Shown here: in pieces, positions 1 to 64,000 of the stretch | Position numbering within the stretch: the first letter of the stretch is position 1 | Layout: each line of letters opens with the position of its first letter | Origin: Candidatus Obscuribacterales bacterium | Lineage (GTDB): Bacteria; Cyanobacteriota; Vampirovibrionia; Obscuribacterales; Obscuribacteraceae | DNA: 64,000 nucleotides | Assembly (NCBI GenBank): GCA_038231015.1 | Contig: JBBRMD010000014.1 | Location: forward strand, 31,776 to 95,775 | Reading direction: 5' to 3' | Program-made: the position numbers and the translations under genes | Notes under the pieces: model-generated | Seen by the model: only the letters and a program-made list of their open reading frames with translations | Told to the model about the DNA's origin: nothing | Databases searched by the model: none

Positions 1-1
1 T

Positions 2-1600
2 CAGCCGAGTGATTGGTACCTGGTATCACTGAAGAGCCCTTCAATGCATTTGGCTGGTGCGGCAATGCCTGGTGTGCCAGGTGTGGTCAATGGTCGCAAT
101 GATCGCATTGCTTTTGGTCTGACTTCATTAAAAGTTGACGTGCAAGACCTCTTCCTTGAGCAGTTCTCGCCGCAGTTTCCGGGCAAATACAAAACCCCAA
201 CAGGCTGGGCCAATGCCAAAGAAATTGTTGAAGAGATTCCGGTGCGATTCTCAAGCTCTTTGGTGCTCACTTCAAATCTCATTCACAAAGTGCTTGAGAC
301 CAGACATGGCCCAGTTCTAATTAAGAACGATCAGAATGCCGTGGCACTTTCTTGGGTTGGTCTATACCAGCCGGAGAAAACTACCGGTTGTCTGGAGACA
401 ATTTATCGCCTTAATCATGCCGCCGACTGGGCGCAGTTTCAGAGTGGAATCGAGCACTATGCTGGTTCGCCGTTTACTTTCTTATACGCCGATAAAAATG
501 GCCACATTGGCTACCAGCAAGGCGGCTCAATTCCTGAACGTAGCACGGTCGGCAAGTCGGGCAAATTTGAATCGTGCTTGCTTAATCCAGGCTGGGTTGC
601 CACCGGAGATTGGGGTGCCAATGTTCTATTTAAAGATATGGAACATGCTTTTGACCCAGCTGAAGGTTACTACGTAGCTAACTTCCGCCAAAGCCACACC
701 GATGTGCCACTCAATCTCAATGTCTATCGCGCGCAGCGAGTGCTCAATGTGCTCGCGTCGTATAAAAAGACTGGGCAAAAACCTGGTTTGCCTGAAATGG
801 CTTTGCTGCAAGGTGATCAACTGGCACCACTTGCACCATTGGTTAAACGCACATTGGCCGAAGCTATCGGCAAGACCGACTCTGTAGATGCTATTCAGTT
901 GAGTGCTCTTGATGCTATTGCCAAATGGGATGGCGTTTTGACTGAAAATAGCAGTGGTGCTGCATTATATGAGTGCTTCATTCGTACTGTTGTTCGTCGC
1001 ATATTAGAGCCTCGACTGGGCTCTCCGCTCACCAATGAATACCTAGAGCGCTACCCAGCTTGGTCGCAAGTAGTTGAGCGTCTCTTGCTCGAAAAGAATG
1101 TTGAGTGGTTGCCATCTGAAGAGCGCACTTTCAAAGGCTTTGTAATCACGTCATTTGGCCAGGCCGTTAAAGACGTTCGTCTGCAGAGCAAGAGTGATGA
1201 ATCAGGTTCATGGAAGTGGGGCGATTTGCACAAGGTTGTGTTTGAGAGCGATATCTTGCGTGGTGCTCCTGGCCTTGCGCCGATTTTAGGCGTGCTTAAC
1301 GGCCCGACTGTGGCAGTTGGTGGTGACCAAGATACTGTTTCAAGTATGGAATCTTCAATGCGTCGCGGCGGTGATCAGTTCATTTGTCGCAGCGGCCCAA
1401 CCATGCGCATTCTGATTGATTTATCTGATAGCGAGAAGTTCTATCAAACTCTCACTCTTGGTCAAAGTGGCAACTTCCTCTCTAATGCGCATTCTGATCA
1501 ATTACGTTCTTGGCTTACCTTGAAACCTCTACCGATTGCTTTCTCTCCTGCTTTAGAGGAGAAGATTTCTCAGCATAGGTTACTCTTCACTGATCGCTAA
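2..1600 (+). CDS. penicillin / acyl-homoserine-lactone acylase family (Ntn hydrolase) protein, 5' end cut by window edge
   Basis: The frame is open from nt 2 with no stop before the first ATG at 44, so the N-terminus lies upstream of the window. Acylase-family blocks are visible: PGVPGVVNGRNDRIAFGLT, FLYADKNGHIGYQ, GPTMRILIDLSD...LTLGQSGN. The stop overlaps the next start (TAATG at 1598-1602). Confidence 0.8.
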   Translation, partial: QPSDWYLVSLKSPSMHLAGAAMPGVPGVVNGRNDRIAFGLTSLKVDVQDLFLEQFSPQFPGKYKTPTGWANAKEIVEEIPVRFSSSLVLTSNLIHKVLETRHGPVLIKNDQNAVALSWVGLYQPEKTTGCLETIYRLNHAADWAQFQSGIEHYAGSPFTFLYADKNGHIGYQQGGSIPERSTVGKSGKFESCLLNPGWVATGDWGANVLFKDMEHAFDPAEGYYVANFRQSHTDVPLNLNVYRAQRVLNVLASYKKTGQKPGLPEMALLQGDQLAPLAPLVKRTLAEAIGKTDSVDAIQLSALDAIAKWDGVLTENSSGAALYECFIRTVVRRILEPRLGSPLTNEYLERYPAWSQVVERLLLEKNVEWLPSEERTFKGFVITSFGQAVKDVRLQSKSDESGSWKWGDLHKVVFESDILRGAPGLAPILGVLNGPTVAVGGDQDTVSSMESSMRRGGDQFICRSGPTMRILIDLSDSEKFYQTLTLGQSGNFLSNAHSDQLRSWLTLKPLPIAFSPALEEKISQHRLLFTDR

Positions 1601-4023
1601 TGAGCAATTTTATTTTTAGCTCAATTGATTGTTTGAAGCGCTCTTTGGGTCTGTCATTGTTGCTTGTCTCGACATTGAATCAAGTAGCATTAGCACAGGT
1701 CTTCAACGATATTGGTGGGCCGCAGAAGTTTAAGCGACCCACTGAAATTAAGTTGACCGATGATGCTCCGGCTCGGTCATTGGGGCCGCCTACACTGAAA
1801 GACGTCTTTCCGTCAATGAACTTGCCTTTCACTCAGCCTCAGCCGCTTTCATTAGAGGGTATGAAACTCTCCGGGCTAGGGCCGAGGAGCACCAAGATTT
1901 TGGGCTTCAATCACTTTGTCGTTCAGCAAGGAACTCCAGAATTTAGCGGAAGTTCTGCTTTATTGTTTAAAGACAACCGCGAAAATTTTCGCAGCAATTT
2001 TGTCACTGCTGATCCTTTTGTTCACGCTTACTTTGTTATAGCCAACACTCTGGCGTTAAAAGTGATCAACGAAACGCTCTATTCTGAGCTGAATACTTTG
2101 TTGCTAGCCCTTGTCGATTCGTGCGTAAAAGATTATCGGGCCTGCGAAATTGATGAAGTAAAAGATGATATTCAGCGCAATTTGGCTTTTGTAATTGTCG
2201 GCCTTAAATTGCTTGATCCGAAAATCGTTTTGGCTGATATGGGTGGTGCTTCTGACTTAGCCCAAACCGAGTTGGCCATCATCGCTAAAGGCAAACGAGC
2301 CCGCTCTGTCATTTTTAACCGCGAGCAAGATTATAGCTGCCTTAATCCTTTGGGCTTTTACACTAGCACTGAGCGCAGCGCTAACTACTATCGATCAGTT
2401 TCTTGGCTGTCGTATATGTATCTTACTCTGTCAGACGTTACCATCGATTCGCAAACTGGTGGTGGTAATAATTTTCGTCGAGCCCTTCTGTTATATCGTG
2501 CTATCGAATTAGGAAAAAGTAGTCGGCAGGCGCCGCTAGCCGGAAACGACCGCTCCAATTCATTGATGCCTAGCTGGCAGCGTATTTGCGATATTAGTTT
2601 GGCAATATCACCAAGTCAACTTACCCGCGAGCAGACTGTCTATCCGCGCGAAATTAAAAGTATGTTTCAAGCAGGAAATCTAGAATTCAAAGATCTCTTA
2701 CAGACTCTTGCTCAGCCACTTTCGCGTGCTCGTCTTTTACTGTCTATCAAAAAGCAACGACCACAAGGTTTAGATGCTGCTTCAATTTTTGAAATGGATA
2801 AGAATCGCGGCCCTGATGAAAATAAGTTGGTATTGCGTTTTCTGCCACCAATCAACAGTTATGAACTAGAGTGGATGCGGTGGCAAACCACAAACTTTAA
2901 AGAAGAAAGTGCAGATGGGTTGGTCGATCCTCTTTCGCTTTATCTCTTATATTCTTGGGGTTCACCTGTGGCTAGTAATATTTTGAACGCCCTTACAGAT
3001 AGGCTCGATCCTAATTTGATGAATACCGCTCCTGAGCTAACCAGAGTAGCTGGGCGTCGTAGAATCGAATCTGACCCAGCCAACGCAGTCTGCCTTGCTG
3101 AGAAACGCTGGGCTGTAATTACTGAATATTTTCGGCCAATGAAGAAAAATTCGCAGCCTTCTCTTCTGGGCGAGAATTGGTCAATTCAACACTTGCTCAG
3201 TGCTTCGGCTGCCTTTGTTGATTCATTCACTGCATACGACCGACCAGCTCTGACGCTAAACACCACTTCAACTATTTCGAACGCGCCTAAGATTAAAGGT
3301 GCTGATGATGCTGAAGGTGCCCAGGTTAAGGCGGTTGGCGAGAAAGCACCTACCCGCAATGAAATGAATGATGCTCAAAGGATGTTTGCGCCTAAGCAAA
3401 CAGTGAAGAAAGCAGCCAACTTTCACTATCTTGAGCCTACGCCTGACCTCTACCGCAAGCTTGGTTGGTTTACACAAGTAACTGCAGCAGACTTGACGAG
3501 ACTAAAGTGCTTTCCTGAGGATATGCGCTCGAGAGAGACTGACTTTGTTAGGTTGTTAGATCGCGTTACCAAAATAGCAGAGCAAGAACTAGCCGTGCAG
3601 CCAATCTCTGCGACAGATTTTAAGTTGTTAGCCAATATCGACCAAATTCTTTCTATCATTTGTCCACCTGAATCGGCCAGTATCTATGTGCCTGGAGCCG
3701 GCGGAGGCGGTGCCAGCATTGGCCCCGGAGACAGCGGTCAAATATATGCCATCTTTAGTACAGACCAAGGGCCTTACCTGAGCCGCGGCACGCTCTATTC
3801 ATATTATGAAGCTGCTGGTGGCCCCTTCAAACAACAGCACTGGGACCGTAAACAAGGGTTTGGATTTTTAAAACCACCGGGTTGGGTTTCGAAAATCGAT
3901 ATACTTTCTGAAACCAAAGCTGAGTCTAAACCTGAATCAAAATCTGGGTCTAAGCCCGTGACTAAACCAGTTTCTGGTTCTGTTGCTCCAGTTCAGCAGC
4001 CAATTAAACAAGGAAATAAGTAG
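1600..4023 (+). CDS. large exported hypothetical protein (807 aa) with K/S/P-rich C-terminal tail
   Basis: Long uninterrupted ORF with an N-terminal hydrophobic signal-like segment (LGLSLLLVSTLNQVALA). The start overlaps the acylase stop by 1 nt. I do not recognise the family with confidence; it may be DUF3160-like, but that is only a recollection. Confidence 0.6.
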   Translation: MSNFIFSSIDCLKRSLGLSLLLVSTLNQVALAQVFNDIGGPQKFKRPTEIKLTDDAPARSLGPPTLKDVFPSMNLPFTQPQPLSLEGMKLSGLGPRSTKILGFNHFVVQQGTPEFSGSSALLFKDNRENFRSNFVTADPFVHAYFVIANTLALKVINETLYSELNTLLLALVDSCVKDYRACEIDEVKDDIQRNLAFVIVGLKLLDPKIVLADMGGASDLAQTELAIIAKGKRARSVIFNREQDYSCLNPLGFYTSTERSANYYRSVSWLSYMYLTLSDVTIDSQTGGGNNFRRALLLYRAIELGKSSRQAPLAGNDRSNSLMPSWQRICDISLAISPSQLTREQTVYPREIKSMFQAGNLEFKDLLQTLAQPLSRARLLLSIKKQRPQGLDAASIFEMDKNRGPDENKLVLRFLPPINSYELEWMRWQTTNFKEESADGLVDPLSLYLLYSWGSPVASNILNALTDRLDPNLMNTAPELTRVAGRRRIESDPANAVCLAEKRWAVITEYFRPMKKNSQPSLLGENWSIQHLLSASAAFVDSFTAYDRPALTLNTTSTISNAPKIKGADDAEGAQVKAVGEKAPTRNEMNDAQRMFAPKQTVKKAANFHYLEPTPDLYRKLGWFTQVTAADLTRLKCFPEDMRSRETDFVRLLDRVTKIAEQELAVQPISATDFKLLANIDQILSIICPPESASIYVPGAGGGGASIGPGDSGQIYAIFSTDQGPYLSRGTLYSYYEAAGGPFKQQHWDRKQGFGFLKPPGWVSKIDILSETKAESKPESKSGSKPVTKPVSGSVAPVQQPIKQGNK

Positions 4024-4700
4024 TGAAAAAAAGTCTTTTATCGTGCACTCTAATGCTCATTGCTCTAATAGTAGGTGATTTAATAGTAGGTGAACCTGCC
4101 GGAGCCGAGACAAAAGCGGCACCAGCCGCAGGTAGTAATGCCGCTATTTCGGTCGTCAGTGCTGTATTACCTGAGAGCGATCTAAAAAGCGAAATTCGCG
4201 ACCTGCATGAAAATCTGCGCCGTATAGAAAGCGCCTTGCATGACCTTGACCGTGAGGCTGGACGTCGTCAGGTTATTGGTAATAGTCTTTATAACAACGA
4301 TGCATTTATTGCTGATCCGTGGATGGGCTGCATGGCTTGTGGACTGCCCAGCATGATGACCGATAGCACCAGACTCGGTGCCTATTTAAAACCACGCGCC
4401 TCTTTCCTTAAGCTTTCTTTGACTTCGCTTGATTCGCTTTCGGCCTCGGTGCACACCATTGTGGTAACTCTTGCTAAAGACCCAACAATCGCCGGCGATA
4501 CCAAGGCGAGAGTTGACGCCGATGTTTTGGGAGACGCTTTGAAGAATTTTGACGCTCAGCTGGTTTCTCTTAAAGCGCTCTGTAATGTCGATGCTCCTGA
4601 CAATGCGCAAATACTCATGGCCGTCGGTACATTGAAGCAAACAGTTGATGGTATTGATACTGTCGGCGGTCGTCTTTGGAAGGCAGAGAAGAGCAAATAG
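4023..4700 (+). CDS. exported hypothetical protein (225 aa)
   Basis: GTG start overlapping the upstream stop (TAGTG at 4021-4025). Signal-like N-terminus (LLSCTLMLIALIVGDLIVGEPAGA). No recognisable domain. Confidence 0.5.
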   Translation: MKKSLLSCTLMLIALIVGDLIVGEPAGAETKAAPAAGSNAAISVVSAVLPESDLKSEIRDLHENLRRIESALHDLDREAGRRQVIGNSLYNNDAFIADPWMGCMACGLPSMMTDSTRLGAYLKPRASFLKLSLTSLDSLSASVHTIVVTLAKDPTIAGDTKARVDADVLGDALKNFDAQLVSLKALCNVDAPDNAQILMAVGTLKQTVDGIDTVGGRLWKAEKSK

Positions 4701-4896
4701 ACTTTTGTCGCCAGTTTGGAAGAGCTAAAAGGGATCTTATTTTGTTTTATTAAAATGACTATTGTCAGACTGGCGGCTCTTTATCGGCTTTTAATGCAAA
4801 AGATATCTAGTCGCTCCCTTGTCAATGCGCTGAAACCCTAATACCATGCTGCTCTAGGTGTTTATCCTAAGTGGTTTATAGTCGTTCAAATTCAGA

Positions 4897-5835
4897 GTGT
4901 CATTAATAAGTTCCATGATTGATTTCAAAGGCATCACTGAAGACATCGCTAATCCTGGTTTTCAGAGCGTTGGTTCTGCTCCAAGTGCAGTGCAAGTAGA
5001 ACTTAGACAAGCCGTCGATTATTTTAAAATGGCTATGGAGTATCTCACTCAAGGCCGCTTCGACGATGCTGAACAACTTTATCGCATGGCTCTCAATGTT
5101 TCTGAGACAGCGATGGGCATGGATAATCCAGCGATTATTGGCCATTTAGAAGAGCTCTCCAACTTTTATATGAATAGAGCTAAGTTTGTCGAAGCTGAGC
5201 CCTACCTTAAACGCATCTACGCCTTGCGTATTAATAGCCAGCAAAGCGATGCAAATTATTTTGTCTCTTTGGCCGACACTATCGATAAGTTGGCTCTTGT
5301 TTTTGAGCGCACTGCACGCCCAGGCGAAGCTGAGAAACTCTATCTCAATTTATTGCGCAGTCAAGAGAAACTTCACGGTGGCCAAGACAGTACAACTTTA
5401 GATGCACTAAGCCGCCTCGGCAATTTCTACCAGCGCACGGGTGTCCATGCTGCAGCTAGAGCTGTATTTGAAGAGTTGCTTGAAATTCAATCGACTGTTT
5501 GCGGTGCCAACAGTGCTGAAGTTGGAGTCGTGCTTTCTAGCCTTTCTGTTGTTTATGGCAAGCTCGAACTATATATGGAACAGATTGATGTTCTTGAGCG
5601 CCAAGTGCAAGTTCTTGACACCATTCATGGTGGCTGTGGTTTATCCCTTGCCAGTGCACTTTCGCGCTTAGCCGATGTTCTATCGGGTGCTGTGAGGTTG
5701 ACTGGCTGTAAAGAACTTTTAGAGCGGGCTGAGCTTGTTTATCGCCGTGCTCTTTCTATCTATGAAAAGCACTACGGGCCTTCAACAGCGACAGTTGAAA
5801 ATCTGCGTTTGCGCCTCAAAAAGTTATCTAGCTAA
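4897..5835 (+). CDS. tetratricopeptide-repeat protein (kinesin-light-chain-like TPR)
   Basis: Repeated approximately 42-aa TPR-like units (AEQLYRMALNV...; AEPYLKRIYALR...; AEKLYLNLLRSQ...; AELVYRRALSIYEK). The start may be GTG 4897 or ATG 4915. Confidence 0.7.
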   Translation: MSLISSMIDFKGITEDIANPGFQSVGSAPSAVQVELRQAVDYFKMAMEYLTQGRFDDAEQLYRMALNVSETAMGMDNPAIIGHLEELSNFYMNRAKFVEAEPYLKRIYALRINSQQSDANYFVSLADTIDKLALVFERTARPGEAEKLYLNLLRSQEKLHGGQDSTTLDALSRLGNFYQRTGVHAAARAVFEELLEIQSTVCGANSAEVGVVLSSLSVVYGKLELYMEQIDVLERQVQVLDTIHGGCGLSLASALSRLADVLSGAVRLTGCKELLERAELVYRRALSIYEKHYGPSTATVENLRLRLKKLSS

Positions 5836-5866
5836 GACTTATCTAGCTAAGATTTATCTAGCTAGG
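5824..5866. repeat. three tandem 15-nt units (TTATCTAGCTAAGAC / TTATCTAGCTAAGAT / TTATCTAGCTAGG) carrying the stops of two convergent genes
   Basis: Read directly from the sequence. Unit 1 contains the TAA (5833-5835) of the TPR gene. Unit 3 contains the complement of the TAA (5854-5856) of the SpoIID gene. In the + frame there are three stops at 15-nt spacing (5833, 5848, 5863). Confidence 0.85.
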
Positions 5867-7239
5867 CCGTCAGAGCTAGTTTTTTCTTCGGTTTTCTTCT
5901 CTTCGACACGCTTGTCTTCTGCGTGTTTTTCTTGTTCGATCAGACCTTTTGAATACTCAATTTTACTGTTTGCTTTTTTGACCACTTTTGGTCTTTGTGG
6001 GGCATACATTTGATATCCAACATTGTCGATGAAACCTAGTTGTAGCTTGCCATCAACGTCTTGATAGTACTGTTGCAAAATTCGATCGAAAGTCCAGCCG
6101 CGTTTGGCGAACATATTTGCACCATGTTGGCTGAGGCCGCGGGCACCATTGCCCGGTCCGCGATAGGTGAAGACCCAGTTGGCGCCTTCGTCATGCACGT
6201 CGAGAATTCCGGCTGTCGCAAAATTGAGCATGCGCGCTAGTAAAATGCCGTCAACTTCGCGGCTATTTTTGACACCCATTACTTGAATGTGAGTAGCGTT
6301 GCCCACTGCATCCCAGCGTTTCACTGTTACTCCAACAATGCCTTTGATACCAGTGATTTTTTCAAGATAGCTCTGCGAAACAACACCTTTTTTGATGTTG
6401 AGATTTTCCATATCGTCGCCGACCCAAGCGCGGTAGAAACCCGGTTTGACCTTGTCGGCATTTTTTAGAATTAGACCTTGAGTTTGCATGACTGCCCGAC
6501 AAGTTGAATCAGCCTCAGCGGCTAGACCTTTGTAGGCTTGGTCGCGCACGTCGGGCACCATGTCAAAGCCTTCACTCTTCCATTTAGACCCTTTACCCAT
6601 ATGAGCATAGGCATAGCTGCGAGCCGCTACAGCCTGACATTTAAGGGCCTCTGGTGCCCAGCTAGATGGCATTTCAGAAGGCACTACGCCGAGTAAATAT
6701 TGTTCTAGGTCGAGCAAATTCACAGCTGTAACATAAGTCGGCATGTTGATAATTTCTAGGCAACCGCGCCACCAACGGTTAACTGTCCAAACTCTAAAAT
6801 CGGGCGCTGAAATATGACAGCGCTGATCGTAGGGAAGCGCACAGCTGCGACCGGTGCCCAGCTCGGTGATTTTGCCCGGGGTAATCGTATATACCATTCT
6901 CGGTTCTAAGGCAAAAATTGGGATGCCATTAACAAAGACAGCTCCAGGTTCCCAGATTGCCACCCTGATCGAATGTGCTTTGGTGTTTAGGCCGATGCGT
7001 ACAGCGTGAGGCATGACCGGATATGGGTTGAAGTTCGGCATTCCAACCATAGAGCCTTTTGCGCTATTGGTGCTCTTTGCATCTGCTTGAAGTTCGAGAT
7101 TGTTTGAGGCGAGATTACTAAGCAGCGCAATTGCAGTAAAGCCAAGAGCCCATCTTGCTTTTATCCAGCTCAAAAGTGCTGGAGAGTTGTTAAGTTGATT
7201 ATATTTCTGGGGCTTCAAGTGAGATACCGCTGAAGTCAA
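5854..7239 (-). CDS. SpoIID/LytB domain protein (peptidoglycan lytic transglycosylase / amidase enhancer family)
   Basis: Family signature LDLEQYLLGVVPSEMPSSWAPEALKCQAVAARSYAYAH. N-terminal membrane anchor or signal. K/E-rich C-terminal tail. Confidence 0.85.
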   Translation of the reverse strand: MTSAVSHLKPQKYNQLNNSPALLSWIKARWALGFTAIALLSNLASNNLELQADAKSTNSAKGSMVGMPNFNPYPVMPHAVRIGLNTKAHSIRVAIWEPGAVFVNGIPIFALEPRMVYTITPGKITELGTGRSCALPYDQRCHISAPDFRVWTVNRWWRGCLEIINMPTYVTAVNLLDLEQYLLGVVPSEMPSSWAPEALKCQAVAARSYAYAHMGKGSKWKSEGFDMVPDVRDQAYKGLAAEADSTCRAVMQTQGLILKNADKVKPGFYRAWVGDDMENLNIKKGVVSQSYLEKITGIKGIVGVTVKRWDAVGNATHIQVMGVKNSREVDGILLARMLNFATAGILDVHDEGANWVFTYRGPGNGARGLSQHGANMFAKRGWTFDRILQQYYQDVDGKLQLGFIDNVGYQMYAPQRPKVVKKANSKIEYSKGLIEQEKHAEDKRVEEKKTEEKTSSDGLAR

Positions 7240-7268
7240 TACGCCGAGGATAATACGACGATGATACT

Positions 7269-8000
7269 ATGAAGGCTCCAACAATTTCCCTGTTGCCCCC
7301 CTCGAAGAATTGTCCCTTGAAGAAACTGCTAATAGTTGATGATGAAGTAGATATTGCCACCAGTATTCAGTATGTTCTGAATCAGGAAGGCTTTGCTACG
7401 CTGCTTGCCCATGATGGCATTAAGGCCATTCAGCTTTTCGAGCATGAGAAACCAGATTTGGTTATTCTCGATTTAATGATGCCCGGCCTCGATGGTTACG
7501 AGGTCTGCCGTCGGGTTAGGGCCTTCGATAAGCGCACCCCTATTTTAATGTTGACTGCCCGCACCTCTGAAATTGACACAGTTGTCGGTTTAGAGCTGGG
7601 TGCAAATGACTATATTGCCAAGCCGGTCAGGCTGCGTGAGCTGGTGGCCAGGGTTAAAGCTCATTTGCGTGAAGCGCCGCAGGTGCAAGAAGTCACCAAG
7701 GGTATTCGTCTTGGTGACCTATTCATCGATACTGACAGTCGCACAGTTTTGGTGGGCGATAAGCCAATCGAACTAACTTTTAAAGAGTTCGAGCTGCTTT
7801 TTGCCATGGCTCGTCAGCCTAACCGCGTCTTTTCACGCGACCAGCTATTTGCCCAGGTTTGGGGCTCCGATTTTCTCGGCGAAAGCCGCACTGTAGACGT
7901 GCACATTAGATATTTGCGGGAAAAACTCGAGGCCAATCCGAGTCAGCCCAAACATATTCTGACCGTGCGCGGTGTGGGCTATCGTCTAGTCTGGGATTAA
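7269..8000 (+). CDS. OmpR/PhoB-family response regulator (receiver + winged-helix DNA-binding domain)
   Basis: Receiver motifs LLIVDDE and DLVILDLMMPGLDG, K in ANDYIAKP, and C-terminal winged helix (LTFKEFELL...VDVHIRYLREKL...TVRGVGYRL). There is no adjacent histidine kinase. Confidence 0.9.
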   Translation: MKAPTISLLPPSKNCPLKKLLIVDDEVDIATSIQYVLNQEGFATLLAHDGIKAIQLFEHEKPDLVILDLMMPGLDGYEVCRRVRAFDKRTPILMLTARTSEIDTVVGLELGANDYIAKPVRLRELVARVKAHLREAPQVQEVTKGIRLGDLFIDTDSRTVLVGDKPIELTFKEFELLFAMARQPNRVFSRDQLFAQVWGSDFLGESRTVDVHIRYLREKLEANPSQPKHILTVRGVGYRLVWD

Positions 8001-8192
8001 TGTCCGGCAAATCTTAGATTAAGCAACGATTTAATCTTTCTTTTTATCGTATTTCTCCCACTTCATTGTGGCAAATGGCCCTTTCTGGTTTGCCGTTGCG
8101 TATTCTTCCCAGTGACATGTCCTGTGCCATTTCATAGACTAAGTCAGTAGGCAATGAACTGGCGTAACTTTCTTTGGCGGAACAGGTAACAA

Positions 8193-9350
8193 ATGAAATC
8201 ACATGCATTTCTAGTCGGCGTAAACGTTGCAGCTTCCATTCCTTTAGTGCTTGCACCTCAGGCGATGGCTAGTGACAACATGAGCGGAACAGCCAGTTTC
8301 CTCAAGGCCGCTGTTGGCGAAAAAGCCACTGCTCGCTCGCTTTCAGGTGATCTTCAATCAGCTCCAGTGCTCGCCTCGAAGCGTCTGCCAATCAGACGTA
8401 GTCTTACTCCAGTCAGTCTCTCTTCGCCACAATCTGTTAACGCCCGTTTGGCAATGTCACCTGTAGCAGGCGCTACTAAGCTAAGACCATTCGTGGCTGG
8501 CCGTAAATTGCCTAGCCGCAACCAACTGCAAACACAAATGCCTCAGCTCGACAACAGCGCCCAGCCTAGTTTGGCTGGCTCTATTAACGAGGCTACTTTT
8601 GCTCCGCAGACCAACAACTCTTATGACTCTGGCTACGGCAACACTGCCTACGCTCAGCCTACCCAAGCAGCACCTGCAGCTGCCAATCGCAGCCGCATGC
8701 GCCAGGCTGCCGATATCGTTGCCAGCTTCCAACGCAAGCACGCCGCTCGCTCGTTGCCTGGTCAATCACCAGCTACACCTGGTCAAGTTGGCTTTCCTTG
8801 TGCTCAACAAGCTGTCAATCCTAGTGAAGCCGAATGGACACAAATGGCTCGCACTGCCGGAAACAATGATAATGCTGAAATGGCAAGTTTGGCTCAAGAC
8901 TTCGCTGCTAGTCAAGCACACGGTCAAGGCGCTCCATCAGCTGGAACTGCAGGTCCTGCACCTTTCCCGCTAAGCTTGATTCCACAGTCTTCCCTCAAGC
9001 AGTTGATAGGCAGCACTGCCAAAGGTTCTCCTGCTGTCGCTAGTCACGGCGCTGGTCGCCAACAAGCAGCAATGACTCCGAGCTACTTTGGCTCATGGCG
9101 TCAAGGTCAGACTCCTGTGGCTCATGGCCGCGGTGGCAACTTGCAGCCTTCTGGTTTCCATACATATTTGGCTGCTGGTCAAGCAAGCAAGACCACGACT
9201 GCCAGTGCTTTCAAATCTTATTCTCCGATGACCTACAAAGCTACCCGCAGAGTTGCTCCTCAAATGAGCACAATGATCAAGAAAGTAGCTCCAGTAGCCG
9301 CTGCTCCTTATGTTGCTACTTATGGAACCTACCACTCACCTGCTCTATAG
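8193..9350 (+). CDS. exported A/P/Q/S-rich low-complexity hypothetical protein
   Basis: Signal-like N-terminus (FLVGVNVAASIPLVLAPQAMA). Long ORF followed by a hairpin terminator. No domain recognised. Confidence 0.5.
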   Translation: MKSHAFLVGVNVAASIPLVLAPQAMASDNMSGTASFLKAAVGEKATARSLSGDLQSAPVLASKRLPIRRSLTPVSLSSPQSVNARLAMSPVAGATKLRPFVAGRKLPSRNQLQTQMPQLDNSAQPSLAGSINEATFAPQTNNSYDSGYGNTAYAQPTQAAPAAANRSRMRQAADIVASFQRKHAARSLPGQSPATPGQVGFPCAQQAVNPSEAEWTQMARTAGNNDNAEMASLAQDFAASQAHGQGAPSAGTAGPAPFPLSLIPQSSLKQLIGSTAKGSPAVASHGAGRQQAAMTPSYFGSWRQGQTPVAHGRGGNLQPSGFHTYLAAGQASKTTTASAFKSYSPMTYKATRRVAPQMSTMIKKVAPVAAAPYVATYGTYHSPAL

Positions 9351-9390
9351 ACTGTACTGAGCGTTAACAGACTGAGTTGAAATCAATTAA

Positions 9391-9420
9391 AGAGGTGCCC
9401 GGCGCCTCTTTTTGCTTTTT
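9391..9420 (+). terminator. rho-independent terminator candidate
   Basis: AGAGGTGC-CCG-GCGCCTCT hairpin (9391-9409, 8 bp including one G-U) followed by TTTTGCTTTTT. Confidence 0.6.
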
Positions 9421-9516
9421 GCCGATGTCCAGAAAAATCGGTTACTGGATATATATTTGAACAAGTACAATAGGTCTTCCTGAAGGCTGTAACGCCAAAG
9501 CACTTCTGTCGAGGTT

Positions 9517-12318
9517 TTGATGACTGACTCCCACCGCGAGAAAAAACGTCGCGGACGACATGTTGCCAGTGTTGCCACTCTTAAAGAAATTGAAGAGTTA
9601 TCGACTGTTGCCTATGAAAAGCTTGTGCACGGAGAATCTATAGAGGCTAAAGTTCTACTGCTGAAAGCGCTTGAGCTGAGTGCTAAGACCGCTTACGCTG
9701 AGAAATCTCAAGCTGTTGTGCTCACTTATTTGGGTCAGACAGAGCGCATGATGGGCGAACATACTTCTTCTATCAGCCATCTCAATCAAGCGATTGCCCT
9801 TTGTCGGCAAACAAATATGCTCGAATGTGAGTTGCAGGCCAGGCTATTTTTAGCGGAGCAATTGACTTCGAATGGAGACTTTACGGCCGCCCAAGGGCAG
9901 TTTGAGCAGGCCTACAATACTGCTTCGTTTTTGCAAGACCGGCAATCGATGGAGCTTGCTGCTGGCAATTTAGGTTCAGTAACGATGACGCGCTGTCATC
10001 TAGAAGCAGCTACTGATTGGTTCAACACAGCTCTAGAACTTGCTGGTTACACTGAGTCTGGCGAAAAGAGTGTCTGGCTTGGCAGTCTTGGCCTCGCCTT
10101 AAGCGAACTCGGTCAGTTTGAACAAGCTATCAGTTACTATCGGCGCGCCTACCAAGAAGCAGAACTTGTCGAAGACGCACTAACCATGTCGATTTGTCGT
10201 GGTTCAGAAGGCAATATTCGCTTTGAGCAAAGCCAGTTTGAAGAAGCTTTGGCTCTATATAAAGAAGCGCAGACGCTCGCCAGTGGTGTTCAAGATCGCC
10301 GTCGAGAAGGCATCTGGCTTGGCAATCAAGGTGTCTCACTCTCTCGTTTGAGCAAAAGCGTTGAAGCTATTGAGCTGCTCGATAAGGCCCTCTTTATTGC
10401 CCGTGAGCTAAATGATTTAGCCACTGCTGCTGCCCATCTCGATAGTCTTGGAGATTGCTACAAAGCAATTGATAGCCTTGAGCAAGCCGATCAGTTTTAC
10501 TGTGAAGCCTTGTCCCTTAGCCGTGCCATCAACGATCGTTTAGGTGAGCGTATTTATCTAGGCAATCTTGGTAAGCTGAAGTCGCAGAGCGGTCAATTGG
10601 CGCCAGCCTTTGAATACTTCCGGCAAGCTGTTGAGTTGTTCGATGAACAGCGCGGCATGATCAAAGCAGACGATCTCAAAACCAGTTTTGCCAATCGTGG
10701 CCAAGAACTATATCGCGATATGGTCTCTACATGCTTGAAGTTAGACAAGAGAGTAGAAGCCCTTGAGTATGTTGGTCGTGCTAAATCGAGAGCGCTGCTT
10801 GATTTGCTCAGTAACTCGCCAATTGATGTTAATCAGCTTGTCGGTGATGACGATAGTGCGGGCCTCACTCGCGGCATCAAAGAGTTGGTGAGTCGTGAAG
10901 CCGATTTACGCGCTCAGATTGCCCACTTAGAAAGACAATTTTTTCACGGTTACGACACTGACCAGCCTGATTCGAGTGGCACTTCTAATAATGATGAGGA
11001 TAGTGGCAGCAGACTGCGCGGCTCTTCGGCACCACAAGAAGATACTCGCAAGCTCTATCTAGAATGGCGCGAAGTTCTCAATCAGCTGCGGCGACGTCAC
11101 CCTAACTACGCCAATTTAGTTAGTGCCACCACTCTTAACTACGCTGAAATACAAGCTTTATGGCAATCGAACAAGCTCAATGCCGACACTTGCGTTATCG
11201 AGTTTTTCTTTCCACAAGACTATTTACTAGTTGCTTGTGTGCAAAGAGAAAATGATTTCGATGGCAGTGCCAGCTCTTCTGCCATTACTAATAGACCTGG
11301 GTTGAAGACCCATGTGGTGATGGAACCACAAGCCCTTGAATCACTTCGCGAAGACATCGCTACTTTCTTTGAGATGAGCTCAACTGAAGGATGGGAAGTT
11401 CCTGTTAGCCTCTGTCGCAGGCTTTATCAAAGTCTTCTCGGGCCGGTTTTAGATAATCTAGCTCCGGGTATTGAGCGCTTGCTATTGATTCCGCATGGCA
11501 ATCTTTATCACTTGCCTTTCTCGGCATTGCACGACACAACTGGCTATGTTTGCGAGCGTTATGCTGTCTCTTATGTACCGACTGTTTCGCTCATACCTAT
11601 TTTGGCTAGTGCCCAAAACCGCAAAGTGGAGGGCCGCGACGGCGCCACTGAGTCTGGTGATGCTCGCTATTTGGTTTCGGCAATTAGTGATTATTCTGCC
11701 ACCAGGGAAAGTGGCATGGTTTTTAGTTCTCGTTTAAGGTCTTCAGCCGGCTTAGAAGACCTTGCTTACACAATGGAAGAAGCCAATTCAATTCTTTCTC
11801 TCGGCCAGACAGCTATCGCTCAAGGCTCAGGCAGTACCCTTCTAACCAATGAAGAGGTCAAGCGTTCTTTGCCTGAATTGTTTGGCGATTTCGATGTGGT
11901 GCACTTTGCTGGCCATGCCATTTTCAATCACGATGAGCCGATGGCTTCAGGCTTGGTTCTATCTGACGGAAGTATTTTATCCGCTGCTTCAATTTTAGAG
12001 GGTAACGCTCTACGTACCGAGCGTGGTCGCCTGCTTGTGCTTTCGGCTTGTCAAACTGGCGTTAATGTCGTCACCGAAGGGGGCGAAATTCTTGGTCTAG
12101 CGAGAGCCCTAATGTACGCCGGCATGCCCAATTTGGTTCTCTCTTTATGGGAAGTAGCCGACCGCTCTACCGCCGAACTTATGCAAGATTTTCATACTTG
12201 TTGGCAATCGGGCAAAATCTCCGTGGCTCAGGCCCTTCGCCAGGCGCAGCTCAAGGCCATCGCCGCCAAGCAGCCAGTGCATGCTTGGGCGCCCTTCATA
12301 CATTTTGGTATTGAATGA
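9517..12318 (+). CDS. TPR-repeat / CHAT-domain (caspase-like protease fold) protein
   Basis: The N-terminal approximately 400 aa are TPR-like repeats (A..YY..A...). The C-terminal CHAT features are VVHFAGHA...LLVLSACQTG (His/Cys dyad context) and ALMYAGMPNLVLSLW. Confidence 0.8.
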   Translation: MMTDSHREKKRRGRHVASVATLKEIEELSTVAYEKLVHGESIEAKVLLLKALELSAKTAYAEKSQAVVLTYLGQTERMMGEHTSSISHLNQAIALCRQTNMLECELQARLFLAEQLTSNGDFTAAQGQFEQAYNTASFLQDRQSMELAAGNLGSVTMTRCHLEAATDWFNTALELAGYTESGEKSVWLGSLGLALSELGQFEQAISYYRRAYQEAELVEDALTMSICRGSEGNIRFEQSQFEEALALYKEAQTLASGVQDRRREGIWLGNQGVSLSRLSKSVEAIELLDKALFIARELNDLATAAAHLDSLGDCYKAIDSLEQADQFYCEALSLSRAINDRLGERIYLGNLGKLKSQSGQLAPAFEYFRQAVELFDEQRGMIKADDLKTSFANRGQELYRDMVSTCLKLDKRVEALEYVGRAKSRALLDLLSNSPIDVNQLVGDDDSAGLTRGIKELVSREADLRAQIAHLERQFFHGYDTDQPDSSGTSNNDEDSGSRLRGSSAPQEDTRKLYLEWREVLNQLRRRHPNYANLVSATTLNYAEIQALWQSNKLNADTCVIEFFFPQDYLLVACVQRENDFDGSASSSAITNRPGLKTHVVMEPQALESLREDIATFFEMSSTEGWEVPVSLCRRLYQSLLGPVLDNLAPGIERLLLIPHGNLYHLPFSALHDTTGYVCERYAVSYVPTVSLIPILASAQNRKVEGRDGATESGDARYLVSAISDYSATRESGMVFSSRLRSSAGLEDLAYTMEEANSILSLGQTAIAQGSGSTLLTNEEVKRSLPELFGDFDVVHFAGHAIFNHDEPMASGLVLSDGSILSAASILEGNALRTERGRLLVLSACQTGVNVVTEGGEILGLARALMYAGMPNLVLSLWEVADRSTAELMQDFHTCWQSGKISVAQALRQAQLKAIAAKQPVHAWAPFIHFGIE

Positions 12319-12354
12319 GGTTATACTTGACCTTCTCTAACCTGTTGTAAAATC

Positions 12355-12936
12355 ATGATCAACTTTAATTTTAATTGCCCTTTGAGATACAGACTTTTGT
12401 CAGTCGGACTCACTTCTCTGCTATCCCTGGCACTTTCTCCGGCCTTCGCTGAACCGCTTGAAAAGGGCAAAGATTCTGGTCGTGCGGCTGTAAAAGAGAG
12501 TGCCCCTCAAGCCTTAAAAGATTCTTCCAGAGAACCTCTTAAAGAGAGTCAGGCTTCTGATAGCAAAATGTCAGCCCATCCGACTTTACCTGGTTCAGAA
12601 ATCAATCGACATGATCCGCTTGCCGTTTATCGAGAAGCTGGAATCGACAAGGATCAAGAAATAAAGATTCGCCAATTGGCTAAAGAATTTGAAGATGGAC
12701 AAAGAGTACGTTTGGCTCTGATGGCTAATCTGCTCAAAGATATGCGCAACTTGCAGATGCAGCCTGACCCCAATGAAAAAGCTGCTTTGGCAAAGCAAGA
12801 CGAGATCAATAAAGTGCAGTCAGAAATGGGCACCGAGCGCGTAAAGCTCGTGCTGAAGATTCGCTCAGTTTTGACTTTCGACGAAAAGCAAAGATTAGTC
12901 GAAAATATGCGGCGTCCCGCTAAATCAGCTAAATAA
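12355..12936 (+). CDS. exported Spy/CpxP-like helical protein (tentative)
   Basis: Signal peptide (LLSVGLTSLLSLALSPAFA). Helical K/E/Q-rich body with an LTxxQ-like element (VLTFDEKQRLVENM). The assignment is weak. Confidence 0.45.
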   Translation: MINFNFNCPLRYRLLSVGLTSLLSLALSPAFAEPLEKGKDSGRAAVKESAPQALKDSSREPLKESQASDSKMSAHPTLPGSEINRHDPLAVYREAGIDKDQEIKIRQLAKEFEDGQRVRLALMANLLKDMRNLQMQPDPNEKAALAKQDEINKVQSEMGTERVKLVLKIRSVLTFDEKQRLVENMRRPAKSAK

Positions 12937-12942
12937 CTAGGC

Positions 12943-13575
12943 TTATGGCTTGTGGGCCATGAAATGCATAGTGGCAAAATTCTTACTGAAATCAATACGC
13001 GTGATTGAGCCAGTCGGAATCGAAAGGCGCCAGAAGTTTGCAATCGGCATGCCTAAAGCGTGAACAATAATTGAGCGAATAATGCCAGAGTGGGTGACCA
13101 TTGCAATAGTCTTGCCTTCGAACTGGCTGTCTGCAATAAGTTCGATCAGGCTTTCTTTAATGCGCTCACTCAATTGAATAATTGATTCGCCCTTAGGTGG
13201 TGCGTTAGCAATCGGATTAGCGCACCAGCTGTGATACTGATCAGGATCATTTTTCTTTATGTCTAGATAGGTGCGGCCTTCCCAGTCACCCACCTGCCAC
13301 TCTTCAAAACCTTTAACCACTCTGGCGTCTAGGCCTGTCTCTGCGGCAACTGGTTCGCTTGATTGCTCTACCCGCCTAGCTGCACCCCGCAGTAGAATTT
13401 GCGGTTTGATGGTAGCAATATACTGAGCGGCGGCCTGCGCTTGGCTTAGGCCTTTTTCGGTGATTTCGATATTGGGATCGCTATAGAGTAAGCCTAGTTC
13501 GGTAGCCTTGGTGTGGCCGTGGCGCACAAGGTAGAGTGAGGTAATTGCTTCAAGTGGATGTAATTCTTCGCTCAC
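12943..13575 (-). CDS. histidine phosphatase family protein (phosphoglycerate-mutase-like)
   Basis: LYLVRHGHT (RHG catalytic motif), a downstream E/H-containing core, and VTHSGIIR. Confidence 0.85.
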   Translation of the reverse strand: MSEELHPLEAITSLYLVRHGHTKATELGLLYSDPNIEITEKGLSQAQAAAQYIATIKPQILLRGAARRVEQSSEPVAAETGLDARVVKGFEEWQVGDWEGRTYLDIKKNDPDQYHSWCANPIANAPPKGESIIQLSERIKESLIELIADSQFEGKTIAMVTHSGIIRSIIVHALGMPIANFWRLSIPTGSITRIDFSKNFATMHFMAHKP

Positions 13576-14276
13576 TTGGTTCCTGCTTCGATTAGCTTGT
13601 CGCTATTTTTGGGTGGTGTCATTCCGTAAATATTGCAGATGGCAAATAGGTTTTGCACTTGTTCACTTGTAAGGGTTTTCTCGCCACCAAGAGTGTGCGC
13701 CACAAGTAAGGTTTTAGCCTGATGCTCAAGGGTCTCTAAGCGGTAGAAAGCCTGAAAAATATCAGTACCCAAAGTGAGGGCGCCATGGTGAGATAAGAGA
13801 ATAGTATCGGTATTGAGTAAATGTTCGGCAATACTATCTGGCACTTCGTCAGTACTTGGTGTCGCATATGGTGCCAGAGCTATGTACCCTAAAGTCAATA
13901 TCGCCTCAGGAAGAACGCAGCGGTTTAGGGTTTTGTCTGCAACGCTGAAGGCGACGGCCGTGGTCGGATGGGCGTGTGCAACGGCCATGATATCTGGTCG
14001 TAAGCGATAGGCGATCAAGTGCATTTTTAATTCGCTTGATGGCTTTTTGCCACGATTGTCTGGCAAATCGAGGGCGAGGCCGTCAAGATTTGTTAATACA
14101 AGCTCAGACGGGCTTAATAAACCTTTGCAGGTACCAGCCGGGGTTGTCAGCAAGGTTTGTTCGTCTAAACGCAGGCTGAAATTACCTTCAGTGCCGCAAA
14201 TATAGCCACGCTCGTAGGCTAAGCGACAAACTTGCGTTAGTTCAGTGCGAGCCCGTTCTATATTTCTTGCCTGCAA
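13572..14276 (-). CDS. class II aldolase/adducin-family protein
   Basis: GNFSLRL, metal-binding HAHPTTAVAFS, and LLSHHGALTLG. There is a 4-nt overlap with the downstream phosphatase gene. Confidence 0.8.
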   Translation of the reverse strand: MQARNIERARTELTQVCRLAYERGYICGTEGNFSLRLDEQTLLTTPAGTCKGLLSPSELVLTNLDGLALDLPDNRGKKPSSELKMHLIAYRLRPDIMAVAHAHPTTAVAFSVADKTLNRCVLPEAILTLGYIALAPYATPSTDEVPDSIAEHLLNTDTILLSHHGALTLGTDIFQAFYRLETLEHQAKTLLVAHTLGGEKTLTSEQVQNLFAICNIYGMTPPKNSDKLIEAGTK

Positions 14277-14405
14277 GATTTCAGCTCTTCGTTAGAATTA
14301 GACCATGACATCTAGCAATACATCAATTGATTGCCAAGGATGAGTATTATATACGTGCTAGCCCCAGTACATTGCTGTTAAGCCGCTGGGAGATTGGGAT
14401 GTTAG

Positions 14406-16286
14406 ATGCGTTGCCCTGAATGCACAGTTAGAAATTCTGTCGCCGCTGTCCAGTGTAAGGAATGCGGCGTTAATTTGGCGCGCAAAAGTAGCCCCAACTT
14501 GATTAAGTACGCCGCTATTGCTGCCGGTGGATTAGCTGTACTAGGAATTGGCTCGGCTTCTCTTTCGTTTGTTTCGAACCTGTTTGATGCTGATGGCAGT
14601 CTGCAAAAAGTTTCGCGTCGCGTGGCTCAAGGGCCTAAGTCTAGAGAAGACGCCGAGCATCTAAAGAGCGAGTTAGAAAATAGTGTTAAGCGTTTTCTTG
14701 AGAAGAATGCCGCGCTGCCATCAGCTGAAATCATCAGCAAGTTGCAAAAACTTTTTCCAACATCTGCTTACGAAATTCACGCTTTTGATTTGCCGAACGG
14801 TCTCAAGTTAGTTGAAATCGATACAGTACTGCAATCGTGCAATTATTTGATTTCGGGCAAAGAAGTCGCTGTGCTGCGCAAACTTGATGTTTTCGATGAA
14901 GCAAAAATTATCAGTGGTGCGGGTGGAGATACTTTGGTATTACTCGGTCACCAAAATGCTCAGGCCGGCCGCAAGCCCCAAGTAAAAGTGATCGAGTTAA
15001 TTAATGGTGGCATTAAAGAACGCACTGATAAAGCGGTGCCGTTCTTTACCGGTGAAGGCGCTGCTAAGTTTGCCGCCAACGGTAAAGACATTGATATGGA
15101 CCTTGCAGTGTCTTCGCGAGCTGGCGAAGAGGAGCTTTTTACTGCTTCTAGTTTGCGCGAATTAGGTTTGCCCGATGAGCAGTTGAAACTCAAACTTGTC
15201 TTCAAAGATGGTAAGTACGAACTAGTTGATGATAACGGTGATGGTCAGATGGCGGCTTTGCGGGCGGTGGCTTTCACAGTTGCTGATCAGGCTCAAAAGA
15301 ATCGCTTCCGCAAATATATGACCAATTCTGTCTCTGACACTATTACCAACATTGGTGCCCTCAAGGTCTGCCCACCTTCGTTCGATGTTACTCGCAAAGG
15401 CAAAGTTACAGTTAGTGTGGCAGCTGCAGCGCCACCTGAAGATGACGGTGGTTCTAGACGCAGTCGCCGGCGCCGACGCGAAGCGGCCAGACGTGCTCAG
15501 CAGGTTGCTGGCAAACAGGGTTCTAGCCCAGGCTCTAGTTATCTAATGCAGAATGCTGAAGACGCTTTTGAGATTGTCTTAGCTCGCGGCAGTAGTGGTA
15601 TCTATCAAACTGCTCAGTTGCGCCGGGTTAAGGTTCAGGGCCATGGTGCTGAAGCCGATGCTGGCTCGGTGGCTTCTACATATGAGAATAAAACCTCTTC
15701 TCTAGTAGATAAATTGCTATCAAGCCCCGATCCAACACCCGAGCAAAATTCAGAGAAGAACGGTGATAAGAAACCTAGTTCTCAAGTCGATGTTTCGCCT
15801 TTAGCGGTGCCTATTACAAAAGAAGTGGAGAAAACGGCCGCTTCGAAAGTAGTTGAGAAACAAGCAGTTGCCGAAAAAGGCACTGTTGCCAGTACTCTAA
15901 CAAGCAAGACTGTCAAGGTGCGTGGCGGAGCTGGCACTGATTACCGCACAGTAGCTGAAGTTGCCCGTGGTGCCGATGTTGAGATTATCGGTAAGCAGGA
16001 AGGTTGGTATAAGGTACGCATCAAAGGCAAAGAAGGCTTCATCTACGCCGGTTTCATTAATTGCAAAACCGGTGATGCTTACACAACAGGCACTGTAAAG
16101 AGTGGCAAAACTGTCACAGATGCGAGAAACCGCCCTGTCAATTTGCAAGCTGGAGACCGCTTGGTGGTGCTCGGTGGCATTAATAACAATAAATACAAGG
16201 TGCAGCTCTCTAACGGACGCACAGGCTTTGTCGATAAAGACGCGCTCGATGTAGGCGGGGATAGTCCTCCGGCGTTTGTACCATAA
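14406..16286 (+). CDS. zinc-ribbon / TM / tandem SH3b-domain protein
   Basis: N-terminal CPEC...CKEC zinc ribbon, then a TM segment (YAAIAAGGLAVLGIGSASLSFV), a poly-Arg patch (SRRSRRRRREAARR), and two bacterial SH3-like units at the C-terminus (VKVRGGAGTDYRTV...GWYKVRIKGKEGFIY; ...NKYKVQLSNGRTGFVDKDAL). Confidence 0.65.
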   Translation: MRCPECTVRNSVAAVQCKECGVNLARKSSPNLIKYAAIAAGGLAVLGIGSASLSFVSNLFDADGSLQKVSRRVAQGPKSREDAEHLKSELENSVKRFLEKNAALPSAEIISKLQKLFPTSAYEIHAFDLPNGLKLVEIDTVLQSCNYLISGKEVAVLRKLDVFDEAKIISGAGGDTLVLLGHQNAQAGRKPQVKVIELINGGIKERTDKAVPFFTGEGAAKFAANGKDIDMDLAVSSRAGEEELFTASSLRELGLPDEQLKLKLVFKDGKYELVDDNGDGQMAALRAVAFTVADQAQKNRFRKYMTNSVSDTITNIGALKVCPPSFDVTRKGKVTVSVAAAAPPEDDGGSRRSRRRRREAARRAQQVAGKQGSSPGSSYLMQNAEDAFEIVLARGSSGIYQTAQLRRVKVQGHGAEADAGSVASTYENKTSSLVDKLLSSPDPTPEQNSEKNGDKKPSSQVDVSPLAVPITKEVEKTAASKVVEKQAVAEKGTVASTLTSKTVKVRGGAGTDYRTVAEVARGADVEIIGKQEGWYKVRIKGKEGFIYAGFINCKTGDAYTTGTVKSGKTVTDARNRPVNLQAGDRLVVLGGINNNKYKVQLSNGRTGFVDKDALDVGGDSPPAFVP

Positions 16287-16330
16287 GATATTAAGCTCTC
16301 TACGTAATTCAATAACTGCGTTAGGCAGTG

Positions 16331-16339
16331 TGATATATT
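16331..16339 (+). promoter_or_regulatory. extended -10 promoter candidate for tRNA-Pro
   Basis: TGaTATATT ends 7 nt before the mature tRNA 5' end. No good -35 was found. Confidence 0.35.
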
Positions 16340-16346
16340 TGAAAGC

Positions 16347-16420
16347 CGGGACGTAGCGCAGCTTGGTAGCGCGGTTGCTTTGGGAGCAATAGGTCGCAGG
16401 TTCAAATCCTGTCGTCCCGA
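16347..16420 (+). tRNA. tRNA-Pro (anticodon UGG)
   Basis: Hand-folded cloverleaf. The acceptor CGGGACG pairs with CGTCCCG, with discriminator A. The D stem is GCGC/GCGC. The anticodon stem is GTTGC/GCAAT with loop TTTGGGA (U33, UGG, G37). The T arm is GCAGG-TTCAAAT-CCTGT. Length is 74 nt and no CCA is encoded. Confidence 0.95.
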
Positions 16421-16638
16421 AGTTTTTTAATTGAATAAGTAAGACAGTAATAGTAGCCAGCGGCCACTTTACCTAATCTGATTAGCTAGAGCAGCTTGGC
16501 GTGCTAGCGTTTTTTCGTAGATGCAACTTAGCCCTTCGGCAGGTAAGCCTTATATTGGTTTGCCTTTCCAGGCGCACTAAAATGAAGCGGGCCTTTTCAA
16601 GTGCTCGATACTCGGCGATGTTGTAGTCGAATGGTTAC

Positions 16639-17199
16639 TCAAGAATTTCCGCTTAGCTTAATAAGTGCTTCGGCAGCTGTGTGGTCATAGAGCATTTCAA
16701 GAGCAGGATTGCATCCGCGTAGGCCGCTTACTACTTTTTTGCCCCATTCAACGTAAGCAATGCGCCTTTCCTGACTCCAGTCTGGGGGTGGAGACTGGCC
16801 CATATCGCGGACATTGCTAATTTTGTCGGCGAGCTTGATATGTTTTGCCTTGTTGCTTATATGCGGGGCGTGCTCTATTTGCTTTTGCTTGCGCACTTCT
16901 TTCGCTAGTGTCTTATCATCTGTACATTCCATCACCAAAGCTGCTACTTCTTCGCCAAAGAGGTCTAAGAGGCAATCTCTGCTGGTGTCGGTGTCTTCGA
17001 CGGTGTCATGCAGTAAGGCCGCAGCAAGTGTTGCACCATCAGTAATACCGCCAACTTCTTGTAATATGCGGACAACTTCGATGGGATGATTTATATATGG
17101 TGTGGCTTCTTGGTCTTTGCGTCTTTGGTCGCGATGCTTTTCAGAAGCGAAAGACAATGCCGAGATTATTAAGGCTAGATCTGACATTCGATTGTTCAT
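16639..17199 (-). CDS. stand-alone HD-domain (p)ppGpp hydrolase-like protein (Mesh1/SpoT-hydrolase-type small alarmone hydrolase)
   Basis: FASEKHRDQRRKDQEATPYINHPIEVVRIL...AALLHDTVEDT...FGEEVAALVMECTDDK is the typical HD(p)ppGpp-hydrolase block order. The length of 186 aa means there is no synthetase domain. Confidence 0.8.
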   Translation of the reverse strand: MNNRMSDLALIISALSFASEKHRDQRRKDQEATPYINHPIEVVRILQEVGGITDGATLAAALLHDTVEDTDTSRDCLLDLFGEEVAALVMECTDDKTLAKEVRKQKQIEHAPHISNKAKHIKLADKISNVRDMGQSPPPDWSQERRIAYVEWGKKVVSGLRGCNPALEMLYDHTAAEALIKLSGNS

Positions 17200-17304
17200 G
17201 GTCCACGTTTTTGGATGGTTAATGACTCTGCATCATATTTTACTAAATTAGCCTCGCTACAAATGTGCTAAAAATACAAACAGAGCACCTCGGGGAAGTA
17301 TTGA

Positions 17305-17574
17305 GTGAAAGAGTCTTTTATGTGGTTTGTAATATTGGCGGTGATTGTCACGCCATTTTTGCCAAGCTTAATCAAAGGCAAATGTCCAACCTGTAGTAAG
17401 CGTAAGCTCAATAGCTTCGAACCAGAAGGCCTAGAATCAAAGCCCGGCACCTATATCACCTACTTCGTCTGCCAGAGCTGTCAAACTCAGTTTAGGCGCG
17501 ATAAGAGTGGGCCCTTAGAGGTTATGGCAAGCGATTCTAAACAGCAAGCCGAATTGCCTGCTCAGTCTACTTAG
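17305..17574 (+). CDS. small membrane-anchored CxxC...CxxC zinc-ribbon protein (hypothetical)
   Basis: TM (WFVILAVIVTPFLPSL) followed by CPTC...CQSC. The start may be GTG 17305 or ATG 17320. Confidence 0.4.
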   Translation: MKESFMWFVILAVIVTPFLPSLIKGKCPTCSKRKLNSFEPEGLESKPGTYITYFVCQSCQTQFRRDKSGPLEVMASDSKQQAELPAQST

Positions 17575-17647
17575 TAAGTTTGCTTACTTCGCGCTGTATG
17601 TCTTAGATATACAATCGGCTCTACTGCAGGCTTCTGCCCCGAATAGC

Positions 17648-19150
17648 TTGAATTTGGCCGCCTTTGCGAGTACTTTTAAGGCTCAAGCTGTCGGCGAAAG
17701 AAATCTAAAAGAAAGGGTTAGCATCTATCTACTAAAGATGAAGTCTCGTATGCCTCAACTCCAATTGAAGATGTGGCCACTGGCTATTTTAATAGTCTTG
17801 TGCGGGCAGCCAGCTGCCGCATTAACAAGCGATGAAGATGTATTCGACTCAATAACATCTGGGGTATCGCCAAGAGCCTTGCGCCCGGGCCCTTCTGATC
17901 GGCCCAATCATCCGATAAACCGTGTGCCTGTAAGCCTTTCGGCTGCTTTCTCAACTTCATATACGCAAAACCCTTCAGTTGTCGCCGCTCTCAAAAACCT
18001 TGATATTTCTAAAGCTCAGATTCGCACTGCTGGAGCCCGGCCCAATCCTCAGTTTGCTATGCAGTATGGATTTGGTACACCTTACACTGAGGCCATTGCT
18101 GGCAATACGCAGCAAATTGGCGCCAACCAGCTTGTTGAGATGGGCGGCAAACGCGCATCTCGCTTGCGTTATGCCAGAGCCAATTATGTGCTCACCGAAT
18201 ATCAATTGGCCGATTTGCGCTACGACGTGCGCTCTGCTGTGCGAAAAGGCTACGCCGAGTTGGCAGCTTCAGAGGCCAATATCGAATTGGTCGAAAATCA
18301 GCGAGCTTTAGTGCAGCGATTGTCCAACTTGGCAGAGATTAGATTTAAAGCTAGCAAGTGCGAGGAGTTAGAAGTATTGCAAGCCAAGCTCGCTCTCGAT
18401 CAGTTTGAGACTTTGAGCAATACCTCTTATGCACGACTGCGCCAAGCATCTATTGAGCTCGATTATCTTTTGGGTTACAACCCTGAACTAGATCTTGATG
18501 TGGAAGATAATGGTTTGTTCAAGCTCTCGACAAAGCGCACTGAGCTTGTTCCTCCGCCGGATCAGCCTATCCCTGATTTGCAGTTTTTGCTTACTCAAGC
18601 TTTCAGTGATAGGCCAGATTTAAAGGCCGCCAGACAGCAAGTGGTGACCACAACTAGCGCTATTCGCTTAGCTAAAGCCCAGGCCATTCCTGATGTTTTG
18701 CTGGGCTCTGGCTATGTTTTTAGTACTTATAAAAAATCAGCACATGTCAGACAACAAGATGGTGCCTATCTCAACCTCAACGTTGATTTGCCGATTTTTT
18801 ATCGACATCAAGGCGAAATTGCTGCCGCCAAAGCCGCTAATAAACAGGCGCAAGATCAAGCTGTCGCAATGTCTTCACGAGTAGAAGTCGACGTGCGGGC
18901 TGCCTATGCCAAGATAGCTGCGGCACGGGCCAATATTGCTAACTATCAGAAAAATCTCATCCCTTTGGCATTAAATGTGGTGCGCAAGGCCCAAGACAGT
19001 TATGAAAAAGGTAACACCGATCTTGGCAGCGCAATCGTTGCCCAGCAGCAGTTTCAGCAGACTTTCTCAAGCTATTTTGATACGGTCGTCAATTATCAAA
19101 ATGCTTGGGCTGACTTAGAGACAGCGATTGGCAAAAAGATCGATTTTTAG
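17648..19150 (+). CDS. TolC-family outer-membrane efflux protein
   Basis: Two OEP-type helical repeats (NPSVVAALKNLDISKAQIRTA...; ...RPDLKAARQQVVTTTSAIRLAKAQAIPD...; YEKGNTDLGSAIVAQQQFQQT). An alternative ATG start at 17738 gives a cleaner signal peptide. No adjacent MFP or pump genes. Confidence 0.7.
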   Translation: MNLAAFASTFKAQAVGERNLKERVSIYLLKMKSRMPQLQLKMWPLAILIVLCGQPAAALTSDEDVFDSITSGVSPRALRPGPSDRPNHPINRVPVSLSAAFSTSYTQNPSVVAALKNLDISKAQIRTAGARPNPQFAMQYGFGTPYTEAIAGNTQQIGANQLVEMGGKRASRLRYARANYVLTEYQLADLRYDVRSAVRKGYAELAASEANIELVENQRALVQRLSNLAEIRFKASKCEELEVLQAKLALDQFETLSNTSYARLRQASIELDYLLGYNPELDLDVEDNGLFKLSTKRTELVPPPDQPIPDLQFLLTQAFSDRPDLKAARQQVVTTTSAIRLAKAQAIPDVLLGSGYVFSTYKKSAHVRQQDGAYLNLNVDLPIFYRHQGEIAAAKAANKQAQDQAVAMSSRVEVDVRAAYAKIAAARANIANYQKNLIPLALNVVRKAQDSYEKGNTDLGSAIVAQQQFQQTFSSYFDTVVNYQNAWADLETAIGKKIDF

Positions 19151-19183
19151 ACGACAGTTATATTATCTGTAGTTGTTTTGGCC

Positions 19184-20266
19184 TTAGTGAGTGTTCTTCA
19201 TGCGCTTTCTAATAGCTGGAAGTGCCTTCTCAGCAGCTTCTTCGCCAGATTTTATTGCTTCGATAAGATCGGCTTGATTGAAATTATGCAGATTGAGCTT
19301 GTCAGCATTTGGTTCGATGACAATGTCTGCTTGACCAGCTGGCTTGTCTTCAATTTCGGCCATGACAATGCCTATCAGTTGGTCGCCGTAACTCGAAAAT
19401 GTGTTGAATTTGCTTTGGTCGTTTCCTTTGAGAAACGAATGCAGTTTCACTGCCACCACTAATTGTGCCCCTACTGCTGTGGCCGGCTCTGTTGGTAAAT
19501 TGTTGCGTAGACCGCCGTCTACAAATAGTCTTCCTTCGCTCTCTACCGGCCTGTATAACAGTGGTACGCTACAGCTCGCTTGCACTGCCTTGCCGATATT
19601 ACCTTTGTCGAGCCAAACTGGTCTAGTGTCACCAAGGTTTACAGTTAGTGCCGCAAAGGGCGTCTTTAACTGCTCGATGTTTTCGATACCTGCTGGCAAG
19701 TTGTGGCTAATAAATTGAGCAATAGAGTTTCCGCTATAGAGGCCAATTTTCGGCTTCATAAATAGCAAACGCTTGAGCATATAAGGGGGAATTCCCAAGG
19801 CGGCCTTAAGTTTAAATGGAATCGGATAAAAGGCTTTTTGGAATTGTTTACTAATAATCAATTCTTCAATCTTGCTGGCTGGCACCCCGGCACAATAGAG
19901 GCTTCCTACTAATGAGCCAACGCTGCTTCCGACTAAAAAATCAACAGGGATTTTCTCCCGTTCAAAGACTTTGAGCACTCCCACATGGGCCGCACCCCGA
20001 GCGCCACCGCCAGCTAAGATTAGGGCAACCCTTGGATTTTTTACTTCACTGAGTAAGTTGCCTGTCTCAAGTGGCACAGCTGGTTGGTGAATTGACTCGC
20101 CTTCACCACTGGAAGGTGTAGTGTCTACAACCACTGTGGGCGCGCTAACCTGAGCCTCAACAGTCTGTCCTGGGCTGCAAAAGAGGTAACTAATTGCGAT
20201 AATTGCTAAAAATGCTGAGGATGCTAAAGGTCTATTGATTTTGTTGGTCATAAGGCGGTCTAACAT
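19184..20266 (-). CDS. patatin-like phospholipase
   Basis: Oxyanion GGGARGAAHVGVLKVFE, nucleophile elbow GSSVGS (GxSxG), and catalytic DGG (FVDGGLRNNLP). N-terminal signal or anchor. Confidence 0.85.
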   Translation of the reverse strand: MLDRLMTNKINRPLASSAFLAIIAISYLFCSPGQTVEAQVSAPTVVVDTTPSSGEGESIHQPAVPLETGNLLSEVKNPRVALILAGGGARGAAHVGVLKVFEREKIPVDFLVGSSVGSLVGSLYCAGVPASKIEELIISKQFQKAFYPIPFKLKAALGIPPYMLKRLLFMKPKIGLYSGNSIAQFISHNLPAGIENIEQLKTPFAALTVNLGDTRPVWLDKGNIGKAVQASCSVPLLYRPVESEGRLFVDGGLRNNLPTEPATAVGAQLVVAVKLHSFLKGNDQSKFNTFSSYGDQLIGIVMAEIEDKPAGQADIVIEPNADKLNLHNFNQADLIEAIKSGEEAAEKALPAIRKRMKNTH

Positions 20267-20359
20267 TGGTTACGACCTTTTCTGCTAGATTCTTTCATGA
20301 TATGACCAGACCCTGCTGCCTCAGGTTTGTTCCATCTTGGACTTTTGCAAGGAGAACTG

Positions 20360-21169
20360 ATGCCAATTGAACCGCAAGCAAATGCTGCTAATGACGATTT
20401 GAGCCCCGCTCAAATTGCCCAAGTGCTTCGTCTTAAGGCTTTGGCCGATCAGTGTTTTGGGCCGGTGGTAGTGGTCAGTCGCGGCAAACGACTTTCTTTC
20501 GTGGATCGTATTTCTGCCTTTCATGAGGGGCAGAAGTTGTTGGCAAGCGAGCGAGTATTGGCTTATGTTCTGCTCGAATATCTCAATGCTTCGATTGCTG
20601 CAAGTAAATTACCTGTTTTACTAGTTGATGGTACAACTTTTGAAGATGATGGCGCCGCTATCAATTATATTGGCCAATCAGAACCGCCAATAGAGCGTGA
20701 AAGCGAAATTTTAGAGTTGATTCAAGCTAAGCAAAAATCAGCTCGTCTGTATCAATATGGTGTTTCAATTTTTAGAGGCACCTCGTCTCCGAAAAACTTT
20801 TCACAAGCAAAAGAGTTGTGGCGCAAGCGCGCTGAGCTAGGCGATTTAGATTCGCAGTTCGCCATTGGCGATATACTTTATAGCGACAAAGAATACGAAG
20901 AAGCAGTAAAGTGGCTAGAAATGGCTGCTGGAGTTGGTCATACCGATGCTATATTTGCGTTAGGTCTTTGCTATTTAGATGGGCTTGGAGTGGAAAAGAA
21001 TCTTGAGAGAGCCTCCGGATGCGCCTTGTTGGCTGCTGAAAATGGTCATGCTCACGCGCAATACACTATTGGTATCACTGAAAAAGATCCCGCAGAGAAA
21101 AGACGCTGGTTAGAAAAGAGTGCCGCGCAAGGCTTCGCACCTGCTAAGAAAGCCCTAGCTGAAATCTAA
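20360..21169 (+). CDS. Sel1-like repeat protein
   Basis: The C-terminal half has Sel1 repeats (LGDLDSQFAIGDILY..., GHTDAIFALGLCYLDGLGVEKN..., GHAHAQYTIG..., AAQGFAPAKKAL). ATG 20360 is preceded by AAGGAGA. The maximal ORF starts at 20327. Confidence 0.7.
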   Translation: MPIEPQANAANDDLSPAQIAQVLRLKALADQCFGPVVVVSRGKRLSFVDRISAFHEGQKLLASERVLAYVLLEYLNASIAASKLPVLLVDGTTFEDDGAAINYIGQSEPPIERESEILELIQAKQKSARLYQYGVSIFRGTSSPKNFSQAKELWRKRAELGDLDSQFAIGDILYSDKEYEEAVKWLEMAAGVGHTDAIFALGLCYLDGLGVEKNLERASGCALLAAENGHAHAQYTIGITEKDPAEKRRWLEKSAAQGFAPAKKALAEI

Positions 21170-21170
21170 A

Positions 21171-22151
21171 CTATTGCTTGCCGTCCTTCATGTTGCTAAC
21201 AAGTCGAATACTTCCATCTATTTCAACGCAAAAGATCCAATTTGCTGTGGCAATATATTCTGGAAGCTGTGGCTGGCGCAAGAGTACATGAAAGACGTCG
21301 GTGTCTTCTGGCTCGTCTTCTAATATGGCAGAATGACAGCCTCCTTGAAGCTGGGCGCCACTTGGCAGTTCACCGCGCTTGGGCCAAGACAAGACAGTGC
21401 GATGCATCTGCCTGGTTTCTAATATTTTCTTGTCGCTCCTTGAAACAAGGTAGCGCACGTCACCGCCGAGTAAATAAACGCCAGGTTCTGTGGTGCCTGG
21501 AAATTGATAGACCCAGTAGGTGTTTTTGTTATTGTCGCCCTCGTTTGGAATAGCGGCATAGTTCATCATTGGTCCGGTGCTTTTCATTTTTGTTCGGCAA
21601 AGAGCAAGTGCTTGGGCGCGCTTAAAGAATTCTCCTTTGTCGAGTTTGAAAATGTCGTATGACTTTACTTCGGGCTCTGTATTGGGTTTGAGGGTTACTT
21701 CGTAGGCGATAAGAAAGCTTTCGTTGTCTTCGCTGAGGCTGCCGAAGGCAACGTGCCATACTTCGTGCTCGGGATAGGCGACGAATAGTTTGAAGCTGGC
21801 TGCATTTTTGACAGCAGCTAACAAGGCATCGGTGGCTTTGGCACAAGCTTTATCGTACTCGTAGAGATCTTTTCCTCTTTCTGTTATATGTGCTAACTGA
21901 GAGGCACTAGGAGGCTTCACGGTTCCAATAGCCAATGGCACTTCGGGTTGGCCTTGAGCCAATGCCGCTGCATGGTTGAGCAGAGTGTAGCTGCCAGAAA
22001 CTCCAAGCCACAGATAGCAGGCTGATGCCAGCGATATCAGTGATTTCTTCTCTAGTTTCTTAGCTGTTTTATTCATTAGGGCCTTACTTGATGCCTTCTT
22101 AGATGCCTTATTTGACAGTGTAATGCACAACTTGATGGGAAGCGAGTGCAT
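21171..22151 (-). CDS. exported hypothetical protein
   Basis: Long ORF with a signal-like segment (LISLASACYLWLGVSGSYTLLNHAAALA). An alternative start at 22076 is possible. No domain recognised. Confidence 0.5.
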   Translation of the reverse strand: MHSLPIKLCITLSNKASKKASSKALMNKTAKKLEKKSLISLASACYLWLGVSGSYTLLNHAAALAQGQPEVPLAIGTVKPPSASQLAHITERGKDLYEYDKACAKATDALLAAVKNAASFKLFVAYPEHEVWHVAFGSLSEDNESFLIAYEVTLKPNTEPEVKSYDIFKLDKGEFFKRAQALALCRTKMKSTGPMMNYAAIPNEGDNNKNTYWVYQFPGTTEPGVYLLGGDVRYLVSRSDKKILETRQMHRTVLSWPKRGELPSGAQLQGGCHSAILEDEPEDTDVFHVLLRQPQLPEYIATANWIFCVEIDGSIRLVSNMKDGKQ

Positions 22152-22202
22152 ATTTAATCTGATAGAGTGAACTTTTTTGATTCTTAGAGCGTCTATCTAC
22201 TT

Positions 22203-23315
22203 ATGAACAAGCACAGTAATAACTGGCTCTTCAAAGCTGTAAATATGGCAATGCTTCTCACTCTGGTGAGTGGCTCTCTTTGCCTTACTTCTTTAGCTGT
22301 TCTTTCACTAGCTGCTCCAGCTGCTCATGCGCAGAGCCAGTCAAAGCAACGAACACGTCTAGCGCGACCAGGCTATGTGCGCTCTTCTGAAGAAGAGTCG
22401 ACGATGTATGAAGGTGATAACAAGATATTTCCTGCAACGGCTCCTAATGATGGTCGACCGTTTACCCTTGGGGTTGAACACAAGCAAACTGCGTTGACTT
22501 CTTCGGTTGAGCAAGCGCCACCGCTCAATAGTTCAGCTCTACTGAATGATGCTTCTTTAAAATCTCAGTCTGGCGTCTTTGATAAGCCGGTCACCACGAT
22601 GTTTGCGCTGCAAGATTCACGCAGTGCCCTCAAGGGCAACTTGTCTAAAGATAGTAAGAATATCCCTACTTTGTCTGTCCAGCTCCTCTCAAACTTCGAT
22701 TTAGAGCTTATTGTTGATTCGTCTTTATCGATGCGCCGGCTTGATTGTCCGAACTTCTTGTCACGCTGGGAGTGGTGCGGTGAACAAACTAAAGAGTTAT
22801 CGCGCGCTTTGGTTCCCTTTGTGCCGAAGGGCCTCACTCTCACCTCTTTTGCTTCAGAATTTGACGTCTATCCAAATTCTAATCCAGCTCGAATCAACGA
22901 CTTGTTCGAAAACCCTGCTTTTATGCGGGGCACCAAGTTGGCAGAACCATTAGAAGATAGGTTCTCTAACTTTTTTTCTAAGAGAAAACCTGGTTCGAAA
23001 CCTATGCTCATAGCTGTTATTACAGACGGCGTACCTAGTCCAAAATACGAACCAATGATGGTAGTGCAAACTTTGGTCAATGCTACCAAACGTATGAAAA
23101 GTGCAAATGAAGTGACAGTGGTGTTCTTTCAAATTGGCGGAGCCGACGAGAAAGGTCGGCGTTTTTTAAGTGAGCTAGATTACAATTTGGTCAAGTATGG
23201 TGCGCGGTTTGATATTGTTCGCACGGTCTCGTTCGAGCATCTGCAGCAAGTGGGTCTCTCTCAAGCGCTAGTGCAGGCTGTTCAAGATTTCGCTAAACAG
23301 AATCAAACCAAATAG
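22203..23315 (+). CDS. exported von Willebrand factor A (VWA)-like domain protein
   Basis: Signal peptide. MIDAS DxSxS (LIVDSSLSM), GTKLAEPL, and VITDGVPS in the canonical order. Confidence 0.65.
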   Translation: MNKHSNNWLFKAVNMAMLLTLVSGSLCLTSLAVLSLAAPAAHAQSQSKQRTRLARPGYVRSSEEESTMYEGDNKIFPATAPNDGRPFTLGVEHKQTALTSSVEQAPPLNSSALLNDASLKSQSGVFDKPVTTMFALQDSRSALKGNLSKDSKNIPTLSVQLLSNFDLELIVDSSLSMRRLDCPNFLSRWEWCGEQTKELSRALVPFVPKGLTLTSFASEFDVYPNSNPARINDLFENPAFMRGTKLAEPLEDRFSNFFSKRKPGSKPMLIAVITDGVPSPKYEPMMVVQTLVNATKRMKSANEVTVVFFQIGGADEKGRRFLSELDYNLVKYGARFDIVRTVSFEHLQQVGLSQALVQAVQDFAKQNQTK

Positions 23316-23330
23316 AATCAAACCAAATAG
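23301..23330. repeat. perfect tandem duplication of 15 nt (AATCAAACCAAATAG x2) spanning the stop codon of the VWA gene
   Basis: Read directly. In frame it reads NQTK* NQTK* K*. Confidence 0.9.
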
Positions 23331-23339
23331 AAGTAAATG

Positions 23340-24377
23340 CTACTGGGCGTTGAATACTTTCACAAGGGCGTCAGTTAGTTCGTCCATAAAATAATAATCG
23401 TGTGCGCCGCCATAACGTTGAACTGCACCACCAAATTGGCTTTTGAAGTTTGAGAAGCGTCCATAAGGGTGGCTTGGTGAGCAGAATTGCTCGAACCCAT
23501 AAAAATCATATTCACTGCAACCAGCAGCTTTTGCTCTATTGATCGCTTCCCATTGCAGCGCATAGCCAGTCATTAAGTGGCGCTTGCTGTTGCTGATGCC
23601 ACCGTATAAATAAGTGCTCTTCTGGCCAAAAATAATTTGCACGAGGCCGCCTATAACTTCGCCTTCGTGTTCTGCAATAATTAGCTGGGCGAGCTTATTG
23701 CTTATAAGAGTATTGGTCAGTTCGAGAAAGAAAGAGGCCGGTTCTACCGTGAAGTGGTCACGGCGAGCTGTGATCTCCAAAATTGGGTAGAAGCTATCTA
23801 TCATCTCTGCGGGGGTGCCACTGCGCACGGTGACTCCCTTGCGGGAAGAAAGGCGAATGTTATACCTCCCTTTTGTTTTCATTTGGGCCAATATTGTTTC
23901 GTGCGACTGGCTAATGTCAAGGCAGAGTGTCTCTATTGGCACAAGATCGATTGGCGCACGACCAAATTCTACTAGCAAGTCGGGTAAAGGCCTCGGCAAT
24001 ATTGGTTCGATACGCAAACCAATCAGGCCTTTTTCTTTGGCTTCGCATTCGCTGGCGCTGATAATTAAACCGAGGCATTTTCTCGCCAGTTCATTGTCTT
24101 GCCAGGGCAGCACCGGTCCATGAGGAGCCACTAGAAATCCGGGATTGCTGCCTGCTGCATAGTAGAAAATGCTTCCAGCTAGGAGTTCTTCACCTTGAAA
24201 AACTCCTAGACGCAGATGTTTAAGGCCCTGGTTTTCTTTGAACTGAGCCCACTCAATACTCTGCATAAAGCCGCTAGCAGAATTGTTTGCTACTAGCCTA
24301 TTCCATTGCTTAGAGCTAGGCGTACCTAGCTCTAAGCTTTTCATCTGGCGCAGATCAAGGGCAGCGTCACAATCCAT
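23340..24377 (-). CDS. FemAB-family / peptidoglycan-bridge-formation-like acyltransferase (GNAT fold)
   Basis: N-terminal FMQSIEWAQFKENQG and C-terminal YLYGGISNSKRHLMTGYALQWEAINRAKAAGCSEYDFYG resemble FemX/FemAB-type proteins. The start codon directly abuts the stop of the upstream gene (24377/24378). Confidence 0.7.
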   Translation of the reverse strand: MDCDAALDLRQMKSLELGTPSSKQWNRLVANNSASGFMQSIEWAQFKENQGLKHLRLGVFQGEELLAGSIFYYAAGSNPGFLVAPHGPVLPWQDNELARKCLGLIISASECEAKEKGLIGLRIEPILPRPLPDLLVEFGRAPIDLVPIETLCLDISQSHETILAQMKTKGRYNIRLSSRKGVTVRSGTPAEMIDSFYPILEITARRDHFTVEPASFFLELTNTLISNKLAQLIIAEHEGEVIGGLVQIIFGQKSTYLYGGISNSKRHLMTGYALQWEAINRAKAAGCSEYDFYGFEQFCSPSHPYGRFSNFKSQFGGAVQRYGGAHDYYFMDELTDALVKVFNAQ

Positions 24378-27032
24378 TTAGTTTTGGAATGTGGTCATGA
24401 GCTTGTTCAGGGCGGCAGTCTCAGCAGGCATGCTGTTTATCTCAGCCTGAACCGAATCTACTCGTTTTTGAGCATTTCTGATTTGATTGCCTAAGCGCCG
24501 AATAGCTTCAGCTCGCGGAACTTGTTTGGTTCCAAACTGAACCATATCTTGGCCTTGGCCCTGAACTTGATTCTGATTTTGCCCCTGTTGCAAGTTGTTC
24601 AGGCGGGTGGTCATTTTATCCACATGACCCTGAGCTTCTTGCATTTCTTGATTGAGACTATCGCTATGAGCACCGCTATCTTTCGCCAGGCTGGCTAAAT
24701 ATGAAGCCAAAATTGCCGTTAATTCTTTCGGGTATGGCTCTTTTAGTTTTGTGGTGCCCTCATCGCTATACCAGTGGTGCCCGTCGAGGTAGATCAGCTG
24801 CCCGTCAGCTTTCTTCAGAATGGCATATTTGCCACTAGCGTCTGCCCATGCGCTGTTGAACAGTTCGATAGCACCTGATACTGGGGCCTCTTGTTGCTCT
24901 GGCGGTCTGTCCTGTGGATCGCTGAAGCTTTGCTCTGCTTTCTCTAAAAGCATCGAAGTGCTTTGCATGTTTTGTACTTCGGAAGCATCGCGTGGGCTTC
25001 CAGAATTGTCGCCCTTGTCATTGTCATCACTGCTATCGTCGTTGTTGGCAGCCGAATCACTGTTAGAATTAGAAACATTACTTTGTGAAGAGCGTCGCAA
25101 TCCATCGGCTTGTTGCTTCAATTCTGAGGCAATGTGCCAAGTCAAAGTAGGGTTGCTAAACAACGAGATAATGGTTCTTCCACTTTGTTGATCGATCAAG
25201 TCTGAGCTACTTGCCGTTACTCGCATATAGGCAGTGTCAGTAATTGGCATGACCGTAGCACCGCTTGCCAGAATGTCGACGTCAGGACCGAGTCTATATG
25301 CCGAGTTAAGCAAGTTACTGCTAACCGATGTGGAGGCAGTATCTTTGTTGTTTTCAGGCGTTGGATTGTAAGTCTGAATGTTTTTGTTTAAGCCGTCGGC
25401 ACTATTATTGTAGTTATATTGCCTTGAAGGATATTGGTTGCCTTGGCTGTCTACCGATTGGTTATTGCTACCAAAGTTTAGGTTTATGAATCCAGGACCA
25501 GTGGCATAGTTGAGCGGGTTATACCAGCCGCCGACACCCCAACCGCCTCCCCATCCGCCACCCCAACCACCGCCCCAGCCATGATAGCCCCAGTGGTTCC
25601 AATGGTCAGCGCGTGCCCAGCCGCCCCAGTGCCCACGATCAGCACCCCAGCCACGGTTCCAGCCTCTGTTCCCACGGTCACCATTAAAGCCGCGACCGCC
25701 ATCGCCTCGATCGCCGCGGTTACCATCGCCTCGATCACCACGATTGCCGCCGCCACGGTTGCCTTCGTGCCCTCCTTCGTGTCCACCTCCGCCGCCACCG
25801 CCTTTGCCGTAAGCTGAGTCAGGGAAGATGAAGTTGGCGAGAATGACGACTACAGCGAGAGTCGTAAGCACTCTTTTGCCAAGATGGAGAAGTGACTCCC
25901 AATCGCCGGCCCAATCAACCAGCTTCTCTTTTAGTAGGTGGAGTTCGTTGACAATGCGCAACGGTAGTTCTGCTGCTCGTTTAAGCAGAGAGTCTACTAA
26001 AGCTTTTAGATCGAGCGCTTCGAGAAATGAACCTGGCTCGACGAGAAAACGCGATAGTAGGCGCCTTGTCTTCTGCGGCTGCAAACCAGGCATGAGGCTG
26101 ATCACGTCTTCAAATAGCTCTTGCTGATAGGCATTTTTACTTGCTTGAGCGACTACTTGAGGCATGGTTTTGTAGTCGGCTGTTAAGGCATTGAAGAAGG
26201 CACTACTTGCGGTGACACTATCAATCGGTTTGTCTGTTTCTAAGTAGGTTAAGAATATTGAATTGCCGTGCTGTTCCGGTAAAGATATAGCCTGTATATT
26301 TTCAAAGTCATTAGGGAACAAAAAGAGACTTTCGAAGTTGCTTAGCTCTCTTGCTTCTATTGGTCTTTGGCCCTGGCTTGCTAGCAAGAAGCCCCAATCT
26401 GGTCCATAGCCCAATTCACTGAAGGAAGGGATACTGACCCGGTAAGGGCGGCAATCTAGGCCAGCGGCTCGCACACTGTTGAAGATGCTCCAGAAAGCAT
26501 TCGGTGTATTTGACGGTGAAACACCGTTAGTAGCGAGAATGCCTTCTTCAGTCAAAAGCGCCGCTAAAGATCTGTACCATTCAACACTATGAAATTTGGC
26601 ACTTGCTGCATCGCTGGCTACTGTAAGGTCGACTAAAATTAAATCGTAGTTCTTTGCTGCTTTTTGGCAGTCTTCGACAAAGTGCCAAGCGTCAGTGACG
26701 TGCACGGTCATGCGGCTGTCGCTCAGGCTGTTGCCGTTCAGTTGACTAAATTCACCTTTAGCTAAATCTAAAATTTCTGGGTCGTAGTCGACTAAATCTA
26801 TTGCTCTGACCTGCTTTGACTTAAGCAATTCTCGTGCGGATAGACCGTCTCCGCCTCCAATGACAAGTACCCTTAGGGAAGTTAGGCGCTGCTCGGCTAT
26901 TCTCAAGGCTGGCAAGGCCAAGCCTTCGTGATAAATTTTTTCGTCCTGTTGATCAAATTGCAGATCGCCGTCAATAAAGAGGGCTACAGTGCCGTCAGGA
27001 CGGCGATTGACGAAAGTTGACATGCGTTTCAA
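24378..27032 (-). CDS. spermidine-synthase-like (PABS/class I MTase fold) N-domain, TM, and exported G/W/R/H-rich and N/S/Q-rich C-terminal region
   Basis: Residues 1-220 show FIDGDLQF...IYHE...VLVIGGGDGLSARELLK...IDLVDYDPEILDLAK...YDLILVDL. One TM (VLTTLAVVVILANFIFP). Then GGGGGGGHEGGHEGNRGGGNRGDRGDGNRGDRGDGGRG...GWGGGWGGGWGGGWG. Confidence 0.7.
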   Translation of the reverse strand: MKRMSTFVNRRPDGTVALFIDGDLQFDQQDEKIYHEGLALPALRIAEQRLTSLRVLVIGGGDGLSARELLKSKQVRAIDLVDYDPEILDLAKGEFSQLNGNSLSDSRMTVHVTDAWHFVEDCQKAAKNYDLILVDLTVASDAASAKFHSVEWYRSLAALLTEEGILATNGVSPSNTPNAFWSIFNSVRAAGLDCRPYRVSIPSFSELGYGPDWGFLLASQGQRPIEARELSNFESLFLFPNDFENIQAISLPEQHGNSIFLTYLETDKPIDSVTASSAFFNALTADYKTMPQVVAQASKNAYQQELFEDVISLMPGLQPQKTRRLLSRFLVEPGSFLEALDLKALVDSLLKRAAELPLRIVNELHLLKEKLVDWAGDWESLLHLGKRVLTTLAVVVILANFIFPDSAYGKGGGGGGGHEGGHEGNRGGGNRGDRGDGNRGDRGDGGRGFNGDRGNRGWNRGWGADRGHWGGWARADHWNHWGYHGWGGGWGGGWGGGWGVGGWYNPLNYATGPGFINLNFGSNNQSVDSQGNQYPSRQYNYNNSADGLNKNIQTYNPTPENNKDTASTSVSSNLLNSAYRLGPDVDILASGATVMPITDTAYMRVTASSSDLIDQQSGRTIISLFSNPTLTWHIASELKQQADGLRRSSQSNVSNSNSDSAANNDDSSDDNDKGDNSGSPRDASEVQNMQSTSMLLEKAEQSFSDPQDRPPEQQEAPVSGAIELFNSAWADASGKYAILKKADGQLIYLDGHHWYSDEGTTKLKEPYPKELTAILASYLASLAKDSGAHSDSLNQEMQEAQGHVDKMTTRLNNLQQGQNQNQVQGQGQDMVQFGTKQVPRAEAIRRLGNQIRNAQKRVDSVQAEINSMPAETAALNKLMTTFQN
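25524..25805 (-). repeat. coding low-complexity tract: poly-Gly, (GNRGDRGD)n, (GGGW)n
   Basis: Translated residues 410-503 of the 884-aa protein. The DNA shows short GC-rich direct repeats. The antisense ORFs in the track here are artefacts. Confidence 0.8.
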
Positions 27033-27134
27033 TTTCTCGTTTTAGGAAGTCTTGTTAATGTAGCCCACTGGCATCAATTCAACATTAAAGAAGAGGTTTT
27101 AATACTGCTCTTGCGGACATGATCTATACTTCTC

Positions 27135-28109
27135 TTGACGACTTTTCTCCGGCTGAGCGAGAGTGTCTTCAGATTCTTTAGGTGGCTCTTGAATTTTCAC
27201 AAAAACATTTTGGTCGGCAGCTTATTGCTCGCCTCTGCAAATCCAGTTTTAGCTGGAGAGGTTAAGAGCGAACAGTCAGCAGCGCTTGAAGTTCCTCCAG
27301 TGGCAATTGTCGTTAATAAAGACCAAAAAACTAAAGTGGTTAAGGTCGTTGGAGCCAAGGTAGTCAAAGAAAAGAGACCTTTTTATCTCAATCCCTTCAA
27401 GCGCATAGCTCATGACAGCAGGATGATTTTGACGCCGCTGATTGAGAATGTCGGTGTGCCACTAAAAGCTACTGAAGATAATCTGAAAGCTTTGCAAGCC
27501 CCTCTGCACAATCTTGAAGAACCACTAGTTGGTATCAAGACTACTGTGGGCGAGTTGCGAGAACCGCTAGAAGATTTGAAGAAGCCAATGACTGAAGTGA
27601 AGCAGCCAATTATTGAGTTGCGCAAACCTATTGCTGCTCTCAAGCAACCAATATCAGATTTGCGTAAGCCTATTGCTGACCTATCTAAGCCTATAGAGCA
27701 ACTCAATGTGCCTCTCGATCATTTGCAGCGCACCATGAAGTCTCTACCCCAACCAATTGAGAATTTAGTTCAGCCGCTCGATCAGCTAAGAAAGCCACTT
27801 GATGATATCGCCGCTCCTTTGTCAAATCTTGAGCCAAGCGTGCGTAATTTGGCTCCACCTGTGCATCAATTGTCTGACTCAGTAACTCAGCTTCATCTTG
27901 AAGTGGCATCACTCTCAAGCGAAATGAAAGCAACGCGTAAATCAGTTTTAGATATCTGTATTTACATCAGTTTGGCTATTGTTTTGGGGTGCGCAATGAT
28001 CTCAGGCACATTGATTTGGCTGATCAAGCACTTCGCCAGAAATTATGGTCTCAGCCCTGCTCGAGCTGTGCGCTTTGTCTCTAATCCCGACGAAGTGAAA
28101 CATAAGTAG
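27135..28109 (+). CDS. type-I membrane protein built of about 20 proline-punctuated heptad repeats (P-[IL]-x-x-L-x-x)
   Basis: The track start is TTG 27135. TTG 27189, preceded by AGGTGG, gives a clean signal peptide (MNFHKNILVGSLLLASANPVLAG). The repeats are followed by a C-terminal TM (ICIYISLAIVLGCAMISGTLIWLI) and a basic tail. Confidence 0.6.
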   Translation: MTTFLRLSESVFRFFRWLLNFHKNILVGSLLLASANPVLAGEVKSEQSAALEVPPVAIVVNKDQKTKVVKVVGAKVVKEKRPFYLNPFKRIAHDSRMILTPLIENVGVPLKATEDNLKALQAPLHNLEEPLVGIKTTVGELREPLEDLKKPMTEVKQPIIELRKPIAALKQPISDLRKPIADLSKPIEQLNVPLDHLQRTMKSLPQPIENLVQPLDQLRKPLDDIAAPLSNLEPSVRNLAPPVHQLSDSVTQLHLEVASLSSEMKATRKSVLDICIYISLAIVLGCAMISGTLIWLIKHFARNYGLSPARAVRFVSNPDEVKHK

Positions 28110-28134
28110 TAGTTGTGAAACATAAGTAGTAGTT
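28095..28134. repeat. perfect tandem duplication of 20 nt (GTGAAACATAAGTAGTAGTT x2, then partial GTAAAACA) spanning the double stop of the heptad-repeat gene
   Basis: Read directly. The gene ends ...E V K H K * * at 28107-28112. Confidence 0.9.
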
Positions 28135-28163
28135 GTAAAACAGAATTAGACCCGAGAGCTACT

Positions 28164-28868
28164 CTAAGTGCGCGAATATATTTCTAGGTACTCTTTATGA
28201 TTGGCGTCCCAGCTGCCTGTTAGGCCGTTGTGAATGAGATTCCATTCTTTGGAAATTTTTTGATAAAAGGCTTTGCTAGCGCAACAGGTTTTCTCGCCAA
28301 TTACGATAATTTTCTTACCCTTATACTCAGTCAGGGCCTTAAAGGCCATAGTGTTTTGTGGTGGCCAGCACATCAGCAAAGTATAGTCTGTATAGTCGAC
28401 CACTGAACTGCTGTCGCCTTTCTTTATATGCGTCCAGCTCTTGCCGTTAGTTGTTGGCAGTCCAACTATGTTGGTATTGAAAAACCAGTTTTTACCTTCT
28501 TCTACCGGAAAAGCATCAAGTGCTATGGTCTCCACACCAAGTTGTTGCAACAACCAGGCGTTGTAACCATTGCCAGCACCTAATTCTACTAACGGACCGT
28601 GTTCAGCCAATAAGTCGAGTATATGCTTCGACAGTACCGAATAAGAGTACTTCTCGCGTAGTGATTCAAAAAATATCTCTTCTACGGCCTTGGTGTTGTA
28701 GAAAGGCAATAAAGAAAGCATTTTGATCGATGCTTTTTTTAGTTGATCTAAGTCGGCTAGGTTAGCCAGTTCTACGATTTGCTTCGACGATTCTTTGATG
28801 TTAGCCGAGCGCAACTCAACCAATTTGGAATAGAAATCCCAATAAGGATGCTGCAATTCTTCTGGCAT
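28164..28868 (-). CDS. class I SAM-dependent methyltransferase (putative)
   Basis: Motif I-like VELGAGNGYNAWLLQQLGVETIALD. The start abuts the stop of the upstream gene (28868/28869). Confidence 0.6.
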   Translation of the reverse strand: MPEELQHPYWDFYSKLVELRSANIKESSKQIVELANLADLDQLKKASIKMLSLLPFYNTKAVEEIFFESLREKYSYSVLSKHILDLLAEHGPLVELGAGNGYNAWLLQQLGVETIALDAFPVEEGKNWFFNTNIVGLPTTNGKSWTHIKKGDSSSVVDYTDYTLLMCWPPQNTMAFKALTEYKGKKIIVIGEKTCCASKAFYQKISKEWNLIHNGLTGSWDANHKEYLEIYSRT

Positions 28869-29693
28869 TTACTTGCTCTTTCCTTTGACTGTGCCTGAAA
28901 CTTTCGAGAGGCCAAGGCTTGGTGTGAGCAATTTGCCGCTGCCCAACAAGGCTCTGTGCTGCGTGTTTAACAGAGACAATTCGGTTTTTAAAGATTCGAA
29001 CTCACCAGCTAGATTACGCTCAGCTTCTACGACTTTGCTGCGTTTTAGAAGCTCGCCATCAGCATTAGCATTTTCACGATTGGCATTGGCCAGGCGACCC
29101 TCAGCGTTAGAGAGATCGAGTTCAGCTCTTGCAAGCCGTTCTTGATCGGCCTGCATCTGATGCGACAGTTTGGCATTTTCTGCTTGAGAAATCATCATGC
29201 CTGGGCAAAGGTGTGGTGGCGGTATTGGTGGCAGATGATATTGATCGACGTGCATGGTGTACTTTTTTGCATGCTCTTTATACTGCTTCTCGGCTTCTTT
29301 GCAGTGGCCTATATCGCGCTCGACTTGATCGAGATGGGCTTTGTAGCTATTTACATGATCTCTAAAAGCATTAAGATCGCTTTTGTACTGATCGAAATTG
29401 GCCGCTGACATTTTCGTTAACTTATTGGCACCGCTGGTGAGGCCGCGGGCATTGCGAATGGCATCGCGCATATTTGTAGTAGATTGGGAGGCATTCAATC
29501 TAAAATCTTTGCCCTCGGCAATCAGTTCACGGGCTGACTCTACTCTTCCTGGCTGTGTGCAAAGCTCGTTGGCAATGGTTTTAGTCTGCGTCCTTGGTCT
29601 AGCCTGGCTATCGAGGGTAGAGAGGCTGGCTGCAGATGAGATTACCAGAGCGGCTAAGGCCACACGACTCAGTCTGTTTGATTTGCTTTCCAT
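28869..29693 (-). CDS. exported coiled-coil hypothetical protein
   Basis: Signal peptide (RVALAALVISSAASLSTL) and a long helical region rich in A/E/N/L. No domain recognised. Confidence 0.5.
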   Translation of the reverse strand: MESKSNRLSRVALAALVISSAASLSTLDSQARPRTQTKTIANELCTQPGRVESARELIAEGKDFRLNASQSTTNMRDAIRNARGLTSGANKLTKMSAANFDQYKSDLNAFRDHVNSYKAHLDQVERDIGHCKEAEKQYKEHAKKYTMHVDQYHLPPIPPPHLCPGMMISQAENAKLSHQMQADQERLARAELDLSNAEGRLANANRENANADGELLKRSKVVEAERNLAGEFESLKTELSLLNTQHRALLGSGKLLTPSLGLSKVSGTVKGKSK

Positions 29694-29709
29694 CTATTTT
29701 TCCTGGATG

Positions 29710-30951
29710 TTACCGCAGTTTGTGCGCCTTAGCGGCCAACTCGACTGGAGCATCATCGGCGGCGGGGTCATCGTTGAAGCTTGGCGTATCGCTGCCATAA
29801 TAGCGCACATAGAGGTTTGTACCCAGGGCACGCAACTTGGCGCTACCCGGTCTAGCTGGTTGCATCATTTGGGCTTTAAGATCTGCTGCACTTTGGGCAA
29901 CAAATGCAGCTTTGCGGGCGGCTTCTGCGCGAATTTTGGTAGCCTGGACAGCGGCATCATTGCGCACATAGTTGTTTCTTATGTTCGCTAAGTTTGACTG
30001 TTCGCGGTCGTCATATCCTTGATATCCGCGTCTGCTCAAAAGCGAGACGCTAGTGTTGTTATCTTGAGCTATGCGTCGCAGCTGAATGTTTGCAAGGTCA
30101 GTGCGCCATCGCGACCATCTCTGCCCTTCGGCGGCATGAAAGTTAGATAGATCGTTTGACTGTCTGTTTATCAGCTTAATGGTACGCGCCACAATCAACG
30201 GCGAATCGAGCGGTTGTGTGCGTATGTAAGCGTCACGCTTAGCCAGCCCCATTAGCTTGGCTTTTCCGTAGCGGCCATATTGACCGAAAGGATCTACTTC
30301 AAAACCAGCTCTGTATGCTTCTTTTGCGCCTTCGTAGTCTTTTAAGTTAACGAGAATGTCGCCAAGATAGGCATAGGCTGGGGAATAACGCGGATTGATG
30401 CTGATAACTTTCAGGTAGGCATCGGCAGCAGCATGGTAACGCTTGCGCTTCAGTTCTAATGCCGCAATTGCATAGGCTTTGTTGAAAGTTAGTTTGACTT
30501 CTTTAACCGGCTTACTTTTCTCAGCCTTCATAGCTTTTAGGGCAGATTCTTCGGCGGCAATTGCTTTGGCTTGGTCGTCAGCTTTTTTCTTGGCTAAAGC
30601 GGCCACTACTTGCTCAATGTTGTTGACACGAGCGCTGTTGTCTTTAGCATCAGTTGCTTGGCCGAAAACTAATAGTTCCATGCGACGCAGCCGTCGCTCT
30701 TCGTTTTCGCTAGTAAAGCTATGACCAAAGTAGTGCACTTCGAGCACATTGAGCCTGTCACTGAGACTAGTGCCAGCGCTCGCTGATTCAGAATCTGGTA
30801 AATGTTCAGTTTTCGGAGCGGATGGGCTTTGGGAATTAGCGTTTGGTAGATTTCCTAGTGCGATTTTCTCTGCCTGAGCTGCTGCTCCACTGAGAATTGT
30901 CAGTGAAAGCGCCGCTACTAGAACTGAGCAAAGTCGTCTGTAAGTGTTCAT
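29710..30951 (-). CDS. exported TPR-containing hypothetical protein
   Basis: Start chosen at ATG 30951 (MNTYRRLCSVLVAALSLTILSGAAAQA is a signal peptide). The maximal ORF reaches 31038 but would overlap the upstream gene. TPR unit: AADAYLKVISINPRYSPAYAYLGDILVNLKDYEGAKEAYRAGFEVDP. Confidence 0.6.
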   Translation of the reverse strand: MNTYRRLCSVLVAALSLTILSGAAAQAEKIALGNLPNANSQSPSAPKTEHLPDSESASAGTSLSDRLNVLEVHYFGHSFTSENEERRLRRMELLVFGQATDAKDNSARVNNIEQVVAALAKKKADDQAKAIAAEESALKAMKAEKSKPVKEVKLTFNKAYAIAALELKRKRYHAAADAYLKVISINPRYSPAYAYLGDILVNLKDYEGAKEAYRAGFEVDPFGQYGRYGKAKLMGLAKRDAYIRTQPLDSPLIVARTIKLINRQSNDLSNFHAAEGQRWSRWRTDLANIQLRRIAQDNNTSVSLLSRRGYQGYDDREQSNLANIRNNYVRNDAAVQATKIRAEAARKAAFVAQSAADLKAQMMQPARPGSAKLRALGTNLYVRYYGSDTPSFNDDPAADDAPVELAAKAHKLR

Positions 30952-31013
30952 GGGGCTACTAAAGGGGGATGCCCTATTATACACGCAAACCGCCGTTGTC
31001 AAGCGCAACTGTG

Positions 31014-31997
31014 CTACAGCTTGTGCTCTTTCAGCCATTGCGCCAGGAGAGTTACGCGCTCGTTCTCAGGGTCTAAGTTGTGGGCAACCTTGTAGCTTTT
31101 AAGAGCAGCTTGATTGTTACCTTGCTGAATCTGGAAACTGGCCAGGTTGCACCAACTAGCAACATCTTTAGGATTTTTCTCTAACAATATGCGAGTGGTC
31201 GACTCGGCATTGCTGGTCAGGCCCTGTTCGGCCTGGATAGTAGAAAGGTTTTGATAAGGCCACTCGAAGGCCGGATAGTCTTTAATACATTCTTCCAGAA
31301 GGGCCTGAGCCTCGGCGCTATGGCCCAAATGGCAGAGATTCCAAGCCTTGTTGTTCAGTTGCAGGGCGCGTGGTGGTGGATCGCTTATCGGTAATTCAGT
31401 AGCAATTGTGCGCTTTGCCTTTTTGGCCAGGGCGCTATTTGGCTTTTCTTCGACTATCTTTTGCAAAGCCTGTCTGGCGGCATCAGGCCAACCCATGTCT
31501 AACATTTGAGTACCCAAAATCCAGTATTGGTCAGCGTTGAGGCCTTCAGGCACGAATTTCTCTGGGCATTCTGTGCGCTTGAGCAATAGACTCAAAGTTC
31601 TCTCGTCTCTTCTGACTTTCAGTTCGGAGGTATCGCCAGCTCGCCCTTGCAGCAGAAAGAGGATATCAGCGCTGTCAAGGTTGCTCACATCGATGTTGTC
31701 TATCGACTTAATTACGTCTTGATCGGCCAGCCCGGCAGCGCCCGCTGGAGAGTACCTGCGCACTCTTAGCACAACGTTGCGACTAAGCTCGGCACCGAAG
31801 TAACCGACAGATTTCGTCTCTGTTTGATTTCTGGCTGGTGTCGATTGATTGTCGGTAATTGGGGTCGAATTAATGTTGGCGGGGCTGCATTGAGCGAATG
31901 GTGCAGTAAAAAGGTTCACAGTCAGGGCAATTGCCAGCGGGAGTGCCAGTGATAAGGCCATAGATTGGCCTCTAGATATGCACTTAGACTTTCTCAT
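31014..31997 (-). CDS. exported PDZ-domain + TPR-repeat protein
   Basis: PDZ-like VLRVRRYSPAGAAGLADQDVIKSIDNIDV...ELKVRRDERTLSLLLKR, then TPR units. Start chosen at ATG 31997 (MRKSK... plus a signal peptide, with AAGGG upstream). The maximal ORF reaches 32057. Confidence 0.6.
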   Translation of the reverse strand: MRKSKCISRGQSMALSLALPLAIALTVNLFTAPFAQCSPANINSTPITDNQSTPARNQTETKSVGYFGAELSRNVVLRVRRYSPAGAAGLADQDVIKSIDNIDVSNLDSADILFLLQGRAGDTSELKVRRDERTLSLLLKRTECPEKFVPEGLNADQYWILGTQMLDMGWPDAARQALQKIVEEKPNSALAKKAKRTIATELPISDPPPRALQLNNKAWNLCHLGHSAEAQALLEECIKDYPAFEWPYQNLSTIQAEQGLTSNAESTTRILLEKNPKDVASWCNLASFQIQQGNNQAALKSYKVAHNLDPENERVTLLAQWLKEHKL

Positions 31998-32215
31998 AGA
32001 CTCGCCCTTAAGTTCATGAGTGCTCAAGTAACTGCCCAATTTTCTAGCCATTGCCATCGCCCCTTAATTTCCCGTTTGGGATGCCTTTCACGAGCAGTTT
32101 AGTCATCAAATGGGAGTATTTCGTGAAGATCTCAAATGCGACAAATAGAGGCAAGTGCTTGCAATCCGAGTTGGCAGGCTTGATAATTTTTCTACTTACC
32201 AATGAGAGTTACCTT

Positions 32216-34054
32216 TTGCTTCACCAAAATAGATATCAGAGGAATCGTTTCCTTTATCTACCATTCTTCACTTTTTTACTTAGCACCTCGATATCAATAA
32301 TTTCTTTCCTGCCTAGCGAGGCTCTTACTAAAGCCGAAGAGAATCAGTCAAGCAAAACCAGTGGCAAGCACTCCGGTGGCAAGTCGCATGCGAAAAATAT
32401 TGCTAAGGTCGCTCATAATGCAGTTCTTGATGCTATGCGTACCGAGCTTGATCGCTCCTTCACTAATTTGAAAAGCGTTGGTGAGGCACCACTTTATTTT
32501 CTTTCTTATTCGCTTTATGATGTTGAGTCATTGAGTGTGCAAGCTGATTATGGCGCACTCTATTCGCACCAAGATAATGATCACTCACGCAGTCTCGATA
32601 TCGACTTGAGAGTTGGCAGCCCCAAGGTCGACAACACCCATAAGCTCAGAGATAGCGAGTTGGGTTTTGATTCAGTAGATTTTGCTAGCGCAGGCCCGGG
32701 TTTTCCTTTCGGAGATGATGCTGCCGCTATTCGCAGTGCCCTCTGGTCGCGCACCGACGCGGCGTTCAAGAAAGCGCAAAAGAAATACCGAAAAGTTGTC
32801 ACCAATAAGGGTGTAAAAGTTGAAGAAGATGATACTTCTGATGACTTTTCTCTATCAACCCCTCATTCTGAAAGTTTGCCTTCCGTAGTTTTTTCACCCG
32901 ATCGTAGTGCCTGGGAAGCTCGCGTCAGGCGCCTATCGGCTATTTACAAACTCTATCCTTCAGTGCAAGATTCTAATATTTCTTTTTCTGCTTCTAAGAC
33001 CAAACACTATTTGGTAAATAGCGAAGGTACAAATATTTTCGACGAACGTATTCAATATCGTATATCGTCAACAGTTAGTGCCACAGCTAGTGATGGTATG
33101 AAATTGTGGCTCTTTGATGGAGTTGAAGCAAGCAATCCTGGAGAAATTCCAGATGACGAAGCTTTAGAAAAAATGGTTCGCAAGTTGGCCGAAGATTTGA
33201 CCAAGTTAGAAACGGCTCAGAGAGCAGAACCGTTTGCTGGACCTGCAATTCTTAGAGCAAAAGCGGCAGGCGTATTTTTCCACGAAATCTTTGGCCATCG
33301 CATTGAAGGTCATAGACAGAAAGACGAATCAGAAGGACGCACTTTTACTAAAAAAGTTGGCCAGCTAGTGATGCCATCATTTATCTCTGTATCAGATGAT
33401 CCAACCAGGCAGCGCTTTGGCACCAAGCCGCTGAATGGCTTCTACAAATACGATGATGAAGGTGTACCAGCTGAAAAGGTTGTTTTAGTTGATCAGGGTA
33501 TTCTCAAAAACTTTTTGATGGCGCGGTCGCCAATCAAAGGTTTTGCTCGCTCTAACGGTCATGGTCGCTCTTCTCGTGGCCATTCGGTGGTGGCTCGTCA
33601 GGGTAATCTAATTGTCGATTCGTCTAAGCGCGTGCCTTTGGCCGAGCTGAAGCAGATGTTGGTAGCTGAAGCGAAGAAGCAAGGAAAACCTTATGGTTTA
33701 CTTTTCGATGAGATTGCTGGTGGCTTTACTATGACGCAAACATTTATGCCGCAGTCTTTTAAATTATTGCCGCTGCGAGTTTGGAAGGTCTTTACTGACG
33801 GTCGTCCTGATGAGCTTCTGCGAGGTGTAGATCTTGTCGGAACACCGCTTTCATCGCTAGAGCGCATTCTTTGCGCTGCCGATGATGATGATACTTTCAA
33901 TGGAACTTGCGGCGCTGAATCTGGCTGGGTGCCAGTATCGGCTACCTCGCCTAGTTTGCTGGTAGGCAATATAGAAGTTGAACTTCAAACAAAAGCTCAG
34001 GAGAAGCCGCCCTTGTTGCCCGCCCCCCTCTTTGATAAGGAGGAGGTCAAATAA
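32216..34054 (+). CDS. tldD: exported TldD-family metallopeptidase
   Basis: HExxxH present (FFHEIFGHRIEGH) and the TldD/PmbA C-terminal core (GxC...PSLLV). Start chosen at in-frame TTG 32216, which gives a basic n-region plus a hydrophobic signal. The maximal ORF from 32051 would overlap the divergent gene. Confidence 0.75.
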   Translation: MLHQNRYQRNRFLYLPFFTFLLSTSISIISFLPSEALTKAEENQSSKTSGKHSGGKSHAKNIAKVAHNAVLDAMRTELDRSFTNLKSVGEAPLYFLSYSLYDVESLSVQADYGALYSHQDNDHSRSLDIDLRVGSPKVDNTHKLRDSELGFDSVDFASAGPGFPFGDDAAAIRSALWSRTDAAFKKAQKKYRKVVTNKGVKVEEDDTSDDFSLSTPHSESLPSVVFSPDRSAWEARVRRLSAIYKLYPSVQDSNISFSASKTKHYLVNSEGTNIFDERIQYRISSTVSATASDGMKLWLFDGVEASNPGEIPDDEALEKMVRKLAEDLTKLETAQRAEPFAGPAILRAKAAGVFFHEIFGHRIEGHRQKDESEGRTFTKKVGQLVMPSFISVSDDPTRQRFGTKPLNGFYKYDDEGVPAEKVVLVDQGILKNFLMARSPIKGFARSNGHGRSSRGHSVVARQGNLIVDSSKRVPLAELKQMLVAEAKKQGKPYGLLFDEIAGGFTMTQTFMPQSFKLLPLRVWKVFTDGRPDELLRGVDLVGTPLSSLERILCAADDDDTFNGTCGAESGWVPVSATSPSLLVGNIEVELQTKAQEKPPLLPAPLFDKEEVK

Positions 34055-35844
34055 TGAAATTCAAAAAACAGACTCAATCATTACTACTGGCCGCAGCCCT
34101 CGGTACCAGCATTATTTGCCCGCCTGACGCTAGTGCCGCTCCCGCTTGTAATGAAGCTGATGACATTATTGGTCGGGCCTTAAAAGACGAAATGAAGCGC
34201 AGCATCAGTCGCCTTCATCTTGATCAATACAAAGGCCCGTATTTTGGCTCTTACACTATTGAACAATTCGACACCCACCATGTCTCCGCTTCTTTCGGTG
34301 CTCTTACCTCTGAGTACTTGTCGCTCACGAGATTGTTGACAGTGCAAATGCGTCAGGGTGATTACGCTCTTGATAGTTCTGGCTCAGGCTTTGGTGGTGA
34401 GCTATCTGCGCTGCTTAGTAATTTTCACTTAGGTAGCTCTTTAACTTGCGACGATAACTACGATGCCATTCGCCATGAAGCTTGGCTCAGGACAGATGAG
34501 GCTTATAAAAAAGCGATTGAAGAATTGGCTGCTAAAAAAGCTTATTTGCTTGAGAATAATGTCAAAGATTTGCCTGAGTCGATGACTAAGGAAGAGCCGG
34601 TAGTTCTTGTTGGTGAGATCGCGAGAATAACTCCTGAAGCGACGAAAGTGAGCGCTCTAGTTGTTCACTTGTCGGCAATCTTTCGTAAGTATCCGCAAAT
34701 TCAAAAGTCGTTTGTCAAACTCGACAACGATGCTACAACCCGTTGGTATTTAAATAGTGAGGGTTTCTATCATCGGCTGCCCAACAGTAGATGTCGTGTC
34801 ATTTTTGCTGCTAGCGCCCAAAGTGCTGATGGTTCAGTAATTGCTGATGCAGATTCAATTAATGCTTGGAACAGTAATGAACTGCTTGCGCTGCAAGAGC
34901 TTGAGGCGAAGGTAAATAAACTGGCTGAGCGTGTCACTAACCTTGTTAGTGCTCCGGAGATTGAGGAGTATCACGGACCAATCTTATTTGAAGGCCAAGC
35001 GGCTTCAAGTTTCTTCGCTGATGTTCTGCAGCCGCATTTAGGATATAAGGCCCCAAGTCTGAGTAAATTTAGCGCACTAGAGGGGGCCAGTGCCAATCCT
35101 CTTGCTGAGAAAGTTGGTTCGCGCGTGCTGCCCTCATTTATCTCAGTAATCGATGACCCACTCACGAAAGAGTTTGGCAACATCAAGATTACTAGCAGTT
35201 ACCTACTCGACGACGAAGGTGTCAAAGCCGAGAAGATTACTCTGATTGATAAGGGCATTTTGAAAACCTTTGCCATGAGCCGCACACCGTCCAAGACAAT
35301 CAAGCACAGTAATGGCCACGGCTTTGCTGGCAGTGGAATCGCCCAGAACCTCTATATTGTCTCGGACAAAAAGCTATCAGCCGCGCAGTTGAAAGAGCGT
35401 TTGATTGTTCTTGGTAAAGAAGAAGGCCTGAAAGATGTTCTCATTGTTCGTCGCTTAGTCAATTCTGTAAGTGGTGCTCTTTCTCCGCAGTCGATTTTGT
35501 CGAGCATGCTTGGGATGTTTGGTAAAACAGCTGAAGTTAAGCTCTCGGCCCCAGTAGAATTGGTAAAGGTATCTGTTGCCGATGGACACGAAGAAATCGT
35601 GCGTGGTGGTCAATTTGGCAACCTAACTATGCGCATTTTACGCGATATTGAAGCCACTGGTGATGACATGCAAGCTTATCCAGCTAGTTCTGGGCGCAAT
35701 AGTTCAATTAGTTCTCTTGGCACTGGTGATGATTGCACCATCGTTACACCATCAGTGTTAGTCAAAGAAATTGAATTGCAGAAGCCATCTAAACAGACAG
35801 AACTGCTGCCAATCTTGAAGAACCCATACTTCGAACAGAAGTAA
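34054..35844 (+). CDS. exported TldD/PmbA-family protein lacking the HExxxH motif (TldE/PmbA-like partner)
   Basis: Same fold blocks as the upstream gene (SFISVIDDP..., LLDDEGVKAEK..LIDKGILK.F, SNGHG, PSVLVKEIELQ), but the zinc-site position reads FFADVLQPHLGYK. Signal peptide present. The start overlaps the upstream stop (TAATG). Confidence 0.75.
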   Translation: MKFKKQTQSLLLAAALGTSIICPPDASAAPACNEADDIIGRALKDEMKRSISRLHLDQYKGPYFGSYTIEQFDTHHVSASFGALTSEYLSLTRLLTVQMRQGDYALDSSGSGFGGELSALLSNFHLGSSLTCDDNYDAIRHEAWLRTDEAYKKAIEELAAKKAYLLENNVKDLPESMTKEEPVVLVGEIARITPEATKVSALVVHLSAIFRKYPQIQKSFVKLDNDATTRWYLNSEGFYHRLPNSRCRVIFAASAQSADGSVIADADSINAWNSNELLALQELEAKVNKLAERVTNLVSAPEIEEYHGPILFEGQAASSFFADVLQPHLGYKAPSLSKFSALEGASANPLAEKVGSRVLPSFISVIDDPLTKEFGNIKITSSYLLDDEGVKAEKITLIDKGILKTFAMSRTPSKTIKHSNGHGFAGSGIAQNLYIVSDKKLSAAQLKERLIVLGKEEGLKDVLIVRRLVNSVSGALSPQSILSSMLGMFGKTAEVKLSAPVELVKVSVADGHEEIVRGGQFGNLTMRILRDIEATGDDMQAYPASSGRNSSISSLGTGDDCTIVTPSVLVKEIELQKPSKQTELLPILKNPYFEQK

Positions 35845-35898
35845 GTACTGGCCGTCTTATCGCAAGCTTGCCTTGATTTCGACAAGGGCCAACCAAGT

Positions 35899-36453
35899 CT
35901 ATGCCGTCTTATTCTTGCTGCTCAAATCAACGGTCATGCTGATTACTGAAGCTGTGCGTTTAAGTCGATTGACTGGATATTTTGAATGGCGGAGGAAATT
36001 GAGCATTTTGCTATTGTCAGGCATGATGTAGCAAACAAACTCTGAAACACCTTTGGTTACTGCGATTTGGGCAAGGTGGTCTAGCAGTATATTACCAATG
36101 CCGTGGCGCTGATAGTCTTCACCCACAAGCAGAGCGAGTTCAGCAGTCGCTTTGCCGTCGTCATCGCTTTGGGTTATATAGCGGCCAACCGCAATCGCTG
36201 TATCGCTACCGTCGCAAAGGCTGACGATAAGCCCGATGTGGCTATCAAAGTCAATTTCAGTAAAGTACTTAAGCTCAGTGTCCGTAAGCAGTTTCTTCGC
36301 GCAGAAGAAGCGATAATATCGCGATTCAGCGCTTACATCGTTCATTATTTGCTGTAACAGAGCTTTGTCGCTGGCGCGTATTGCTCTAACAATTACTGCT
36401 GTGCCGTCTTTCAGCCGGTCTTTGGCGGCATACTCATGGTTGCCTTCGAACAT
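35899..36453 (-). CDS. GNAT-family N-acetyltransferase
   Basis: Motif A context ELALLVGEDYQRHGIGNILLDHLAQIA. Confidence 0.75.
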   Translation of the reverse strand: MFEGNHEYAAKDRLKDGTAVIVRAIRASDKALLQQIMNDVSAESRYYRFFCAKKLLTDTELKYFTEIDFDSHIGLIVSLCDGSDTAIAVGRYITQSDDDGKATAELALLVGEDYQRHGIGNILLDHLAQIAVTKGVSEFVCYIMPDNSKMLNFLRHSKYPVNRLKRTASVISMTVDLSSKNKTA

Positions 36454-36559
36454 TGGGATACCTTGAACTTCATAACCTGTACGAAAGACGTTGTAGCACT
36501 TTTGAGGTTAAGGTAGTACTAACGGTGCACTAAAGCTTCACTATCGTAATTAAACTGGC

Positions 36560-38719
36560 TTATTCCAACTTAAACCACTCTGCTGGCGACTCGCCGCCAA
36601 ACGCCTGGGGATTGACTCTACTGCCCTCCGTAACAATTTTTATTGTTCGGCCTGGATGCTCTTCATGTATTTTCTTTATTCCTTCTTTGGTCACTGCTGT
36701 GCCGCTGACGTCGATTCTAGTCAGCTTAGGTAAATTGCAGAGAAAGGCCAGAGTCTCATCGTTGACTCCGCTGGCTTGCAGATCTATGAAATCAAGGTTC
36801 TTGCAGTCAGCAAGCAACTTGGCATACTTCATCGTAAACACTTGATCGGGGTTTTCTATAGACAGTCTCTCCAAGCTCTCTGAGCCTTTAAGGGCAGTGA
36901 GAAGCTGGAAAGTATCTTTGTTGAAGTTTGACTGAAGCTCAGTTAGGTCTTTCAGGCCTTTAAACTTGGCCAAGCCACTACCCGTGATATTGGTTGTAGA
37001 AACGTTGAGATAGCGAAGGTTCGGGAGTTGGTTAAGATAAGGAATTATTGAATCGTTGCACTCAGTTGATTTTAAACGCAGATGCACGAGACTTTTAAGC
37101 TTTGCTATGTGGGGCATCAAAAGATTGCCGTCAACAAATTTGGCCATTACTTCAGGCAGGCTGAATGCATACAAGTCAGTTGGTCTAAAGAAATCAATCA
37201 AGTTAGGATGAGCGCAGAGATACTCATTGGCCTCGAAAGAAACTCGGCCATTGATTTTGAGGACAACCCTTCCTTTTGCTTCTTGGCGCACCTTCATTAA
37301 TAAATTACCGATTCGTCCTATCGATTGATCAAATGGGAAGTCAAACATAATCGACCTGCCGCTGTTAATCTCAGTTGAGTAAAACTCTAAAGTTTCGCTG
37401 CTTAATTTTGATACTACAGCTGGTGTTATAGTCGCTGCAGTCGCACTAACCGTGGCCAACTCCTTTTCTTTGGCCGCCGCTGTGCCTGGCAGAATAGGAG
37501 TAACTAGTTTTGCCTGTCTTGCTGTGTAGACTTGTATAACAGTAACTATAGTGATTACCGCACCGAAAACTAATAGGAGGCCCGTTATGGCAAAGGTATT
37601 GAGCTTAGTTTGAACTGGCTTGACTATTTGAATTTCTTCTTCTTCATCGATGATCGCTTCGCTATTCTCACCATAGCGCTCAAGATCTATAAAAGGCGAT
37701 GTATTGATTTCTTCTCCGGCAAGTATCTTCTCTAAGTCGCTTCCGACTTTCTCTAAGTTTGGATAGCGATTCATCGGCGCCTTGGCCAGCATTGTGGCAA
37801 TTAGATGTTCCATCGAATCAGGAAAATCAATGCCACTGGCTTGTTTAAGAGTTGGTGGAGTGTCTTGGCTATGCATGAGCATAGTGGCGATTTTGTTCTC
37901 CCCTCTAAACGGTACTCGTCCTGTAAGCGTTTCGAAAAAGGTACAACCGAGCGAATAGATATCTGAGCGGGCATCAGTCTTTCCACCCTCACATTGCTCT
38001 GGACTCATGTAGAGTGGGCTGCCGAAGATTTCGCCTTTTGTAGTAAGTTTTTGATTGTCTGGATCGACAGTGCCGGCTAGTTTTGCGATGCCAAAGTCGA
38101 CTAGTTTTACAGAAGCACCAGTCGCATCTGCTTGATCGAGTATGACAATATTGCCTGGTTTTACATCGCGGTGCACTATCCCTTTTTTATGGGCAAAACC
38201 AAGACCGTCACAGATTTCGATAAACATTGGCAGGCTATCATTTAGGCTAAGTGACTTAGTGCGTTTTAAAATTTGCGCTAGGTTACTGCCTTGCAAAAAA
38301 TCCATGACGTAGTAGGGGATTTTTCCTTCGTGAAGACCCAAGTTGTGAATGCCAACGATATTTGCGTGATTGATTCGAGCGATGGCTTGGGCCTCTACCT
38401 GCAGCCTCCGCCAAGAAATTTCAGACACCTGTTCGCTATCTATGGTCTTCATTGCATAGATTTTCTGGAGAATAGTATGCTTCACTTTATAAACATAGCC
38501 CATGCCACCAACCCCAATGAGATCGATGATCTTGTAGTTTTCGCCGACTACATCTCCAGCCTGAAACTTGCCATCTGAAACGTAGGCTCTTGCGACCACT
38601 TGAGGCTGCTCATTTTGATCGGCCACCGTACGCGTTTGATCTTGACCTTCAAAGTCTGATTGTTTTACTGTGCGTTGAGTTTCTTCTGGGTTCATTGCAT
38701 CCAACCTTCGACTTAGCAT
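36560..38719 (-). CDS. receptor-like Ser/Thr protein kinase: Hanks kinase, TM, FDFP module, leucine-rich repeats (paralog 4 of 4 in transcription order)
   Basis: GVGGMGYVYKV, AMK, HRDVKPGN, DFG, SPLYMSPEQ. TM is FAITGLLLVFGAVITIVTVIQVY. C-terminal LRRs include LPNLRYLNVSTTNITGSGLAKFKGLKDLTEL. Confidence 0.9.
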   Translation of the reverse strand: MLSRRLDAMNPEETQRTVKQSDFEGQDQTRTVADQNEQPQVVARAYVSDGKFQAGDVVGENYKIIDLIGVGGMGYVYKVKHTILQKIYAMKTIDSEQVSEISWRRLQVEAQAIARINHANIVGIHNLGLHEGKIPYYVMDFLQGSNLAQILKRTKSLSLNDSLPMFIEICDGLGFAHKKGIVHRDVKPGNIVILDQADATGASVKLVDFGIAKLAGTVDPDNQKLTTKGEIFGSPLYMSPEQCEGGKTDARSDIYSLGCTFFETLTGRVPFRGENKIATMLMHSQDTPPTLKQASGIDFPDSMEHLIATMLAKAPMNRYPNLEKVGSDLEKILAGEEINTSPFIDLERYGENSEAIIDEEEEIQIVKPVQTKLNTFAITGLLLVFGAVITIVTVIQVYTARQAKLVTPILPGTAAAKEKELATVSATAATITPAVVSKLSSETLEFYSTEINSGRSIMFDFPFDQSIGRIGNLLMKVRQEAKGRVVLKINGRVSFEANEYLCAHPNLIDFFRPTDLYAFSLPEVMAKFVDGNLLMPHIAKLKSLVHLRLKSTECNDSIIPYLNQLPNLRYLNVSTTNITGSGLAKFKGLKDLTELQSNFNKDTFQLLTALKGSESLERLSIENPDQVFTMKYAKLLADCKNLDFIDLQASGVNDETLAFLCNLPKLTRIDVSGTAVTKEGIKKIHEEHPGRTIKIVTEGSRVNPQAFGGESPAEWFKLE

Positions 38720-38725
38720 TATGCC

Positions 38726-40831
38726 TTATTTGGGTAGCAGCCAGTTGGCCGGATCTTCTCCGCCGAAAGAGTTTTCTAGGCTTGTTCTCACTGCTTTCGC
38801 CTGAACGATTTTTACATGGGCGTGAGCTTTTCGCAATTTTGCCACCACTTCAGCTGTGACCGGGCAAGATGTTATTGCCAGATAATTTAGATTAGGTGCT
38901 GTTGTAATTATTTCAAGGACTTTATCGTCGGCTGTTGAACCTTCAATATCTAAATGTTTCAGATTTTTGCAGCTTGCTAGTAGGTGAGCTACTTCTTCAT
39001 CAATTGTTTGACCCTCTAAATAGAGGGTATCGATTGCTGTTGAGCCAGCCAAGGCTTTCATAAGATCTTTGCCGTCATTGTTGTGACTGAATGAAATCGA
39101 TTGGAGATTTTTCAATTGCGGCAATTTGCCCAGACCAGCGCCAGTTATGTCTGTGTTGTTCGCCCTGAAATTTTGGAGACTGGTGATCTTGCTGATTTCT
39201 TCTAAGCAACCGTCTGAGGCGTTGCTGACATTTAAGTTGAGTTGTTTCAAACCTGTCAATTTAGCGATATAGGGTATCGCTAAATTGACATCAACTTCTT
39301 GACCATTATCTACGTCGGTTACTAGTGACGATTCTGGTGTTGTTACTGAATACAGATCGTCTGATCTAAACGAATTAAAACATTCAGGATGAGCCATTGC
39401 GTATGCATTTGGATAGAAATAAAGATTCTGATTCTTCTTGAAAGTCAATTTGCCTTGCGCCGGTCTGCCATTGGTATTGCGCATGTTAAGAGCGATATCG
39501 CCGATTGATTGTTTCTCTGGGAAATCGAATTGAATAGAGCCGTTGGTCAATATGTGCGAATATTTTTCAGCCGGCGTCTGTGTTTGTTTGACTGCGAGCG
39601 CTTTTGTCGCTACTGCTGTGGTCGAATCGATAGTTCGTTGGTTGGTAAAGTAGACGGTTATTGTCACCAAAGAAGCCACCAATAAACTCGCTAATATGGC
39701 CACCTTTCGCGGCGTAATGCTTTCAATTGCCTGTATTGTTTTCGTTCCAACTGCCGATGACTTAGATCCTTTGTCACTATCGTCTAGGAGGAGATTTGCA
39801 ATTCCGTGGGCATTGAATGGTTTAGCCGATATCTCGCGCCCTTCCAAAATGTTTTGCAGGTCTTCGCTGACTTTCTCAAGGTTGGGATAGCGATTCATTG
39901 GCTCCTTTGCGAGCAAGGTCGCCACGAGGTCTTCCATCGAGTCAGGAAAGTCTAAACCACTGGCTTCGTACAAAGTTGGAGGGGCGGTTTGGCAGTGCAT
40001 GAGCATGGTTTCAACTGGAGTTTTTCCATGAAATGGTGCATCACTGGTGAGGGTTTCAAAGAAAGTGCAGCCCAGTGAATAAATGTCTGAGCGAGCGTCT
40101 ATGCGTTTGCCTTCGCACTGCTCAGGGCTCATGTAGAGCGGGCTGCCGAATACTTCACCGATGGTTGTCAGTTTCTGATTTTCAGGATCGATAGTGCCAG
40201 CTAATTTGGCGATGCCGAAATCTACAATTTTTACTCTGGCACCACTAAAATCAGGCTCATCTAAAATCACAATATTGCCTGGTTTAATGTCTCTGTGCAC
40301 AATCCCTTTTTTGTGTGCATAACCAAGACCATTGCAAATTTCAATAAAGATTGGCAAACTTTGCTCTAGTGTCAAATATCTCTTTTGCTGCAGTATCTCG
40401 GCAAGATTTGTGCCCTTGAGATAGTCCATTACATAGTAGGGCACTGAACCTTGGTTATTGTCGAAGGTATGAATGCCTAAGTTGTGGATGGCAACAATGT
40501 TGGGATGATTGATGCGAGCAATAGCTTGTGCTTCTACTTGTAGCCTGCGCCAGGCCATCTCAGAGACCTGCTCACCACTAATAGTTTTCATAGCATAGAT
40601 TTTCTCAAGAATGCGGTGGCGCACTTTGTAGACATAACCCATGCCGCCAACCCCGAGCAGCTCCATAATTATGTAATTCTCGCCAACGATATCGCCGGGT
40701 CTCAGTTTGTTGTCCGACAGGTATGGTCTGGCTGCAGATTCAGCTTGACCCTGACCAGCCGTTAGGCGCGTGCTATTTTGGACATCTTGGTCAGATGGTC
40801 CGAAAGTACCATGGAGATTGTCTTGGTCCAT
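38726..40831 (-). CDS. receptor-like Ser/Thr protein kinase with C-terminal LRR ectodomain (paralog 3)
   Basis: Same kinase motifs (HRDIKPGN, DFG, SPLYMSPEQ). TM is VAILASLLVASLVTITVYF. FDFPEKQSIG module followed by LRRs. Confidence 0.9.
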   Translation of the reverse strand: MDQDNLHGTFGPSDQDVQNSTRLTAGQGQAESAARPYLSDNKLRPGDIVGENYIIMELLGVGGMGYVYKVRHRILEKIYAMKTISGEQVSEMAWRRLQVEAQAIARINHPNIVAIHNLGIHTFDNNQGSVPYYVMDYLKGTNLAEILQQKRYLTLEQSLPIFIEICNGLGYAHKKGIVHRDIKPGNIVILDEPDFSGARVKIVDFGIAKLAGTIDPENQKLTTIGEVFGSPLYMSPEQCEGKRIDARSDIYSLGCTFFETLTSDAPFHGKTPVETMLMHCQTAPPTLYEASGLDFPDSMEDLVATLLAKEPMNRYPNLEKVSEDLQNILEGREISAKPFNAHGIANLLLDDSDKGSKSSAVGTKTIQAIESITPRKVAILASLLVASLVTITVYFTNQRTIDSTTAVATKALAVKQTQTPAEKYSHILTNGSIQFDFPEKQSIGDIALNMRNTNGRPAQGKLTFKKNQNLYFYPNAYAMAHPECFNSFRSDDLYSVTTPESSLVTDVDNGQEVDVNLAIPYIAKLTGLKQLNLNVSNASDGCLEEISKITSLQNFRANNTDITGAGLGKLPQLKNLQSISFSHNNDGKDLMKALAGSTAIDTLYLEGQTIDEEVAHLLASCKNLKHLDIEGSTADDKVLEIITTAPNLNYLAITSCPVTAEVVAKLRKAHAHVKIVQAKAVRTSLENSFGGEDPANWLLPK

Positions 40832-40887
40832 TTGTAGTAACCGCTGCTTAGCTTAAGCATTATGCCCAGAAACGAGCAAAATTGGCC

Positions 40888-42972
40888 CTATTTCAGCAAG
40901 GCGGCATTGAGTTTCTGCTGACAGGCAGAGGTCCACATTCGGCTCTGAATCGCCACAGACTTTAGTGCTTTCATCTTTTTGAACGATTTAATGGCTCTCT
41001 CGTCGATAGCGCCATCGACCGAGGTAAATTGTATGAGTTTTGGTAGCTTACACAGCGCCTCAATGGCCTCGTTATTGGCGCCGGGACCGCCAATTTCTAA
41101 AATTTCCAGATTGGGCATGGTCGCCAGATAGCCGATGTCTTCTTTGGTTAGAGCACCGTCGCTCAAAGAGTTAACCTTGAACCAGAGCATTTTTTTGCTG
41201 CCAGCCATGGCTTTTAGAAGCGGGGTGATCTGGCGGCAAGATGTGAAATCAATATTGATCAACTGCTTCATGTAAGGAAGCTTTGCTACCTCCGTGCCAT
41301 TGGCGTTGGTGGCGCTCAAGTCGAGGTGGTTTAGATTAGTAAACTGTCCAAGAATTCTAATATCGCTATCTTTTAACTGGGTGCAATTGGCCAAGCTTAG
41401 GCTGTTTAACTTGTCTAAGTGCGACATGTTTTTGAGGGCGGCAGTGATGTCGCTCATTATTGGCTTTGGTGAGGGAATGAAGGCATCATTATCTGGTGCT
41501 TTACCATCGGCGATATAGCGCAGGGCAATGCCATAAAAATCGCCATTTTTGAAGGCCCTAAAGTTCTCAGGATGGGTCATCATTGTGCTGTACGATGTGA
41601 AGACTAATTTTGTCTCTATTGGAAATTCAAGACGGCCTGAAGCTCGCCAGTCTCCCCTTCCTTTCGATTCGCTGTGAATTAGGCCGAGGCTAACTTTGGG
41701 GAATTGAAAAACCTTTATAACTTCTTTTCCCTTGCGTACATAGCTGCACACTGGGCTAGTTATGACACTTTGAGCGACTTTATTAACATTAGGAAGTGTG
41801 GCATTGTCTGCCGAGCTCTTGCTTTCTACTTTGCTTGTGCTGAGGTCTTCTCGTCCTACAAAGAGTCTTGTCAGTGATGGCAGGTTGGTGCTTCCGCCGA
41901 TTGCTAGTACGGCGAGAGCAGCAACCAAGAGAGTGCCAACTGAAATTGCCACCACGATTACTGCTATGTTGCTTCGAAGTTGACCAGAATTGCCGTCTAC
42001 TTTTGAAGAGGTGAGGTCAGCACTGATTTCTTCAAGGTCTTCCACTACTGCTGCTAAGTTTTGATAGCGTTCGCGTGGTTTCTTCGCTAGCATTTTTGCT
42101 AGTACCATATCTAGTGCTTCCGGAAAATGCTGTGATTTGCTGGCTTTTTCAGCTAGAGTTGGTGCCGGTTCACCTTGATGCATCATCATTGTTTGCATGG
42201 CATTGCTGCCGCGAAATGGTGGTTGTCCAGTCAGAGTCTCAAACAGCGTACAACCGAGAGCGTAGACGTCTGAGCGAGCATCGCAACGCTCTGACAAGCA
42301 TTGTTCGGGACTCATGTAGAGCGGACTGCCGAAAATTTCGCCCATTGAAGTAATGTTTTGATTGTTGGGATCGGCTGTGCCTGCTAGTTTAGCAATGCCG
42401 AAGTCGACTACCTTTACTTTGGCACCAGTCGAATCTGCTGATTTCAGCAGTATGATATTTCCTGGTTTGATGTCGCGATGAATGATCCCTTTTTTGTGTG
42501 CATAGTTAAGTCCGAGCGCGACTTCTGTAAAAATTTCCAATGTTTCTTTTAGCGGAAGCGAGCCGCGCGAGGCAAGCTTTTGCGCCAAGCTCGTGCCCTT
42601 TAACAGGTCCATTACGTAGAAAGGACGCCCGTTTTCGATACCAAAATTGTGGATGCCGACAATGTTAGGGTGATTCATGCGGGCAATGGCCTGAGCTTCA
42701 ATCTGCATGCGGCGCCAAACTGTTTCTGTTAATTGCTCTGCTCTAATTGTTTTAACAGCATAGACTTTATGGAGAATTTGGTGGCGTGCTTCGTAAACAT
42801 AGCCCATGCCACCAACACCAATAAGGCGAATAACCTCGTAGTCGCCAATCAAATCACCAGGGCTCAACTCATAATTGTCTAATGCGGCAAAATTGAGCTC
42901 ATTGCTTTCACTCAGCCTTGTTTTGGCATCGTCATCAGCGTAATCTTGGTCGCTAGTGTCTGAGTTTTTCAC
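40888..42972 (-). CDS. receptor-like Ser/Thr protein kinase with C-terminal LRR ectodomain (paralog 2)
   Basis: Kinase motifs as above. TM is IAVIVVAISVGTLLVAALAVLAIG. FQFPKVSLG module followed by LRRs. Confidence 0.9.
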   Translation of the reverse strand: MKNSDTSDQDYADDDAKTRLSESNELNFAALDNYELSPGDLIGDYEVIRLIGVGGMGYVYEARHQILHKVYAVKTIRAEQLTETVWRRMQIEAQAIARMNHPNIVGIHNFGIENGRPFYVMDLLKGTSLAQKLASRGSLPLKETLEIFTEVALGLNYAHKKGIIHRDIKPGNIILLKSADSTGAKVKVVDFGIAKLAGTADPNNQNITSMGEIFGSPLYMSPEQCLSERCDARSDVYALGCTLFETLTGQPPFRGSNAMQTMMMHQGEPAPTLAEKASKSQHFPEALDMVLAKMLAKKPRERYQNLAAVVEDLEEISADLTSSKVDGNSGQLRSNIAVIVVAISVGTLLVAALAVLAIGGSTNLPSLTRLFVGREDLSTSKVESKSSADNATLPNVNKVAQSVITSPVCSYVRKGKEVIKVFQFPKVSLGLIHSESKGRGDWRASGRLEFPIETKLVFTSYSTMMTHPENFRAFKNGDFYGIALRYIADGKAPDNDAFIPSPKPIMSDITAALKNMSHLDKLNSLSLANCTQLKDSDIRILGQFTNLNHLDLSATNANGTEVAKLPYMKQLINIDFTSCRQITPLLKAMAGSKKMLWFKVNSLSDGALTKEDIGYLATMPNLEILEIGGPGANNEAIEALCKLPKLIQFTSVDGAIDERAIKSFKKMKALKSVAIQSRMWTSACQQKLNAALLK

Positions 42973-42995
42973 AGCTGCCTATGATAGCGCCCCAG

Positions 42996-45281
42996 TTACT
43001 CGTCTAAGACAACCGTATTGATTCTGGGAAACTGTTTCTTCAGCAATTCTTGGCAGCGTAGGTTCCAGGTAGCACATTCAAAATCAGCGCATTCAAGGCC
43101 CTTTATTTTGGCGAGAGACTTGAGGGAGGCTTCACTTATTTTATTTGAATGAGCGTAAAGCATTTTCAGATGTGGCAAGGTGGCCAGTATCGCTATGCTT
43201 TCATCGTCAAGATTGCAATCGTCTAAGTCAAGCCTGATCAGGTTCTTACAGCTAGCAATCAGCTTTACGTCATCTAAACTAAGAAGGTGACCGCGAGGGC
43301 GGTCAAGGCCTAGATTGACTAGTTTTTTTGAACCAGCTATGGCTTTGAGAAGAGTACTCACCTTAACACCCTCGCTGTAAGTTAACGAAGTAAGCTCTTT
43401 CAATCGGGCTAGTTTACTCAAGCCCCTGCCAGTAATGCTGGTGTCACTGGCGCGCAGCACTATCAAGTTGGGCAACTTATTCATCGGAGCAATGCATCTG
43501 TCATTTGCATTGGGGCAATCTGTTAAGTCTAGCTTTTTCAATCCACTCATATGCTGAATGTTTTTGAGTGCTAAGACCACATCGCTTTCATAGCTGTCAG
43601 GGAGGAGAAACTCACTGTTATTGTCATTGCTGCCTGCCTTCTGTGCCGGCATCGCCCGTTGAAAAAGGTGTATGCCATAAAGGTCGTCGGCCTTGAAGCG
43701 AGTAAAGTAGTGCACTTGGTCCATTAGCTGTGGTGAGGCCATTAATTCGAGTTTGGCGTTTACTGGATATTGTTTGGAGCCTTTAATTTGCCAATATTCT
43801 GTGCTGCCGTTGACAAAAATGCGACCCAAATAGTTATCAGATGGGAAGTCAAATTGTTTGACTGGTTTGCCCTCTTTATCTACAGTAAGATGACTAAAAG
43901 GTTTTTCCTCTTCTGGGCTTTTCTCTAGTGCCGGGGCCACAGTTGACTCGGCTTTTTCTTGAATCGGAACTTCAGCCTTAGTATCACTGGTGGTGCTGGC
44001 CGGTTTGCTCACTGCAGCCGCGTTTGACAGTAATACAGCTGGTTGTAATACGGCTGATTGTGATGCTGCTGGTACTGATAGGGCGCTGGCATTTTGCTTG
44101 TGATTTGTCTGGAAGAACCAAATGCCGGCAGCGACTAAAACAAGAACTGCTGCGGCAGTCGCTATAGCGATACCTATAGCAAAATTTTGAGCTGGTGATT
44201 TTTCTTCTGGTTCTTCTGGTGCAAAGAAGGTATGAGTATCAAACAATGCTTTAGTTTGAATTTCTCTGCCCGCAGCTAGCGATTGCAAATCTTCGGCTAC
44301 TCTTTCTAAACTTTGATAGCGGTCCATCGGGGCTTTTGCTAACAATTGATAGACCAATTCTTCAATTTCATCTGGAAAATCTTTGCCAGAGGCTGCACTC
44401 ATAGTTGGCGGTTCATGACTTTGATGCATGACCATGGTTTGTACTGGGTTGTTACCCCTGAAGGGCGGAAGGCCCACCAAAGATTCAAAGAGCGTGCAGC
44501 CTACCGAGTAGATGTCAGAGCGAGCGTCGATGCGCTTGCCCTCACATTGTTCGGGGCTCATATAATATGGGCTGCCAAAAACTTCGCCAACGCAGGTGAG
44601 GTTCTGGTTATCTGGATCGCTAGCTCCAGATAGCTTAGCAATGCCAAAATCTACGATTTTAACAGTGGCACCAGAGCTGTCAGGCTCTTTCAACAAGATG
44701 ATATTGCCTGGTTTAATGTCGCGGTGGATGATCCCTTTTTTGTGCGCATAGGCTAGCCCGCGGCAAACCTCGATAAAAATTGGTAGAGCTTGGGTCAGTG
44801 TGAGGCTGCCTCTTTTAAGGCGATCAGCCAAAGATTCTCCGTCAAGAAGGTCCATCACATAGTAGGGCAGGCGGTCTTCGTGTAGCCCCAAATTTTGAAT
44901 GCCGATAATGTTAGGGTGATTCATGCGAGCAATTGCTTGGGCTTCTACTTGCAAGCGCCGCCAGGCTATTTCGCTAACATGCTGAGAGCTGAGAGTCTTC
45001 ATGGCATATTGCTTCTGCAGAATGCGGTGGCGCACACGATAAACGTAGCCCATGCCGCCCACGCCTATGAGCGAGATAATTTCATAATTTTCGCCCACCA
45101 GGTCGAGAGCATGAAGTTTGCCGTCGTTCGGCCGCTCCGGCACGATAGTGACGTTAGCGTCTGCCATTCCCAAAAGTGAGCTATTGGTTAATCTTGTGCT
45201 GTCTTGGCAGTCAAGACTCAGATTAGGCCCTGGGTCTGTGTTAATGCCAGAATAGCTCTGGGATTGATCGTTTGGGTTCAT
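42996..45281 (-). CDS. receptor-like Ser/Thr protein kinase with C-terminal LRR ectodomain (paralog 1)
   Basis: Kinase motifs as above. TM is FAIGIAIATAAAVLVLVAAGIWFF. A long A/S/P linker, an FDFPSDNYLG module, then LRRs. Confidence 0.9.
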   Translation of the reverse strand: MNPNDQSQSYSGINTDPGPNLSLDCQDSTRLTNSSLLGMADANVTIVPERPNDGKLHALDLVGENYEIISLIGVGGMGYVYRVRHRILQKQYAMKTLSSQHVSEIAWRRLQVEAQAIARMNHPNIIGIQNLGLHEDRLPYYVMDLLDGESLADRLKRGSLTLTQALPIFIEVCRGLAYAHKKGIIHRDIKPGNIILLKEPDSSGATVKIVDFGIAKLSGASDPDNQNLTCVGEVFGSPYYMSPEQCEGKRIDARSDIYSVGCTLFESLVGLPPFRGNNPVQTMVMHQSHEPPTMSAASGKDFPDEIEELVYQLLAKAPMDRYQSLERVAEDLQSLAAGREIQTKALFDTHTFFAPEEPEEKSPAQNFAIGIAIATAAAVLVLVAAGIWFFQTNHKQNASALSVPAASQSAVLQPAVLLSNAAAVSKPASTTSDTKAEVPIQEKAESTVAPALEKSPEEEKPFSHLTVDKEGKPVKQFDFPSDNYLGRIFVNGSTEYWQIKGSKQYPVNAKLELMASPQLMDQVHYFTRFKADDLYGIHLFQRAMPAQKAGSNDNNSEFLLPDSYESDVVLALKNIQHMSGLKKLDLTDCPNANDRCIAPMNKLPNLIVLRASDTSITGRGLSKLARLKELTSLTYSEGVKVSTLLKAIAGSKKLVNLGLDRPRGHLLSLDDVKLIASCKNLIRLDLDDCNLDDESIAILATLPHLKMLYAHSNKISEASLKSLAKIKGLECADFECATWNLRCQELLKKQFPRINTVVLDE

Positions 45282-45360
45282 GTTTTAGGATTCCGGGATG
45301 CCAAATGCGGTTCTAGTTATATAGCTTTTGTATAGAAAAAACTGTATTCCAATATCATTG

Positions 45361-46500
45361 CTAAATATCTAGTTTTGCTATCTCACTTTTCAGAATGTCG
45401 GCATTACTTTCACAAAGATCTAGCAAAATCGCGGCCTGTTGCCAGTTTTGCTCTTTTAGTGCTCTTTTCATTTTGGGCAAGGTTTCGCCAAGCTCTTCTA
45501 CAGCTTGCTGTGCCTTTGTCGCCGTTGGGTAGTGTTTCTTAAGCAGGCTGGCCATTCTTGCCAAGTCTTCTTTCAAACTGGTTGATTCGCTTGCCGAAAG
45601 ATTAAAATTGGCCGAAAGCTCGCTCTCTTTTTTTGTCTGCGCACTGCTCTGAGCATGAGCTTCGTATTTTGATAGGGCTTGTGATTCGATTTGACCTAGG
45701 CGCAAGAATTTTTCTAAATTATTGCTATCGCCTTTCATATAAGCGTCAAGCGCAGATTGCAGGCCCTTTTCTAGTGAATGCATTTGCGAGCGAACTTGAT
45801 TTATTTGACTCAAGCCAGAAGATAAGGTCAGGCGAGAAAATGTGGTGGTTATTTGCCAGGCAAAGCTGTTCAGCGATCTGATTGCTTTGTTTGGGTGCTT
45901 TTTTGAATAGAGTTCATCGTTTGTCAGATGGCCATAGACAAATTGGGCCCACACCAGCCCACATTCGGCTAATTTTGTAGCCTCTTTATCACTATCTGCC
46001 TGGCCGTAGCTTTCGATGGCATCCTGCAAGGTTTGCACAACTTCCAGCAATCTTTCTTTGAGCCGACGATTGAGAGTGATTTTTTTGTACTCAACTACCA
46101 GTTTTATTTGGGTAATTGCTTCTACTAAAGTTTGAATGCTTTCTTCGCAACTGCCCTCGCTAAAATTTGGTGCGGGAGCTGTCAGCTGTGATAAGTCAGT
46201 CTTGCTGCTATTGAAGTGTCTTTTTGCCAGTTCTACGTGCAGAAGGCCGCGTCTAGAATGTTCTATGGCTTCTTCGTAATCGTCTAGAGTGACAGATTGC
46301 TTCGCTTTTTGGTAGGCCCGTCTAGCTTTATTGAGTCGTTGCAAAGAAAGTTGGCGATGGACGCCTTCGCTTTCTTGATCGCTGCTTTCATCGCTATGAA
46401 TACTTTCTTCAGCAATAGATTGAGAGAGCAGTGCTAGCAAGTCTTCTGCCACTGCTGCCGTCTGTTTCAAAGGTTTGTCGAAATCGAAATTATCTATCAT
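45361..46500 (-). CDS. all-helical hypothetical protein (379 aa) with an internally repeated helical-hairpin module
   Basis: Long ORF. The start overlaps the upstream stop (ATGA at 46497-46500). Recurrent (A/S)(I/L)(E/D)x(Y/H)...(L/A)xxxx(A/V) segments. No family recognised. Confidence 0.5.
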   Translation of the reverse strand: MIDNFDFDKPLKQTAAVAEDLLALLSQSIAEESIHSDESSDQESEGVHRQLSLQRLNKARRAYQKAKQSVTLDDYEEAIEHSRRGLLHVELAKRHFNSSKTDLSQLTAPAPNFSEGSCEESIQTLVEAITQIKLVVEYKKITLNRRLKERLLEVVQTLQDAIESYGQADSDKEATKLAECGLVWAQFVYGHLTNDELYSKKHPNKAIRSLNSFAWQITTTFSRLTLSSGLSQINQVRSQMHSLEKGLQSALDAYMKGDSNNLEKFLRLGQIESQALSKYEAHAQSSAQTKKESELSANFNLSASESTSLKEDLARMASLLKKHYPTATKAQQAVEELGETLPKMKRALKEQNWQQAAILLDLCESNADILKSEIAKLDI

Positions 46501-46946
46501 TGGGCACTAATTTCAGTGTCATTGCTAGTGTCATCGCTAGTCTCGTCAGTGGCGTCTAAAAGCTCACCTTCATAGCTCTTTAGTCTTTTAGCTAGGCGCT
46601 CAACGGTTTGTTTAAGACTGTCGCTCACCTGCTTTTGCGTTTCTATTAGATCTAGGTAGCTATCTTGTCCGAGGATGTGTTCAGTGGCCTCAGCGGTCAA
46701 AATATCTTGGGCAAATTTGGCATAGAACCAGGCCACATTGAGAGATTTGATAGTTTGCAATTTATCATATTGAGCCAGCGATTTAACTGCTTCAGATATG
46801 GCCGATTCAGCGTTGATAATCGACAAATCGACTATTTCGTTTTTATGATAGACCGCTAGCGCCTGGGCGTCTTTGATTACGATGACGAATTGTTCAAGAG
46901 CGCTAATGCGCTCAATTAAGTGCTTGCTATCGTTCGCTTTTGTCAT
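46497..46946 (-). CDS. helical hypothetical protein (149 aa), acidic S/T/D C-terminal tail
   Basis: Start chosen at ATG 46946, 4 nt after the cstA stop. The track ORF start at 46991 would overlap cstA by 41 nt. Confidence 0.5.
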   Translation of the reverse strand: MTKANDSKHLIERISALEQFVIVIKDAQALAVYHKNEIVDLSIINAESAISEAVKSLAQYDKLQTIKSLNVAWFYAKFAQDILTAEATEHILGQDSYLDLIETQKQVSDSLKQTVERLAKRLKSYEGELLDATDETSDDTSNDTEISAQ

Positions 46947-46950
46947 TTTA

Positions 46951-49122
46951 TTAACAGCAGCGTAGCGGAGGGCTCGACTGGCATTCGGCAATGATACTTT
47001 CTTTGCTCAAGCGCTCATCTGAATTCACTGCGGTTTCATGATTATCTGTAGTGTTAGCGGCAGTTTGCATTGCAGCTAATTTTTGGCGATCTGGTTTTAG
47101 CCAATTTCGAACTGATTCAAAGAGAATGATCAAGACCAATACTATAAATAGACTGCCCAAGGCAGCATCAAGATAATCGTTGAAGATCAAGACTTTCGTT
47201 GTAGCAGCCTCTTCAGCCAGGACTCCCGTGACGGTTGCAAGCTTAGCTTCAAGCATATGGGCATGTGCTAAGAAGCCTAATTTGGCATCGGGGGAGAAGA
47301 TTTTTAAATAGCCGGCAGTGAAAGTAACAGTCAATAACCAGCAGAGAGGCCCGAGGGTGACCCAGGCATACGAGCGCTTGCCCATCGAAATTATGCATGA
47401 TGTAGCGACGCAGAGCGCCACCACCGACAGTAGCTGATTGCTGATGCCAAACAGTGGCCAGAGGCTATTGATACCACCGAGAGGATCGATCACACCTTGA
47501 TAGAGAAAATATCCCCAACCACCGACAACAAGAGCAGAACTGAGAGCCACGGCTGGATACCAATCAGTTTTACCTAAAGGCTTATAGAGCAAAGCGAGAA
47601 AATCTTGCAAGAGAAATCTGCCTACTCTTGTACCGGCATCGAGGCAAGTAAGAATGAACAGTGCTTCAAACATGATGGCAAAGTGATACCAGAATGAAAT
47701 GGTTACTTCTGACAAGCCCTTTACCGGTGCTGAGGCCAGTACACGAGCAAAAATCTGAGCCATCCCTACAGCCAAAGTCGGCCCGCCACCGGTGCGGCCC
47801 CAGAGGCTATCTTCGCCCATCTCTTTGGCAAGTTCTTGCATGCCACCTGGGCCGGTGTCACTCACGGCATAGCCCCATGAACTAATTGTGGCGGCGGCTG
47901 CCACATGGTCGGTGCCGACCACTCCTTTAGGAGAATTTATGGCAAAGTAAGTGCCAGGTGCTAAAACACAGGCAGATATTATTGCCATGATCGCCACCGC
48001 TGCTTCGCATAACATGCTGGCATAACCAATTGGCCGAGCATGTGTTTCTTTTGAGATCATCTTTGGTGTGGTGCCAGATGAAACCAATGAATGGAAGCCC
48101 GAGATGGCGCCGCAGGCTATTGTAATAAAGCAAAAGGGAAATATATTACCTTTGAACAGTGGCCCTTGGCCGTCAATAAATATCGTGAGTGGAGGCATTT
48201 CTAGATCTGGTCTCAATATCAAAATGCCAATTGCCAACAGGCTGATTACGCCAATTTTAAGAAAAGCGGAAAGATAATCGCGTGGTGCCAGTAAAATCCA
48301 AACCGGTAAAACTGAGGCAACAAAGCCGTAGATCATCACACTAATTGCAAGCTGTGTGCCGCTCAGGGTGAAGATTGGTGCCCAAGTTGGATCTTGACCG
48401 ACCCACTTACCTGCCACCACTGCCAGTATAGTCAGTATTACTCCGATGGTTGAGCCTTCCATAATTTTGTGAGGACGCAGCACTTTCATATAGATGCCGA
48501 TTAGCATGGCTATTGGCACAGTCATTAGCAATGTAAATGCGCCCCACGGGCTACCCTTGAGAGCATTGACGATTACTAAGGCAAGCACTGCCATCAATAT
48601 CATCATGATCAATAGAATGGCAATCAATGCCACTGTTCCGGCTAGGGGACTAATCTCGTCGCGGGCCATTTGGCCAAGCGATTTGCCGCCGCGGCGCATA
48701 GAGGCGGCGAGAATAACAAAGTCTTGTACGGCGCCGGCTAATACTGCTCCAACGATAATCCAGATTGTGCCGGGCAGAAAACCAAACTGCGAAGCGAGAA
48801 TGGGGCCGACTAAAGGTCCAGCGCCAGCAATAGCAGCAAAGTGGTGGCCGAATAATACCCACTTGTGAGTCGGTACATAGTCTTTGCCGTCGTCGACTAT
48901 AGTGGCTGGTGTCTCGTGAATATCTTGCAGAGCAAATACTTTGTCGGCCAGAAACTTGCTATAGAAGCGATAGGCTGTAGCAAAGGTGCAAGAGCTCGCC
49001 AAAATTAGCCAGACAGCATTGACTTTCTCTCCCCTGGAGGCAGCCATGGTGTAGAGCGAAAACAAAGCAATTAAAGCGATTGGCACCCATATTGCCAGGC
49101 CCTTTAGTTTAGATGCGCTCAT
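46951..49122 (-). CDS. cstA: carbon starvation protein A (peptide/pyruvate transporter family)
   Basis: [42 protein letters not shown]... and a multi-TM architecture typical of CstA. Confidence 0.9.
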
Positions 49123-49150
49123 CGTGGTTCCTTTTAATTCTATATATTGA

Positions 49151-50473
49151 TTATGTTAGCAAGCCAGCCAGGGTGGCTGAAAGGTAAGAGGCGAGTGTGC
49201 CGCAGATCAATGCCTTCACCCCAAGGCGAGCGAGGTCTTCGCGGCGACTAGGGGCTATTTCTCCGATGCCTCCAATTTGAATAGCAATCGAAGAGAAATT
49301 GGCAAAGCCGCAAAGGGCAAATGTGGCAATGGTTTCCGCCTGAGTTGAAAGGGTGTTAGCCGGGTCTTTAAGCATGTTAGACAAATCGGTGTAGGCGACA
49401 AATTCGTTGATAACAAGCTTTTCTCCCATCAGTCGGCCTACCGTATGAGCGTCTACCCACGGTACACCGAGCACGAATGCAACTGGAGCAAACAAGGCGC
49501 CAAAAATACTTTTCAATTCAAGGTGAGCGAGGTCAATGCCGATACCGTCCAGCCTCATGCCCCAAATATAAAGCCAATTGCCGGCCCAGCCAATAACTGA
49601 GTCGCAAAGGGCGATTAGGGCAATGAAGGCAATCAACATACCAACAACATTAAGGCCAATGCGCAAGCCTTCAGAGGCACCATGGGCGGCGGCATCAATA
49701 ATATTGGCTTGGGTCTTCTTAACTTCTACTTTTACTTCGCCCTTGGTATCCGATACTTCGGTTTCGGGCCAGACAATTTTGGCAATCACAAGTGCGCCTG
49801 GAGCAGCCATGATACTGGCTGTAAGAAGATAAGAGGCCTTGATGCCTAGACCAATATATACAGCTAAAACACCACCGGCGACGCAGGCCATTGAACCGGC
49901 CATCGATGCCAATAACTCAGACATTGTCATGGTTGGTACATAGGGTTTAATTAGCAGTTGCGCTTCGACTTGGCCGACAAAAACTGAGCCAGCATTAGAG
50001 AGTGCTTCAGCACCACTAGCACCCATTGTCACTGAAACTACTTTGGCCACAATTTGCACAAATTTTTGCATGATGCCAAGAAAATAAGAGATGCTCACCA
50101 AGCTGGAGACGAAAATAATGGTGGGTACCACACGAAAGGCAAAAATGTAGTCGGATCCGGGGCCAAAGACCTTTACTAGATTTTCGGGATTTTGCACCAG
50201 CGGGCCGAAAACGAACCCAGCGCCTTTATCAGAGAAGTGCAGCAGTTGGGTAATGGCATCGCCCAAATTGCGAAAGAGCATTTGGCCAAACTCGACCTTC
50301 AAAACAAAAATTGCCAGAAGCAGCTGTAAAATCAAACCCGAAATTACCAAGCGGTAATTGATTTTTGAGCGGTTGTTTGACATCAAATAGGCTGTGCCTA
50401 AAATAAGCACAAAGCCGACCAGTCCCATTGCTTTGGAGGTCATGCTCACATCCCGCGTTGTACATGGCTGCAT
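49151..50473 (-). CDS. NupC/NupG-family concentrative nucleoside transporter
   Basis: GAGFVFGPL...[26 protein letters not shown]... and a C-terminal CNT core. An alternative start at 50443 (MTSKAMG...) is possible. Confidence 0.85.
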
Positions 50474-50533
50474 TAATCCACGCCACTATAACGCACGAGC
50501 GGCCGCTAGGTCGTCGAATCTTAGAAAATTTTT

Positions 50534-51352
50534 CTAGGCTTGCAGAGGCGGTTTGACTTCAACTGGTCGGCCAATTATTTGGCCTTGAGTTTTATTGAGC
50601 TGCTCACGGGCTTCTTGCTTAAGTAAAACAGCCGCCGACGTATCACCTTGAAGCGCTTTGACATCGGCTAAAACAAAACGAGCCATGGCTTGTTCTGCTG
50701 CTGCTTTGAGCAATGGTTCTTGCGCCTTGTTCAAGCCTTCTTTGGCTGTATTCATTACACCTTCAGCTTGTTTTGCTGCATCAAAGCTCTTCAGAACATC
50801 GGGATACTGGCCAACTTCTTTACGCAATTCAGCAGCCAGACTTGGGCTTAGAGTATCGCGCTGCATGAGGTTGATCATGGTAGAGACTTCGGCCTGCTTT
50901 TCTTGAGGCAATTCTTTGATGTTGGCATTGAGTGACTGCACTACGCCCATAAAATTAGAGCTCTTGAACGAAACATCCATGCGCGCGAGGTTGACTTTAC
51001 CCCAGTTTTCTTTGAAAGCATCATTGAAGTCACTATCGGTCTGTTTGACTGCTGCCTCAAACTTTGGCTGGTAGCTGGCCGCCGCACCCTTTATATCTTT
51101 TTCGCCTTCTAAAGCTACTGCTGCTTCCCTGGCCTGCTGCATGCCATGGCCTAATTGTTCAGGCTTGATTTTGATCAAACAGGTTAGAGAGTCATCTTTA
51201 GCGGCTTGGGAACTTTCGGCTTTGGCTTCTATCTTCTCTGATTGAGTGCCAGCTAGGCGAAGGTCTTGTACCTCTTTATGCAGTGCGGCAAAAGAGTTTG
51301 ATGGTTCTACCAATTCTTGTGCTGAACGGTCAGATTCTGCCCTTTGAGCCAT
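50534..51352 (-). CDS. hypothetical A/K/E/Q-rich helical protein
   Basis: Long ORF with coding-like composition. No domain recognised. Confidence 0.45.
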   Translation of the reverse strand: MAQRAESDRSAQELVEPSNSFAALHKEVQDLRLAGTQSEKIEAKAESSQAAKDDSLTCLIKIKPEQLGHGMQQAREAAVALEGEKDIKGAAASYQPKFEAAVKQTDSDFNDAFKENWGKVNLARMDVSFKSSNFMGVVQSLNANIKELPQEKQAEVSTMINLMQRDTLSPSLAAELRKEVGQYPDVLKSFDAAKQAEGVMNTAKEGLNKAQEPLLKAAAEQAMARFVLADVKALQGDTSAAVLLKQEAREQLNKTQGQIIGRPVEVKPPLQA

Positions 51353-51557
51353 GGTCTAAGTGCCTCGTTGACAAAGCTATTGCGACTTGCCAAGAGTACT
51401 GCTTATTTAAGATGGAGGGAAGGGGAGAATTCCCCTTTTAAATGGTGGAAATTAGTTTGAGCGACCAAGGGGGTAGGCCGAAGCGGCAGCGTCAGAAATG
51501 CAGCGGTAACAGGTCGAAACCCTTAAGGCAACCAACCCAGATCAGAGCGATGGCTCT

Positions 51558-53042
51558 GTGGCCCCGTTTGAGATCAGTCCCAAGTATACTTGTGAAATGA
51601 ATTGGTCGCGAATTCCAATATTTAGTATTTCAATAATGGCTGTAGTAGTTTTTCTTCTGTTGCCTTTTTTGACCATGGAATTTCTAAATATCAAATTGAA
51701 GCACAATCATGTTGTACCTAGCGCAGAAGCTGGAGACTTGGTTATTGTCGAATCAGGTCTGCCATCTCGGCCTCAGCAATCTGCCGCCGAATTGAAAGCG
51801 CGATTTTTAGAACAGAAACTTATTGACAGGTCTAATCAAAAGATTCTACTAGAAGAGAATGCCCAGAGGCTCAAGCAGATATTGAAAGAAAGTGAGACCT
51901 CTTTTGTAGAAATCAAACAGCGAAAGTCGGTTGATCCGATTTCGTTTATTAAAGAGGCCTCAGAGCGTGGCAGCATGTATTTACAGATAGGTGATAAGCA
52001 GACGGCCTATCATTTATACAAAGAGGCCGTACAATCTTTGAGAGGCACTGGGTCTGCCATTGACACAGCACAGTTTGAAGATCCATTGTGGCAATTTCTT
52101 TTGGAGTATCTTAAGACTGTTGAATCGAAAGAGGCAGAAAGAGATGCTATCGACCGTTTACTGAATGCTTCAGATAGAAAACAATCGATTCCTTATATTG
52201 GCGGTTCATTTCGAATTGCAGACTATTTTAAAACTGTCGGTCGCCAACAAGAGGCTGTAGACTTCTTAATTAGGATAGTTGGATTGGTGCTTAAAAACCG
52301 CCCGGAAGACGTGGATTCATTAACGGCTACTAGCATAGAGCTTGAATGTATAAGTGTAGGACTGAAACAGCAGGGGCAGCTGGAAAAAGTAGATCGTGAA
52401 ATTTTGGCGGCAACAGAAAAGTATCATCCTAATCAGGGTGCTTCTGTCATTGATCCGCTGGCGCGTTTGAGTGCATTCTGCATCAAGAACAACCAGCAAA
52501 AAGAAGGTGATCTCTTGGCTGAAAAAGCCTTGATACTTGCCAAAGAAGATACGGTCACGTGCCTTTTAGATAAATTGGCAGTAATTGCAGACTCTTACAC
52601 AGGTTCAGGCAAATTAGATAAGGCCGAGCACCTTCTGAGAGAAGCCGCCGAAATAAAATCTAAGCACTTCAAGACTGTCGAGCTGAGCTATTTAAACAAT
52701 TCATATCGTGAGTTGAAGGCCAAGTTTGAAGAGCGCGGTCAATGGACTTCTGCAGAATCACTGTTAGAGCAATTCAAGCTTGCGCAAGTACCAGGTAAGT
52801 ACGGCGAGATGTGCGTGTTGCAGGATCTCTTTTTTGGTAATTTGGACGAAGCTGGCCGCCTTCAAAGCCTTGTTAAAGGCACCGAAGCACAAAATTCTCT
52901 GAAGAAGGCTGATGACGCCTACCTTAAGGTCAAAGAGTATTTCGCAAAGGAGCAGCAGGCGTCTGCCGTGCAAGACTGGTTTAAGACGCGACAAAATCGC
53001 CTAAAGACACTCGGATTGAACGACAATCTTAACGGTCAATAA
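51558..53042 (+). CDS. membrane-anchored helical-repeat (TPR-like) hypothetical protein
   Basis: TM (IPIFSISIMAVVVFLLLPFL), then helical repeats. The start may be GTG 51558 or ATG 51598. Confidence 0.5.
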   Translation: MAPFEISPKYTCEMNWSRIPIFSISIMAVVVFLLLPFLTMEFLNIKLKHNHVVPSAEAGDLVIVESGLPSRPQQSAAELKARFLEQKLIDRSNQKILLEENAQRLKQILKESETSFVEIKQRKSVDPISFIKEASERGSMYLQIGDKQTAYHLYKEAVQSLRGTGSAIDTAQFEDPLWQFLLEYLKTVESKEAERDAIDRLLNASDRKQSIPYIGGSFRIADYFKTVGRQQEAVDFLIRIVGLVLKNRPEDVDSLTATSIELECISVGLKQQGQLEKVDREILAATEKYHPNQGASVIDPLARLSAFCIKNNQQKEGDLLAEKALILAKEDTVTCLLDKLAVIADSYTGSGKLDKAEHLLREAAEIKSKHFKTVELSYLNNSYRELKAKFEERGQWTSAESLLEQFKLAQVPGKYGEMCVLQDLFFGNLDEAGRLQSLVKGTEAQNSLKKADDAYLKVKEYFAKEQQASAVQDWFKTRQNRLKTLGLNDNLNGQ

Positions 53043-53159
53043 GTGAATCATATTATTCAGTAATCTTATCGACTGTCTCTGCGTCAATTGGAGGCCACTA
53101 TCATGTATCTTTGCCAAAGCCCTCGGCTTGGTTAAATGTAACCAAAACAAGAATTACTG

Positions 53160-53188
53160 TTGACATAGTCTGAGCTGACCTGTAATGT
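53160..53188 (+). promoter_or_regulatory. sigma70-like promoter for the argC leader (TTGACA, 17 nt, TAATGT)
   Basis: A perfect -35 hexamer at 53160-53165, a 17-nt spacer, and a -10 hexamer TAATGT at 53183-53188. It lies 118 nt downstream of the previous gene stop. Confidence 0.55.
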
Positions 53189-53218
53189 CGGTAATAGCTA
53201 AAAGGTGCTCCAACCAAC

Positions 53219-53290
53219 ATGACCTTGTTCAATATCAGCTCTAACAGCCGACGCCGCGAATTCTTTGAGAACTCGGGGCAGATAACGTAG
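53219..53290 (+). CDS. candidate arginine leader peptide (23 aa, MTLFNISSNSRRREFFENSGQIT)
   Basis: ATG preceded by AAGGTG. Three consecutive Arg codons CGA-CGC-CGC at 53249-53257. The stop at 53288-53290 lies 3 nt past the 5' strand of the antiterminator. Confidence 0.55.
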   Translation: MTLFNISSNSRRREFFENSGQIT

Positions 53291-53332
53291 CTGATTTTTA
53301 GCACTATTATCGTAATTGTCTCCCCGGGTTTT
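53268..53332 (+). promoter_or_regulatory. candidate antiterminator helix competing with the argC-leader terminator
   Basis: AGAACTCGGGGCAGATAA (53268-53285) pairs with TTGTCTCCCCGGGTTTT (53316-53332). By hand this gives 13 Watson-Crick pairs, 3 G-U pairs and 1 bulged C. It fully sequesters the terminator 5' arm (53321-53328). Confidence 0.5.
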
Positions 53333-53352
53333 ATTACCCGGGGATTTTTTTT
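53321..53352 (+). terminator. intrinsic terminator 12 nt upstream of the argC ATG (attenuator terminator)
   Basis: TCCCCGGG (53321-28) pairs with CCCGGGGA (53337-44), a perfect 8 bp with an 8-nt loop, followed by T8 (53345-53352). Confidence 0.75.
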
Positions 53353-53364
53353 AGGGAAATTATC

Positions 53365-54498
53365 ATGGCAGCGCAAATTGAACAATTGAAGGCAGGGGCA
53401 AGTTCTAGCAATAAAGAGGCAAAGACTTCCGAAAAGATTGCAATAAAGAAAGTAGCTGTGGTCGGCGCTACTGGCTACACCGGGCAAGAGTTGGTGCGTC
53501 TATTGCTGCAGCATGACATGGCCGAGATACACTCAGCGGTATCTCAGAGCAGCGACGGAAAGAAATTCGCTTCAGTTTATCCAGGTCTGCAAAAGCACAC
53601 CGATCTTGTTTGCACGAGCGAAGATTTAGAGTCGCTCGCAGAGCAAGTCGATTTACTGTTTCTCGCTTTGCCTCACGGTAATGCTGCCGGTAAAGTGACT
53701 AAGAGCATTCTGGCAAAGTGTAAGGTGATCGATTTAGGTGCTGATTTTCGCTTGAAGTCAGCGGCCGACTATGAAACCTGGTACAAATTCAAGCACCCGC
53801 AGCCAGAACTGCTCAACCAAGCCGTCTACGGCTTACCTGAGCTCAATCGTAAGGCTATAAGCCAGGCTAGCCTTGTTGCTAATCCGGGATGTTATGCCAC
53901 TTGCTCGATACTGACGTTGGCACCACTTTTAGAGGCCGGCATAATAGATCCGACTACTATTATCATAGACGCTAAGTCAGGTATCTCAGGTGCCGGAAGG
54001 GCCGCAAACTTAGGAACGCATTTTAATGAATGTAATGAGTCTATAAAAGCCTACGGGGTGGCCTGCCACAGGCATACTCCAGAGATAGAAGAACAGCTTG
54101 CCGCTTTCAGTAAAACTTCTTTTTGTACATCGTTTACACCGCATTTGGTGCCAATGAATCGTGGCATTCTTGTCACTGCTTACGCATCGCTTATAAGTAA
54201 TATATCAAAACAAGAGCTATATAATTTATATAGTAAATTCTATGAAAATGAGCCATTCATCAGGCTTTTCTCTCCTGACGACGACGGATATACAATGCCT
54301 GAAACACGCTTTGTCAAAGGAGCAAACTTCTGCGATATCGGTATGGCAGTTGATGAGAGAAGCAATCGTGTGATTGCCATCGGTGCTTTAGATAACCTGG
54401 TGAAAGGCGCAGCCGGACAAGCTATACAAAACATGAATCTCCTCTTCGGTTGGCCTGAAACTAGCGGCTTAAAACAATCAGCAATTTTTCCGGCTTGA
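53365..54498 (+). CDS. argC: N-acetyl-gamma-glutamyl-phosphate reductase
   Basis: KVAVVGATGYTGQELVRLL Rossmann start and the active-site region ANPGCYATC. It has an approximately 28-aa N-terminal extension relative to the usual start of this family. SD AGGGA lies upstream. Confidence 0.9.
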   Translation: MAAQIEQLKAGASSSNKEAKTSEKIAIKKVAVVGATGYTGQELVRLLLQHDMAEIHSAVSQSSDGKKFASVYPGLQKHTDLVCTSEDLESLAEQVDLLFLALPHGNAAGKVTKSILAKCKVIDLGADFRLKSAADYETWYKFKHPQPELLNQAVYGLPELNRKAISQASLVANPGCYATCSILTLAPLLEAGIIDPTTIIIDAKSGISGAGRAANLGTHFNECNESIKAYGVACHRHTPEIEEQLAAFSKTSFCTSFTPHLVPMNRGILVTAYASLISNISKQELYNLYSKFYENEPFIRLFSPDDDGYTMPETRFVKGANFCDIGMAVDERSNRVIAIGALDNLVKGAAGQAIQNMNLLFGWPETSGLKQSAIFPA

Positions 54499-54515
54499 TA
54501 TTTTTTCAAAATTTG

Positions 54516-54544
54516 TTGACATTGGTGCGAAACGATCGTAACCT
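54516..54544 (+). promoter_or_regulatory. sigma70-like promoter for the argJ leader (TTGACA, 17 nt, TAACCT)
   Basis: A perfect -35 at 54516-54521, a 17-nt spacer, and a TAnnnT-type -10 at 54539-54544. It lies 18 nt after the argC stop. Confidence 0.45.
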
Positions 54545-54571
54545 TTCCCAAAGTTAGTGAGGCAATTTTCA

Positions 54572-54697
54572 ATGTTCGGTTCCAGCAACAATAACCATGT
54601 AAGTATCCACGTAAGCAGCTCTGTAAGCGGCCCGGTAAGTAACCGAAGTGACTTGCGACGCCGCCTAGCGCGCTCGGGCTTTATTTGGTTGTGTTGA
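54572..54697 (+). CDS. candidate arginine leader peptide 2 (41 aa, ...SNRSDLRRRLARSGFIWLC)
   Basis: ATG preceded by GTGAGG. It carries the same CGA-CGC-CGC triplet run (54656-54664) plus two further Arg codons nearby. It is followed by a terminator. Confidence 0.45.
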   Translation: MFGSSNNNHVSIHVSSSVSGPVSNRSDLRRRLARSGFIWLC

Positions 54698-54719
54698 TTT
54701 GATCAACAACTAAATTTTT

Positions 54720-54758
54720 ATCCCTGAGTGCAAGGCAAGCATTCAGGGATTTTTTTTT
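54720..54758 (+). terminator. intrinsic terminator between argC and argJ (attenuator terminator and/or argC terminator)
   Basis: ATCCCTGA (54720-27) pairs with TCAGGGAT (54743-50), a perfect 8 bp, extendable by GTGC/GCAT. It is followed by T8 (54751-54758), a run of nine T counting the last stem base. Confidence 0.75.
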
Positions 54759-54802
54759 GCACGTTTTTGCCCATTGATACAGAATAATCGGGAGACACCA
54801 AG

Positions 54803-56170
54803 TTGAATTCAATAGCCAGATACCAATCGAATCGCAATGTCGCGGGTACACCAGTTACAGCGACTCCAGCAGCTAATGCCACTACAGCCTTAGCTGCAGA
54901 GAGCCAGGGTCTGAAAGCGAACGCAAGCGCGGTCATTGCTACGGTAGAAGTAGTTGGTTGCACCGGCGGTGTCACCAGCCCCAAAGGCTTTATGGCTGCT
55001 GGCGCTCACATTGGCGTCAAACGCAAGCGCAAAGATCTCTCATTGATCTGGAGTGATGTGCCAGCTCACCTGGCAGCTGCTTTTACTACAAATGTCATGA
55101 GAGCGGCACCGATTCTGTGGAATGAAAAGGTGGTGGCCACCGGTAAGCCTGTACGTGGAATCGTCATCAACAGCGGTAATGCTAATGCCTGCACTGGCGA
55201 GCTTGGCATTATAAATGCCGAAGCCATGGCCGCGACTTATGCCGAGAGCATGGGCGTTAGTAAAGAGGAAGTGATCATCGCTTCTACTGGAGTGATTGGC
55301 GTGCAACTGCCAATCCAGCTGATCAAGCAAGGCATCGTGAGCACCTGCCATGATTTGGCTGCGTCGCTAGAAGCAGGACTAAGTGCAGCTCAGGCGATCA
55401 TGACCACTGATACCTATGTCAAGCAAGCTTCAATAGTATTCGAAGTAGGCAGTAAGAAAGTCACCATCGGTGCCATGGCCAAGGGCAGCGGCATGATTCA
55501 TCCAAATATGGCTACCATGCTCAGTTTCCTTACAACTGATCTAAATATTTCTCCGGCACTTCTCAACAAGGCCCTGAAAGAAAGTACAGCCGAAACATAC
55601 AATATGATTAGTGTTGACGGTGATACCAGTACCAATGACATGGTCGCTATTCTAGCCAACGGCAAGGCTGGAAACACCCTTATCGACAGCGAAGACAAAG
55701 ATTATTTCGCCTTCTGTCAGGCACTCAAGGCCATTAATACAGACCTGGCGAAAGCAATTGTGCGAGACGGAGAAGGTGCCACTAAATTTCTAGAAGTGCA
55801 AGTCAAGCAGGCAGGCAGTATCGAAGAGGCACGCAAACTGGGCCGTTCTATTGTTTCTTCTAGCTTGGTCAAAACAGCCTTCTTTGGTGAAGACGCCAAC
55901 TGGGGCCGGATCATTTGCGCCATGGGCTATAGCGGCGTTACGTTCAAACCAGAAACTGTCTCAATTGCCATAGAAAGTTCGGCTGGCAGACTTGAACTGA
56001 TGCACGACGGTGAGCCGGCTGTCGTCAACGAGATTCTTGCCAAAGCTGTTTTGGCAGAGAAAGACATCACGATCCACATCAACATGAAAGAAGGCTTGAG
56101 TGAGGCAACCGCCTGGGGCTGCGACCTCAGCTATGAGTATGTGCGCATCAATGGCTCTTACAGAACGTAG
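54803..56170 (+). CDS. argJ: bifunctional glutamate N-acetyltransferase / amino-acid acetyltransferase (ornithine acetyltransferase)
   Basis: GGVTSPKGFMAAGAHIG and the autoprocessing-site context HPNMATMLSFLTTD. TTG start with GGGAGA 8 nt upstream. There is no other in-frame start before the conserved core, so the approximately 45-aa T/A-rich extension appears real. Confidence 0.9.
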   Translation: MNSIARYQSNRNVAGTPVTATPAANATTALAAESQGLKANASAVIATVEVVGCTGGVTSPKGFMAAGAHIGVKRKRKDLSLIWSDVPAHLAAAFTTNVMRAAPILWNEKVVATGKPVRGIVINSGNANACTGELGIINAEAMAATYAESMGVSKEEVIIASTGVIGVQLPIQLIKQGIVSTCHDLAASLEAGLSAAQAIMTTDTYVKQASIVFEVGSKKVTIGAMAKGSGMIHPNMATMLSFLTTDLNISPALLNKALKESTAETYNMISVDGDTSTNDMVAILANGKAGNTLIDSEDKDYFAFCQALKAINTDLAKAIVRDGEGATKFLEVQVKQAGSIEEARKLGRSIVSSSLVKTAFFGEDANWGRIICAMGYSGVTFKPETVSIAIESSAGRLELMHDGEPAVVNEILAKAVLAEKDITIHINMKEGLSEATAWGCDLSYEYVRINGSYRT

Positions 56171-56191
56171 GTTTTAGAAAAAAATATAGAT

Positions 56192-57091
56192 ATGAGTATA
56201 GATATGAAAACGTTAGCTCCAATCAATTTACAATCAATTCCGGTGGCGTCTTTTGATCTTTGCACGGCGAAAGAAACGCTTAAACAGATGGCCTATGAAG
56301 TGGTCGTGGTGAAATTTGGCGGCAAGGCCATTGGCAATGAATGTGTGCTAGATGCTCTTATTGATGAAGCCGTTTTGCTGATCAAGGCTGGCATAAATGT
56401 CATTGTCGTCCATGGCGGTGGCACGGCAGTCAATGATGCTTTGGCGTCTATCGGTAAAGAGACGAAAAAGATAGACGGACTACGAATAACTGATGATGAG
56501 ACTCTCTCAATTGCAGTGAAAGTATTCAGTGAGATAAACAACATGCTCACTGAAAAATTTCGGCAAAGAGGTGTGAGCGCCCTAAGCTTTTGCTCGCAGT
56601 CGGCTATACCTTTTCAGACTGAAAAAATGTCGGCAGAGCTTGGCTGGGTCGGTGACATAGTTGAAGTTCGCTCTAAAAGTATTGACAGCTGGATGTGGGC
56701 GGGCTGGACGCCTATAGTCTCACCGCTCGGCATTGACAGTAGTGGCCAGTTTTACAACATCAACGCCGATCATGCCGCCCTCGCTCTGGCGACTAGTCTG
56801 GAGGCCGATGGCCTGATTTTCATGACTGACGTACCTGGTGTGCTCAAAGACTTCAATGTGCCACAGTCAAGGATAGGACATGTTACAGCTTCTAGCGCCC
56901 AAGAGCTGATTGAGGATGGTACCGTCAGTGGCGGCATGTTGCCTAAGATCAAAAGTTGCGTCAGAGCCATCAAGAGCGGCATTAGACGCATCGCCATAAT
57001 TAATAGCTTTGCACCGAATGCTCTTGTCAGAGGCTTGTTAGCGCCGCAAGAGACAGGCACACTTATAACTGGAGATAGATATGACCACTAG
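56192..57091 (+). CDS. argB: acetylglutamate kinase
   Basis: VVVKFGGKA, VVHGGG, GLRITD, NINADHAA: the amino-acid kinase family in ArgB order. Confidence 0.85.
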   Translation: MSIDMKTLAPINLQSIPVASFDLCTAKETLKQMAYEVVVVKFGGKAIGNECVLDALIDEAVLLIKAGINVIVVHGGGTAVNDALASIGKETKKIDGLRITDDETLSIAVKVFSEINNMLTEKFRQRGVSALSFCSQSAIPFQTEKMSAELGWVGDIVEVRSKSIDSWMWAGWTPIVSPLGIDSSGQFYNINADHAALALATSLEADGLIFMTDVPGVLKDFNVPQSRIGHVTASSAQELIEDGTVSGGMLPKIKSCVRAIKSGIRRIAIINSFAPNALVRGLLAPQETGTLITGDRYDH

Positions 57092-58367
57092 TGCATGCAA
57101 CGAATCTGTTTCGTCAATTTTAAGTTCAAGCTCAACTTCAAGCTCAACTTCAGGTTCAAGTTCAAGTTTAAGTTTAAGTTCAAAGCAAAACCACTGGGTT
57201 GAGCGCGGCAAGAAAGTGTTGATGCAAACTTACGCCACCCAGCCCATGGTTCTCACGGAGGGCCAGGGAAGCTATATTGAAGATGTCGACGGTAGGCGTT
57301 ATCTCGATTTTGCCTCGGGCATCGCTGTCAGTTCGCTTGGTCACTGTCACCCGGCCTATGTTGAAGCTTTGACTAAGCAGCTAAGTAAACTAAGCCACTG
57401 CTCCAATCTCTATTACAACCAGCCGGCCATTGAGCTAGCCGAGAAGCTTGTGGTCGATAGTGCTTTTGACCGGGCCTTCTTTTGCAACAGCGGTGCTGAG
57501 GCTGTGGAGGGCGCTCTTAAACTCAGTCGCAAGTACGCCAAGAAGCACAAAGGCGAACACTGCACGACAATTCTCAGCATGAGTAATTCATTTCATGGTC
57601 GCACCTATGGTGCGCTGTCAGCTACGGCTCAAACCAAGTATCATGAAGGTTTCCATCCGCTAGTACCCGATATTGCTGTGGTGGAGTTCAACAATATTGC
57701 ATCGATTTTGGCGCATGATTTGGCTACTGTTGCTGCCATAATCGTCGAGCCGGTGCAGGGCGAAGGTGGAGTGCATTTAGCCGATGGCAGTTTTCTCAGA
57801 GAAGTGAGAGCGCTTTGTGACGAGCACAAGATTGTTTTGATATTTGACGAAATACAGTGTGGTGTCGGTCGCAGTGGCAGCTTTTTTGCCAGTGATAATT
57901 TTGTCGCTCCAGACGTCGTAGCGCTAGCTAAGGGTCTCGGTGGCGGCTTCCCCATCGGCGCTATTCTGGCAAAAGAAAGCATAGCTAGTGCTTTCAATCC
58001 GGGAGATCATGGTTCGACTTTTGGTGGCAATCCGCTGGCCGCATCGGCAGCTTTGGCATGCGTCAATGTTATTCGCGATCAACAGTTTCTAGCATCAGTT
58101 AAAAAGCACAGTGAAATCTTGGTTGGCGCTTTAAGTGTTCTCAAGGCTAATTATTCATCTATAAAAGCAATTCGTGGACTGGGTCTGATGCTGGGTATTG
58201 AGTTTGATATTCCTGTTAAACCAGTTATTCAGAAATGCGCAGCAGAAGGGCTTTTGTTAGTTGGTGCCGGAGAAAATGTCATAAGGCTTCTACCGCCGTT
58301 GACAGTAAGCTATGATGAGATCACTGAGGCAATTGACATATTGGCGATTGTTCTCGCGTCGCAGTAG
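57081..58367 (+). CDS. argD: acetylornithine aminotransferase (class III PLP aminotransferase)
   Basis: YLDFASGIAVSSLGHCHP, FFCNSGAEAVEGALK, DEIQCGVGRSGSFFA, and ALAKGLGGGFP (PLP Lys). ATG 57081 has GGAGA upstream and overlaps the argB end. It has a Ser-rich N-terminal extension. Confidence 0.9.
   Translation: MTTSACNESVSSILSSSSTSSSTSGSSSSLSLSSKQNHWVERGKKVLMQTYATQPMVLTEGQGSYIEDVDGRRYLDFASGIAVSSLGHCHPAYVEALTKQLSKLSHCSNLYYNQPAIELAEKLVVDSAFDRAFFCNSGAEAVEGALKLSRKYAKKHKGEHCTTILSMSNSFHGRTYGALSATAQTKYHEGFHPLVPDIAVVEFNNIASILAHDLATVAAIIVEPVQGEGGVHLADGSFLREVRALCDEHKIVLIFDEIQCGVGRSGSFFASDNFVAPDVVALAKGLGGGFPIGAILAKESIASAFNPGDHGSTFGGNPLAASAALACVNVIRDQQFLASVKKHSEILVGALSVLKANYSSIKAIRGLGLMLGIEFDIPVKPVIQKCAAEGLLLVGAGENVIRLLPPLTVSYDEITEAIDILAIVLASQ
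57105..57182 (+). repeat. coding Ser-codon microsatellite (TCAAGCTCAACT x2, TCAAGT/TTAAGT units) at the argD 5' end
   Basis: The DNA reads ...agttcaagctcaacttcaagctcaacttcaggttcaagttcaagtttaagtttaagttca. It translates to SVSSILSSSSTSSSTSGSSSSLSLSS. Confidence 0.75.
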
Positions 58368-58396
58368 GTTAGAAGGAGCACAGCAAGGAGCAACTT

Positions 58397-58885
58397 ATGA
58401 TTTCCGCCCGTTTGCTTGGAGTTTTTGTCAACTTATTGATTGCTATGACTCCAACTTTGCTGGCGCCTCCTAGAGTCAGCGCTCACTCACCCCTGCACTC
58501 GCTGATTGCTGACTATGTTCCTTGGGGTGTAGATGAAGACGAGCTTATAGGATTGACCAAGGCCGAGATTGCCAATAAATTCAAAGATACATTGGGCTTT
58601 GACCAAGTAGAATCTAGAGTTTTTTTCGTCGACTATAATCGTCCAGGCTTCGGCCGCCCAGGTTTTGTTGTCACCTTCGCCGACGGCAAAATAGTAGCAA
58701 TCAAACGTCTTTTCATCGACGGTGGTGGTTGCAGAATTGTCGGACCCATTTTCAAAACCAAGAAAGATGCCTTGAACTTCGTCATTGGGAGTTTGTCAAA
58801 GCAAGCCGAGCGCAGCCCTAAAGACGAAGGTCGATTGAAAGACGCCCGCAAGCGATTGGCCAACTTAGATAGCACCGCCAAGTAG
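58397..58885 (+). CDS. exported hypothetical protein (162 aa)
   Basis: Signal peptide (LLGVFVNLLIAMTPTLLAPPRVSA) and AAGGAGCA upstream. No domain recognised. Confidence 0.45.
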   Translation: MISARLLGVFVNLLIAMTPTLLAPPRVSAHSPLHSLIADYVPWGVDEDELIGLTKAEIANKFKDTLGFDQVESRVFFVDYNRPGFGRPGFVVTFADGKIVAIKRLFIDGGGCRIVGPIFKTKKDALNFVIGSLSKQAERSPKDEGRLKDARKRLANLDSTAK

Positions 58886-58955
58886 CTTTAGATCTGTCTG
58901 AAATGTTGCTGCGGACACTTTATTAGTGCTTAAACGGCATTAGTGCTCTGACTGC

Positions 58956-60134
58956 TTAGGTGCGCCAGCGCAAGACTTTCTCTTTAATAGGATTGACGAA
59001 GGCCCGACCTTGCTCGTAAGCATCGTTCCACTCTTTTTTCACCATGAAGTACCAGTGACCAGGTGTACCGGCATCTTTGATGGTCATGATTAGGCGCGGA
59101 TTGTACTTTTTGATGATTTGTTCTTGCATCAAGGCCAAGGTTTGGTCTTGCATCAAAAAGGCCGTGACGAAGTAATCAACGATGGGCGAAAACATCTGCG
59201 TTAGAGGCGGCGCCCAAGTCCAATAGGTGGTGTGGTTGAGCTCAGTGTGAGTGTCATCTACCGGAGTCAGAGTGGTGATTCCGGACATTTTGGTTTGGTC
59301 ATGGTAGGTAAAATATTCGCGGCGACAACCGGGCAAGCGGAAGCTAATTTCTGTTTCGATGTATTTGCCAATTAGCTTAAACAGAAGCGAGCCTTGGGAA
59401 GGTTTGTGCTTGACCATGGTCCAACCGGTGCCAGAAGGAATATAAGTTTTGGCTTTCTCTTTCAGCACTTTCTGTGAACGCCACCACCAGGCATTGTGAA
59501 CGAAAGGCACATGGGCTGTGTCTATTAGCGCTGCTACGGCATAATCGATATGAGTTGGTAGCAGCAAAGTTGTGGTTGTCTTGGCATAAGTGCAACCCTC
59601 TAAAGCTGGCGCATGAGGTACTTCTGGCAGATCGGCTTCGGCAACTGCCTTGTCGCCAAAGTAAATCCAAACACTATCTAGTACTTCGCGGCAATGGTAA
59701 GTGCGGCTCTTGATGCCACACAAATTGATATTTTGATCTGAACAAAGCGAGGGAATTGCTGTGCAAACACCGCTGGTATCAAAGCGCCAACCGTGAAAGG
59801 GGCATTCTACTTCTTTGCCATCAAAGTGCCCGGCTGAAAGCGGAACAGCTTGGTGCGGGCAGATATCGCGCATAGCAAAGACTTTGCCATCGCTATCTCT
59901 GCCAACCAGAATTGGCTCATTGAGCATAACTTTGGCGAGTTTGTCACCGCGCTTCAAGGCTCCAGAATGAGTAGCGAAATACCACATGTTTTTAGTGAAA
60001 GTCTTACCGTAAGGAGAGACATAGCCGTCGGGTGTTTCGCTAGAGTAAGCATTGTCAGAGTAAGTTTCTGCGCTGACCGAAGTACTTGCTTCGATGGCAG
60101 CTGCCTTACCTTGTCGTTCTGTTTCAGTGAGCAT
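58956..60134 (-). CDS. Rieske [2Fe-2S] domain oxygenase (possibly PAO/Tic55-like family)
   Basis: Rieske motif CPHQAVPLSAGHF...CPFHGWRF, followed by a catalytic domain of about 250 aa. Confidence 0.8.
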   Translation of the reverse strand: MLTETERQGKAAAIEASTSVSAETYSDNAYSSETPDGYVSPYGKTFTKNMWYFATHSGALKRGDKLAKVMLNEPILVGRDSDGKVFAMRDICPHQAVPLSAGHFDGKEVECPFHGWRFDTSGVCTAIPSLCSDQNINLCGIKSRTYHCREVLDSVWIYFGDKAVAEADLPEVPHAPALEGCTYAKTTTTLLLPTHIDYAVAALIDTAHVPFVHNAWWWRSQKVLKEKAKTYIPSGTGWTMVKHKPSQGSLLFKLIGKYIETEISFRLPGCRREYFTYHDQTKMSGITTLTPVDDTHTELNHTTYWTWAPPLTQMFSPIVDYFVTAFLMQDQTLALMQEQIIKKYNPRLIMTIKDAGTPGHWYFMVKKEWNDAYEQGRAFVNPIKEKVLRWRT

Positions 60135-60221
60135 TTATAGCCATACCAAGATCTAACCTGAAACAAGCTTACAATGGAAGGGCTCAAAGATATCAAGTAC
60201 AGCTAATAATTTTCGTTCACT

Positions 60222-60587
60222 TTAGTGTTCGAGGGTCACGCCTAGGTAATCTTGGCGTTTAAAGTCGAGCCATTTAGAAAATGTTTTGTAACCGGGCTTC
60301 TTTATTTCTAGCAAGTGAGAACCATTGCTCAGGTGGCACCAAAAGGCGCCTCCGCTCAAGCCCGAATTGTTTGCTGACGAGATTTTACCCAGGTGGTTAC
60401 CGTCAACATAGACTATGCCGCCCACTGATTCTGAATCGCCATTAAGAAAGAGGTTCGAATTGCACTGGCCACTGGTTCTAGTTTCAGCAAATATCAGAGC
60501 TAAGACAACAGCAGCTACGATTAACCACAACTTTGGCGCTTGCGAGCGCTTCGGTAAATATTGCTCAGCAGCAGCCATAGTGGTCAC
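60222..60587 (-). CDS. membrane-anchored PEGA-like domain protein (tentative)
   Basis: TM (LWLIVAAVVLALIFA), then VYVDGNHLGK...GSHLLEIKKPGYKTF, which resembles a PEGA domain. There is a 4-nt overlap with the PBP1A stop. Confidence 0.45.
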   Translation of the reverse strand: MTTMAAAEQYLPKRSQAPKLWLIVAAVVLALIFAETRTSGQCNSNLFLNGDSESVGGIVYVDGNHLGKISSANNSGLSGGAFWCHLSNGSHLLEIKKPGYKTFSKWLDFKRQDYLGVTLEH

Positions 60588-62860
60588 CTAGGGGAGCCTT
60601 CTTTAGGTGCGACAGGCATCCATAGAGTAGGCGCGGCATAAGGCAAGAGGCGCTTCTCTGATTCAGGTTTTTCTTTTACTGGTTCAGGGGCGACAGCTGG
60701 TTCAGCAGTTGAATTGCCAATCGCTGGGGCTAAAGCTGGAGTGCTGCCTGCAGGGGCACTTGAAGCTGTGGGGCTGCTTGTTTGAGCCGCTTCGTTGGTA
60801 TTCGCCCCAGGTGTTGGAGCGCTGCCCTCACTGGCTGGAGTGAGTGGCTGAGCCTCAGCTTTTAGTTCTGTACTGTTGTCTACGGGCGTAGCGCTGCTTT
60901 CATCTTTAGTGGCATTAGTGTCTGGATTTTTAGCGAGTTGGTCGCCACCTTTTTTCTCGTCAGGAACAAACTGGGTTGGAGCCATGAAACTACCAGGAGC
61001 CGTTGGTCGAGCTTTGTAGAATGCTTCATTGTAATCATGCCAAATTTTGGCCATGATTACGCCACCAGTGACGTTCTTGCCTTCAATCGCTTTGTTTTCA
61101 TCGTTGCCACCCCAGACGGCGGTCACCATATCTGGTGTGAAGCCAATGAACCAAATGTCTTTGCCTTCATCGGCAGTGCCAGTTTTTCCCGCTACCGGTC
61201 GATCGGCCAATTTGGCCTGGGTACCGGTTCCCCAGCGCACGCAGTCTTGCATACATTCAACTAGGCGAGCGACTGGTTCAACCTGGAAAGCGCGATCTGC
61301 CCTTGGATCAAATACTTCGATTACCTGGCCGCGATTGTTCTCAATTTTGCGAATAACTTGAGGCTTGATAGCAATACCAAATCTGGCAAAAGTTGAATAA
61401 GCACCAGCCATTTCTAAAGGGGAAGCCGCTGAGCTTCCGAGTGCTAGAGATAAATTGGGGTCAAGCTTGGCTGTAACACCAGCTAATCGAGCCGTTTCAA
61501 TAACGCTTTCCATGCCTACTTGCTGGCCGACCTTAACTGCCGGTACGTTACGTGATAATGCCAAGGCGCGACGTATCTGAATGCGACCATAGAATTTGTG
61601 GTCAAAGTTTTTCGGGGCGTATGGGGCCTGACCCCATGGTGATTTGATAACTAAAGGGCTGTCATCAATAATGCTGTCTGGGCCGAGGACGTTTTTGCAG
61701 AAGGCTGTTAAATAGACAAAGGGTTTGAATGAAGAGCCCACTGTGTGTGGGTTAGTGGCCCGGTTGAACTGGTTCTTCCAGAAATTGCCCACCCCACCAA
61801 CTAGAGCAACAACTTCTCCGCCACTAACGGAGACAGATACTAAAGCACCTTGGGTGACACCTTTGGGCGCTTTCTTGATGCCTTCGTTGAGTGATTTTTC
61901 AGCTAACTCTTGGGCTACTGGGTCGAGGTTTGTATAGACGCGCAAGCCCTGTCTGCGCATTTCAGCTTGACTGAAACGCTCGCGTAAAACTTGCAAAACA
62001 TAACTTATGTAGTAAGGATACTTTTGCATAGAATTGGTGCCTTTTTTAAAGGCGAGCTGTTGGCCTTTGGCTTCTTTGGCCTGAGCCTCAGTTATGTAGC
62101 CATATTCGACCATCTTGTCGATGATTTCTTTTTGTCTGCTGTAGGCCGAAGCTCTATTTTGCGGTAAACCTAATTCAGAAGGGGCTTTTACTAGGCCGGC
62201 CAGAAAAGCCGCTTGGGCTAGAGACAGTTGAGCGGCACTGCGATCAAAGTAGCGTGAAGCGGCTCTCTCGATGCCGTAGGCATTGTTGCCAAAATAGACT
62301 TGGTTGAGGTACATGTTGAGAATGCGCTCTTTGCTGTAGCGTCTCTCTAAGTCCCAGGCGACATAGGCTTCTTTAATTTTGCGGTCATAGGTACGTCCAG
62401 CGTCAGCAAAGAACAAGTTTTTTGCTAGCTGTTGCGTAATAGTGGAGCCACCTTCTTTTACGTGACCTGCCACCATGTTCGCCAATGAGGCGCGGAAGAT
62501 ACTAAAGAAGTTGATGCCGTTGTGTTCGTAGAAGTGGTGATCTTCAGCCGCCAGAATGGCTTGCTGCATTTTTGTTGAGATCTGATTGAGTGGAACTACT
62601 CTTCTATCTTCATCACCTTCAACGGTACAGATAAGGTGATCTTGTTTGTCCAAAATCTGAATCGCTTCGATGGGCTCAAAGCGCTCGACCATAGTAACGT
62701 CAGGAAGTTCTTGAATTTGCTTCCACATTGAAGCACCGAGGTAGCCGAAGCCGAGGGCACCGACTATCAAGCCGATAGTGATAGAGCGCCGGGCAAAGGT
62801 GCCGGCGTTCGCTAGAACCCCTTTGTTTTTGCGTCTGGCTACAGATCTTCGATTGGCCAC
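60584..62860 (-). CDS. penicillin-binding protein 1A (GT51 transglycosylase + transpeptidase), low-complexity C-tail
   Basis: AAEDHHFYEHNGI, GGSTITQQLAKN, RKIKEA...YLNQVYFG, SSFKPFVY (SxxK), SRN, KTGT. A/P/S/T-rich C-terminus. Confidence 0.9.
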   Translation of the reverse strand: MANRRSVARRKNKGVLANAGTFARRSITIGLIVGALGFGYLGASMWKQIQELPDVTMVERFEPIEAIQILDKQDHLICTVEGDEDRRVVPLNQISTKMQQAILAAEDHHFYEHNGINFFSIFRASLANMVAGHVKEGGSTITQQLAKNLFFADAGRTYDRKIKEAYVAWDLERRYSKERILNMYLNQVYFGNNAYGIERAASRYFDRSAAQLSLAQAAFLAGLVKAPSELGLPQNRASAYSRQKEIIDKMVEYGYITEAQAKEAKGQQLAFKKGTNSMQKYPYYISYVLQVLRERFSQAEMRRQGLRVYTNLDPVAQELAEKSLNEGIKKAPKGVTQGALVSVSVSGGEVVALVGGVGNFWKNQFNRATNPHTVGSSFKPFVYLTAFCKNVLGPDSIIDDSPLVIKSPWGQAPYAPKNFDHKFYGRIQIRRALALSRNVPAVKVGQQVGMESVIETARLAGVTAKLDPNLSLALGSSAASPLEMAGAYSTFARFGIAIKPQVIRKIENNRGQVIEVFDPRADRAFQVEPVARLVECMQDCVRWGTGTQAKLADRPVAGKTGTADEGKDIWFIGFTPDMVTAVWGGNDENKAIEGKNVTGGVIMAKIWHDYNEAFYKARPTAPGSFMAPTQFVPDEKKGGDQLAKNPDTNATKDESSATPVDNSTELKAEAQPLTPASEGSAPTPGANTNEAAQTSSPTASSAPAGSTPALAPAIGNSTAEPAVAPEPVKEKPESEKRLLPYAAPTLWMPVAPKEGSPR

Positions 62861-63063
62861 GCTTTACTTTCTCGATTTTCGATATTCAACAGTAAGCCGT
62901 TTGATGCTACACGACATTATATATACTAAGGTGCCGGCGTGCTTCCTCCGTCAAATTCACGTAAAGAAAAGAGAGCGGTTTTAGCGCCCTCTCCTCTTAC
63001 TATCGTTGTTTTGACTCTCATTAAGTAACGTTTAGCTATATGCTGTCTTACTCAAGCGTTTGT

Positions 63064-64000
63064 TTAGGCTCTTGGGTGAGTGTTCATATAGACCCGTCTC
63101 AAGCGGTCCAAACTTACATGGGTGTAAATTTGGGTGGTGTTGATAGTGGTGTGACCTAATAGATCTTGTACTACACGCAAATCGGCTCCACCTTCGAGTA
63201 GGTGAGTCGCAAACGTATGTCTCAAGGTGTGAGGGGTGATTGGTTTGTTGATACCAGCCTTGAGGGCATACTTCATGACGATACGGTGGACAGATCTTGA
63301 CGACAGGCGAGTTGCTTGGCGGCTAACAAAGAGAGGATGTTCGGCTTGTGGTGTGCGACCTTCAGCCAACTTAGTCCAGGTTTCGCTGAGATATTTCTTC
63401 AGCCAGTTGTGAGCGCTTTGATTGAGCAATACAACTCTTTCTTTGCCGCCCTTACCGAGAACCCGCATTTCCATGCCTTCTTGGTTATAGTCTTGCACTC
63501 TGAGGCCGCATAGTTCGCTGACGCGCATGCCGGTAGCGTAAAGAACTTCCATTAAGGCACGGTCACGAGCACCTAATACAGAGTTGGTATCAGGTGACAT
63601 AAGTAAGCGCACGATTTCTTCTTTATCTAAACAGGCGGGCAGTCTACGAGTGAGTTTAGGCCCACGTACTTGCTTTGATGGATCTTCGTCGATCAGTTGC
63701 TCTCTTCTCAAGTAGCGATAGAAAGATCTGATTGCTGAGATTTTACGAGCAACAGTTGGTCTTGAATATTGTTCTTGAATTTGTCTGATGTAAGCGCGCA
63801 GACCTTCAGCTTCTAACCAACCAGAAGTTGAGCCAGAAGCAGTTGCAGAGCTAGTTCCAGAAACAGTCCCAGAACTATTTGTTGAAGCTGATGCAGTTTG
63901 CTCTGTTAAAGGAGCGGTTGGCATCGAGCCACTACCGGTAGTTGTGTTAACTGTTGATTCAACTGACGTATGTCCGTTGTAAGAATTCTGTTGGGCAACA
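63064..64000 (-). CDS. XerC/XerD-type tyrosine recombinase, N-terminus beyond window edge; S/T/G-rich insertion in the N-terminal domain
   Basis: C-terminal catalytic blocks ATGMRVSEL, HTLRHTFATHLL, LLGHTTINTTQIYTHV. The frame stays open from the ATG at 63924 to nt 64000 (...VAQQNSYNGHTSVESTVNTTTGSGS-MPTAPL...), and only the last helix of the core-binding domain is present after 63924. The true start is therefore probably upstream of the window. Confidence 0.85.
   Translation of the reverse strand, partial: VAQQNSYNGHTSVESTVNTTTGSGSMPTAPLTEQTASASTNSSGTVSGTSSATASGSTSGWLEAEGLRAYIRQIQEQYSRPTVARKISAIRSFYRYLRREQLIDEDPSKQVRGPKLTRRLPACLDKEEIVRLLMSPDTNSVLGARDRALMEVLYATGMRVSELCGLRVQDYNQEGMEMRVLGKGGKERVVLLNQSAHNWLKKYLSETWTKLAEGRTPQAEHPLFVSRQATRLSSRSVHRIVMKYALKAGINKPITPHTLRHTFATHLLEGGADLRVVQDLLGHTTINTTQIYTHVSLDRLRRVYMNTHPRA

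Follow-up and report, generated by a model that had tools for sequence, protein, structure and literature searches.

Four tandem receptor-like serine/threonine kinases with leucine-rich repeat ectodomains in an Obscuribacter-like bacterium

The Gene Array

The window analyzed here is a stretch of 64,000 nucleotides from an Obscuribacter-like organism, a non-photosynthetic relative of the cyanobacteria, and all coordinates are counted from its first letter. Four co-directional open reading frames on its minus strand encode receptor-like Ser/Thr kinases, named here K1 (36560-38719; longest ORF, 719 aa; Pkinase E 3.5e-47), K2 (38726-40831; 701 aa), K3 (40888-42972; 694 aa, GTG start), and K4 (42996-45281; 761 aa). 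The ORF coordinates agree with the gaps of 6, 56, and 23 nt given in an earlier note on this DNA, with one reservation. The 6-nt gap between K2 and K1 holds for the longest K1 ORF, but the true start of K1 is probably M9 (nt 38695), since in the alignment this residue falls on the starts of K2 and K4 and on MDPEETERTVKQ in the ortholog; therefore, this gap may be 30 nt. The short gaps are consistent with a putative operon, and promoter and terminator scans of the array gave matches at chance level only. As previously noted, no FHA or PP2C gene adjoins the array: none is found anywhere on its contig, the 8 FHA and 3 PP2C matches of the genome being all on other contigs, and no substrate, FHA, or PP2C partner linked to the array was found.

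Kinase Domain and Membrane Topology

The Hanks-type kinase domain is indeed present in each of the four proteins (Pfam Pkinase, E 1e-47 to 2e-51; 161-175 bits, gathering cut-off 31.7) and follows a short, acidic tail in which an (S/T)-T-R motif is conserved. In K1, this domain comprises residues 55-332 (37724-38557, minus strand, like all features below) and aligns end to end with the kinase domain of M. tuberculosis PknB (E 9e-46); Pfam places it at 39848-40693 in K2, 42025-42861 in K3, and 44274-45107 in K4. The catalytic Lys, the alphaC Glu, and the HRD...N, DFG, and SPE motifs (the earlier note had seen no loss of Lys, HRD, or DFG) are invariant in the alignment (GVGGMG, K91, E109, H183-R184-D185-K187-N190, D208-F209-G210, and S239-P240-E241 in the four proteins) and line up with those of PknB; the activation loop of K1 also contains the TT when aligned with PknB. 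Phosphotransfer activity is predicted for K1-K4. The long identical runs formerly quoted for the kinase domains are exact between K1 and K2, while K3 and K4 deviate from them at 1-3 positions.

The nearest kinase relatives of K1 are bacterial PknB/PknA. The best NCBIfam match of the array kinases is the Stk1/PknB family (NF033483; 275-278 bits), limited to the kinase domain and under the 450 cut-off, so these kinases fall outside the Stk1/PknB PASTA class; PASTA repeats gave no Pfam match in K1-K4. A Roco/LRRK identity was considered and rejected: the Pfam search found no Roc or COR domain, and a Chlorobium Roco protein matches via its LRR only.

Each protein contains exactly one strongly hydrophobic segment, defined by a Kyte-Doolittle 19-residue mean above 1.6 and taken as the transmembrane helix: residues 376-398 in K1 (37526-37594), 377-395 in K2 (39647-39703), 336-361 in K3 (41890-41967), and 367-389 in K4 (44115-44183). 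A single segment of this kind also separates kinase and ectodomain in 24 of 24 other full-length family members examined. The sequence C1_213796 has an extra N-terminal hydrophobic segment, probably due to an over-extended ORF start. The predicted topology, with the kinase inside and the LRR outside as the earlier note had it, is supported because there is a single helix, because the kinase domain, which depends on ATP, follows no N-terminal signal peptide, and also because paralogs without a kinase (at least 12, of 330-350 aa) begin with a hydrophobic, signal-peptide-like segment that leads directly into the x-F-P...G cap and the LRRs. The positive-inside rule is neutral in this regard (93 K/R on the N side versus 91 on the C side in 34 proteins). 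Melainabacteria are thought to be diderm, and the cap and LRR module would be periplasmic if the cell has this type of envelope.

The Ectodomain

The helix is joined to the ectodomain by a low-complexity linker of 30-90 residues rich in Ser, Ala, Pro, and Thr. In K1, the ectodomain consists of a beta cap (residues 447-511; 37187-37381; 5-6 strands in the AF2 model, pLDDT ~92) and an LRR solenoid (residues 514-701; 36617-37180) recognized by AF2, as 8 parallel strands, by Foldseek, and by a profile comparison with the PDB. Motif and ORF analysis delimited the ectodomains of K2 (38729-39553), K3 (40891-41733), and K4 (42999-43877). The conserved F(D/Q)FP...G module, already recognized as beta-rich, occurs in all four proteins (at residues 459, 435, 422, and 477 of K1 to K4, respectively) and is part of a broader family signature, F-x-F-P...G...A-x-G...P...F. 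Of the 13 ectodomain columns that are invariant or nearly so among 28 paralogs, 8 lie in the cap, which has no match in Pfam and nothing significant among PDB folds (best E 0.73). K1-K4 match the cap profile with E 3e-19 to 4e-24 and the full ectodomain HMM along its whole length.

The AF2 prediction proposed for the ectodomain yielded a confident model of the cap and an LRR horseshoe (pLDDT 90.5, pTM 0.87, 8 parallel strands). Single-sequence Pfam LRR matches are weak and mostly under the cut-off; the family ectodomain profile matches LRR proteins in the PDB (GSO1, E 4e-45), and Foldseek retrieves LRR proteins at probability 1.00 with the K1 model, among others FBXL17 (TMq 0.61), FBXL2 (0.58), RNase inhibitor (0.57-0.58), and the Legionella LRR protein 4q62 (E 3e-7). 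The core Leu columns are well defined (entropy 0.2-1.5 bits). The ectodomain belongs to the leucine-rich repeat superfamily, with a curved solenoid and a parallel beta sheet in the model. The repeats announced by the earlier note are thus real, but there are 7-8 of them instead of about 6-7, each of 24-28 residues with a helical convex side, which brings them nearer to the cysteine-containing/FBXL type than to ribonuclease-inhibitor repeats of 28-29 residues.

Divergence among Paralogs and Orthologs

The impression that the kinase domains are alike and the linkers and ectodomains far more diverged is confirmed by a per-domain identity matrix, in which divergence is clearly not uniform: identity among K1-K4 is 59-75% in the kinase, 25-41% in the beta module, 22-36% in the LRR (22-41% for the ectodomain overall), and 4-33% in the linkers. 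Between orthologs (G000 versus the sister species G045), the kinases are 81-94% identical and the LRRs 56-63%, and no gene conversion has occurred since the two split. The conservation of the orthologs against the divergence of the paralogs indicates, therefore, that each ectodomain is maintained and yet distinct.

The concave face, whose conservation had been proposed for comparison, is the most variable part of the LRR. Its predicted xxLxLxx positions are 12% identical among the four paralogs versus 33% for the other LRR positions, a control that mixes buried and exposed residues. The same comparison gives 47% versus 61% between orthologs (Fisher p 0.003) and, in 28 paralogs, an entropy of 3.25 versus 2.46 bits (Mann-Whitney p 8e-13). 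Variability at exposed xxLxLxx positions is common to most LRR families. Synonymous sites are saturated even between orthologs (pS 0.6-0.85), so dN/dS is not computable, and the faster change of the ectodomain and its concave face may reflect relaxed constraint rather than adaptive diversification. The suggestion that each receptor recognizes a different ligand now draws additional support from the hypervariability of this face.

Family Distribution and History of the Array

K1-K4 have the complete layout of a defined family: a Hanks kinase, one transmembrane helix, a beta cap with the signature, and 7-8 LRRs. The genome (6.1 Mb) contains 116-117 Pkinase ORFs, 39 of which carry the cap-LRR ectodomain (about 32 cover the full cap plus LRR), in addition to the kinase-less paralogs. 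The array is, therefore, a small part of a genome-wide, family-specific expansion, with about 35-40 receptor kinases per genome. The kinomes of the Obscuribacteraceae reach about 90-117 Hanks kinases, with genome sizes of 4.6-6.7 Mb. When related genomes were surveyed for copy number, as had been recommended, the cap profile gave 25-38+ matches per genome in four genomes of the same genus, 2-16 in four other genera of the family, and none in 120 genomes from 10 other families of the class or in 300 further genomes of the phylum. Within the about 450 Cyanobacteriota genomes sampled, the cap is thus restricted to the Obscuribacteraceae. Among 1.84 billion representative proteins, just 430 matched it at E<=1e-3, and 127 of the best 150 of these contain a kinase domain (111 full-length and 16 partial).

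Array copy number itself, which the note had also wished to see compared, varies among relatives. All four genes recur in the sister species, where they are 1:1 orthologs and keep their order; G059 and L002 have one kinase gene at the site followed by other genes, and G020/L001 has one as well, with the contig ending 255 bp further. A simple in-situ expansion from one gene to four is rejected by the AU test (p 2e-10), and the full-length, kinase-only, and ectodomain-only trees are concordant. K1 and K2 derive from duplication of the single gene sited there in the three relatives, while K3 and K4 are older paralogs retained in the array only in the present species and its sister. The family evolves by tandem birth and death.

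Proposed Function and Alternatives

Taken together, K1-K4 are probably lineage-specific, single-pass LRR receptor Ser/Thr kinases with a birth-death history and a proposed ligand-gated mechanism. The concave face of each ectodomain would bind a ligand of its own, a protein or peptide-like molecule, and the kinase would thereby change its orientation or oligomeric state, a switch described for PknB/PknD-type kinases. Autophosphorylation of the activation-loop Thr would come next, and cytoplasmic substrates would then be phosphorylated.

A special case of this receptor reading gives it an immune-like or predatory purpose, similar to that of plant RLK/RLP and R-gene repertoires: the kinases and the secreted kinase-less paralogs would sense molecules derived from prey, competitors, or phages as non-self. 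Tandem birth and death with a copy number of 25-38+ per genome, at least 12 genes arrayed in another genome (G059:C34), disrupted family copies, the hypervariable concave face, and the parallel secreted paralogs all fit this idea. Nonetheless, positive selection is not demonstrable with saturated synonymous sites, no effector or defence genes are linked (PADLOC is null for the neighboring genes), and large sensor expansions also arise for ordinary environmental sensing, which leaves this purpose unlikely. If true, it would constitute a bacterial counterpart of the plant RLK/RLP surface repertoire, made up of about 35-40 receptor kinases with LRRs and at least a dozen secreted paralogs that lack the kinase, with a relay by Ser/Thr phosphorylation.

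Somewhat less probable still is that the LRR acts as a scaffold, tethering constitutive kinases at defined sites to a fixed envelope partner or to neighbor cells. LRRs mediate protein-protein interactions in general, the fold matches include bacterial LRR proteins such as internalins and those of Leptospira, and the identity of orthologous ectodomains stated above indicates overall purifying constraint; however, about 35-40 distinct ectodomains that vary most at the interaction face suit many ligands better than few partners, and the kinase output domain is highly conserved. There is very little to recommend, in turn, an assignment to PD-T4-6-type anti-phage defence kinases. PADLOC models do match K1 and K4 (E 1e-76 to 2e-79), but most of these matches, the best ones included, are confined to the kinase domain (residues ~55-345), a few models extend through the juxtamembrane, helix, and linker region (to residues ~399-463), and none enters the cap or LRR; such kinase-domain matches would be expected of any PknB-like kinase. 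The partial NCBIfam matches to MAD6 (149-168 versus 460) and PglW (65-97 versus 990) are far below the cut-offs, and methylase, BREX, or other partner genes are absent nearby. Finally, an assembly artefact or decaying duplicates in this metagenome-assembled genome (145 contigs, 3.5% estimated contamination, with some family members elsewhere split or with an in-frame stop) are the least credible explanation, given four intact ORFs with invariant catalytic residues, an independently assembled sister genome with the same ordered orthologs, and paralogs that, at 22-75% identity, are too diverged for repeat collapse.

Comparison with Known Systems

The receptor reading places K1-K4 beside several described architectures. 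Among bacterial Hanks kinases, extracytoplasmic sensors are known chiefly from single-copy PASTA or propeller kinases, and LRR ectodomains do not figure as a class in reviews of bacterial transmembrane kinases. PknB (PASTA) and PknD (beta-propeller) have the same layout, with an N-terminal cytoplasmic kinase, a single helix, and a C-terminal extracytoplasmic sensor. In the array family, however, the sensor is a beta cap and LRR solenoid instead of PASTA or an NHL propeller, and there are dozens of tandem paralogs per genome instead of one conserved cell-wall-sensing gene. Closer in composition is a 1263-aa "protein kinase" from Prosthecobacter sp. (WP_294230581.1), which likewise combines a Hanks kinase, one helix, and C-terminal LRRs; proteins of this type are longer, belong to other phyla, are not known as expanded, and have no beta cap: the ectodomain HMM aligns to them only from the LRR part onward. 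The nearest LRR relatives outside the family are extracytoplasmic proteins of Planctomycetes/PVC (25-32% identity), fused to thioredoxin-like or BlaR1-type domains and without kinase or beta cap. That LRRs occur together with Ser/Thr kinases in bacteria was noted earlier for an LRR-containing STYK of P. aeruginosa (Krupa and Srinivasan, 2005; PMC1262709).

The plant LRR-RLKs (FLS2, BRI1, GSO1) and the oomycete LRR kinases likewise have an extracellular LRR, one helix, and a cytoplasmic Ser/Thr kinase. With these receptors, the array family also shares a large size with tandem arrays, conservation of the kinase, and variability of the xxLxLxx face; its ectodomain profile matches plant LRR ectodomains in the PDB, and its kinase-less paralogs are comparable to plant RLPs. 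The differences are equally clear: the kinase stands at the N-terminus and the LRR at the C-terminus, there is no N-terminal signal peptide, and the orientation is type II; the kinase resembles PknB, not Pelle/RLK; and the repeats are only 7-8, with a different N-cap and helical convex sides (24-28 residues, FBXL/RI-like) instead of the plant-specific 24-residue type. Membership of the Pelle/RLK/IRAK clade is, therefore, rejected by the reversed domain order and the PknB/PknA-like kinase, and the likeness to plant receptors drawn in the earlier note holds as an analogy only. LRR and kinase have been assembled convergently in separate lineages such as plants and oomycetes (PMC10463195). The array family adds bacterial LRR receptor kinases convergent with plant LRR-RLKs, in which the plan "LRR outside, Ser/Thr kinase inside" arose independently in a relative of Cyanobacteria. 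It suggests that uncultured Obscuribacteraceae possess extracytoplasmic sensing still to be explored and offers a compact bacterial system to study how an LRR ectodomain gates a kinase across the membrane, within an expansion whose evolutionary signature is that of LRR receptor kinases in plants and oomycetes: the genes stand in tandem arrays, the output domain is conserved, and the concave face varies.

The kinase array

The array (window 36560–45281) comprises four co-directional genes on the minus strand, named here K1 (36560–38719), K2 (38726–40831), K3 (40888–42972) and K4 (42996–45281), with open reading frames of 719, 701, 694 and 761 aa separated by gaps of 6, 56 and 23 nt. The ORF calls agree with this arrangement as first described in an earlier note made from the sequence alone. 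Because K1 probably starts at M9, its distance from K2 may be 30 nt instead of 6: the longest ORF adds eight residues, MLSRRLDA (38695–38719, minus strand), which are absent from the paralogs and not conserved in the ortholog of the sister species (G045). Promoter and terminator scans gave values at or below shuffle expectation and are uninformative on an operon.

Pfam recognises a Pkinase domain in all four proteins, with E from 3.5e-47 to 2e-51. The nearest NCBIfam family for this domain is Stk1/PknB, with scores (275–278 against a cut-off of 450) that are far too low because PASTA repeats are absent, and the K1 kinase domain gives a full-length alignment with PknB of Mycobacterium tuberculosis (E 9e-46). 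K1–K4 all carry, without variation, the activation-loop threonines together with the Gly loop, catalytic Lys, alphaC Glu, HRDxKxxN, DFG and SPE motifs, in line with the earlier note, which had seen no loss of the catalytic Lys, HRD or DFG. Exactly one stretch per protein is strongly hydrophobic, and it separates the kinase from the C-terminal region, for which single-sequence Pfam LRR matches are weak and mostly sub-threshold. In the N-terminal tails, about 25–35 residues ahead of the kinase domain, an acidic stretch leading into (S/T)-T-R-(L/A/T)-(T/S) is conserved (for example around window 38630–38640, 40760–40770, 42915–42925 and 45190–45200). Relatives have this motif in their single-locus genes as well, and it may serve for docking or as a phosphoacceptor.

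Structure and orientation of the ectodomain

The C-terminal 273 residues of K1 were modelled confidently by AlphaFold2 (pLDDT 90.5, pTM 0.87). The model starts with a beta cap, the module containing F-x-F-P...G, of five to six strands (residues 1–51), followed by two short helices, an LRR part with eight parallel strands spaced 24–28 residues and a helical convex side, and 20 disordered final residues. In a Foldseek search of the PDB, every match at probability 1.00 was an LRR protein; coverage was best with F-box LRR proteins (FBXL17, TMq 0.61; FBXL2, 0.58) and ribonuclease inhibitor (0.57–0.58), and the best E-value with a Legionella LRR protein. The ectodomain family profile likewise matches LRR ectodomains of the PDB, with E down to 4e-45 for a score summed over several repeated stretches. 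Modelled by itself, the beta cap is again confident (pLDDT 91.7); its model has no significant neighbour in a PDB fold search (best E 0.73), and it has no match in Pfam. In an alignment of K1–K4 with 24 paralogs, all from the genome holding the window (G000), the cap accounts for 8 of the 13 ectodomain columns that are invariant or nearly so (F13, F15, P16, G22, A35, G37, P59 and F65 in K1 ectodomain numbering). The succession of Hanks kinase, single transmembrane helix, beta-rich module and LRRs proposed in the earlier note is therefore borne out by Pfam, hydrophobicity, AlphaFold2 and Foldseek.

We infer that the cap and LRRs face outward and the kinase inward, the orientation originally suggested, because there is a single transmembrane helix with the ATP-dependent kinase N-terminal to it and no signal peptide, and because kinase-less paralogs place the cap and LRRs right after a signal-peptide-like segment. 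The flanking-charge (positive-inside) rule is neutral in this respect (K/R 93 on the N side versus 91 on the C side in 34 family members). At least 12 such kinase-less paralogs exist in G000, with 330–350 aa, a hydrophobic signal-peptide-like N-terminus and then an x-F-P...G cap-like motif and LRRs (for example contigs C17:2504–3529, C80:2006–2995, C57:3271–4329, C37:11157–12173, C9:18206–19228 and C1:196761–197756). Like plant RLPs, these proteins may represent secreted or periplasmic versions of the receptor ectodomains.

Divergence of the ectodomains

The four paralogs are 59–75% identical in the kinase, 25–41% in the beta cap, 22–36% in the LRRs and 4–33% in the linkers, which puts figures on the earlier view that ectodomains and linkers are more diverged than kinases. 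Between G000 and G045, orthologs are 81–94% identical in the kinase, 48–70% in the beta cap and 56–63% in the LRRs, with dN of 0.04–0.135 in the kinase and 0.30–0.37 in the LRRs. Each of the four ectodomains is maintained yet distinct.

Synonymous sites are saturated for paralogs and orthologs alike (pS 0.6–0.85), so that the dN/dS ratio proposed as a check in the earlier note is meaningless with these genomes. As a stand-in, the xxLxLxx positions of the LRR strands, whose concave side is the presumed binding face, were assigned from the AlphaFold2 model. Concave positions are the most variable: paralog identity is 12% there, 33% at other non-core positions and 39% in the core; ortholog identity is 47% at concave positions versus 61% (Fisher p 0.003); and mean entropy among 28 paralogs is 3.25 bits versus 2.46 elsewhere (Mann–Whitney p 8e-13). 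This variability, measured on modelled strands, is as predicted by diversification of a ligand-binding face and supports it short of proof; the same result would follow if strand positions that are exposed were under weaker structural constraint. Homogenisation of the kinase domains by gene conversion is rejected: orthologs are invariably closer than paralogs in kinase and ectodomain alike, which argues against recent conversion, and the trees of both domains are concordant.

Size and distribution of the family

The main addition to the earlier description is context: K1–K4 are a piece of a large Obscuribacteraceae-specific family. In G000 (6.1 Mb, 145 contigs, 95.7% complete), 58 ORFs match an HMM built from the K1–K4 ectodomains; 39 of them also have a kinase domain, about 32 with complete cap and LRR coverage. 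With five two-gene arrays elsewhere in the genome, K1–K4 is its largest local array of these kinases. A few members are split or truncated and one kinase match has an in-frame TAG (kinase domains split, truncated or interrupted at C1:223406–225313, C75:24600–26604, C79:25302–26693 and C9:12654–14424); these are probably pseudogenes or assembly errors, and are consistent with gene birth and death. In the congener G059, a far bigger array holds at least 12 co-directional genes at about 2.4-kb spacing (C34:19886–51111).

A cap profile of 74 positions has 25 to at least 38 matches per genome in four genomes of the genus of G000 and 2–16 in each of four other genera of Obscuribacteraceae, with zero matches in ten further families of the class Vampirovibrionia/Melainabacteria (120 genomes) and zero in 300 more Cyanobacteriota genomes. 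Among 1.84 billion representative proteins the cap gave just 430 matches at E<=1e-3; the best 150 of these include 111 with a full kinase and 16 with a partial one. Related loci occur in 'Candidatus Obscuribacter sp.' and other cyanobacterial MAGs, which marks G000 as an Obscuribacteraceae MAG, and the sole named member seen was 'serine/threonine-protein kinase [Candidatus Obscuribacterales bacterium]'. Within this sampling, the cap–LRR receptor kinases are specific to Obscuribacteraceae and number in the dozens, accompanied by putatively secreted paralogs that lack the kinase.

The kinome as a whole is also large, with 117 Pkinase matches in the 6.1 Mb of G000, 87–114 in each of three congeners and one genome of another genus (G020, G045, G059 and G036), and 13 in a 3-Mb Obscuribacteraceae relative. 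The eight FHA and three PP2C matches of G000 all lie on other contigs, in keeping with the reported lack of either gene beside the array. A classical cluster of PP2C phosphatase, FHA protein and Hanks kinase is located at C12:55386–57404.

History and neighbourhood of the array

The survey of copy number proposed earlier found four genes at this site in G000 and G045, and one in G059 and the L002 MAG, followed there by other genes. The G045 counterparts are 1:1 orthologs in identical order (64–70% identity), between flanking genes that are 71–92% identical. In G020 (locus L001) the one kinase at the site ends 255 bp before the contig end, and extra copies are possible there. The single-locus kinase of G059 (L035/L003, C16:14391–16507) reads as a pair of overlapping ORFs (348 and 386 aa), either through an assembly frameshift or as a disrupted gene.

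Trees from full-length, kinase-only and ectodomain-only sequences agree. K1 and K2 fall together with the single-locus genes and form a sister pair in the trees built from full-length and kinase sequences (the ectodomain tree leaves this point unresolved), while K3 and K4 branch deeper, close to one dispersed paralog (contig C31). The tails after the last LRR are of two types, F-G-(G/N)-E-x-P-A-(D/E/N)-W in K1, K2 and the single-locus genes and W-x-x-x-C-(Q/E)-x-x-L in K3 and K4, which fit this split. In the simplest reading, this is birth and death, with K3 and K4 as older paralogs retained here and elsewhere lost or never placed, and K1/K2 as a later duplication within the lineage of G000 and G045. 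A search of G020 and G059 at E<=1e-20 detected no ectodomain of the K3 or K4 type. A simple in-situ expansion from one gene to four is rejected, as a tree uniting the eight array genes fails the AU test (p 2e-10, for a group picked post hoc from the tree).

Upstream of the array, synteny is genus-wide for a nucleoside transporter, CstA and proteins of 164 and 379 aa. The last two are encoded by overlapping genes between cstA and the array (window 45361–46991, minus strand) and have no Pfam or PADLOC match. All four examined genomes of genus g1 and the L002 MAG retain their order after cstA, and the pair also occurs in another genus (G040, G010) without an adjoining kinase. Downstream (window 31014–36453) lie a PDZ-TPR protein, two TldD/PmbA-like metallopeptidase paralogs and a GNAT acetyltransferase. 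Near the array of G045 are the GNAT gene and a portion of one TldD/PmbA-like gene, arranged differently from G000, and in G059 and L002 the ortholog of window 29710–31038 comes directly after the single kinase.

Comparison with known systems

The matches to PADLOC PD-T4-6 and NCBIfam MAD6/PglW are essentially those of a generic kinase domain and are not taken as evidence for a defence role. No paper was found that describes LRR kinases or an expanded kinome in Obscuribacter/Melainabacteria; a bacterial kinase bearing LRRs was already noted in 2005 (PMC1262709). Kinase-TM-LRR proteins, for example in Prosthecobacter, resemble K1–K4 in layout but lack the cap. The cap–LRR kinases belong to the known bacterial single-pass Hanks receptor kinases and involve no new mechanism. 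By analogy, the evolutionary pattern of the family is convergent with that of the LRR receptor kinases of plants and oomycetes (PMC10463195).

Follow-up and report, generated by a model that had tools for sequence, protein, structure and literature searches.

Two leader units in the arg operon

The window analysed here, a contiguous stretch of 64,000 nucleotides from an Obscuribacterales (Melainabacteria) genome, harbors an operon with the gene order argC-argJ-argB-argD. Annotation of 45 of the 47 window ORFs of at least 150 aa with Pfam and NCBIfam did not identify arg genes besides argCJBD. The gap in front of argC accommodates a self-contained unit with a promoter (P1), a short leader reading frame containing consecutive Arg codons, segments capable of alternative pairing and an intrinsic terminator (Table 1). 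An earlier note on this DNA had listed five elements ahead of argC, and all of these were found again at the same positions. The T8 tract and the argC start 12 nt further on were correctly described, and so was the helix between 53268-53285 and 53316-53332, for which re-derivation by hand yielded the same 13 Watson-Crick pairs, three G-U pairs and one bulge. RNAfold draws this helix with 16 pairs between 53268-53284 and 53317-53332. The terminator stem, given as 8 bp, comprises 9 bp. P1 had been called a near-consensus promoter, which holds for the -35 hexamer but not for the -10 hexamer, where only three of six positions (T1, A2 and T6) agree with TATAAT. This poor agreement explains why P1 is missing from the list of a consensus promoter scanner. 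The arrangement TTGACA, 17-18 nt, TAnnnT is retained in 35 of 40 related units. The conserved block directly upstream of the -35 hexamer may represent an UP element or an operator.

A second, paralogous Arg-leader unit, which had been overlooked, resides between argC and argJ (54516-54758). Both window leaders share the codons CGA-CGC-CGC (the CGACGCCGC run), and leader 2 has Arg codons at 54644, 54656-54664 (CGA CGC CGC) and 54671. When both strands of the window were scanned for a short ORF with an Arg cluster followed by a hairpin and a T run, only unit 1 and the second unit (54557/54572-54697) were returned. The same scan over both strands of 1.05 Mb from 78 sources gave 61 matches, and all 61 lie directly 5' of argC, argF or argJ in sense orientation.

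Table 1 Positions of the leader units and the arg genes in the window
Feature	Positions	Strand	Support
Conserved block immediately 5' of P1 -35, AAATGTAACCAAAACAAGAATTACTG	53134-53159	+	Kept in L001-L011; sequence farther upstream differs between genomes
Promoter P1: -35 TTGACA 53160-53165, 17-nt spacer, -10 TAATGT 53183-53188	53160-53188	+	Read from sequence
Shine-Dalgarno-like AAGGTG of leader ORF 1, 11 nt 5' of ATG	53202-53207	+	AGGTG kept before start in most unit-1 copies
Leader ORF 1, 23 codons, MTLFNISSNSRRREFFENSGQIT; ATG 53219, TAG 53288-53290	53219-53290	+	Homologous intact ORFs in every related unit
Predicted regulatory Arg codons CGA CGC CGC, leader 1	53249-53257	+	Three to four consecutive Arg codons in most relatives
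Segment 1, anti-antiterminator strand; overlaps second and third Arg codons; partner 53268-53279	53253-53264	+	Hairpin in MFE fold
Segment 2, core CUCGGGG 53272-53278; partner segment 1 or segment 3	53268-53284	+	99% of cells paired, 12 relatives
Small hairpin from last base of TAG stop across out-of-frame TGA of GUAGCUGA; inside antiterminator	53290-53302	+	Predicted fold
Segment 3, antiterminator 3' strand; overlaps terminator 5' arm	53317-53332	+	Duplex energy and fold
Intrinsic terminator 1: 9-bp stem 53321-53329/53336-53344 (7 G-C pairs), 6-nt loop, T8 53345-53352	53321-53352	+	100% of cells paired, 12 relatives
argC (N-acetyl-gamma-glutamyl-phosphate reductase); ATG 12 nt past T tract	53365-54498	+	TIGR01850, E = 2.3e-134
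Internal promoter P2: TTGACA 54516-54521, 17-nt spacer, TAACCT 54539-54544	54516-54544	+	Kept in relatives
Leader ORF 2, 41 codons, MFGSSNNNHVSIHVSSSVSGPVSNRSDLRRRLARSGFIWLC; GAGG 54559-54562 upstream	54572-54697	+	Homologues 27-41 codons
Unit-2 segment 2, GCGCUCGGG; partner 54723-54731	54670-54678	+	Duplex -15.5 kcal/mol, z -2.8
Antiterminator-2 inner hairpin, across leader-2 stop 54695-54697	54683-54715	+	Predicted fold
Intrinsic terminator 2: 12-bp stem 54720-54731/54739-54750, then T8 54751-54758	54720-54758	+	93-98% of cells paired in relatives
argJ 54803-56170, argB 56192-57091, argD 57081-58367; genes under unit 2	54803-58367	+	TIGR00120, 6e-146; TIGR00761, 5e-61; TIGR00707, 3e-149

Occurrence in related genomes and composition of the leaders

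Both units recur in related genomes, where 40 non-redundant instances are available for comparison. Unit 1 stands before the first gene of the operon, be it argC or argF. Both units are present in loci L001-L011, whose ArgC proteins are 79-89% identical to that of the window, in metagenome loci with 68-74% ArgC identity and in L068, L069, L072 and L073 (62-67%). The terminator and the complementary segment are retained in every locus with an ArgC 66-89% identical, and so is the mini-ORF with its two to four consecutive Arg codons (three to four in most). In L075-L077 the operon reads argF-argG-argH-argC-(unit 2)-argJ-argB-argD, and unit 1 precedes argF.

The DNA 5' of the conserved block belongs to different genes in different genomes. 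The unit is thus not the terminator of the upstream gene, a reading that the earlier note had already considered unlikely. Terminator-like sites are common in this region (11 in 5 kb versus 4.5 expected) and so are promoter-like hexamers, such that a chance assembly, or a normal terminator belonging to the upstream gene with an unrelated promoter behind it, had to be considered. This explanation is refuted by the comparative data and can virtually be ruled out: the unit persists beside different upstream genes, it shifts to argF in operons that begin with this gene, a second copy exists within the operon and nothing comparable occurs elsewhere in the 1.05 Mb covered by the motif scan.

The loci L017/L057 and L018 carry units of different sequence, and in L018 segment 2 (GGACUCGGGGC) is fully complementary to segment 3 (GCCCCGAGUCC). 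Unit stems unrelated in sequence are also present in L054/L055 (31% GC), whose ArgC shares 87.6% identity with a protein from Gastranaerophilales, and in L074 (38% GC). These low-GC units still encode RRNR or RRTR, and the Arg-codon cluster is the only feature common to the sequence-unrelated versions.

Equipped with a promoter and a terminator of its own, each unit could give rise to a discrete RNA of ~157 nt or ~210 nt. Precedent for a function of such products comes from Sinorhizobium, where terminated attenuator RNAs and leader peptides act in trans (rnTrpL/peTrpL, PMC7968998). That the units are primarily genes for trans-acting small RNAs or small proteins, with their position next to arg genes merely reflecting co-regulation, is nevertheless very unlikely. 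They are always oriented in sense, 12-50 nt from the start of an arg gene and without a second promoter in between, and a conserved complement of the terminator's own 5' arm would have no role in a simple small RNA gene. Furthermore, a role in trans would add to attenuation in cis, not replace it.

All 35 non-redundant leader ORFs are intact, their length differences amount to whole codons, a start codon is always present and most copies have a Shine-Dalgarno-like motif in front of it. Homologues of leader 2 always keep the reading frame between the conserved ATG and a UGUUGA that is likewise conserved. Arg accounts for 17.5% of the codons in the 35 leaders, compared with 4.76% in the genes of the window, and reaches 10 of 34 codons in one of them. 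Almost all leader Arg codons (161 of 174) are of the CGN type, and CGA makes up 36% of them versus 9% in window genes. CGA codons are decoded by inosine wobble, and their use may sharpen the sensitivity to charged tRNA-Arg.

These figures need to be weighed against the possibility that the leaders report general translation capacity or overall amino-acid starvation, the Arg codons being kept mainly as the G+C-rich strand of the 1:2 hairpin. They do overlap segment 1, so that RNA pairing alone could preserve CGNCGN. Ser (16.8%) and Asn (9.4%) are enriched in the leaders as well, and a few leaders contain only two or three Arg codons: unit 1 of L068 has RR only and its unit 2 has three. We regard this possibility as unlikely. 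The Arg codons of leader 1 are maintained in relatives through synonymous changes among CGA, CGC and CGT, CGG also being used among the leaders, and Arg codons occur outside segment 1 too, as in RRNSRRR or R-P-L-RR-SS-RRR-L-RR. The cluster survives in the low-GC units with unrelated stems, and the units are found only at genes for arginine biosynthesis.

A different sensor is conceivable in the form of an arginine-dependent arrest peptide resembling fungal AAP or TnaC/SpeFL, in which the nascent peptide together with free arginine would stall the ribosome near the stop codon, block the antiterminator and cause termination when arginine is high. The regulatory logic would fit as well, the unit-1 stop lies just past segment 2 and the C-terminal ...NSGP... 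or ...RSGFIWLC is kept in many copies. On the other hand, L049, L076 and L068 use another frame 3' of the Arg run (...ELGAG...; VPYELGAGLV, DFFELGAGMA and KLIPLGAGLA, respectively), while the nucleotides of segment 2 and the position of the stop are retained. This means that the RNA and not the peptide is constrained downstream of the Arg run. The C-termini of unit 1, unit 2, L017, L018, L054 and L074 are unrelated as peptides, and a conserved arrest peptide, as required by sensors of the AAP/TnaC/SpeFL type, was not found across the leader copies. What all copies have in common is the Arg-codon cluster, and we hold an arrest peptide to be hardly probable.

Competing RNA structures

Folding, by which the earlier note had proposed to compare terminator and antiterminator, indeed yielded competing conformers with an energy hierarchy of the trp type. 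For unit 1, we calculated -12.8 kcal/mol for the 1:2 hairpin over the Arg codons, -24.5 kcal/mol for the antiterminator stem-loop (53268-53332) and -19.3 kcal/mol for the terminator. The corresponding values for unit 2 are -12.9, -24.9 (54670-54731) and -19.7 kcal/mol. The combination of 1:2 and 3:4 is more stable than 2:3, which in turn surpasses 3:4 alone. Leader RNA cut short ahead of the terminator 3' arm adopts the antiterminator fold. The duplex between segments 2 and 3 of unit 1 has an energy of -19.6 kcal/mol, as opposed to -9.2 kcal/mol for dinucleotide shuffles (z -4.6), and only one of 200 shuffles equals it. With 200 dinucleotide shuffles for each of 30 instances, the antiterminator duplex was superior in all 30 (-11.8 to -24.8 kcal/mol, z -2.1 to -5.3). 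The small hairpin inside the unit-1 antiterminator is variable at its fourth pair, which is G-U, G-C or A-U in relatives, and GTAGCTGA provides stop codons in two frames, both of which are used among relatives.

A purely thermodynamic switch was considered and had to be rejected. With a ribosome masking the Arg codons, the antiterminator was expected as the structure of minimum free energy, but the terminator won under every mask. In the full leader at equilibrium, its pair probability exceeds 0.94 whatever stretch is masked. As equilibrium always favors the terminator, the switch must be kinetic, with an antiterminator that is the first to form and then lasts, as is the case for the trp operon.

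Covariation was informative for one of the units only. In unit 1, the 1:2 hairpin is paired in 89% of cells across 12 relatives, and no compensatory changes were found in the helices of this unit in the same set. These helices are invariant and the covariation test therefore says nothing about them. The unit-2 antiterminator is paired in 92.3% of cells (range 92-100%) and shows changes from C-G to U-A or G-C; its covariation score of 0.231 versus 0.164 was matched by none of 500 shuffles. For the unit-2 terminator (93.1% of cells paired), compensatory changes from U-A to C-G are seen, with U-A/C-G in six of seven sequences, and again none of 500 shuffles did as well. A segment-3 position shared by both helices of unit 2 changes together with both of its partners. 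Note that the unit-2 alignment was anchored on structure, so that the counts are biased towards that structure, and that covariation within each family is sparse. As to the comparison with relatives that the earlier note had suggested as a check, conservation of the mini-ORF, the terminator and the alternative helix is thus well supported, and covariation in both helices is present in unit 2 but weak in unit 1.

Rfam, another check put forward in that note, does not contain a matching family. At E <= 10, a scan of 52000-55000 returned only matches to terminator hairpins far below gathering scores; Spot_42, Plastid-rpl20 and other look-alikes were discarded as family assignments. A scan of nine related loci at gathering scores gave no match. 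None of the His_leader, Leu_leader, Thr_leader, Trp_leader, T-box and riboswitch models fits the units in 52000-55000 of the window or in the nine loci. This bears on the question whether the terminator/antiterminator switch could be operated by a ligand or a protein (a riboswitch, a T-box or a TRAP/PyrR-like protein), with the ORF being incidental. In its favor, the RNA separating segments 2 and 3 is structured and highly conserved, and arginine genes of Firmicutes can be under T-box control (PMC1262725). Set against this are the absence of an Rfam family that reaches its gathering score or matches convincingly at E < 10, the integrity of the ORF in 35 of 35 copies with whole-codon indels and an invariable start, and the fact that sequence-unrelated versions share only the Arg-codon cluster. 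We consider such a switch extremely unlikely.

Proposed mechanism and comparison with known systems

Taken together, each unit quite probably functions as a leader-peptide transcription attenuator of the ribosome-mediated type and senses charged tRNA-Arg, P1, leader 1 and attenuator 1 being placed before argC and P2, leader 2 and attenuator 2 before argJBD. Computation shows that the parts exist and are conserved, that the pairings compete and that the units are associated with arg genes exclusively. A leader ORF with start codon and Shine-Dalgarno motif, an Arg-codon cluster, an intrinsic terminator and an antiterminator making use of the terminator 5' arm are all in place. The required ribosome geometry is fulfilled in unit 1, where segment 2 begins 11-12 nt after the last Arg codon and extends to 2 nt 5' of the stop. 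In unit 2, it is fulfilled only for stalls at earlier Arg codons. There, the RRR run ends a mere 4 nt 5' of segment 2, so that stalling on the third Arg codon would place the ribosome over segment 2, and a ribosome at the leader stop would sit between segments 2 and 3 and not on segment 2. The earlier note had proposed attenuation following the trp/his/leu/thr logic; the comparative evidence speaks for it, whereas the response to arginine is an inference. The same applies to leader translation, stalling on Arg codons and coupling of transcription and translation, for which transcript, ribosome or arginine-response data do not exist. The organisms are uncultured and known only from metagenome assemblies.

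In the model derived from these features, transcription of unit 1 would start ~7 nt past the -10 hexamer and the terminated leader RNA would measure ~157 nt. It is assumed that a ribosome engages the short ORF before RNA polymerase has left the leader. When arginine is plentiful, this ribosome would reach the stop codon and cover segment 2, the core of which lies 10-16 nt 5' of the stop. Segment 3 could then pair with segment 4, the terminator would form and transcription would end at the U tract. Should no ribosome occupy the leader, segment 1 would pair with segment 2 and the terminator would form again. When charged tRNA-Arg is scarce, the ribosome would stall with an Arg codon in the A site, segment 1 would be covered and segment 2 would remain free from 11-12 nt past the last Arg codon. 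Free segment 2 is predicted to capture segment 3 as it emerges, thereby sequestering the 5' arm of the terminator, and the polymerase would read into the arg genes. In unit 2, the decisive stalls would be those on the codons that open the Arg cluster.

The closest counterpart is the trpL attenuator of E. coli and Salmonella, with which the arg units share a promoter of their own, a short leader ORF (its translation being inferred in the arg units), tandem codons for the amino acid of the pathway and four segments for 2:3 and 3:4 helices, the 1:2 helix being a prediction in the arg units. In both systems, an intrinsic terminator immediately precedes the first structural gene. The energy hierarchy and the need for kinetic, co-transcriptional control are also the same. 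Differences concern the codons (CGA/CGC/CGU for Arg instead of Trp), the second complete unit with its own internal promoter, the antiterminator, which is a long composite stem-loop enclosing a hairpin over the stop codon, and the occurrence in Melainabacteria without sequence similarity to trpL. Leaders of the his, leu, thr, ilv and phe type likewise combine regulatory codon runs (seven His codons in hisL, three to four consecutive Arg codons in the arg units) with competition between terminator and antiterminator. They sense other amino acids, however, and no Rfam model fits the arg units.

Leader peptides that respond to arginine are known from other contexts. In fungi, the conserved AAP peptide encoded by the arg-2/CPA1 uORF stalls the ribosome on free arginine and acts on translation and mRNA decay. 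As in our model, an upstream ORF lowers expression of arginine-pathway enzymes at high arginine, but AAP has neither an Arg-codon run nor a terminator, and the peptide of the arg units is not conserved across frames. Control by the Salmonella speF leader involves Rho. In the Salmonella speF leader ORF (orf34/speFL) and in Staphylococcus aureus rbfL, Arg codons tie downstream expression to arginine supply (PMC6386406; PMC13009471). The former belongs to a polyamine gene and works through mRNA conformations, not through an intrinsic terminator competing with an antiterminator; the latter depends on the rare codons AGA and AGG, its target being the ribosome-binding site of a biofilm regulator, which it blocks. 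Arginine biosynthesis is under the control of neither. The earlier note was not aware of a characterised Arg-codon leader attenuator; in line with this, neither Rfam 15 nor the searchable literature yielded a description of an arginine-specific attenuator, and no bacterial example of the terminator/antiterminator type was found in the latter. A report of trp-like control in this bacterial group did not turn up either. In that same literature, attenuators are described for His, Thr, Phe, Trp, Leu, Ile/Val, Cys and others, and arginine is named only in connection with T-boxes (PMC1262725). A survey from 2016 found no reliable evidence of attenuation in cyanobacteria (PMC4833913).

The two leader units would act on the genes that ArgR targets elsewhere and presumably with the same output, repression by arginine, ArgR being a DNA-binding protein that acts at promoters. 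The ArgR/AhrC repressor with its ARG boxes is the textbook regulator of bacterial arg genes, and attenuation is the textbook alternative to such repressor control (the ArgR regulon in the case of arginine) for Trp, His, Leu, Thr, Ile/Val and Phe. An ARG box matching the E. coli consensus with up to three mismatches was not detected at P1 or P2; the lineage's own consensus is not known. A search at both promoters for a guessed palindrome of the TGCATA type was also negative. This result is weak, as the same pattern missed sites discerned by eye upstream of argR in relatives. A palindrome TGAAT-N6-ATTCA lies at 53044-53059, ~100 nt 5' of the -35 hexamer, and is not conserved. When the window and all loci, though not whole genomes, were searched for ArgR by tblastn, only L013, L014 and L056 were positive. 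Relatives with an argR-linked arg cluster (L013, L014, L056 and L078), other Obscuribacterales, have tight intergenic gaps and lack the unit.

Whether the finding extends to much of the Melainabacteria appears evenly balanced at present: in many Obscuribacterales and low-GC relatives, one of them nearest to Gastranaerophilales, arginine biosynthesis may be governed by Arg-codon attenuators at the start of and inside the operon, replacing the ArgR of sister lineages. If true, a classical attenuator specific for arginine would be on record for the first time, as would classical attenuation of any kind in Cyanobacteriota/Melainabacteria. The units are compact (~190-240 bp) and self-contained and would therefore lend themselves to tests in a heterologous host and to use as arginine-responsive parts. 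Confirmation would extend classical attenuation to a further amino acid and provide a natural case in which separate parts of one operon are tuned by two attenuators in tandem. It would also imply that transcription and translation are coupled in uncultured Melainabacteria with the tightness that attenuation requires, and that ArgR control and attenuation alternate within one bacterial order.

Paired leader units in the arginine operon

Direct reading of 52900-53500 located each part of the arginine attenuator that the earlier note had proposed upstream of argC, i.e., promoter P1, a leader ORF with consecutive Arg codons, a hairpin followed by T8 and the argC start codon, together referred to here as unit 1. 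Two details required correction. The terminator stem is present but comprises 9 bp, not 8, and P1, described as near-consensus, has the hexamers as listed, but its -10 element fits TATAAT at only three positions, which is why a consensus scanner did not report it. argC and argJ are 304 nt apart, and this interval contains a paralogous unit 2, absent from the note. Its leader carries the same Arg codons as that of unit 1 and two further ones. Units 1 and 2 were the only hits when both strands of the 64-kb window were searched for short ORFs that contain an Arg cluster and precede a hairpin with a T run. The downstream genes are argC, argJ, argB and argD, and the best ArgC relatives stem from Melainabacteria (the non-photosynthetic sister group of cyanobacteria), including Obscuribacterales. 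Comparative and folding evidence supports the reading put forward for unit 1, and we consider it quite likely that both units are leader-peptide transcription attenuators specific for arginine, the first standing at the operon start and the second inside the operon. The main uncertainty lies in the absence of any experimental data and in the need for kinetic control.

Features of units 1 and 2 (window coordinates) and argR loci of other Obscuribacterales; energies in kcal/mol
Feature	Position	Details
P1	TTGACA 53160-53165; TAATGT 53183-53188	17-nt spacer
AAGGTG upstream of leader ORF 1	53202-53207
Leader ORF 1	ATG 53219 to TAG 53288-53290	MTLFNISSNSRRREFFENSGQIT
Arg codons, leader ORF 1	53249-53257	CGA-CGC-CGC
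1:2 anti-antiterminator hairpin	unit 1: 53253-53264 with 53268-53279	unit 1 -12.8; unit 2 -12.9
2:3 antiterminator stem-loop	unit 1: 53268-53332	unit 1 -24.5; unit 2 -24.9
3:4 terminator	unit 1: 53321-53344	unit 1 -19.3; unit 2 -19.7
Terminator 1, G+C-rich hairpin	53321-53329 with 53336-53344	9-bp stem; T8 53345-53352
argC start	53365	ATG
P2	TTGACA 54516-54521	17-nt spacer, TAACCT
Leader ORF 2	54572-54697	41 codons, GAGG upstream; MFGSSNNNHVSIHVSSSVSGPVSNRSDLRRRLARSGFIWLC
Arg codons, leader ORF 2	54656-54664	CGA-CGC-CGC
Terminator 2	54720-54750	12-bp stem, then T run
argR locus, L013	2303-2773
argR-headed arg cluster, L078	1093-8541
argR locus, L079	10001-10453

A 162-aa ORF with a hydrophobic N-terminus (58397-58885, + strand) lies 30 nt past argD and matched no Pfam family; at the equivalent position L076, an arg locus from another genome, has a gene for an ACT-domain protein instead. 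Further observations in the window are four tandem paralogous genes (36560-45281, - strand) for proteins of ~700 aa each with a Ser/Thr protein kinase domain and leucine-rich repeats, and, unconnected with the attenuator finding, a tRNA-Pro(TGG) gene (16347-16420, + strand) and, near the window end, a tyrosine recombinase/integrase gene (63064-63924, - strand).

Predicted competing helices and inferred leader translation

In unit 1, the 1:2 hairpin takes in two of the three Arg codons. The antiterminator has 16 pairs in its outer helix (53268-53284 with 53317-53332), inside which lies a small hairpin whose first base is the final G of the TAG stop. The comparison of folding energies suggested in the earlier note yielded the stability order 1:2 plus 3:4 > 2:3 > 3:4 alone, which, as far as predicted energies go, is the hierarchy required of a trp-type attenuator. 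RNA that stops short of the terminator's 3' arm adopts the antiterminator fold. We do not claim a thermodynamic switch: the terminator prevailed at equilibrium in the complete RNA whichever stretch was covered by a ribosome-mimicking mask (terminator pair probability >0.94). This leaves kinetic control, on which the trp operon also relies, as the only way for the switch to work.

In unit 1, 11-12 nt separate the last Arg codon from the start of segment 2, and the stop follows 2 nt after its end. A ribosome stalled at an Arg codon would mask segment 1 and leave segment 2 free, and one at the stop would mask the segment-2 core. Unit 2 fits the attenuator model less well than unit 1, with only 4 nt between the end of the RRR run and segment 2, and the stop 15 nt past this segment. 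Here, a terminating ribosome would sit between segments 2 and 3, equally blocking 2:3 pairing, and segment 2 would be freed only by earlier stalls, at 54644, at the first RRR codon or at the extra RR pair of relatives.

All 35 non-redundant leaders (35/35) are intact ORFs of 23-41 codons, and length differences among unit-2 copies with a common start context and terminal UGUUGA amount to whole codons. Arg accounts for 17.5% of leader codons vs. 4.76% in the genes of the window. CGN makes up 161 of the 174 leader Arg codons, varying synonymously, and CGA, a codon decoded by I:A wobble and translated slowly in other organisms, 36% as compared with 9% in window genes. In the fungal arginine attenuator peptide, free arginine is sensed via the nascent chain. 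That the nascent leader peptide acts as an arresting arginine sensor here is highly improbable, since the reading frame past the Arg run differs in L049 (VPYELGAGLV), L076 (DFFELGAGMA) and L068 (KLIPLGAGLA), three related loci in which nucleotides and stop position are kept. The conserved GUAGCUGA has stop codons in two frames, both of which are in use among relatives. This pattern argues for a constraint on the RNA, and not on the peptide, 3' of the Arg run, as far as can be judged from sequence.

Recurrence and divergence in related loci

A scan of one genome per species yielded 42 loci; among these and further loci (all with L handles), units with an Arg mini-ORF and a terminator recur upstream of argC, the point on which the earlier note had asked for a check. 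Both units occur in all eleven loci with ArgC 79-89% identical, in metagenome loci L048-L051 (68-74%; L050 ends within unit 2) and in genome contigs L068, L069, L072 and L073 (62-67%); L053 (64%) has unit 2 only. TTGACA, 17-18 nt and TAnnnT are found in 35 of 40 units. In L075-L077 the operon order is argF-argG-argH-argC-unit 2-argJ-argB-argD, and the unit-1 homologue precedes argF (e.g., MYSVSNLNASLNRRSREFFVNSGPVWHS); the element thus goes with whichever gene opens the arginine operon and is not tied to argC itself. On the 5' side of a conserved block beside the -35 hexamer, different genomes carry different genes and the unit stays, so that unit 1 cannot be a plain terminator of the upstream gene, an option already judged unlikely in the note. 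The block itself (AAATGTAACCAAAACAAGAATTACTG, 53134-53159, immediately 5' of the P1 -35) is kept in L001-L011 despite these differences and may serve as an UP element or be bound by an unknown regulator.

Compensatory changes in both helices were seen in unit 2 but not in unit 1, where 89-100% of cells are paired in relatives without any compensatory change, because the unit is nearly invariant. Among ten unit-2 copies aligned with MAFFT, pairing reaches 98.3% in the terminator, where one U-A to C-G exchange occurs, and 100% in the antiterminator vs. 32-55% in slid controls. A 13-sequence alignment was anchored on the three segments and is thus biased towards structure. Here, the antiterminator is 92.3% paired, with C-G replaced by U-A or G-C at one position and a covariation score of 0.231 vs. 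0.164 (0 of 500 shuffles reach 0.231), and the terminator 93.1%, with U-A/C-G in 6/7 sequences. One segment-3 base (C or U) covaries with both its partners, as expected of a strand shared by two exclusive helices.

More distant Obscuribacterales (L017/L057 and L018, ArgC 53-56% identical) have units with different stem sequences; in L018 segments 2 (GGACUCGGGGC) and 3 (GCCCCGAGUCC) complement each other exactly. Unrelated, A+U-rich stems characterize the units upstream of argC in L054/L055 (31% GC, ArgC 87.6% identical to a Gastranaerophilales protein) and L074 (38% GC), with leaders MNNISLQNQILNNRRNRYV... and MKKINEKLNNRRTRNILKRRLFPV, respectively, each containing a stretch that complements its own terminator's 5' arm. 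Judged by these complementarities, the divergent units would share the attenuator logic despite different stems. Across 30 instances, the 2:3 duplex reaches -11.8 to -24.8 kcal/mol (z -2.1 to -5.3, 200 dinucleotide shuffles each).

Some loci show peculiarities. In L017 (4069-4110) and L057 (3066-3108) the leader ATG lies only 9 nt past the -10 hexamer, and the mRNA would therefore be leaderless or nearly so. The contig L041 (CALRJJ020000009.1) is titled 'Flavobacterium psychrophilum' MAG; judged by its argC 3' end, which is of Obscuribacterales type (87% identical), and by its typical unit 2, it is probably mis-binned. L008 diverges from all relatives directly past the unit-2 terminator (4369-4487), with a contig-end-truncated group-II-D1D4-3 match (E = 0.022, below gathering score); a group II intron may have inserted there, and insertion behind terminators is a known habit of class C group II introns.

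Specificity, ArgR and known attenuators

Run in relaxed form over all 78 sources (1.05 Mb, both strands counted), the motif scan produced 61 matches, every one (61/61) directly upstream of argC, argF or argJ in sense orientation. Arg clusters headed by or adjoining argR in other Obscuribacterales (L013/14/56 and L078, the latter ordered argR-argG-argH-argF-argC-argJ-argB) have intergenic gaps of 19-90 nt without a unit, and no Arg-leader ORF precedes argR in L079. A+T-rich palindromes with TGCATA upstream of argR in L013, L078 and L079 may be ARG boxes. On this sequence evidence, some Obscuribacterales appear to rely on ArgR control and others on attenuation; absence of argR from leader-bearing genomes is not established. 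The best 120 ArgR homologues lie on contigs that agree in length with contigs bearing other ArgF homologues, L078 among these, and with none of the leader-bearing contigs of 2.44, 1.06 and 0.85 Mb, which is no more than suggestive. No ARG-box-like site overlaps P1 or P2, the box consensus of the lineage being unknown. The near-perfect palindrome TGAATCATATTATTCA (TGAAT-N6-ATTCA) at 53044-53059 follows the stop codon of the upstream ORF by 2 nt and precedes the P1 -35 by ~100 nt. It resembles an ARG box, except that its spacer measures 6 nt rather than 4; relatives do not conserve it, and matches to its pattern are no more numerous in the window than expected by chance. Between argF and argC, L015 has 6.1 copies of a 22-nt repeat (GCTCGAACCAGATCCCGGGAGC; 2595-2728), and by eye related GGGAGCGC...GGCTTCCAGCC palindromes occur in intergenic regions of L012 and L018; these may form a REP-like repeat family of Obscuribacterales.

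The Rfam search proposed in the note was run on 52000-55000 and nine related loci, and no family matches the units. Nor did we find a bacterial Arg-codon terminator/antiterminator attenuator in the literature searched. The RNA-level control of arginine genes named in a comparative study is confined to T-boxes (PMC1262725), and a 2016 survey saw no reliable evidence of attenuation in cyanobacteria (PMC4833913). Of leader ORFs that sense arginine, Salmonella speF orf34 (PMC6386406) and S. aureus rbfL (PMC13009471) come closest, and they differ from the Arg units in mechanism and target genes. The inferred working mode is that of the trp, his and leu attenuators, and all testable sequence-level criteria of this class are met except covariation support for the 1:2 helix. 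The most likely reading is an attenuator family spread through Melainabacteria, with a classical mechanism and with novelty in the amino acid, the lineage and the tandem arrangement.

Follow-up and report, generated by a model that had tools for sequence, protein, structure and literature searches.

The spacer between argC and argJ in the 64-kb stretch of DNA analysed here (the window) is most likely a leader-peptide transcription attenuator that senses charged tRNA-Arg and has a paralog in front of argC, as judged from comparative and computational support. The sequences of the window and its relatives directly show the elements of this leader, their conservation, two mutually exclusive covarying helices and where the Arg codons lie with respect to the antiterminator strand (B).

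Organization of the argJ Leader

The spacer is 304 nt long and contains a promoter, a Shine-Dalgarno (SD)-preceded ORF of 41 codons, a 12-bp hairpin and a U-run. ArgB and ArgD, encoded downstream of argJ, were matched by their NCBIfam models above cut-off, and in the gene tables of the window and its relatives only arginine-biosynthesis genes are found downstream of the leader elements. Every feature that the sequence-only reading had listed for the spacer (54499-54802) was recovered when the sequence was re-read. The features of the locus are:

53365-54498, + strand: argC (stop codon 54496-98); NCBIfam model match above cut-off
54516-54544, + strand: promoter P2 of the argJ leader, with -35 TTGACA (54516-21), a 17-nt spacer and -10 TAACCT (54539-44); sequence and conservation
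54559-54562, + strand: SD sequence GAGG, 9 nt before the leader ATG; sequence and conservation
54572-54697, + strand: leader ORF, 41 codons and TGA (54695-97), peptide MFGSSNNNHVSIHVSSSVSGPVSNRSDLRRRLARSGFIWLC; sequence and orthologous ORFs in relatives
54641-54664, + strand: putative regulatory Arg codons, CGA (54641-43), then CGA-CGC-CGC (54656-64); sequence and relatives
54670-54678, + strand: antiterminator 5' strand B, GCGCTCGGG; duplex search, covariation and RNAalifold
54683-54715, + strand: middle hairpin M, with the leader stop codon TGA (54695-97) inside it and U5 after it; fold of -9.3 kcal/mol
54720-54758, + strand: intrinsic terminator, with 5' arm C (54720-31), loop, 3' arm D (54739-50) and U-run to 54758; fold and covariation
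54790-54805, + strand: argJ ribosome-binding site GGGAGA (54790-95) and TTG start; sequence, start kept in relatives
54803-56170, + strand: argJ, TTG start at 54803; NCBIfam model match above cut-off

As in known leader-peptide attenuators, an SD sequence and a start codon open a short ORF upstream of a biosynthetic gene, and the ORF carries a cluster of codons for the end product of the genes that follow (RRR and two more Arg, ahead of argJ, argB, and argD). The cluster had been described as the run CGA-CGC-CGC (54656-64) among five Arg in 12 residues; the run stands, and the five Arg sit within 10 residues. Arg makes up 12% of the argJ leader of the window vs 4.7% of the codons in the long ORFs of the window. 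Leaders overall contain 7-32% Arg, those of argJ type 11-32%. The codons CGA, CGC or CGT account for 80 of the 86 Arg codons in 18 leaders, and CGA, usually the first codon of the Arg run, represents 38% of Arg codons in leaders vs 9% in the long ORFs of the window, a fourfold enrichment. All three codons are decoded by tRNA-Arg(ICG) alone in most bacteria (PMC3711424). The ORF also includes four copies of GTAAG with a 12-nt period; their interpretation as a protein-binding array was rejected, as no relative has the repeat.

Conservation of the argJ Leader

Relatives were taken from a protein search that gave an ArgJ ladder from 60% to 88% identity, with contigs for eleven of them (L161-L173). 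The comparison set consists of eleven distinct argJ leaders, that of the window and ten from relatives whose ArgJ is 60-88% identical. The host lineage of the window is a non-photosynthetic cyanobacterial relative (Melainabacteria, Obscuribacterales-like). Metagenome-assembled genomes are the only source of sequence for these organisms. Among species-representative genomes the nearest ArgJ proteins come from Melainabacteria/Obscuribacteraceae MAGs (L001, 68%; L003, 60%), and a metagenome-contig scan with ArgJ gave, among the matches listed, distant relatives only, with at most 57% identity.

The layout is present upstream of argJ in every examined relative with ArgJ at least 70% identical, and also in two of four more distant relatives, L172 (63%) and L003 (60%). 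In L171 (66%) and L173 (60%) the argC-argJ spacer is short and contains no ORF and no hairpin. Thus the comparison with homologous spacers found the ORF, the Arg run and the terminator kept in ten related leaders, and the pattern named in the sequence-only reading as speaking against attenuation, a hairpin kept after loss of the mini-ORF or its Arg codons, was looked for and not seen. The leader is also present where argC is fused to argH (L167, L168) and where argC is missing upstream (L003, L172), which shows that it belongs to argJ and not to the end of argC. The start position of argJ is kept in relatives as TTG, GTG or ATG.

All 11 leaders keep the SD sequence and ATG, the Arg run, the stop codon, strand B, the middle hairpin and the terminator. 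The SD sequence reads GTGAGGCA in close relatives and AAGGAAA or CAGGA in distant ones. The orthologous ORFs of the ten relatives have 22-37 codons and encode the following peptides:

L161-L163: MFASGATHHTNNHTDSRRSSRRRLARSGLVWLC
L164, L165: MFASDSKNHINNHSIGHSSSRRNSRRRLLRSGFIWLC
L166: MFTLSANNHISSSRRFSRRRLSRSGFIWLC
L167: MFASSAKQNSNSRRFPRRRLARSGLIRLC
L168: MSFNSTLNRHLSRRSRTLRSGIGLWC
L170: MFNLDSNNSRPSSFRRSILCSGVFWLC
L169: MQFSKSLRHNRRFPRRRANALGDCSHTLI
L001: MQFSKSLTHNRRFPRRANALGDCSHLLI
L172: MFPSQVTSNSRRPRRRRTVRSG
L003: MKSVSYIANTNRRSRRVRMKDSGQ

The N-terminal half of these peptides varies in sequence and length, and only in-frame indels (multiples of three bases) occur. The Arg codons persist, usually as RR-xx-RRR; in the window the upstream RR pair of the relatives is reduced to a single CGA (54641-43). 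The stop codon is located near a conserved motif, GTTGATTTA, except in L172 and L003, where it comes earlier, right after strand B. The window clade and the L001/L169 clade differ in reading frame relative to the motifs GCGCTYGGGG and GTTGATTTA; despite this shift, the Arg codons are in frame with the ATG, and the stop codon (TGA or TAA) falls in the same motif. Selection has therefore acted on the Arg codons and the RNA elements, and not on the peptide.

These observations bear on a nascent peptide that would sense free arginine and arrest the ribosome, as do the fungal arginine attenuator peptide, SpeFL and TnaC. An Arg-related short ORF upstream of arginine genes would suit such a sensor, which is nevertheless scarcely credible here: the peptide is not conserved beyond the Arg run, its C-terminal part is read in different frames between clades, and arrest upstream of B at high arginine would turn a biosynthetic operon on, which is the wrong logic.

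Terminator and Antiterminator

An intrinsic terminator lies between the leader ORF and the structural gene. Its stem has 12 pairs, including one G-U, the hairpin has a folding energy of -19.2 kcal/mol, and T54750 both closes the stem and opens a run of nine T (54750-58). Among the aligned argJ leaders, in which close relatives are near-identical in the 3' half and the effective number of independent sequences is 3.8, 88.6% of the cells of the terminator are paired, and four pairs show compensatory double changes.

The 5' arm of the terminator is shared with a mutually exclusive antiterminator, supported by shuffling, covariation and RNAalifold. This pairing had been noticed from the sequence and doubted as short and bulged. 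The pairing itself (54670-78 with 54723-31) is conserved and the bulge does not exist: GCGCTCGGG (54670-78) pairs contiguously with CCTGAGTGC (54723-31) over 9 bp, including two G-U, with an energy of -15.5 kcal/mol, reached by 4 of 500 shuffles. In 11 of 11 leaders no other segment of the leader pairs with the terminator 5' arm as well as strand B does; the B:C duplexes range from -15.5 to -22.8 kcal/mol, and 0-4 of 500 dinucleotide shuffles reach such values. Of the antiterminator cells, 84.6% pair in the proper register vs at most 52% after a slide of 1-3 columns. In L001, matching positions of the three strands have changed together: strands B and D have T in place of C, and arm C has A in place of G; L169 holds the U-G intermediate. 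Further coordinated changes are GGA/TCC in L003, where other leaders have GCG/TGC, and GTG/TAA in L170. For transcripts ending just after the 5' arm, RNAalifold, with no structure given, predicted the B:C helix only, with 9 pairs, two of them with double changes.

The covarying antiterminator weighs against an explanation in which the hairpin simply terminates argC, an ordinary argJ promoter comes after it, and the mini-ORF and its Arg codons are incidental. The hairpin and U-run, about 220 nt past the argC stop codon, would end argC transcripts in any case, and in equilibrium folds of the window the terminator invariably prevails, both as this explanation would have it. It is highly improbable all the same: the promoter is upstream of the terminator, and transcripts from it would end before argJ unless termination was relieved; 11 leaders, among them those of L003 and L172 with no argC upstream, keep the Arg run, ORF, SD sequence and antiterminator, with covariation; and L171 and L173, which lack the ORF, have no hairpin either.

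Between B and the terminator a further hairpin is predicted in 18 of 18 folded leaders and includes the stop codon in most of them; the leaders of L172 and L003 stop before it. The small hairpin at 54692-54708, seen earlier around the stop codon of the window, is the inner part of this hairpin M (54683-54715). The B-to-C interval measures 41-48 nt, and 32 nt in L003. Hairpin M may act as a pause site or may help by shortening the long-range helix. A candidate anti-antiterminator of the 1:2 type is the predicted pairing of B with upstream leader sequence (p 0.66-1.0) ahead of the appearance of the 5' arm, with partners that differ between lineages: the Arg codons in argC-type leaders and several argJ types, and a window-specific repeat in the argJ leader of the window. 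This upstream pairing does not outcompete B:C at equilibrium.

The Paralogous Leader before argC

A leader of the same organization (leader 1) precedes argC:

53160-53352, + strand: leader 1, paralogous to the argJ leader (leader 2); sequence and covariance model R1
53160-88, + strand: promoter, TTGACA-17-TAATGT
53219-53290, + strand: leader 1 ORF, peptide MTLFNISSNSRRREFFENSGQIT
53249-57, + strand: Arg run
53270-79, + strand: antiterminator strand
53321-44, + strand: terminator and U-run

The covariance model R1 was built from argJ-type leaders alone and contains no leader 1 sequence. It matched leader 1 of the window over its full length (53246-53349, 32.9 bits, E 4.7e-6), in agreement with the architecture shared by the two leaders as first perceived from the sequence. 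It also matched every argC-type leader full length, with about 40 bits for those of L161-L166. Argument for common origin also comes from GYTGAT(A)TTTAGC-CAC, carried by both leaders after the stop codon. The argC-type leader is kept in relatives, e.g., MFSFNITTTTNRRRREFLENSGSIA. On these sequence grounds the argC and argJ leaders are probably paralogs that arose by duplication.

The sequence-only reading had held that so rare a layout occurring twice is hard to put down to chance, and two counts agree with it. The 9-mer CGACGCCGC, which is part of the homology between the two leaders, has 2 copies in 64 kb, one per leader, vs 0.34 expected. When both strands were scanned for mini-ORFs that contain an Arg run and have a perfect-stem terminator downstream, only two intergenic sites came up, which are the two leaders; the third match is inside a real, recombinase-like gene. 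A looser scan added weak hairpins only (-8.6 to -12.5 kcal/mol vs about -18.5 for both leaders). The perfect-stem scan misses the imperfect terminators of L001 and L003, and a fold-based scan took its place.

Ribosome Position and the Switch

In full-length equilibrium folds of the window with a masked ribosome, the terminator forms with p 0.97 at any ribosome position. The terminator dominates at equilibrium and any switch must therefore be kinetic; the terminator of the Escherichia coli trp leader is likewise dominant at full-length equilibrium. Such folding was rejected as a test of the switch, being wrong for a kinetic one, and snapshot folds were used, in which the RNA from the leading edge of the ribosome to the end of the 5' arm was folded for each codon, before the 3' arm exists.

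In all 12 Obscuribacterales-type leaders sampled in this way, the 5' arm is sequestered (p 0.75-1.0) as long as the A site has not moved past the first Arg of the main run, and it is freed after the ribosome passes the run (p usually below 0.3 and at most about 0.6). In the window, sequestration of the 5' arm is 0.76 at R29, 0.59 at R30, 0.30 at R31 and below 0.25 afterwards. Hence the snapshot model predicts that a stalled ribosome leaves B free and that one which has passed the run masks it, with a tight margin in the window. The outcome holds with the leading edge placed 10, 13 or 16 nt past the A-site codon; a 3-nt change moves the switch point of the window by one codon, still within the RRR run.

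The tight geometry of leader 2 had been raised as a caveat, which is correct in degree: in the window the switch point is within the RRR run, and at the third of these codons a stalled ribosome already covers part of B; in leader 1 the clearance is greater by two to three codons. A ribosome at the leader stop codon no longer covers B.

Promoter and Known Regulatory Elements

The proposal that the argJ leader has its own promoter is supported by an alignment of ten spacers. Invariant positions (within 54516-44) are TTGAC in the -35 and the A in the -10 hexamer, the -10 hexamer reads TAnnnT in 10 of 10 spacers, and between the hexamers the 17-nt length is kept while the sequence varies. Conserved hexamers around a free spacer sequence are the usual signature of a working sigma-70-type promoter, which the alignment predicts here.

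ARG boxes (TNTGAATWWWWATTCANW, up to three mismatches) were not found near 53100-53220 or 54500-54570. ARG-box-like sites number 7 in the window vs 13.7 expected, and none is located in 53000-54800. The missing ARG box and the variable promoter spacer in relatives speak against a promoter regulated by ArgR/AhrC. At gathering score, Rfam gave a single match in the whole window, a tRNA, and no leader family; His_leader, Trp_leader, Leu_leader, Thr_leader and other Rfam leader families did not reach their gathering thresholds. A permissive Rfam search of 52900-55000 gave sub-threshold, terminator-like sRNA matches only and no relevant family, and the T-box covariance model had no match in the same region even at E up to 10.

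The helices could also be switched by a trans-acting factor (RNA-binding protein) or a small-molecule ligand (riboswitch) acting on the B-to-M region, with translation secondary. The nucleotides of B and GTTGATTTA are indeed kept whatever the reading frame, and the middle hairpin carries no assigned role. Such a switch is quite unlikely, however, given that no Rfam family reaches gathering score and the weak matches in the spacer are to terminator-like sRNA models, that the B-C interval, at about 40 nt, is short and folds as a simple hairpin, and that upstream of B only the Arg codons, SD sequence and ATG are kept, the signature of a translated sensor and not of an aptamer.

Proposed Mechanism of Attenuation

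Attenuation by the leader peptide would proceed as follows, with stalling, timing and promoter use as its inferred steps. Transcription would start at the promoter of the leader (about 54551) or arrive from argC, and a ribosome would translate the 41-codon leader. With Arg-tRNA in short supply, the ribosome would stall at the first Arg codons (CGA 54641-43, CGA 54656-58) and leave B (54670-78) free to pair with 54723-31 as the 5' arm emerges; B:C pairing would block the terminator hairpin, and RNA polymerase would continue into argJBD. When arginine is plentiful, the ribosome would run over B toward the stop codon (54695-97), B would be covered, the 5' arm would pair with 54739-50, and transcription would end at the U-run (54751-58). 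That a ribosome at the stop codon would block B:C is a steric argument.

The sequence-only reading took argC and argJBD to be separately attenuated units, which is supported, on comparative and computational grounds, by the layout in relatives, the conserved promoter and the covarying helices. Transcripts from the first promoter would pass two attenuators in series, and argJBD would also be transcribed from its own attenuated promoter. The hairpin of the argJ leader would, in addition, end argC transcripts when arginine is plentiful.

Relation to Known Attenuators

Operons with textbook attenuation are trp, his, leu, thr, ilv and phe, and for arginine biosynthesis the classical description is repression by ArgR. 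The argJ leader resembles enterobacterial trpL, hisL, leuL, thrL, pheL and ilvL in having an SD-preceded ORF with a run of codons for the end product, followed by a terminator, in an antiterminator that uses the terminator 5' arm, and in a thermodynamically dominant terminator with a kinetic switch. Unlike the enterobacterial leaders it has arginine as the amino acid, Melainabacteria as the phylum and no match to an Rfam leader family. In leader 1 the predicted partner of the antiterminator strand is the Arg codons, similar to trp regions 1 and 2; in argJ-type leaders, unlike the trp type, the partner of B varies by lineage, and the stop codon lies 17 nt beyond B in a separate hairpin.

The pheM-pheST leader of E. 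coli is a leader-peptide attenuator with its own promoter, situated behind upstream genes of its cluster. As in the argJ leader, the attenuator is located between genes of one cluster, and the downstream genes receive both read-through and local transcripts; pheM-pheST differs in serving a tRNA synthetase gene, in sensing Phe and in lacking two serial paralogous attenuators in one biosynthetic cluster. The fungal arginine attenuator peptide, encoded by the uORF of arg-2/CPA1, senses free arginine through a conserved nascent peptide and represses translation. It shares with the argJ leader an upstream ORF by which arginine regulates an arginine-pathway gene, and differs in being eukaryotic, in repressing at high arginine and in having neither an Arg-codon run nor a terminator. 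ArgR/AhrC at ARG boxes has the same purpose, feedback on arg genes, but acts through a protein-DNA operator.

Arg-codon leader ORFs are present upstream of Salmonella speF (orf34), where polyamine synthesis is regulated via mRNA conformation/Rho (PMC6386406), and in Staphylococcus aureus (rbfL), where the biofilm regulator rbf is controlled via RBS occlusion (PMC13009471). Both report arginine supply through ribosome speed at consecutive or rare Arg codons, as proposed for the argJ leader, and both differ in serving functions other than arginine biosynthesis and in having no intrinsic terminator/antiterminator pair. Given that such Arg-codon leaders are known (PMC6386406; PMC13009471), stalling in the argJ leader might act mainly via Rho-dependent polarity, mRNA stability or initiation of argJ translation. 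This is very unlikely, as the strong conserved hairpin and U-run with a covarying antiterminator point to intrinsic termination, and the argJ RBS is about 40 nt past the terminator, outside the conserved helices.

No bacterial Arg-codon attenuator of arginine biosynthesis was found in the literature searched, in which subscription journals were thinly covered, so that this absence is not proof; a survey of bacterial attenuators does not mention arginine. Nor was work on arginine regulation in the Obscuribacterales/Melainabacteria lineage found in the same, incompletely covered literature. The argJ leader is thus probably a switch of textbook type with a new, arginine specificity. A broader view is evenly balanced between acceptance and rejection: the leaders would form the first arginine-specific leader-peptide attenuator family, and arginine synthesis in Obscuribacterales-type Melainabacteria would be governed by tRNA-Arg charging and not by an ArgR-type repressor, with duplicated serial attenuators and a rare, slow CGA in first position that tunes sensitivity.

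If true, a conserved Arg-codon attenuator fills the arginine gap among attenuated amino-acid operons, and the attenuation strategy arose in little-studied, uncultured, non-photosynthetic relatives of cyanobacteria. With its two paralogous attenuators, the gene cluster would be a natural case of attenuation in series, and the leader would offer a compact arginine/tRNA-Arg sensor of about 190 nt, suited to reporters.

Distribution of the Leader Family

Covariance model R1 is usable for arg-regulon annotation in Vampirovibrionia genomes. Against about 150 argJ loci from Clostridia, Bacilli, Spirochaetes and Gastranaerophilales it gave nothing comparable to the matches described above, and the matches of the fold-based scan outside Melainabacteria were noise-like, none being confirmed by R1. 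The Gastranaerophilales locus L004 has a mini-ORF with RRR and a terminator before argC. It was rejected as a family member, since it has no detectable antiterminator, its duplex of -3.0 kcal/mol being equalled or beaten by 436 of 500 shuffles, and R1 did not match it; the L004 leader may be an independent invention.

Arginine codons and folding of the arg leaders

The leaders of the window and of its relatives (L001, L003, and L161-L172) draw their Arg codons unevenly. In these leaders, 38% of the Arg codons are CGA vs. 9% in the window's genes, and this rare codon is usually the first of the Arg run. AGA and AGG are nearly absent from the runs. Two further features lie within the leader ORF before argJ in the window (54572-54697, + strand) or overlap its end:

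54599-54646, GTAAG four times with an exact 12-nt period, read as Val-Ser codons of the leader ORF (N-terminal half)
54683-54715, middle hairpin predicted by folding, with an equivalent interval in all leaders

Tandem Repeats Finder (TRF) calls part of the GTAAG repeat (54611-54639, period 12, 2.4 copies). The repeat was found in none of the relatives compared, and is therefore an in-frame expansion specific to the window. In the predicted fold of the window's argJ leader, it would be the upstream partner pairing with the antiterminator strand (54670-54678). Between this strand and the terminator (54720-54758 in the window), a hairpin is predicted in all 18 folded leaders, and in most of them the leader stop codon falls within it. 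In the window clade, U5-U6 follow it, as they would at a pause site or after the stem of a weak terminator.

Loci of different layout

Two more distant relatives, L171 and L173, have the gene order argH-argC-argJ and an argC-argJ spacer of 45-93 nt. Leader and hairpin are both missing from these spacers (L171, 2408-2500; L173, 2456-2500; a leader before argH would lie beyond the DNA covered), hence the internal attenuator is not universal in the group. The Gastranaerophilales locus L004, where only 10 nt separate argC from argJ, has a leader elsewhere:

L004, 2690-2890, promoter, mini-ORF MNNKTQQFVIRRRLIRCESY and terminator before argC

No antiterminator was detected in this leader, and it was not matched by the covariance model R1, built from argJ-type leaders only. 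The L004 Arg leader may be a product of independent evolution.

Other reading frames and the ArgJ N-terminus

63064-63276 (- strand), ORF end with a tyrosine-recombinase-like C-terminal motif (HTLRHTFATHLL...LGH...Y)
54803-54960, N-terminal extension of ArgJ, about 50 residues, low-complexity and Ala/Thr/Asn-rich

The first of these was a false positive of the Arg-run scan. The ORFs flanking the arg cluster upstream (51558-53042, + strand, 494 aa) and downstream (58397-58885, + strand, 162 aa) had no match in NCBIfam. The ArgJ extension precedes the region matched by ArgJ models and varies in length among relatives (homologs of 406-477 aa), and the start position is kept across them as TTG, GTG, or ATG.
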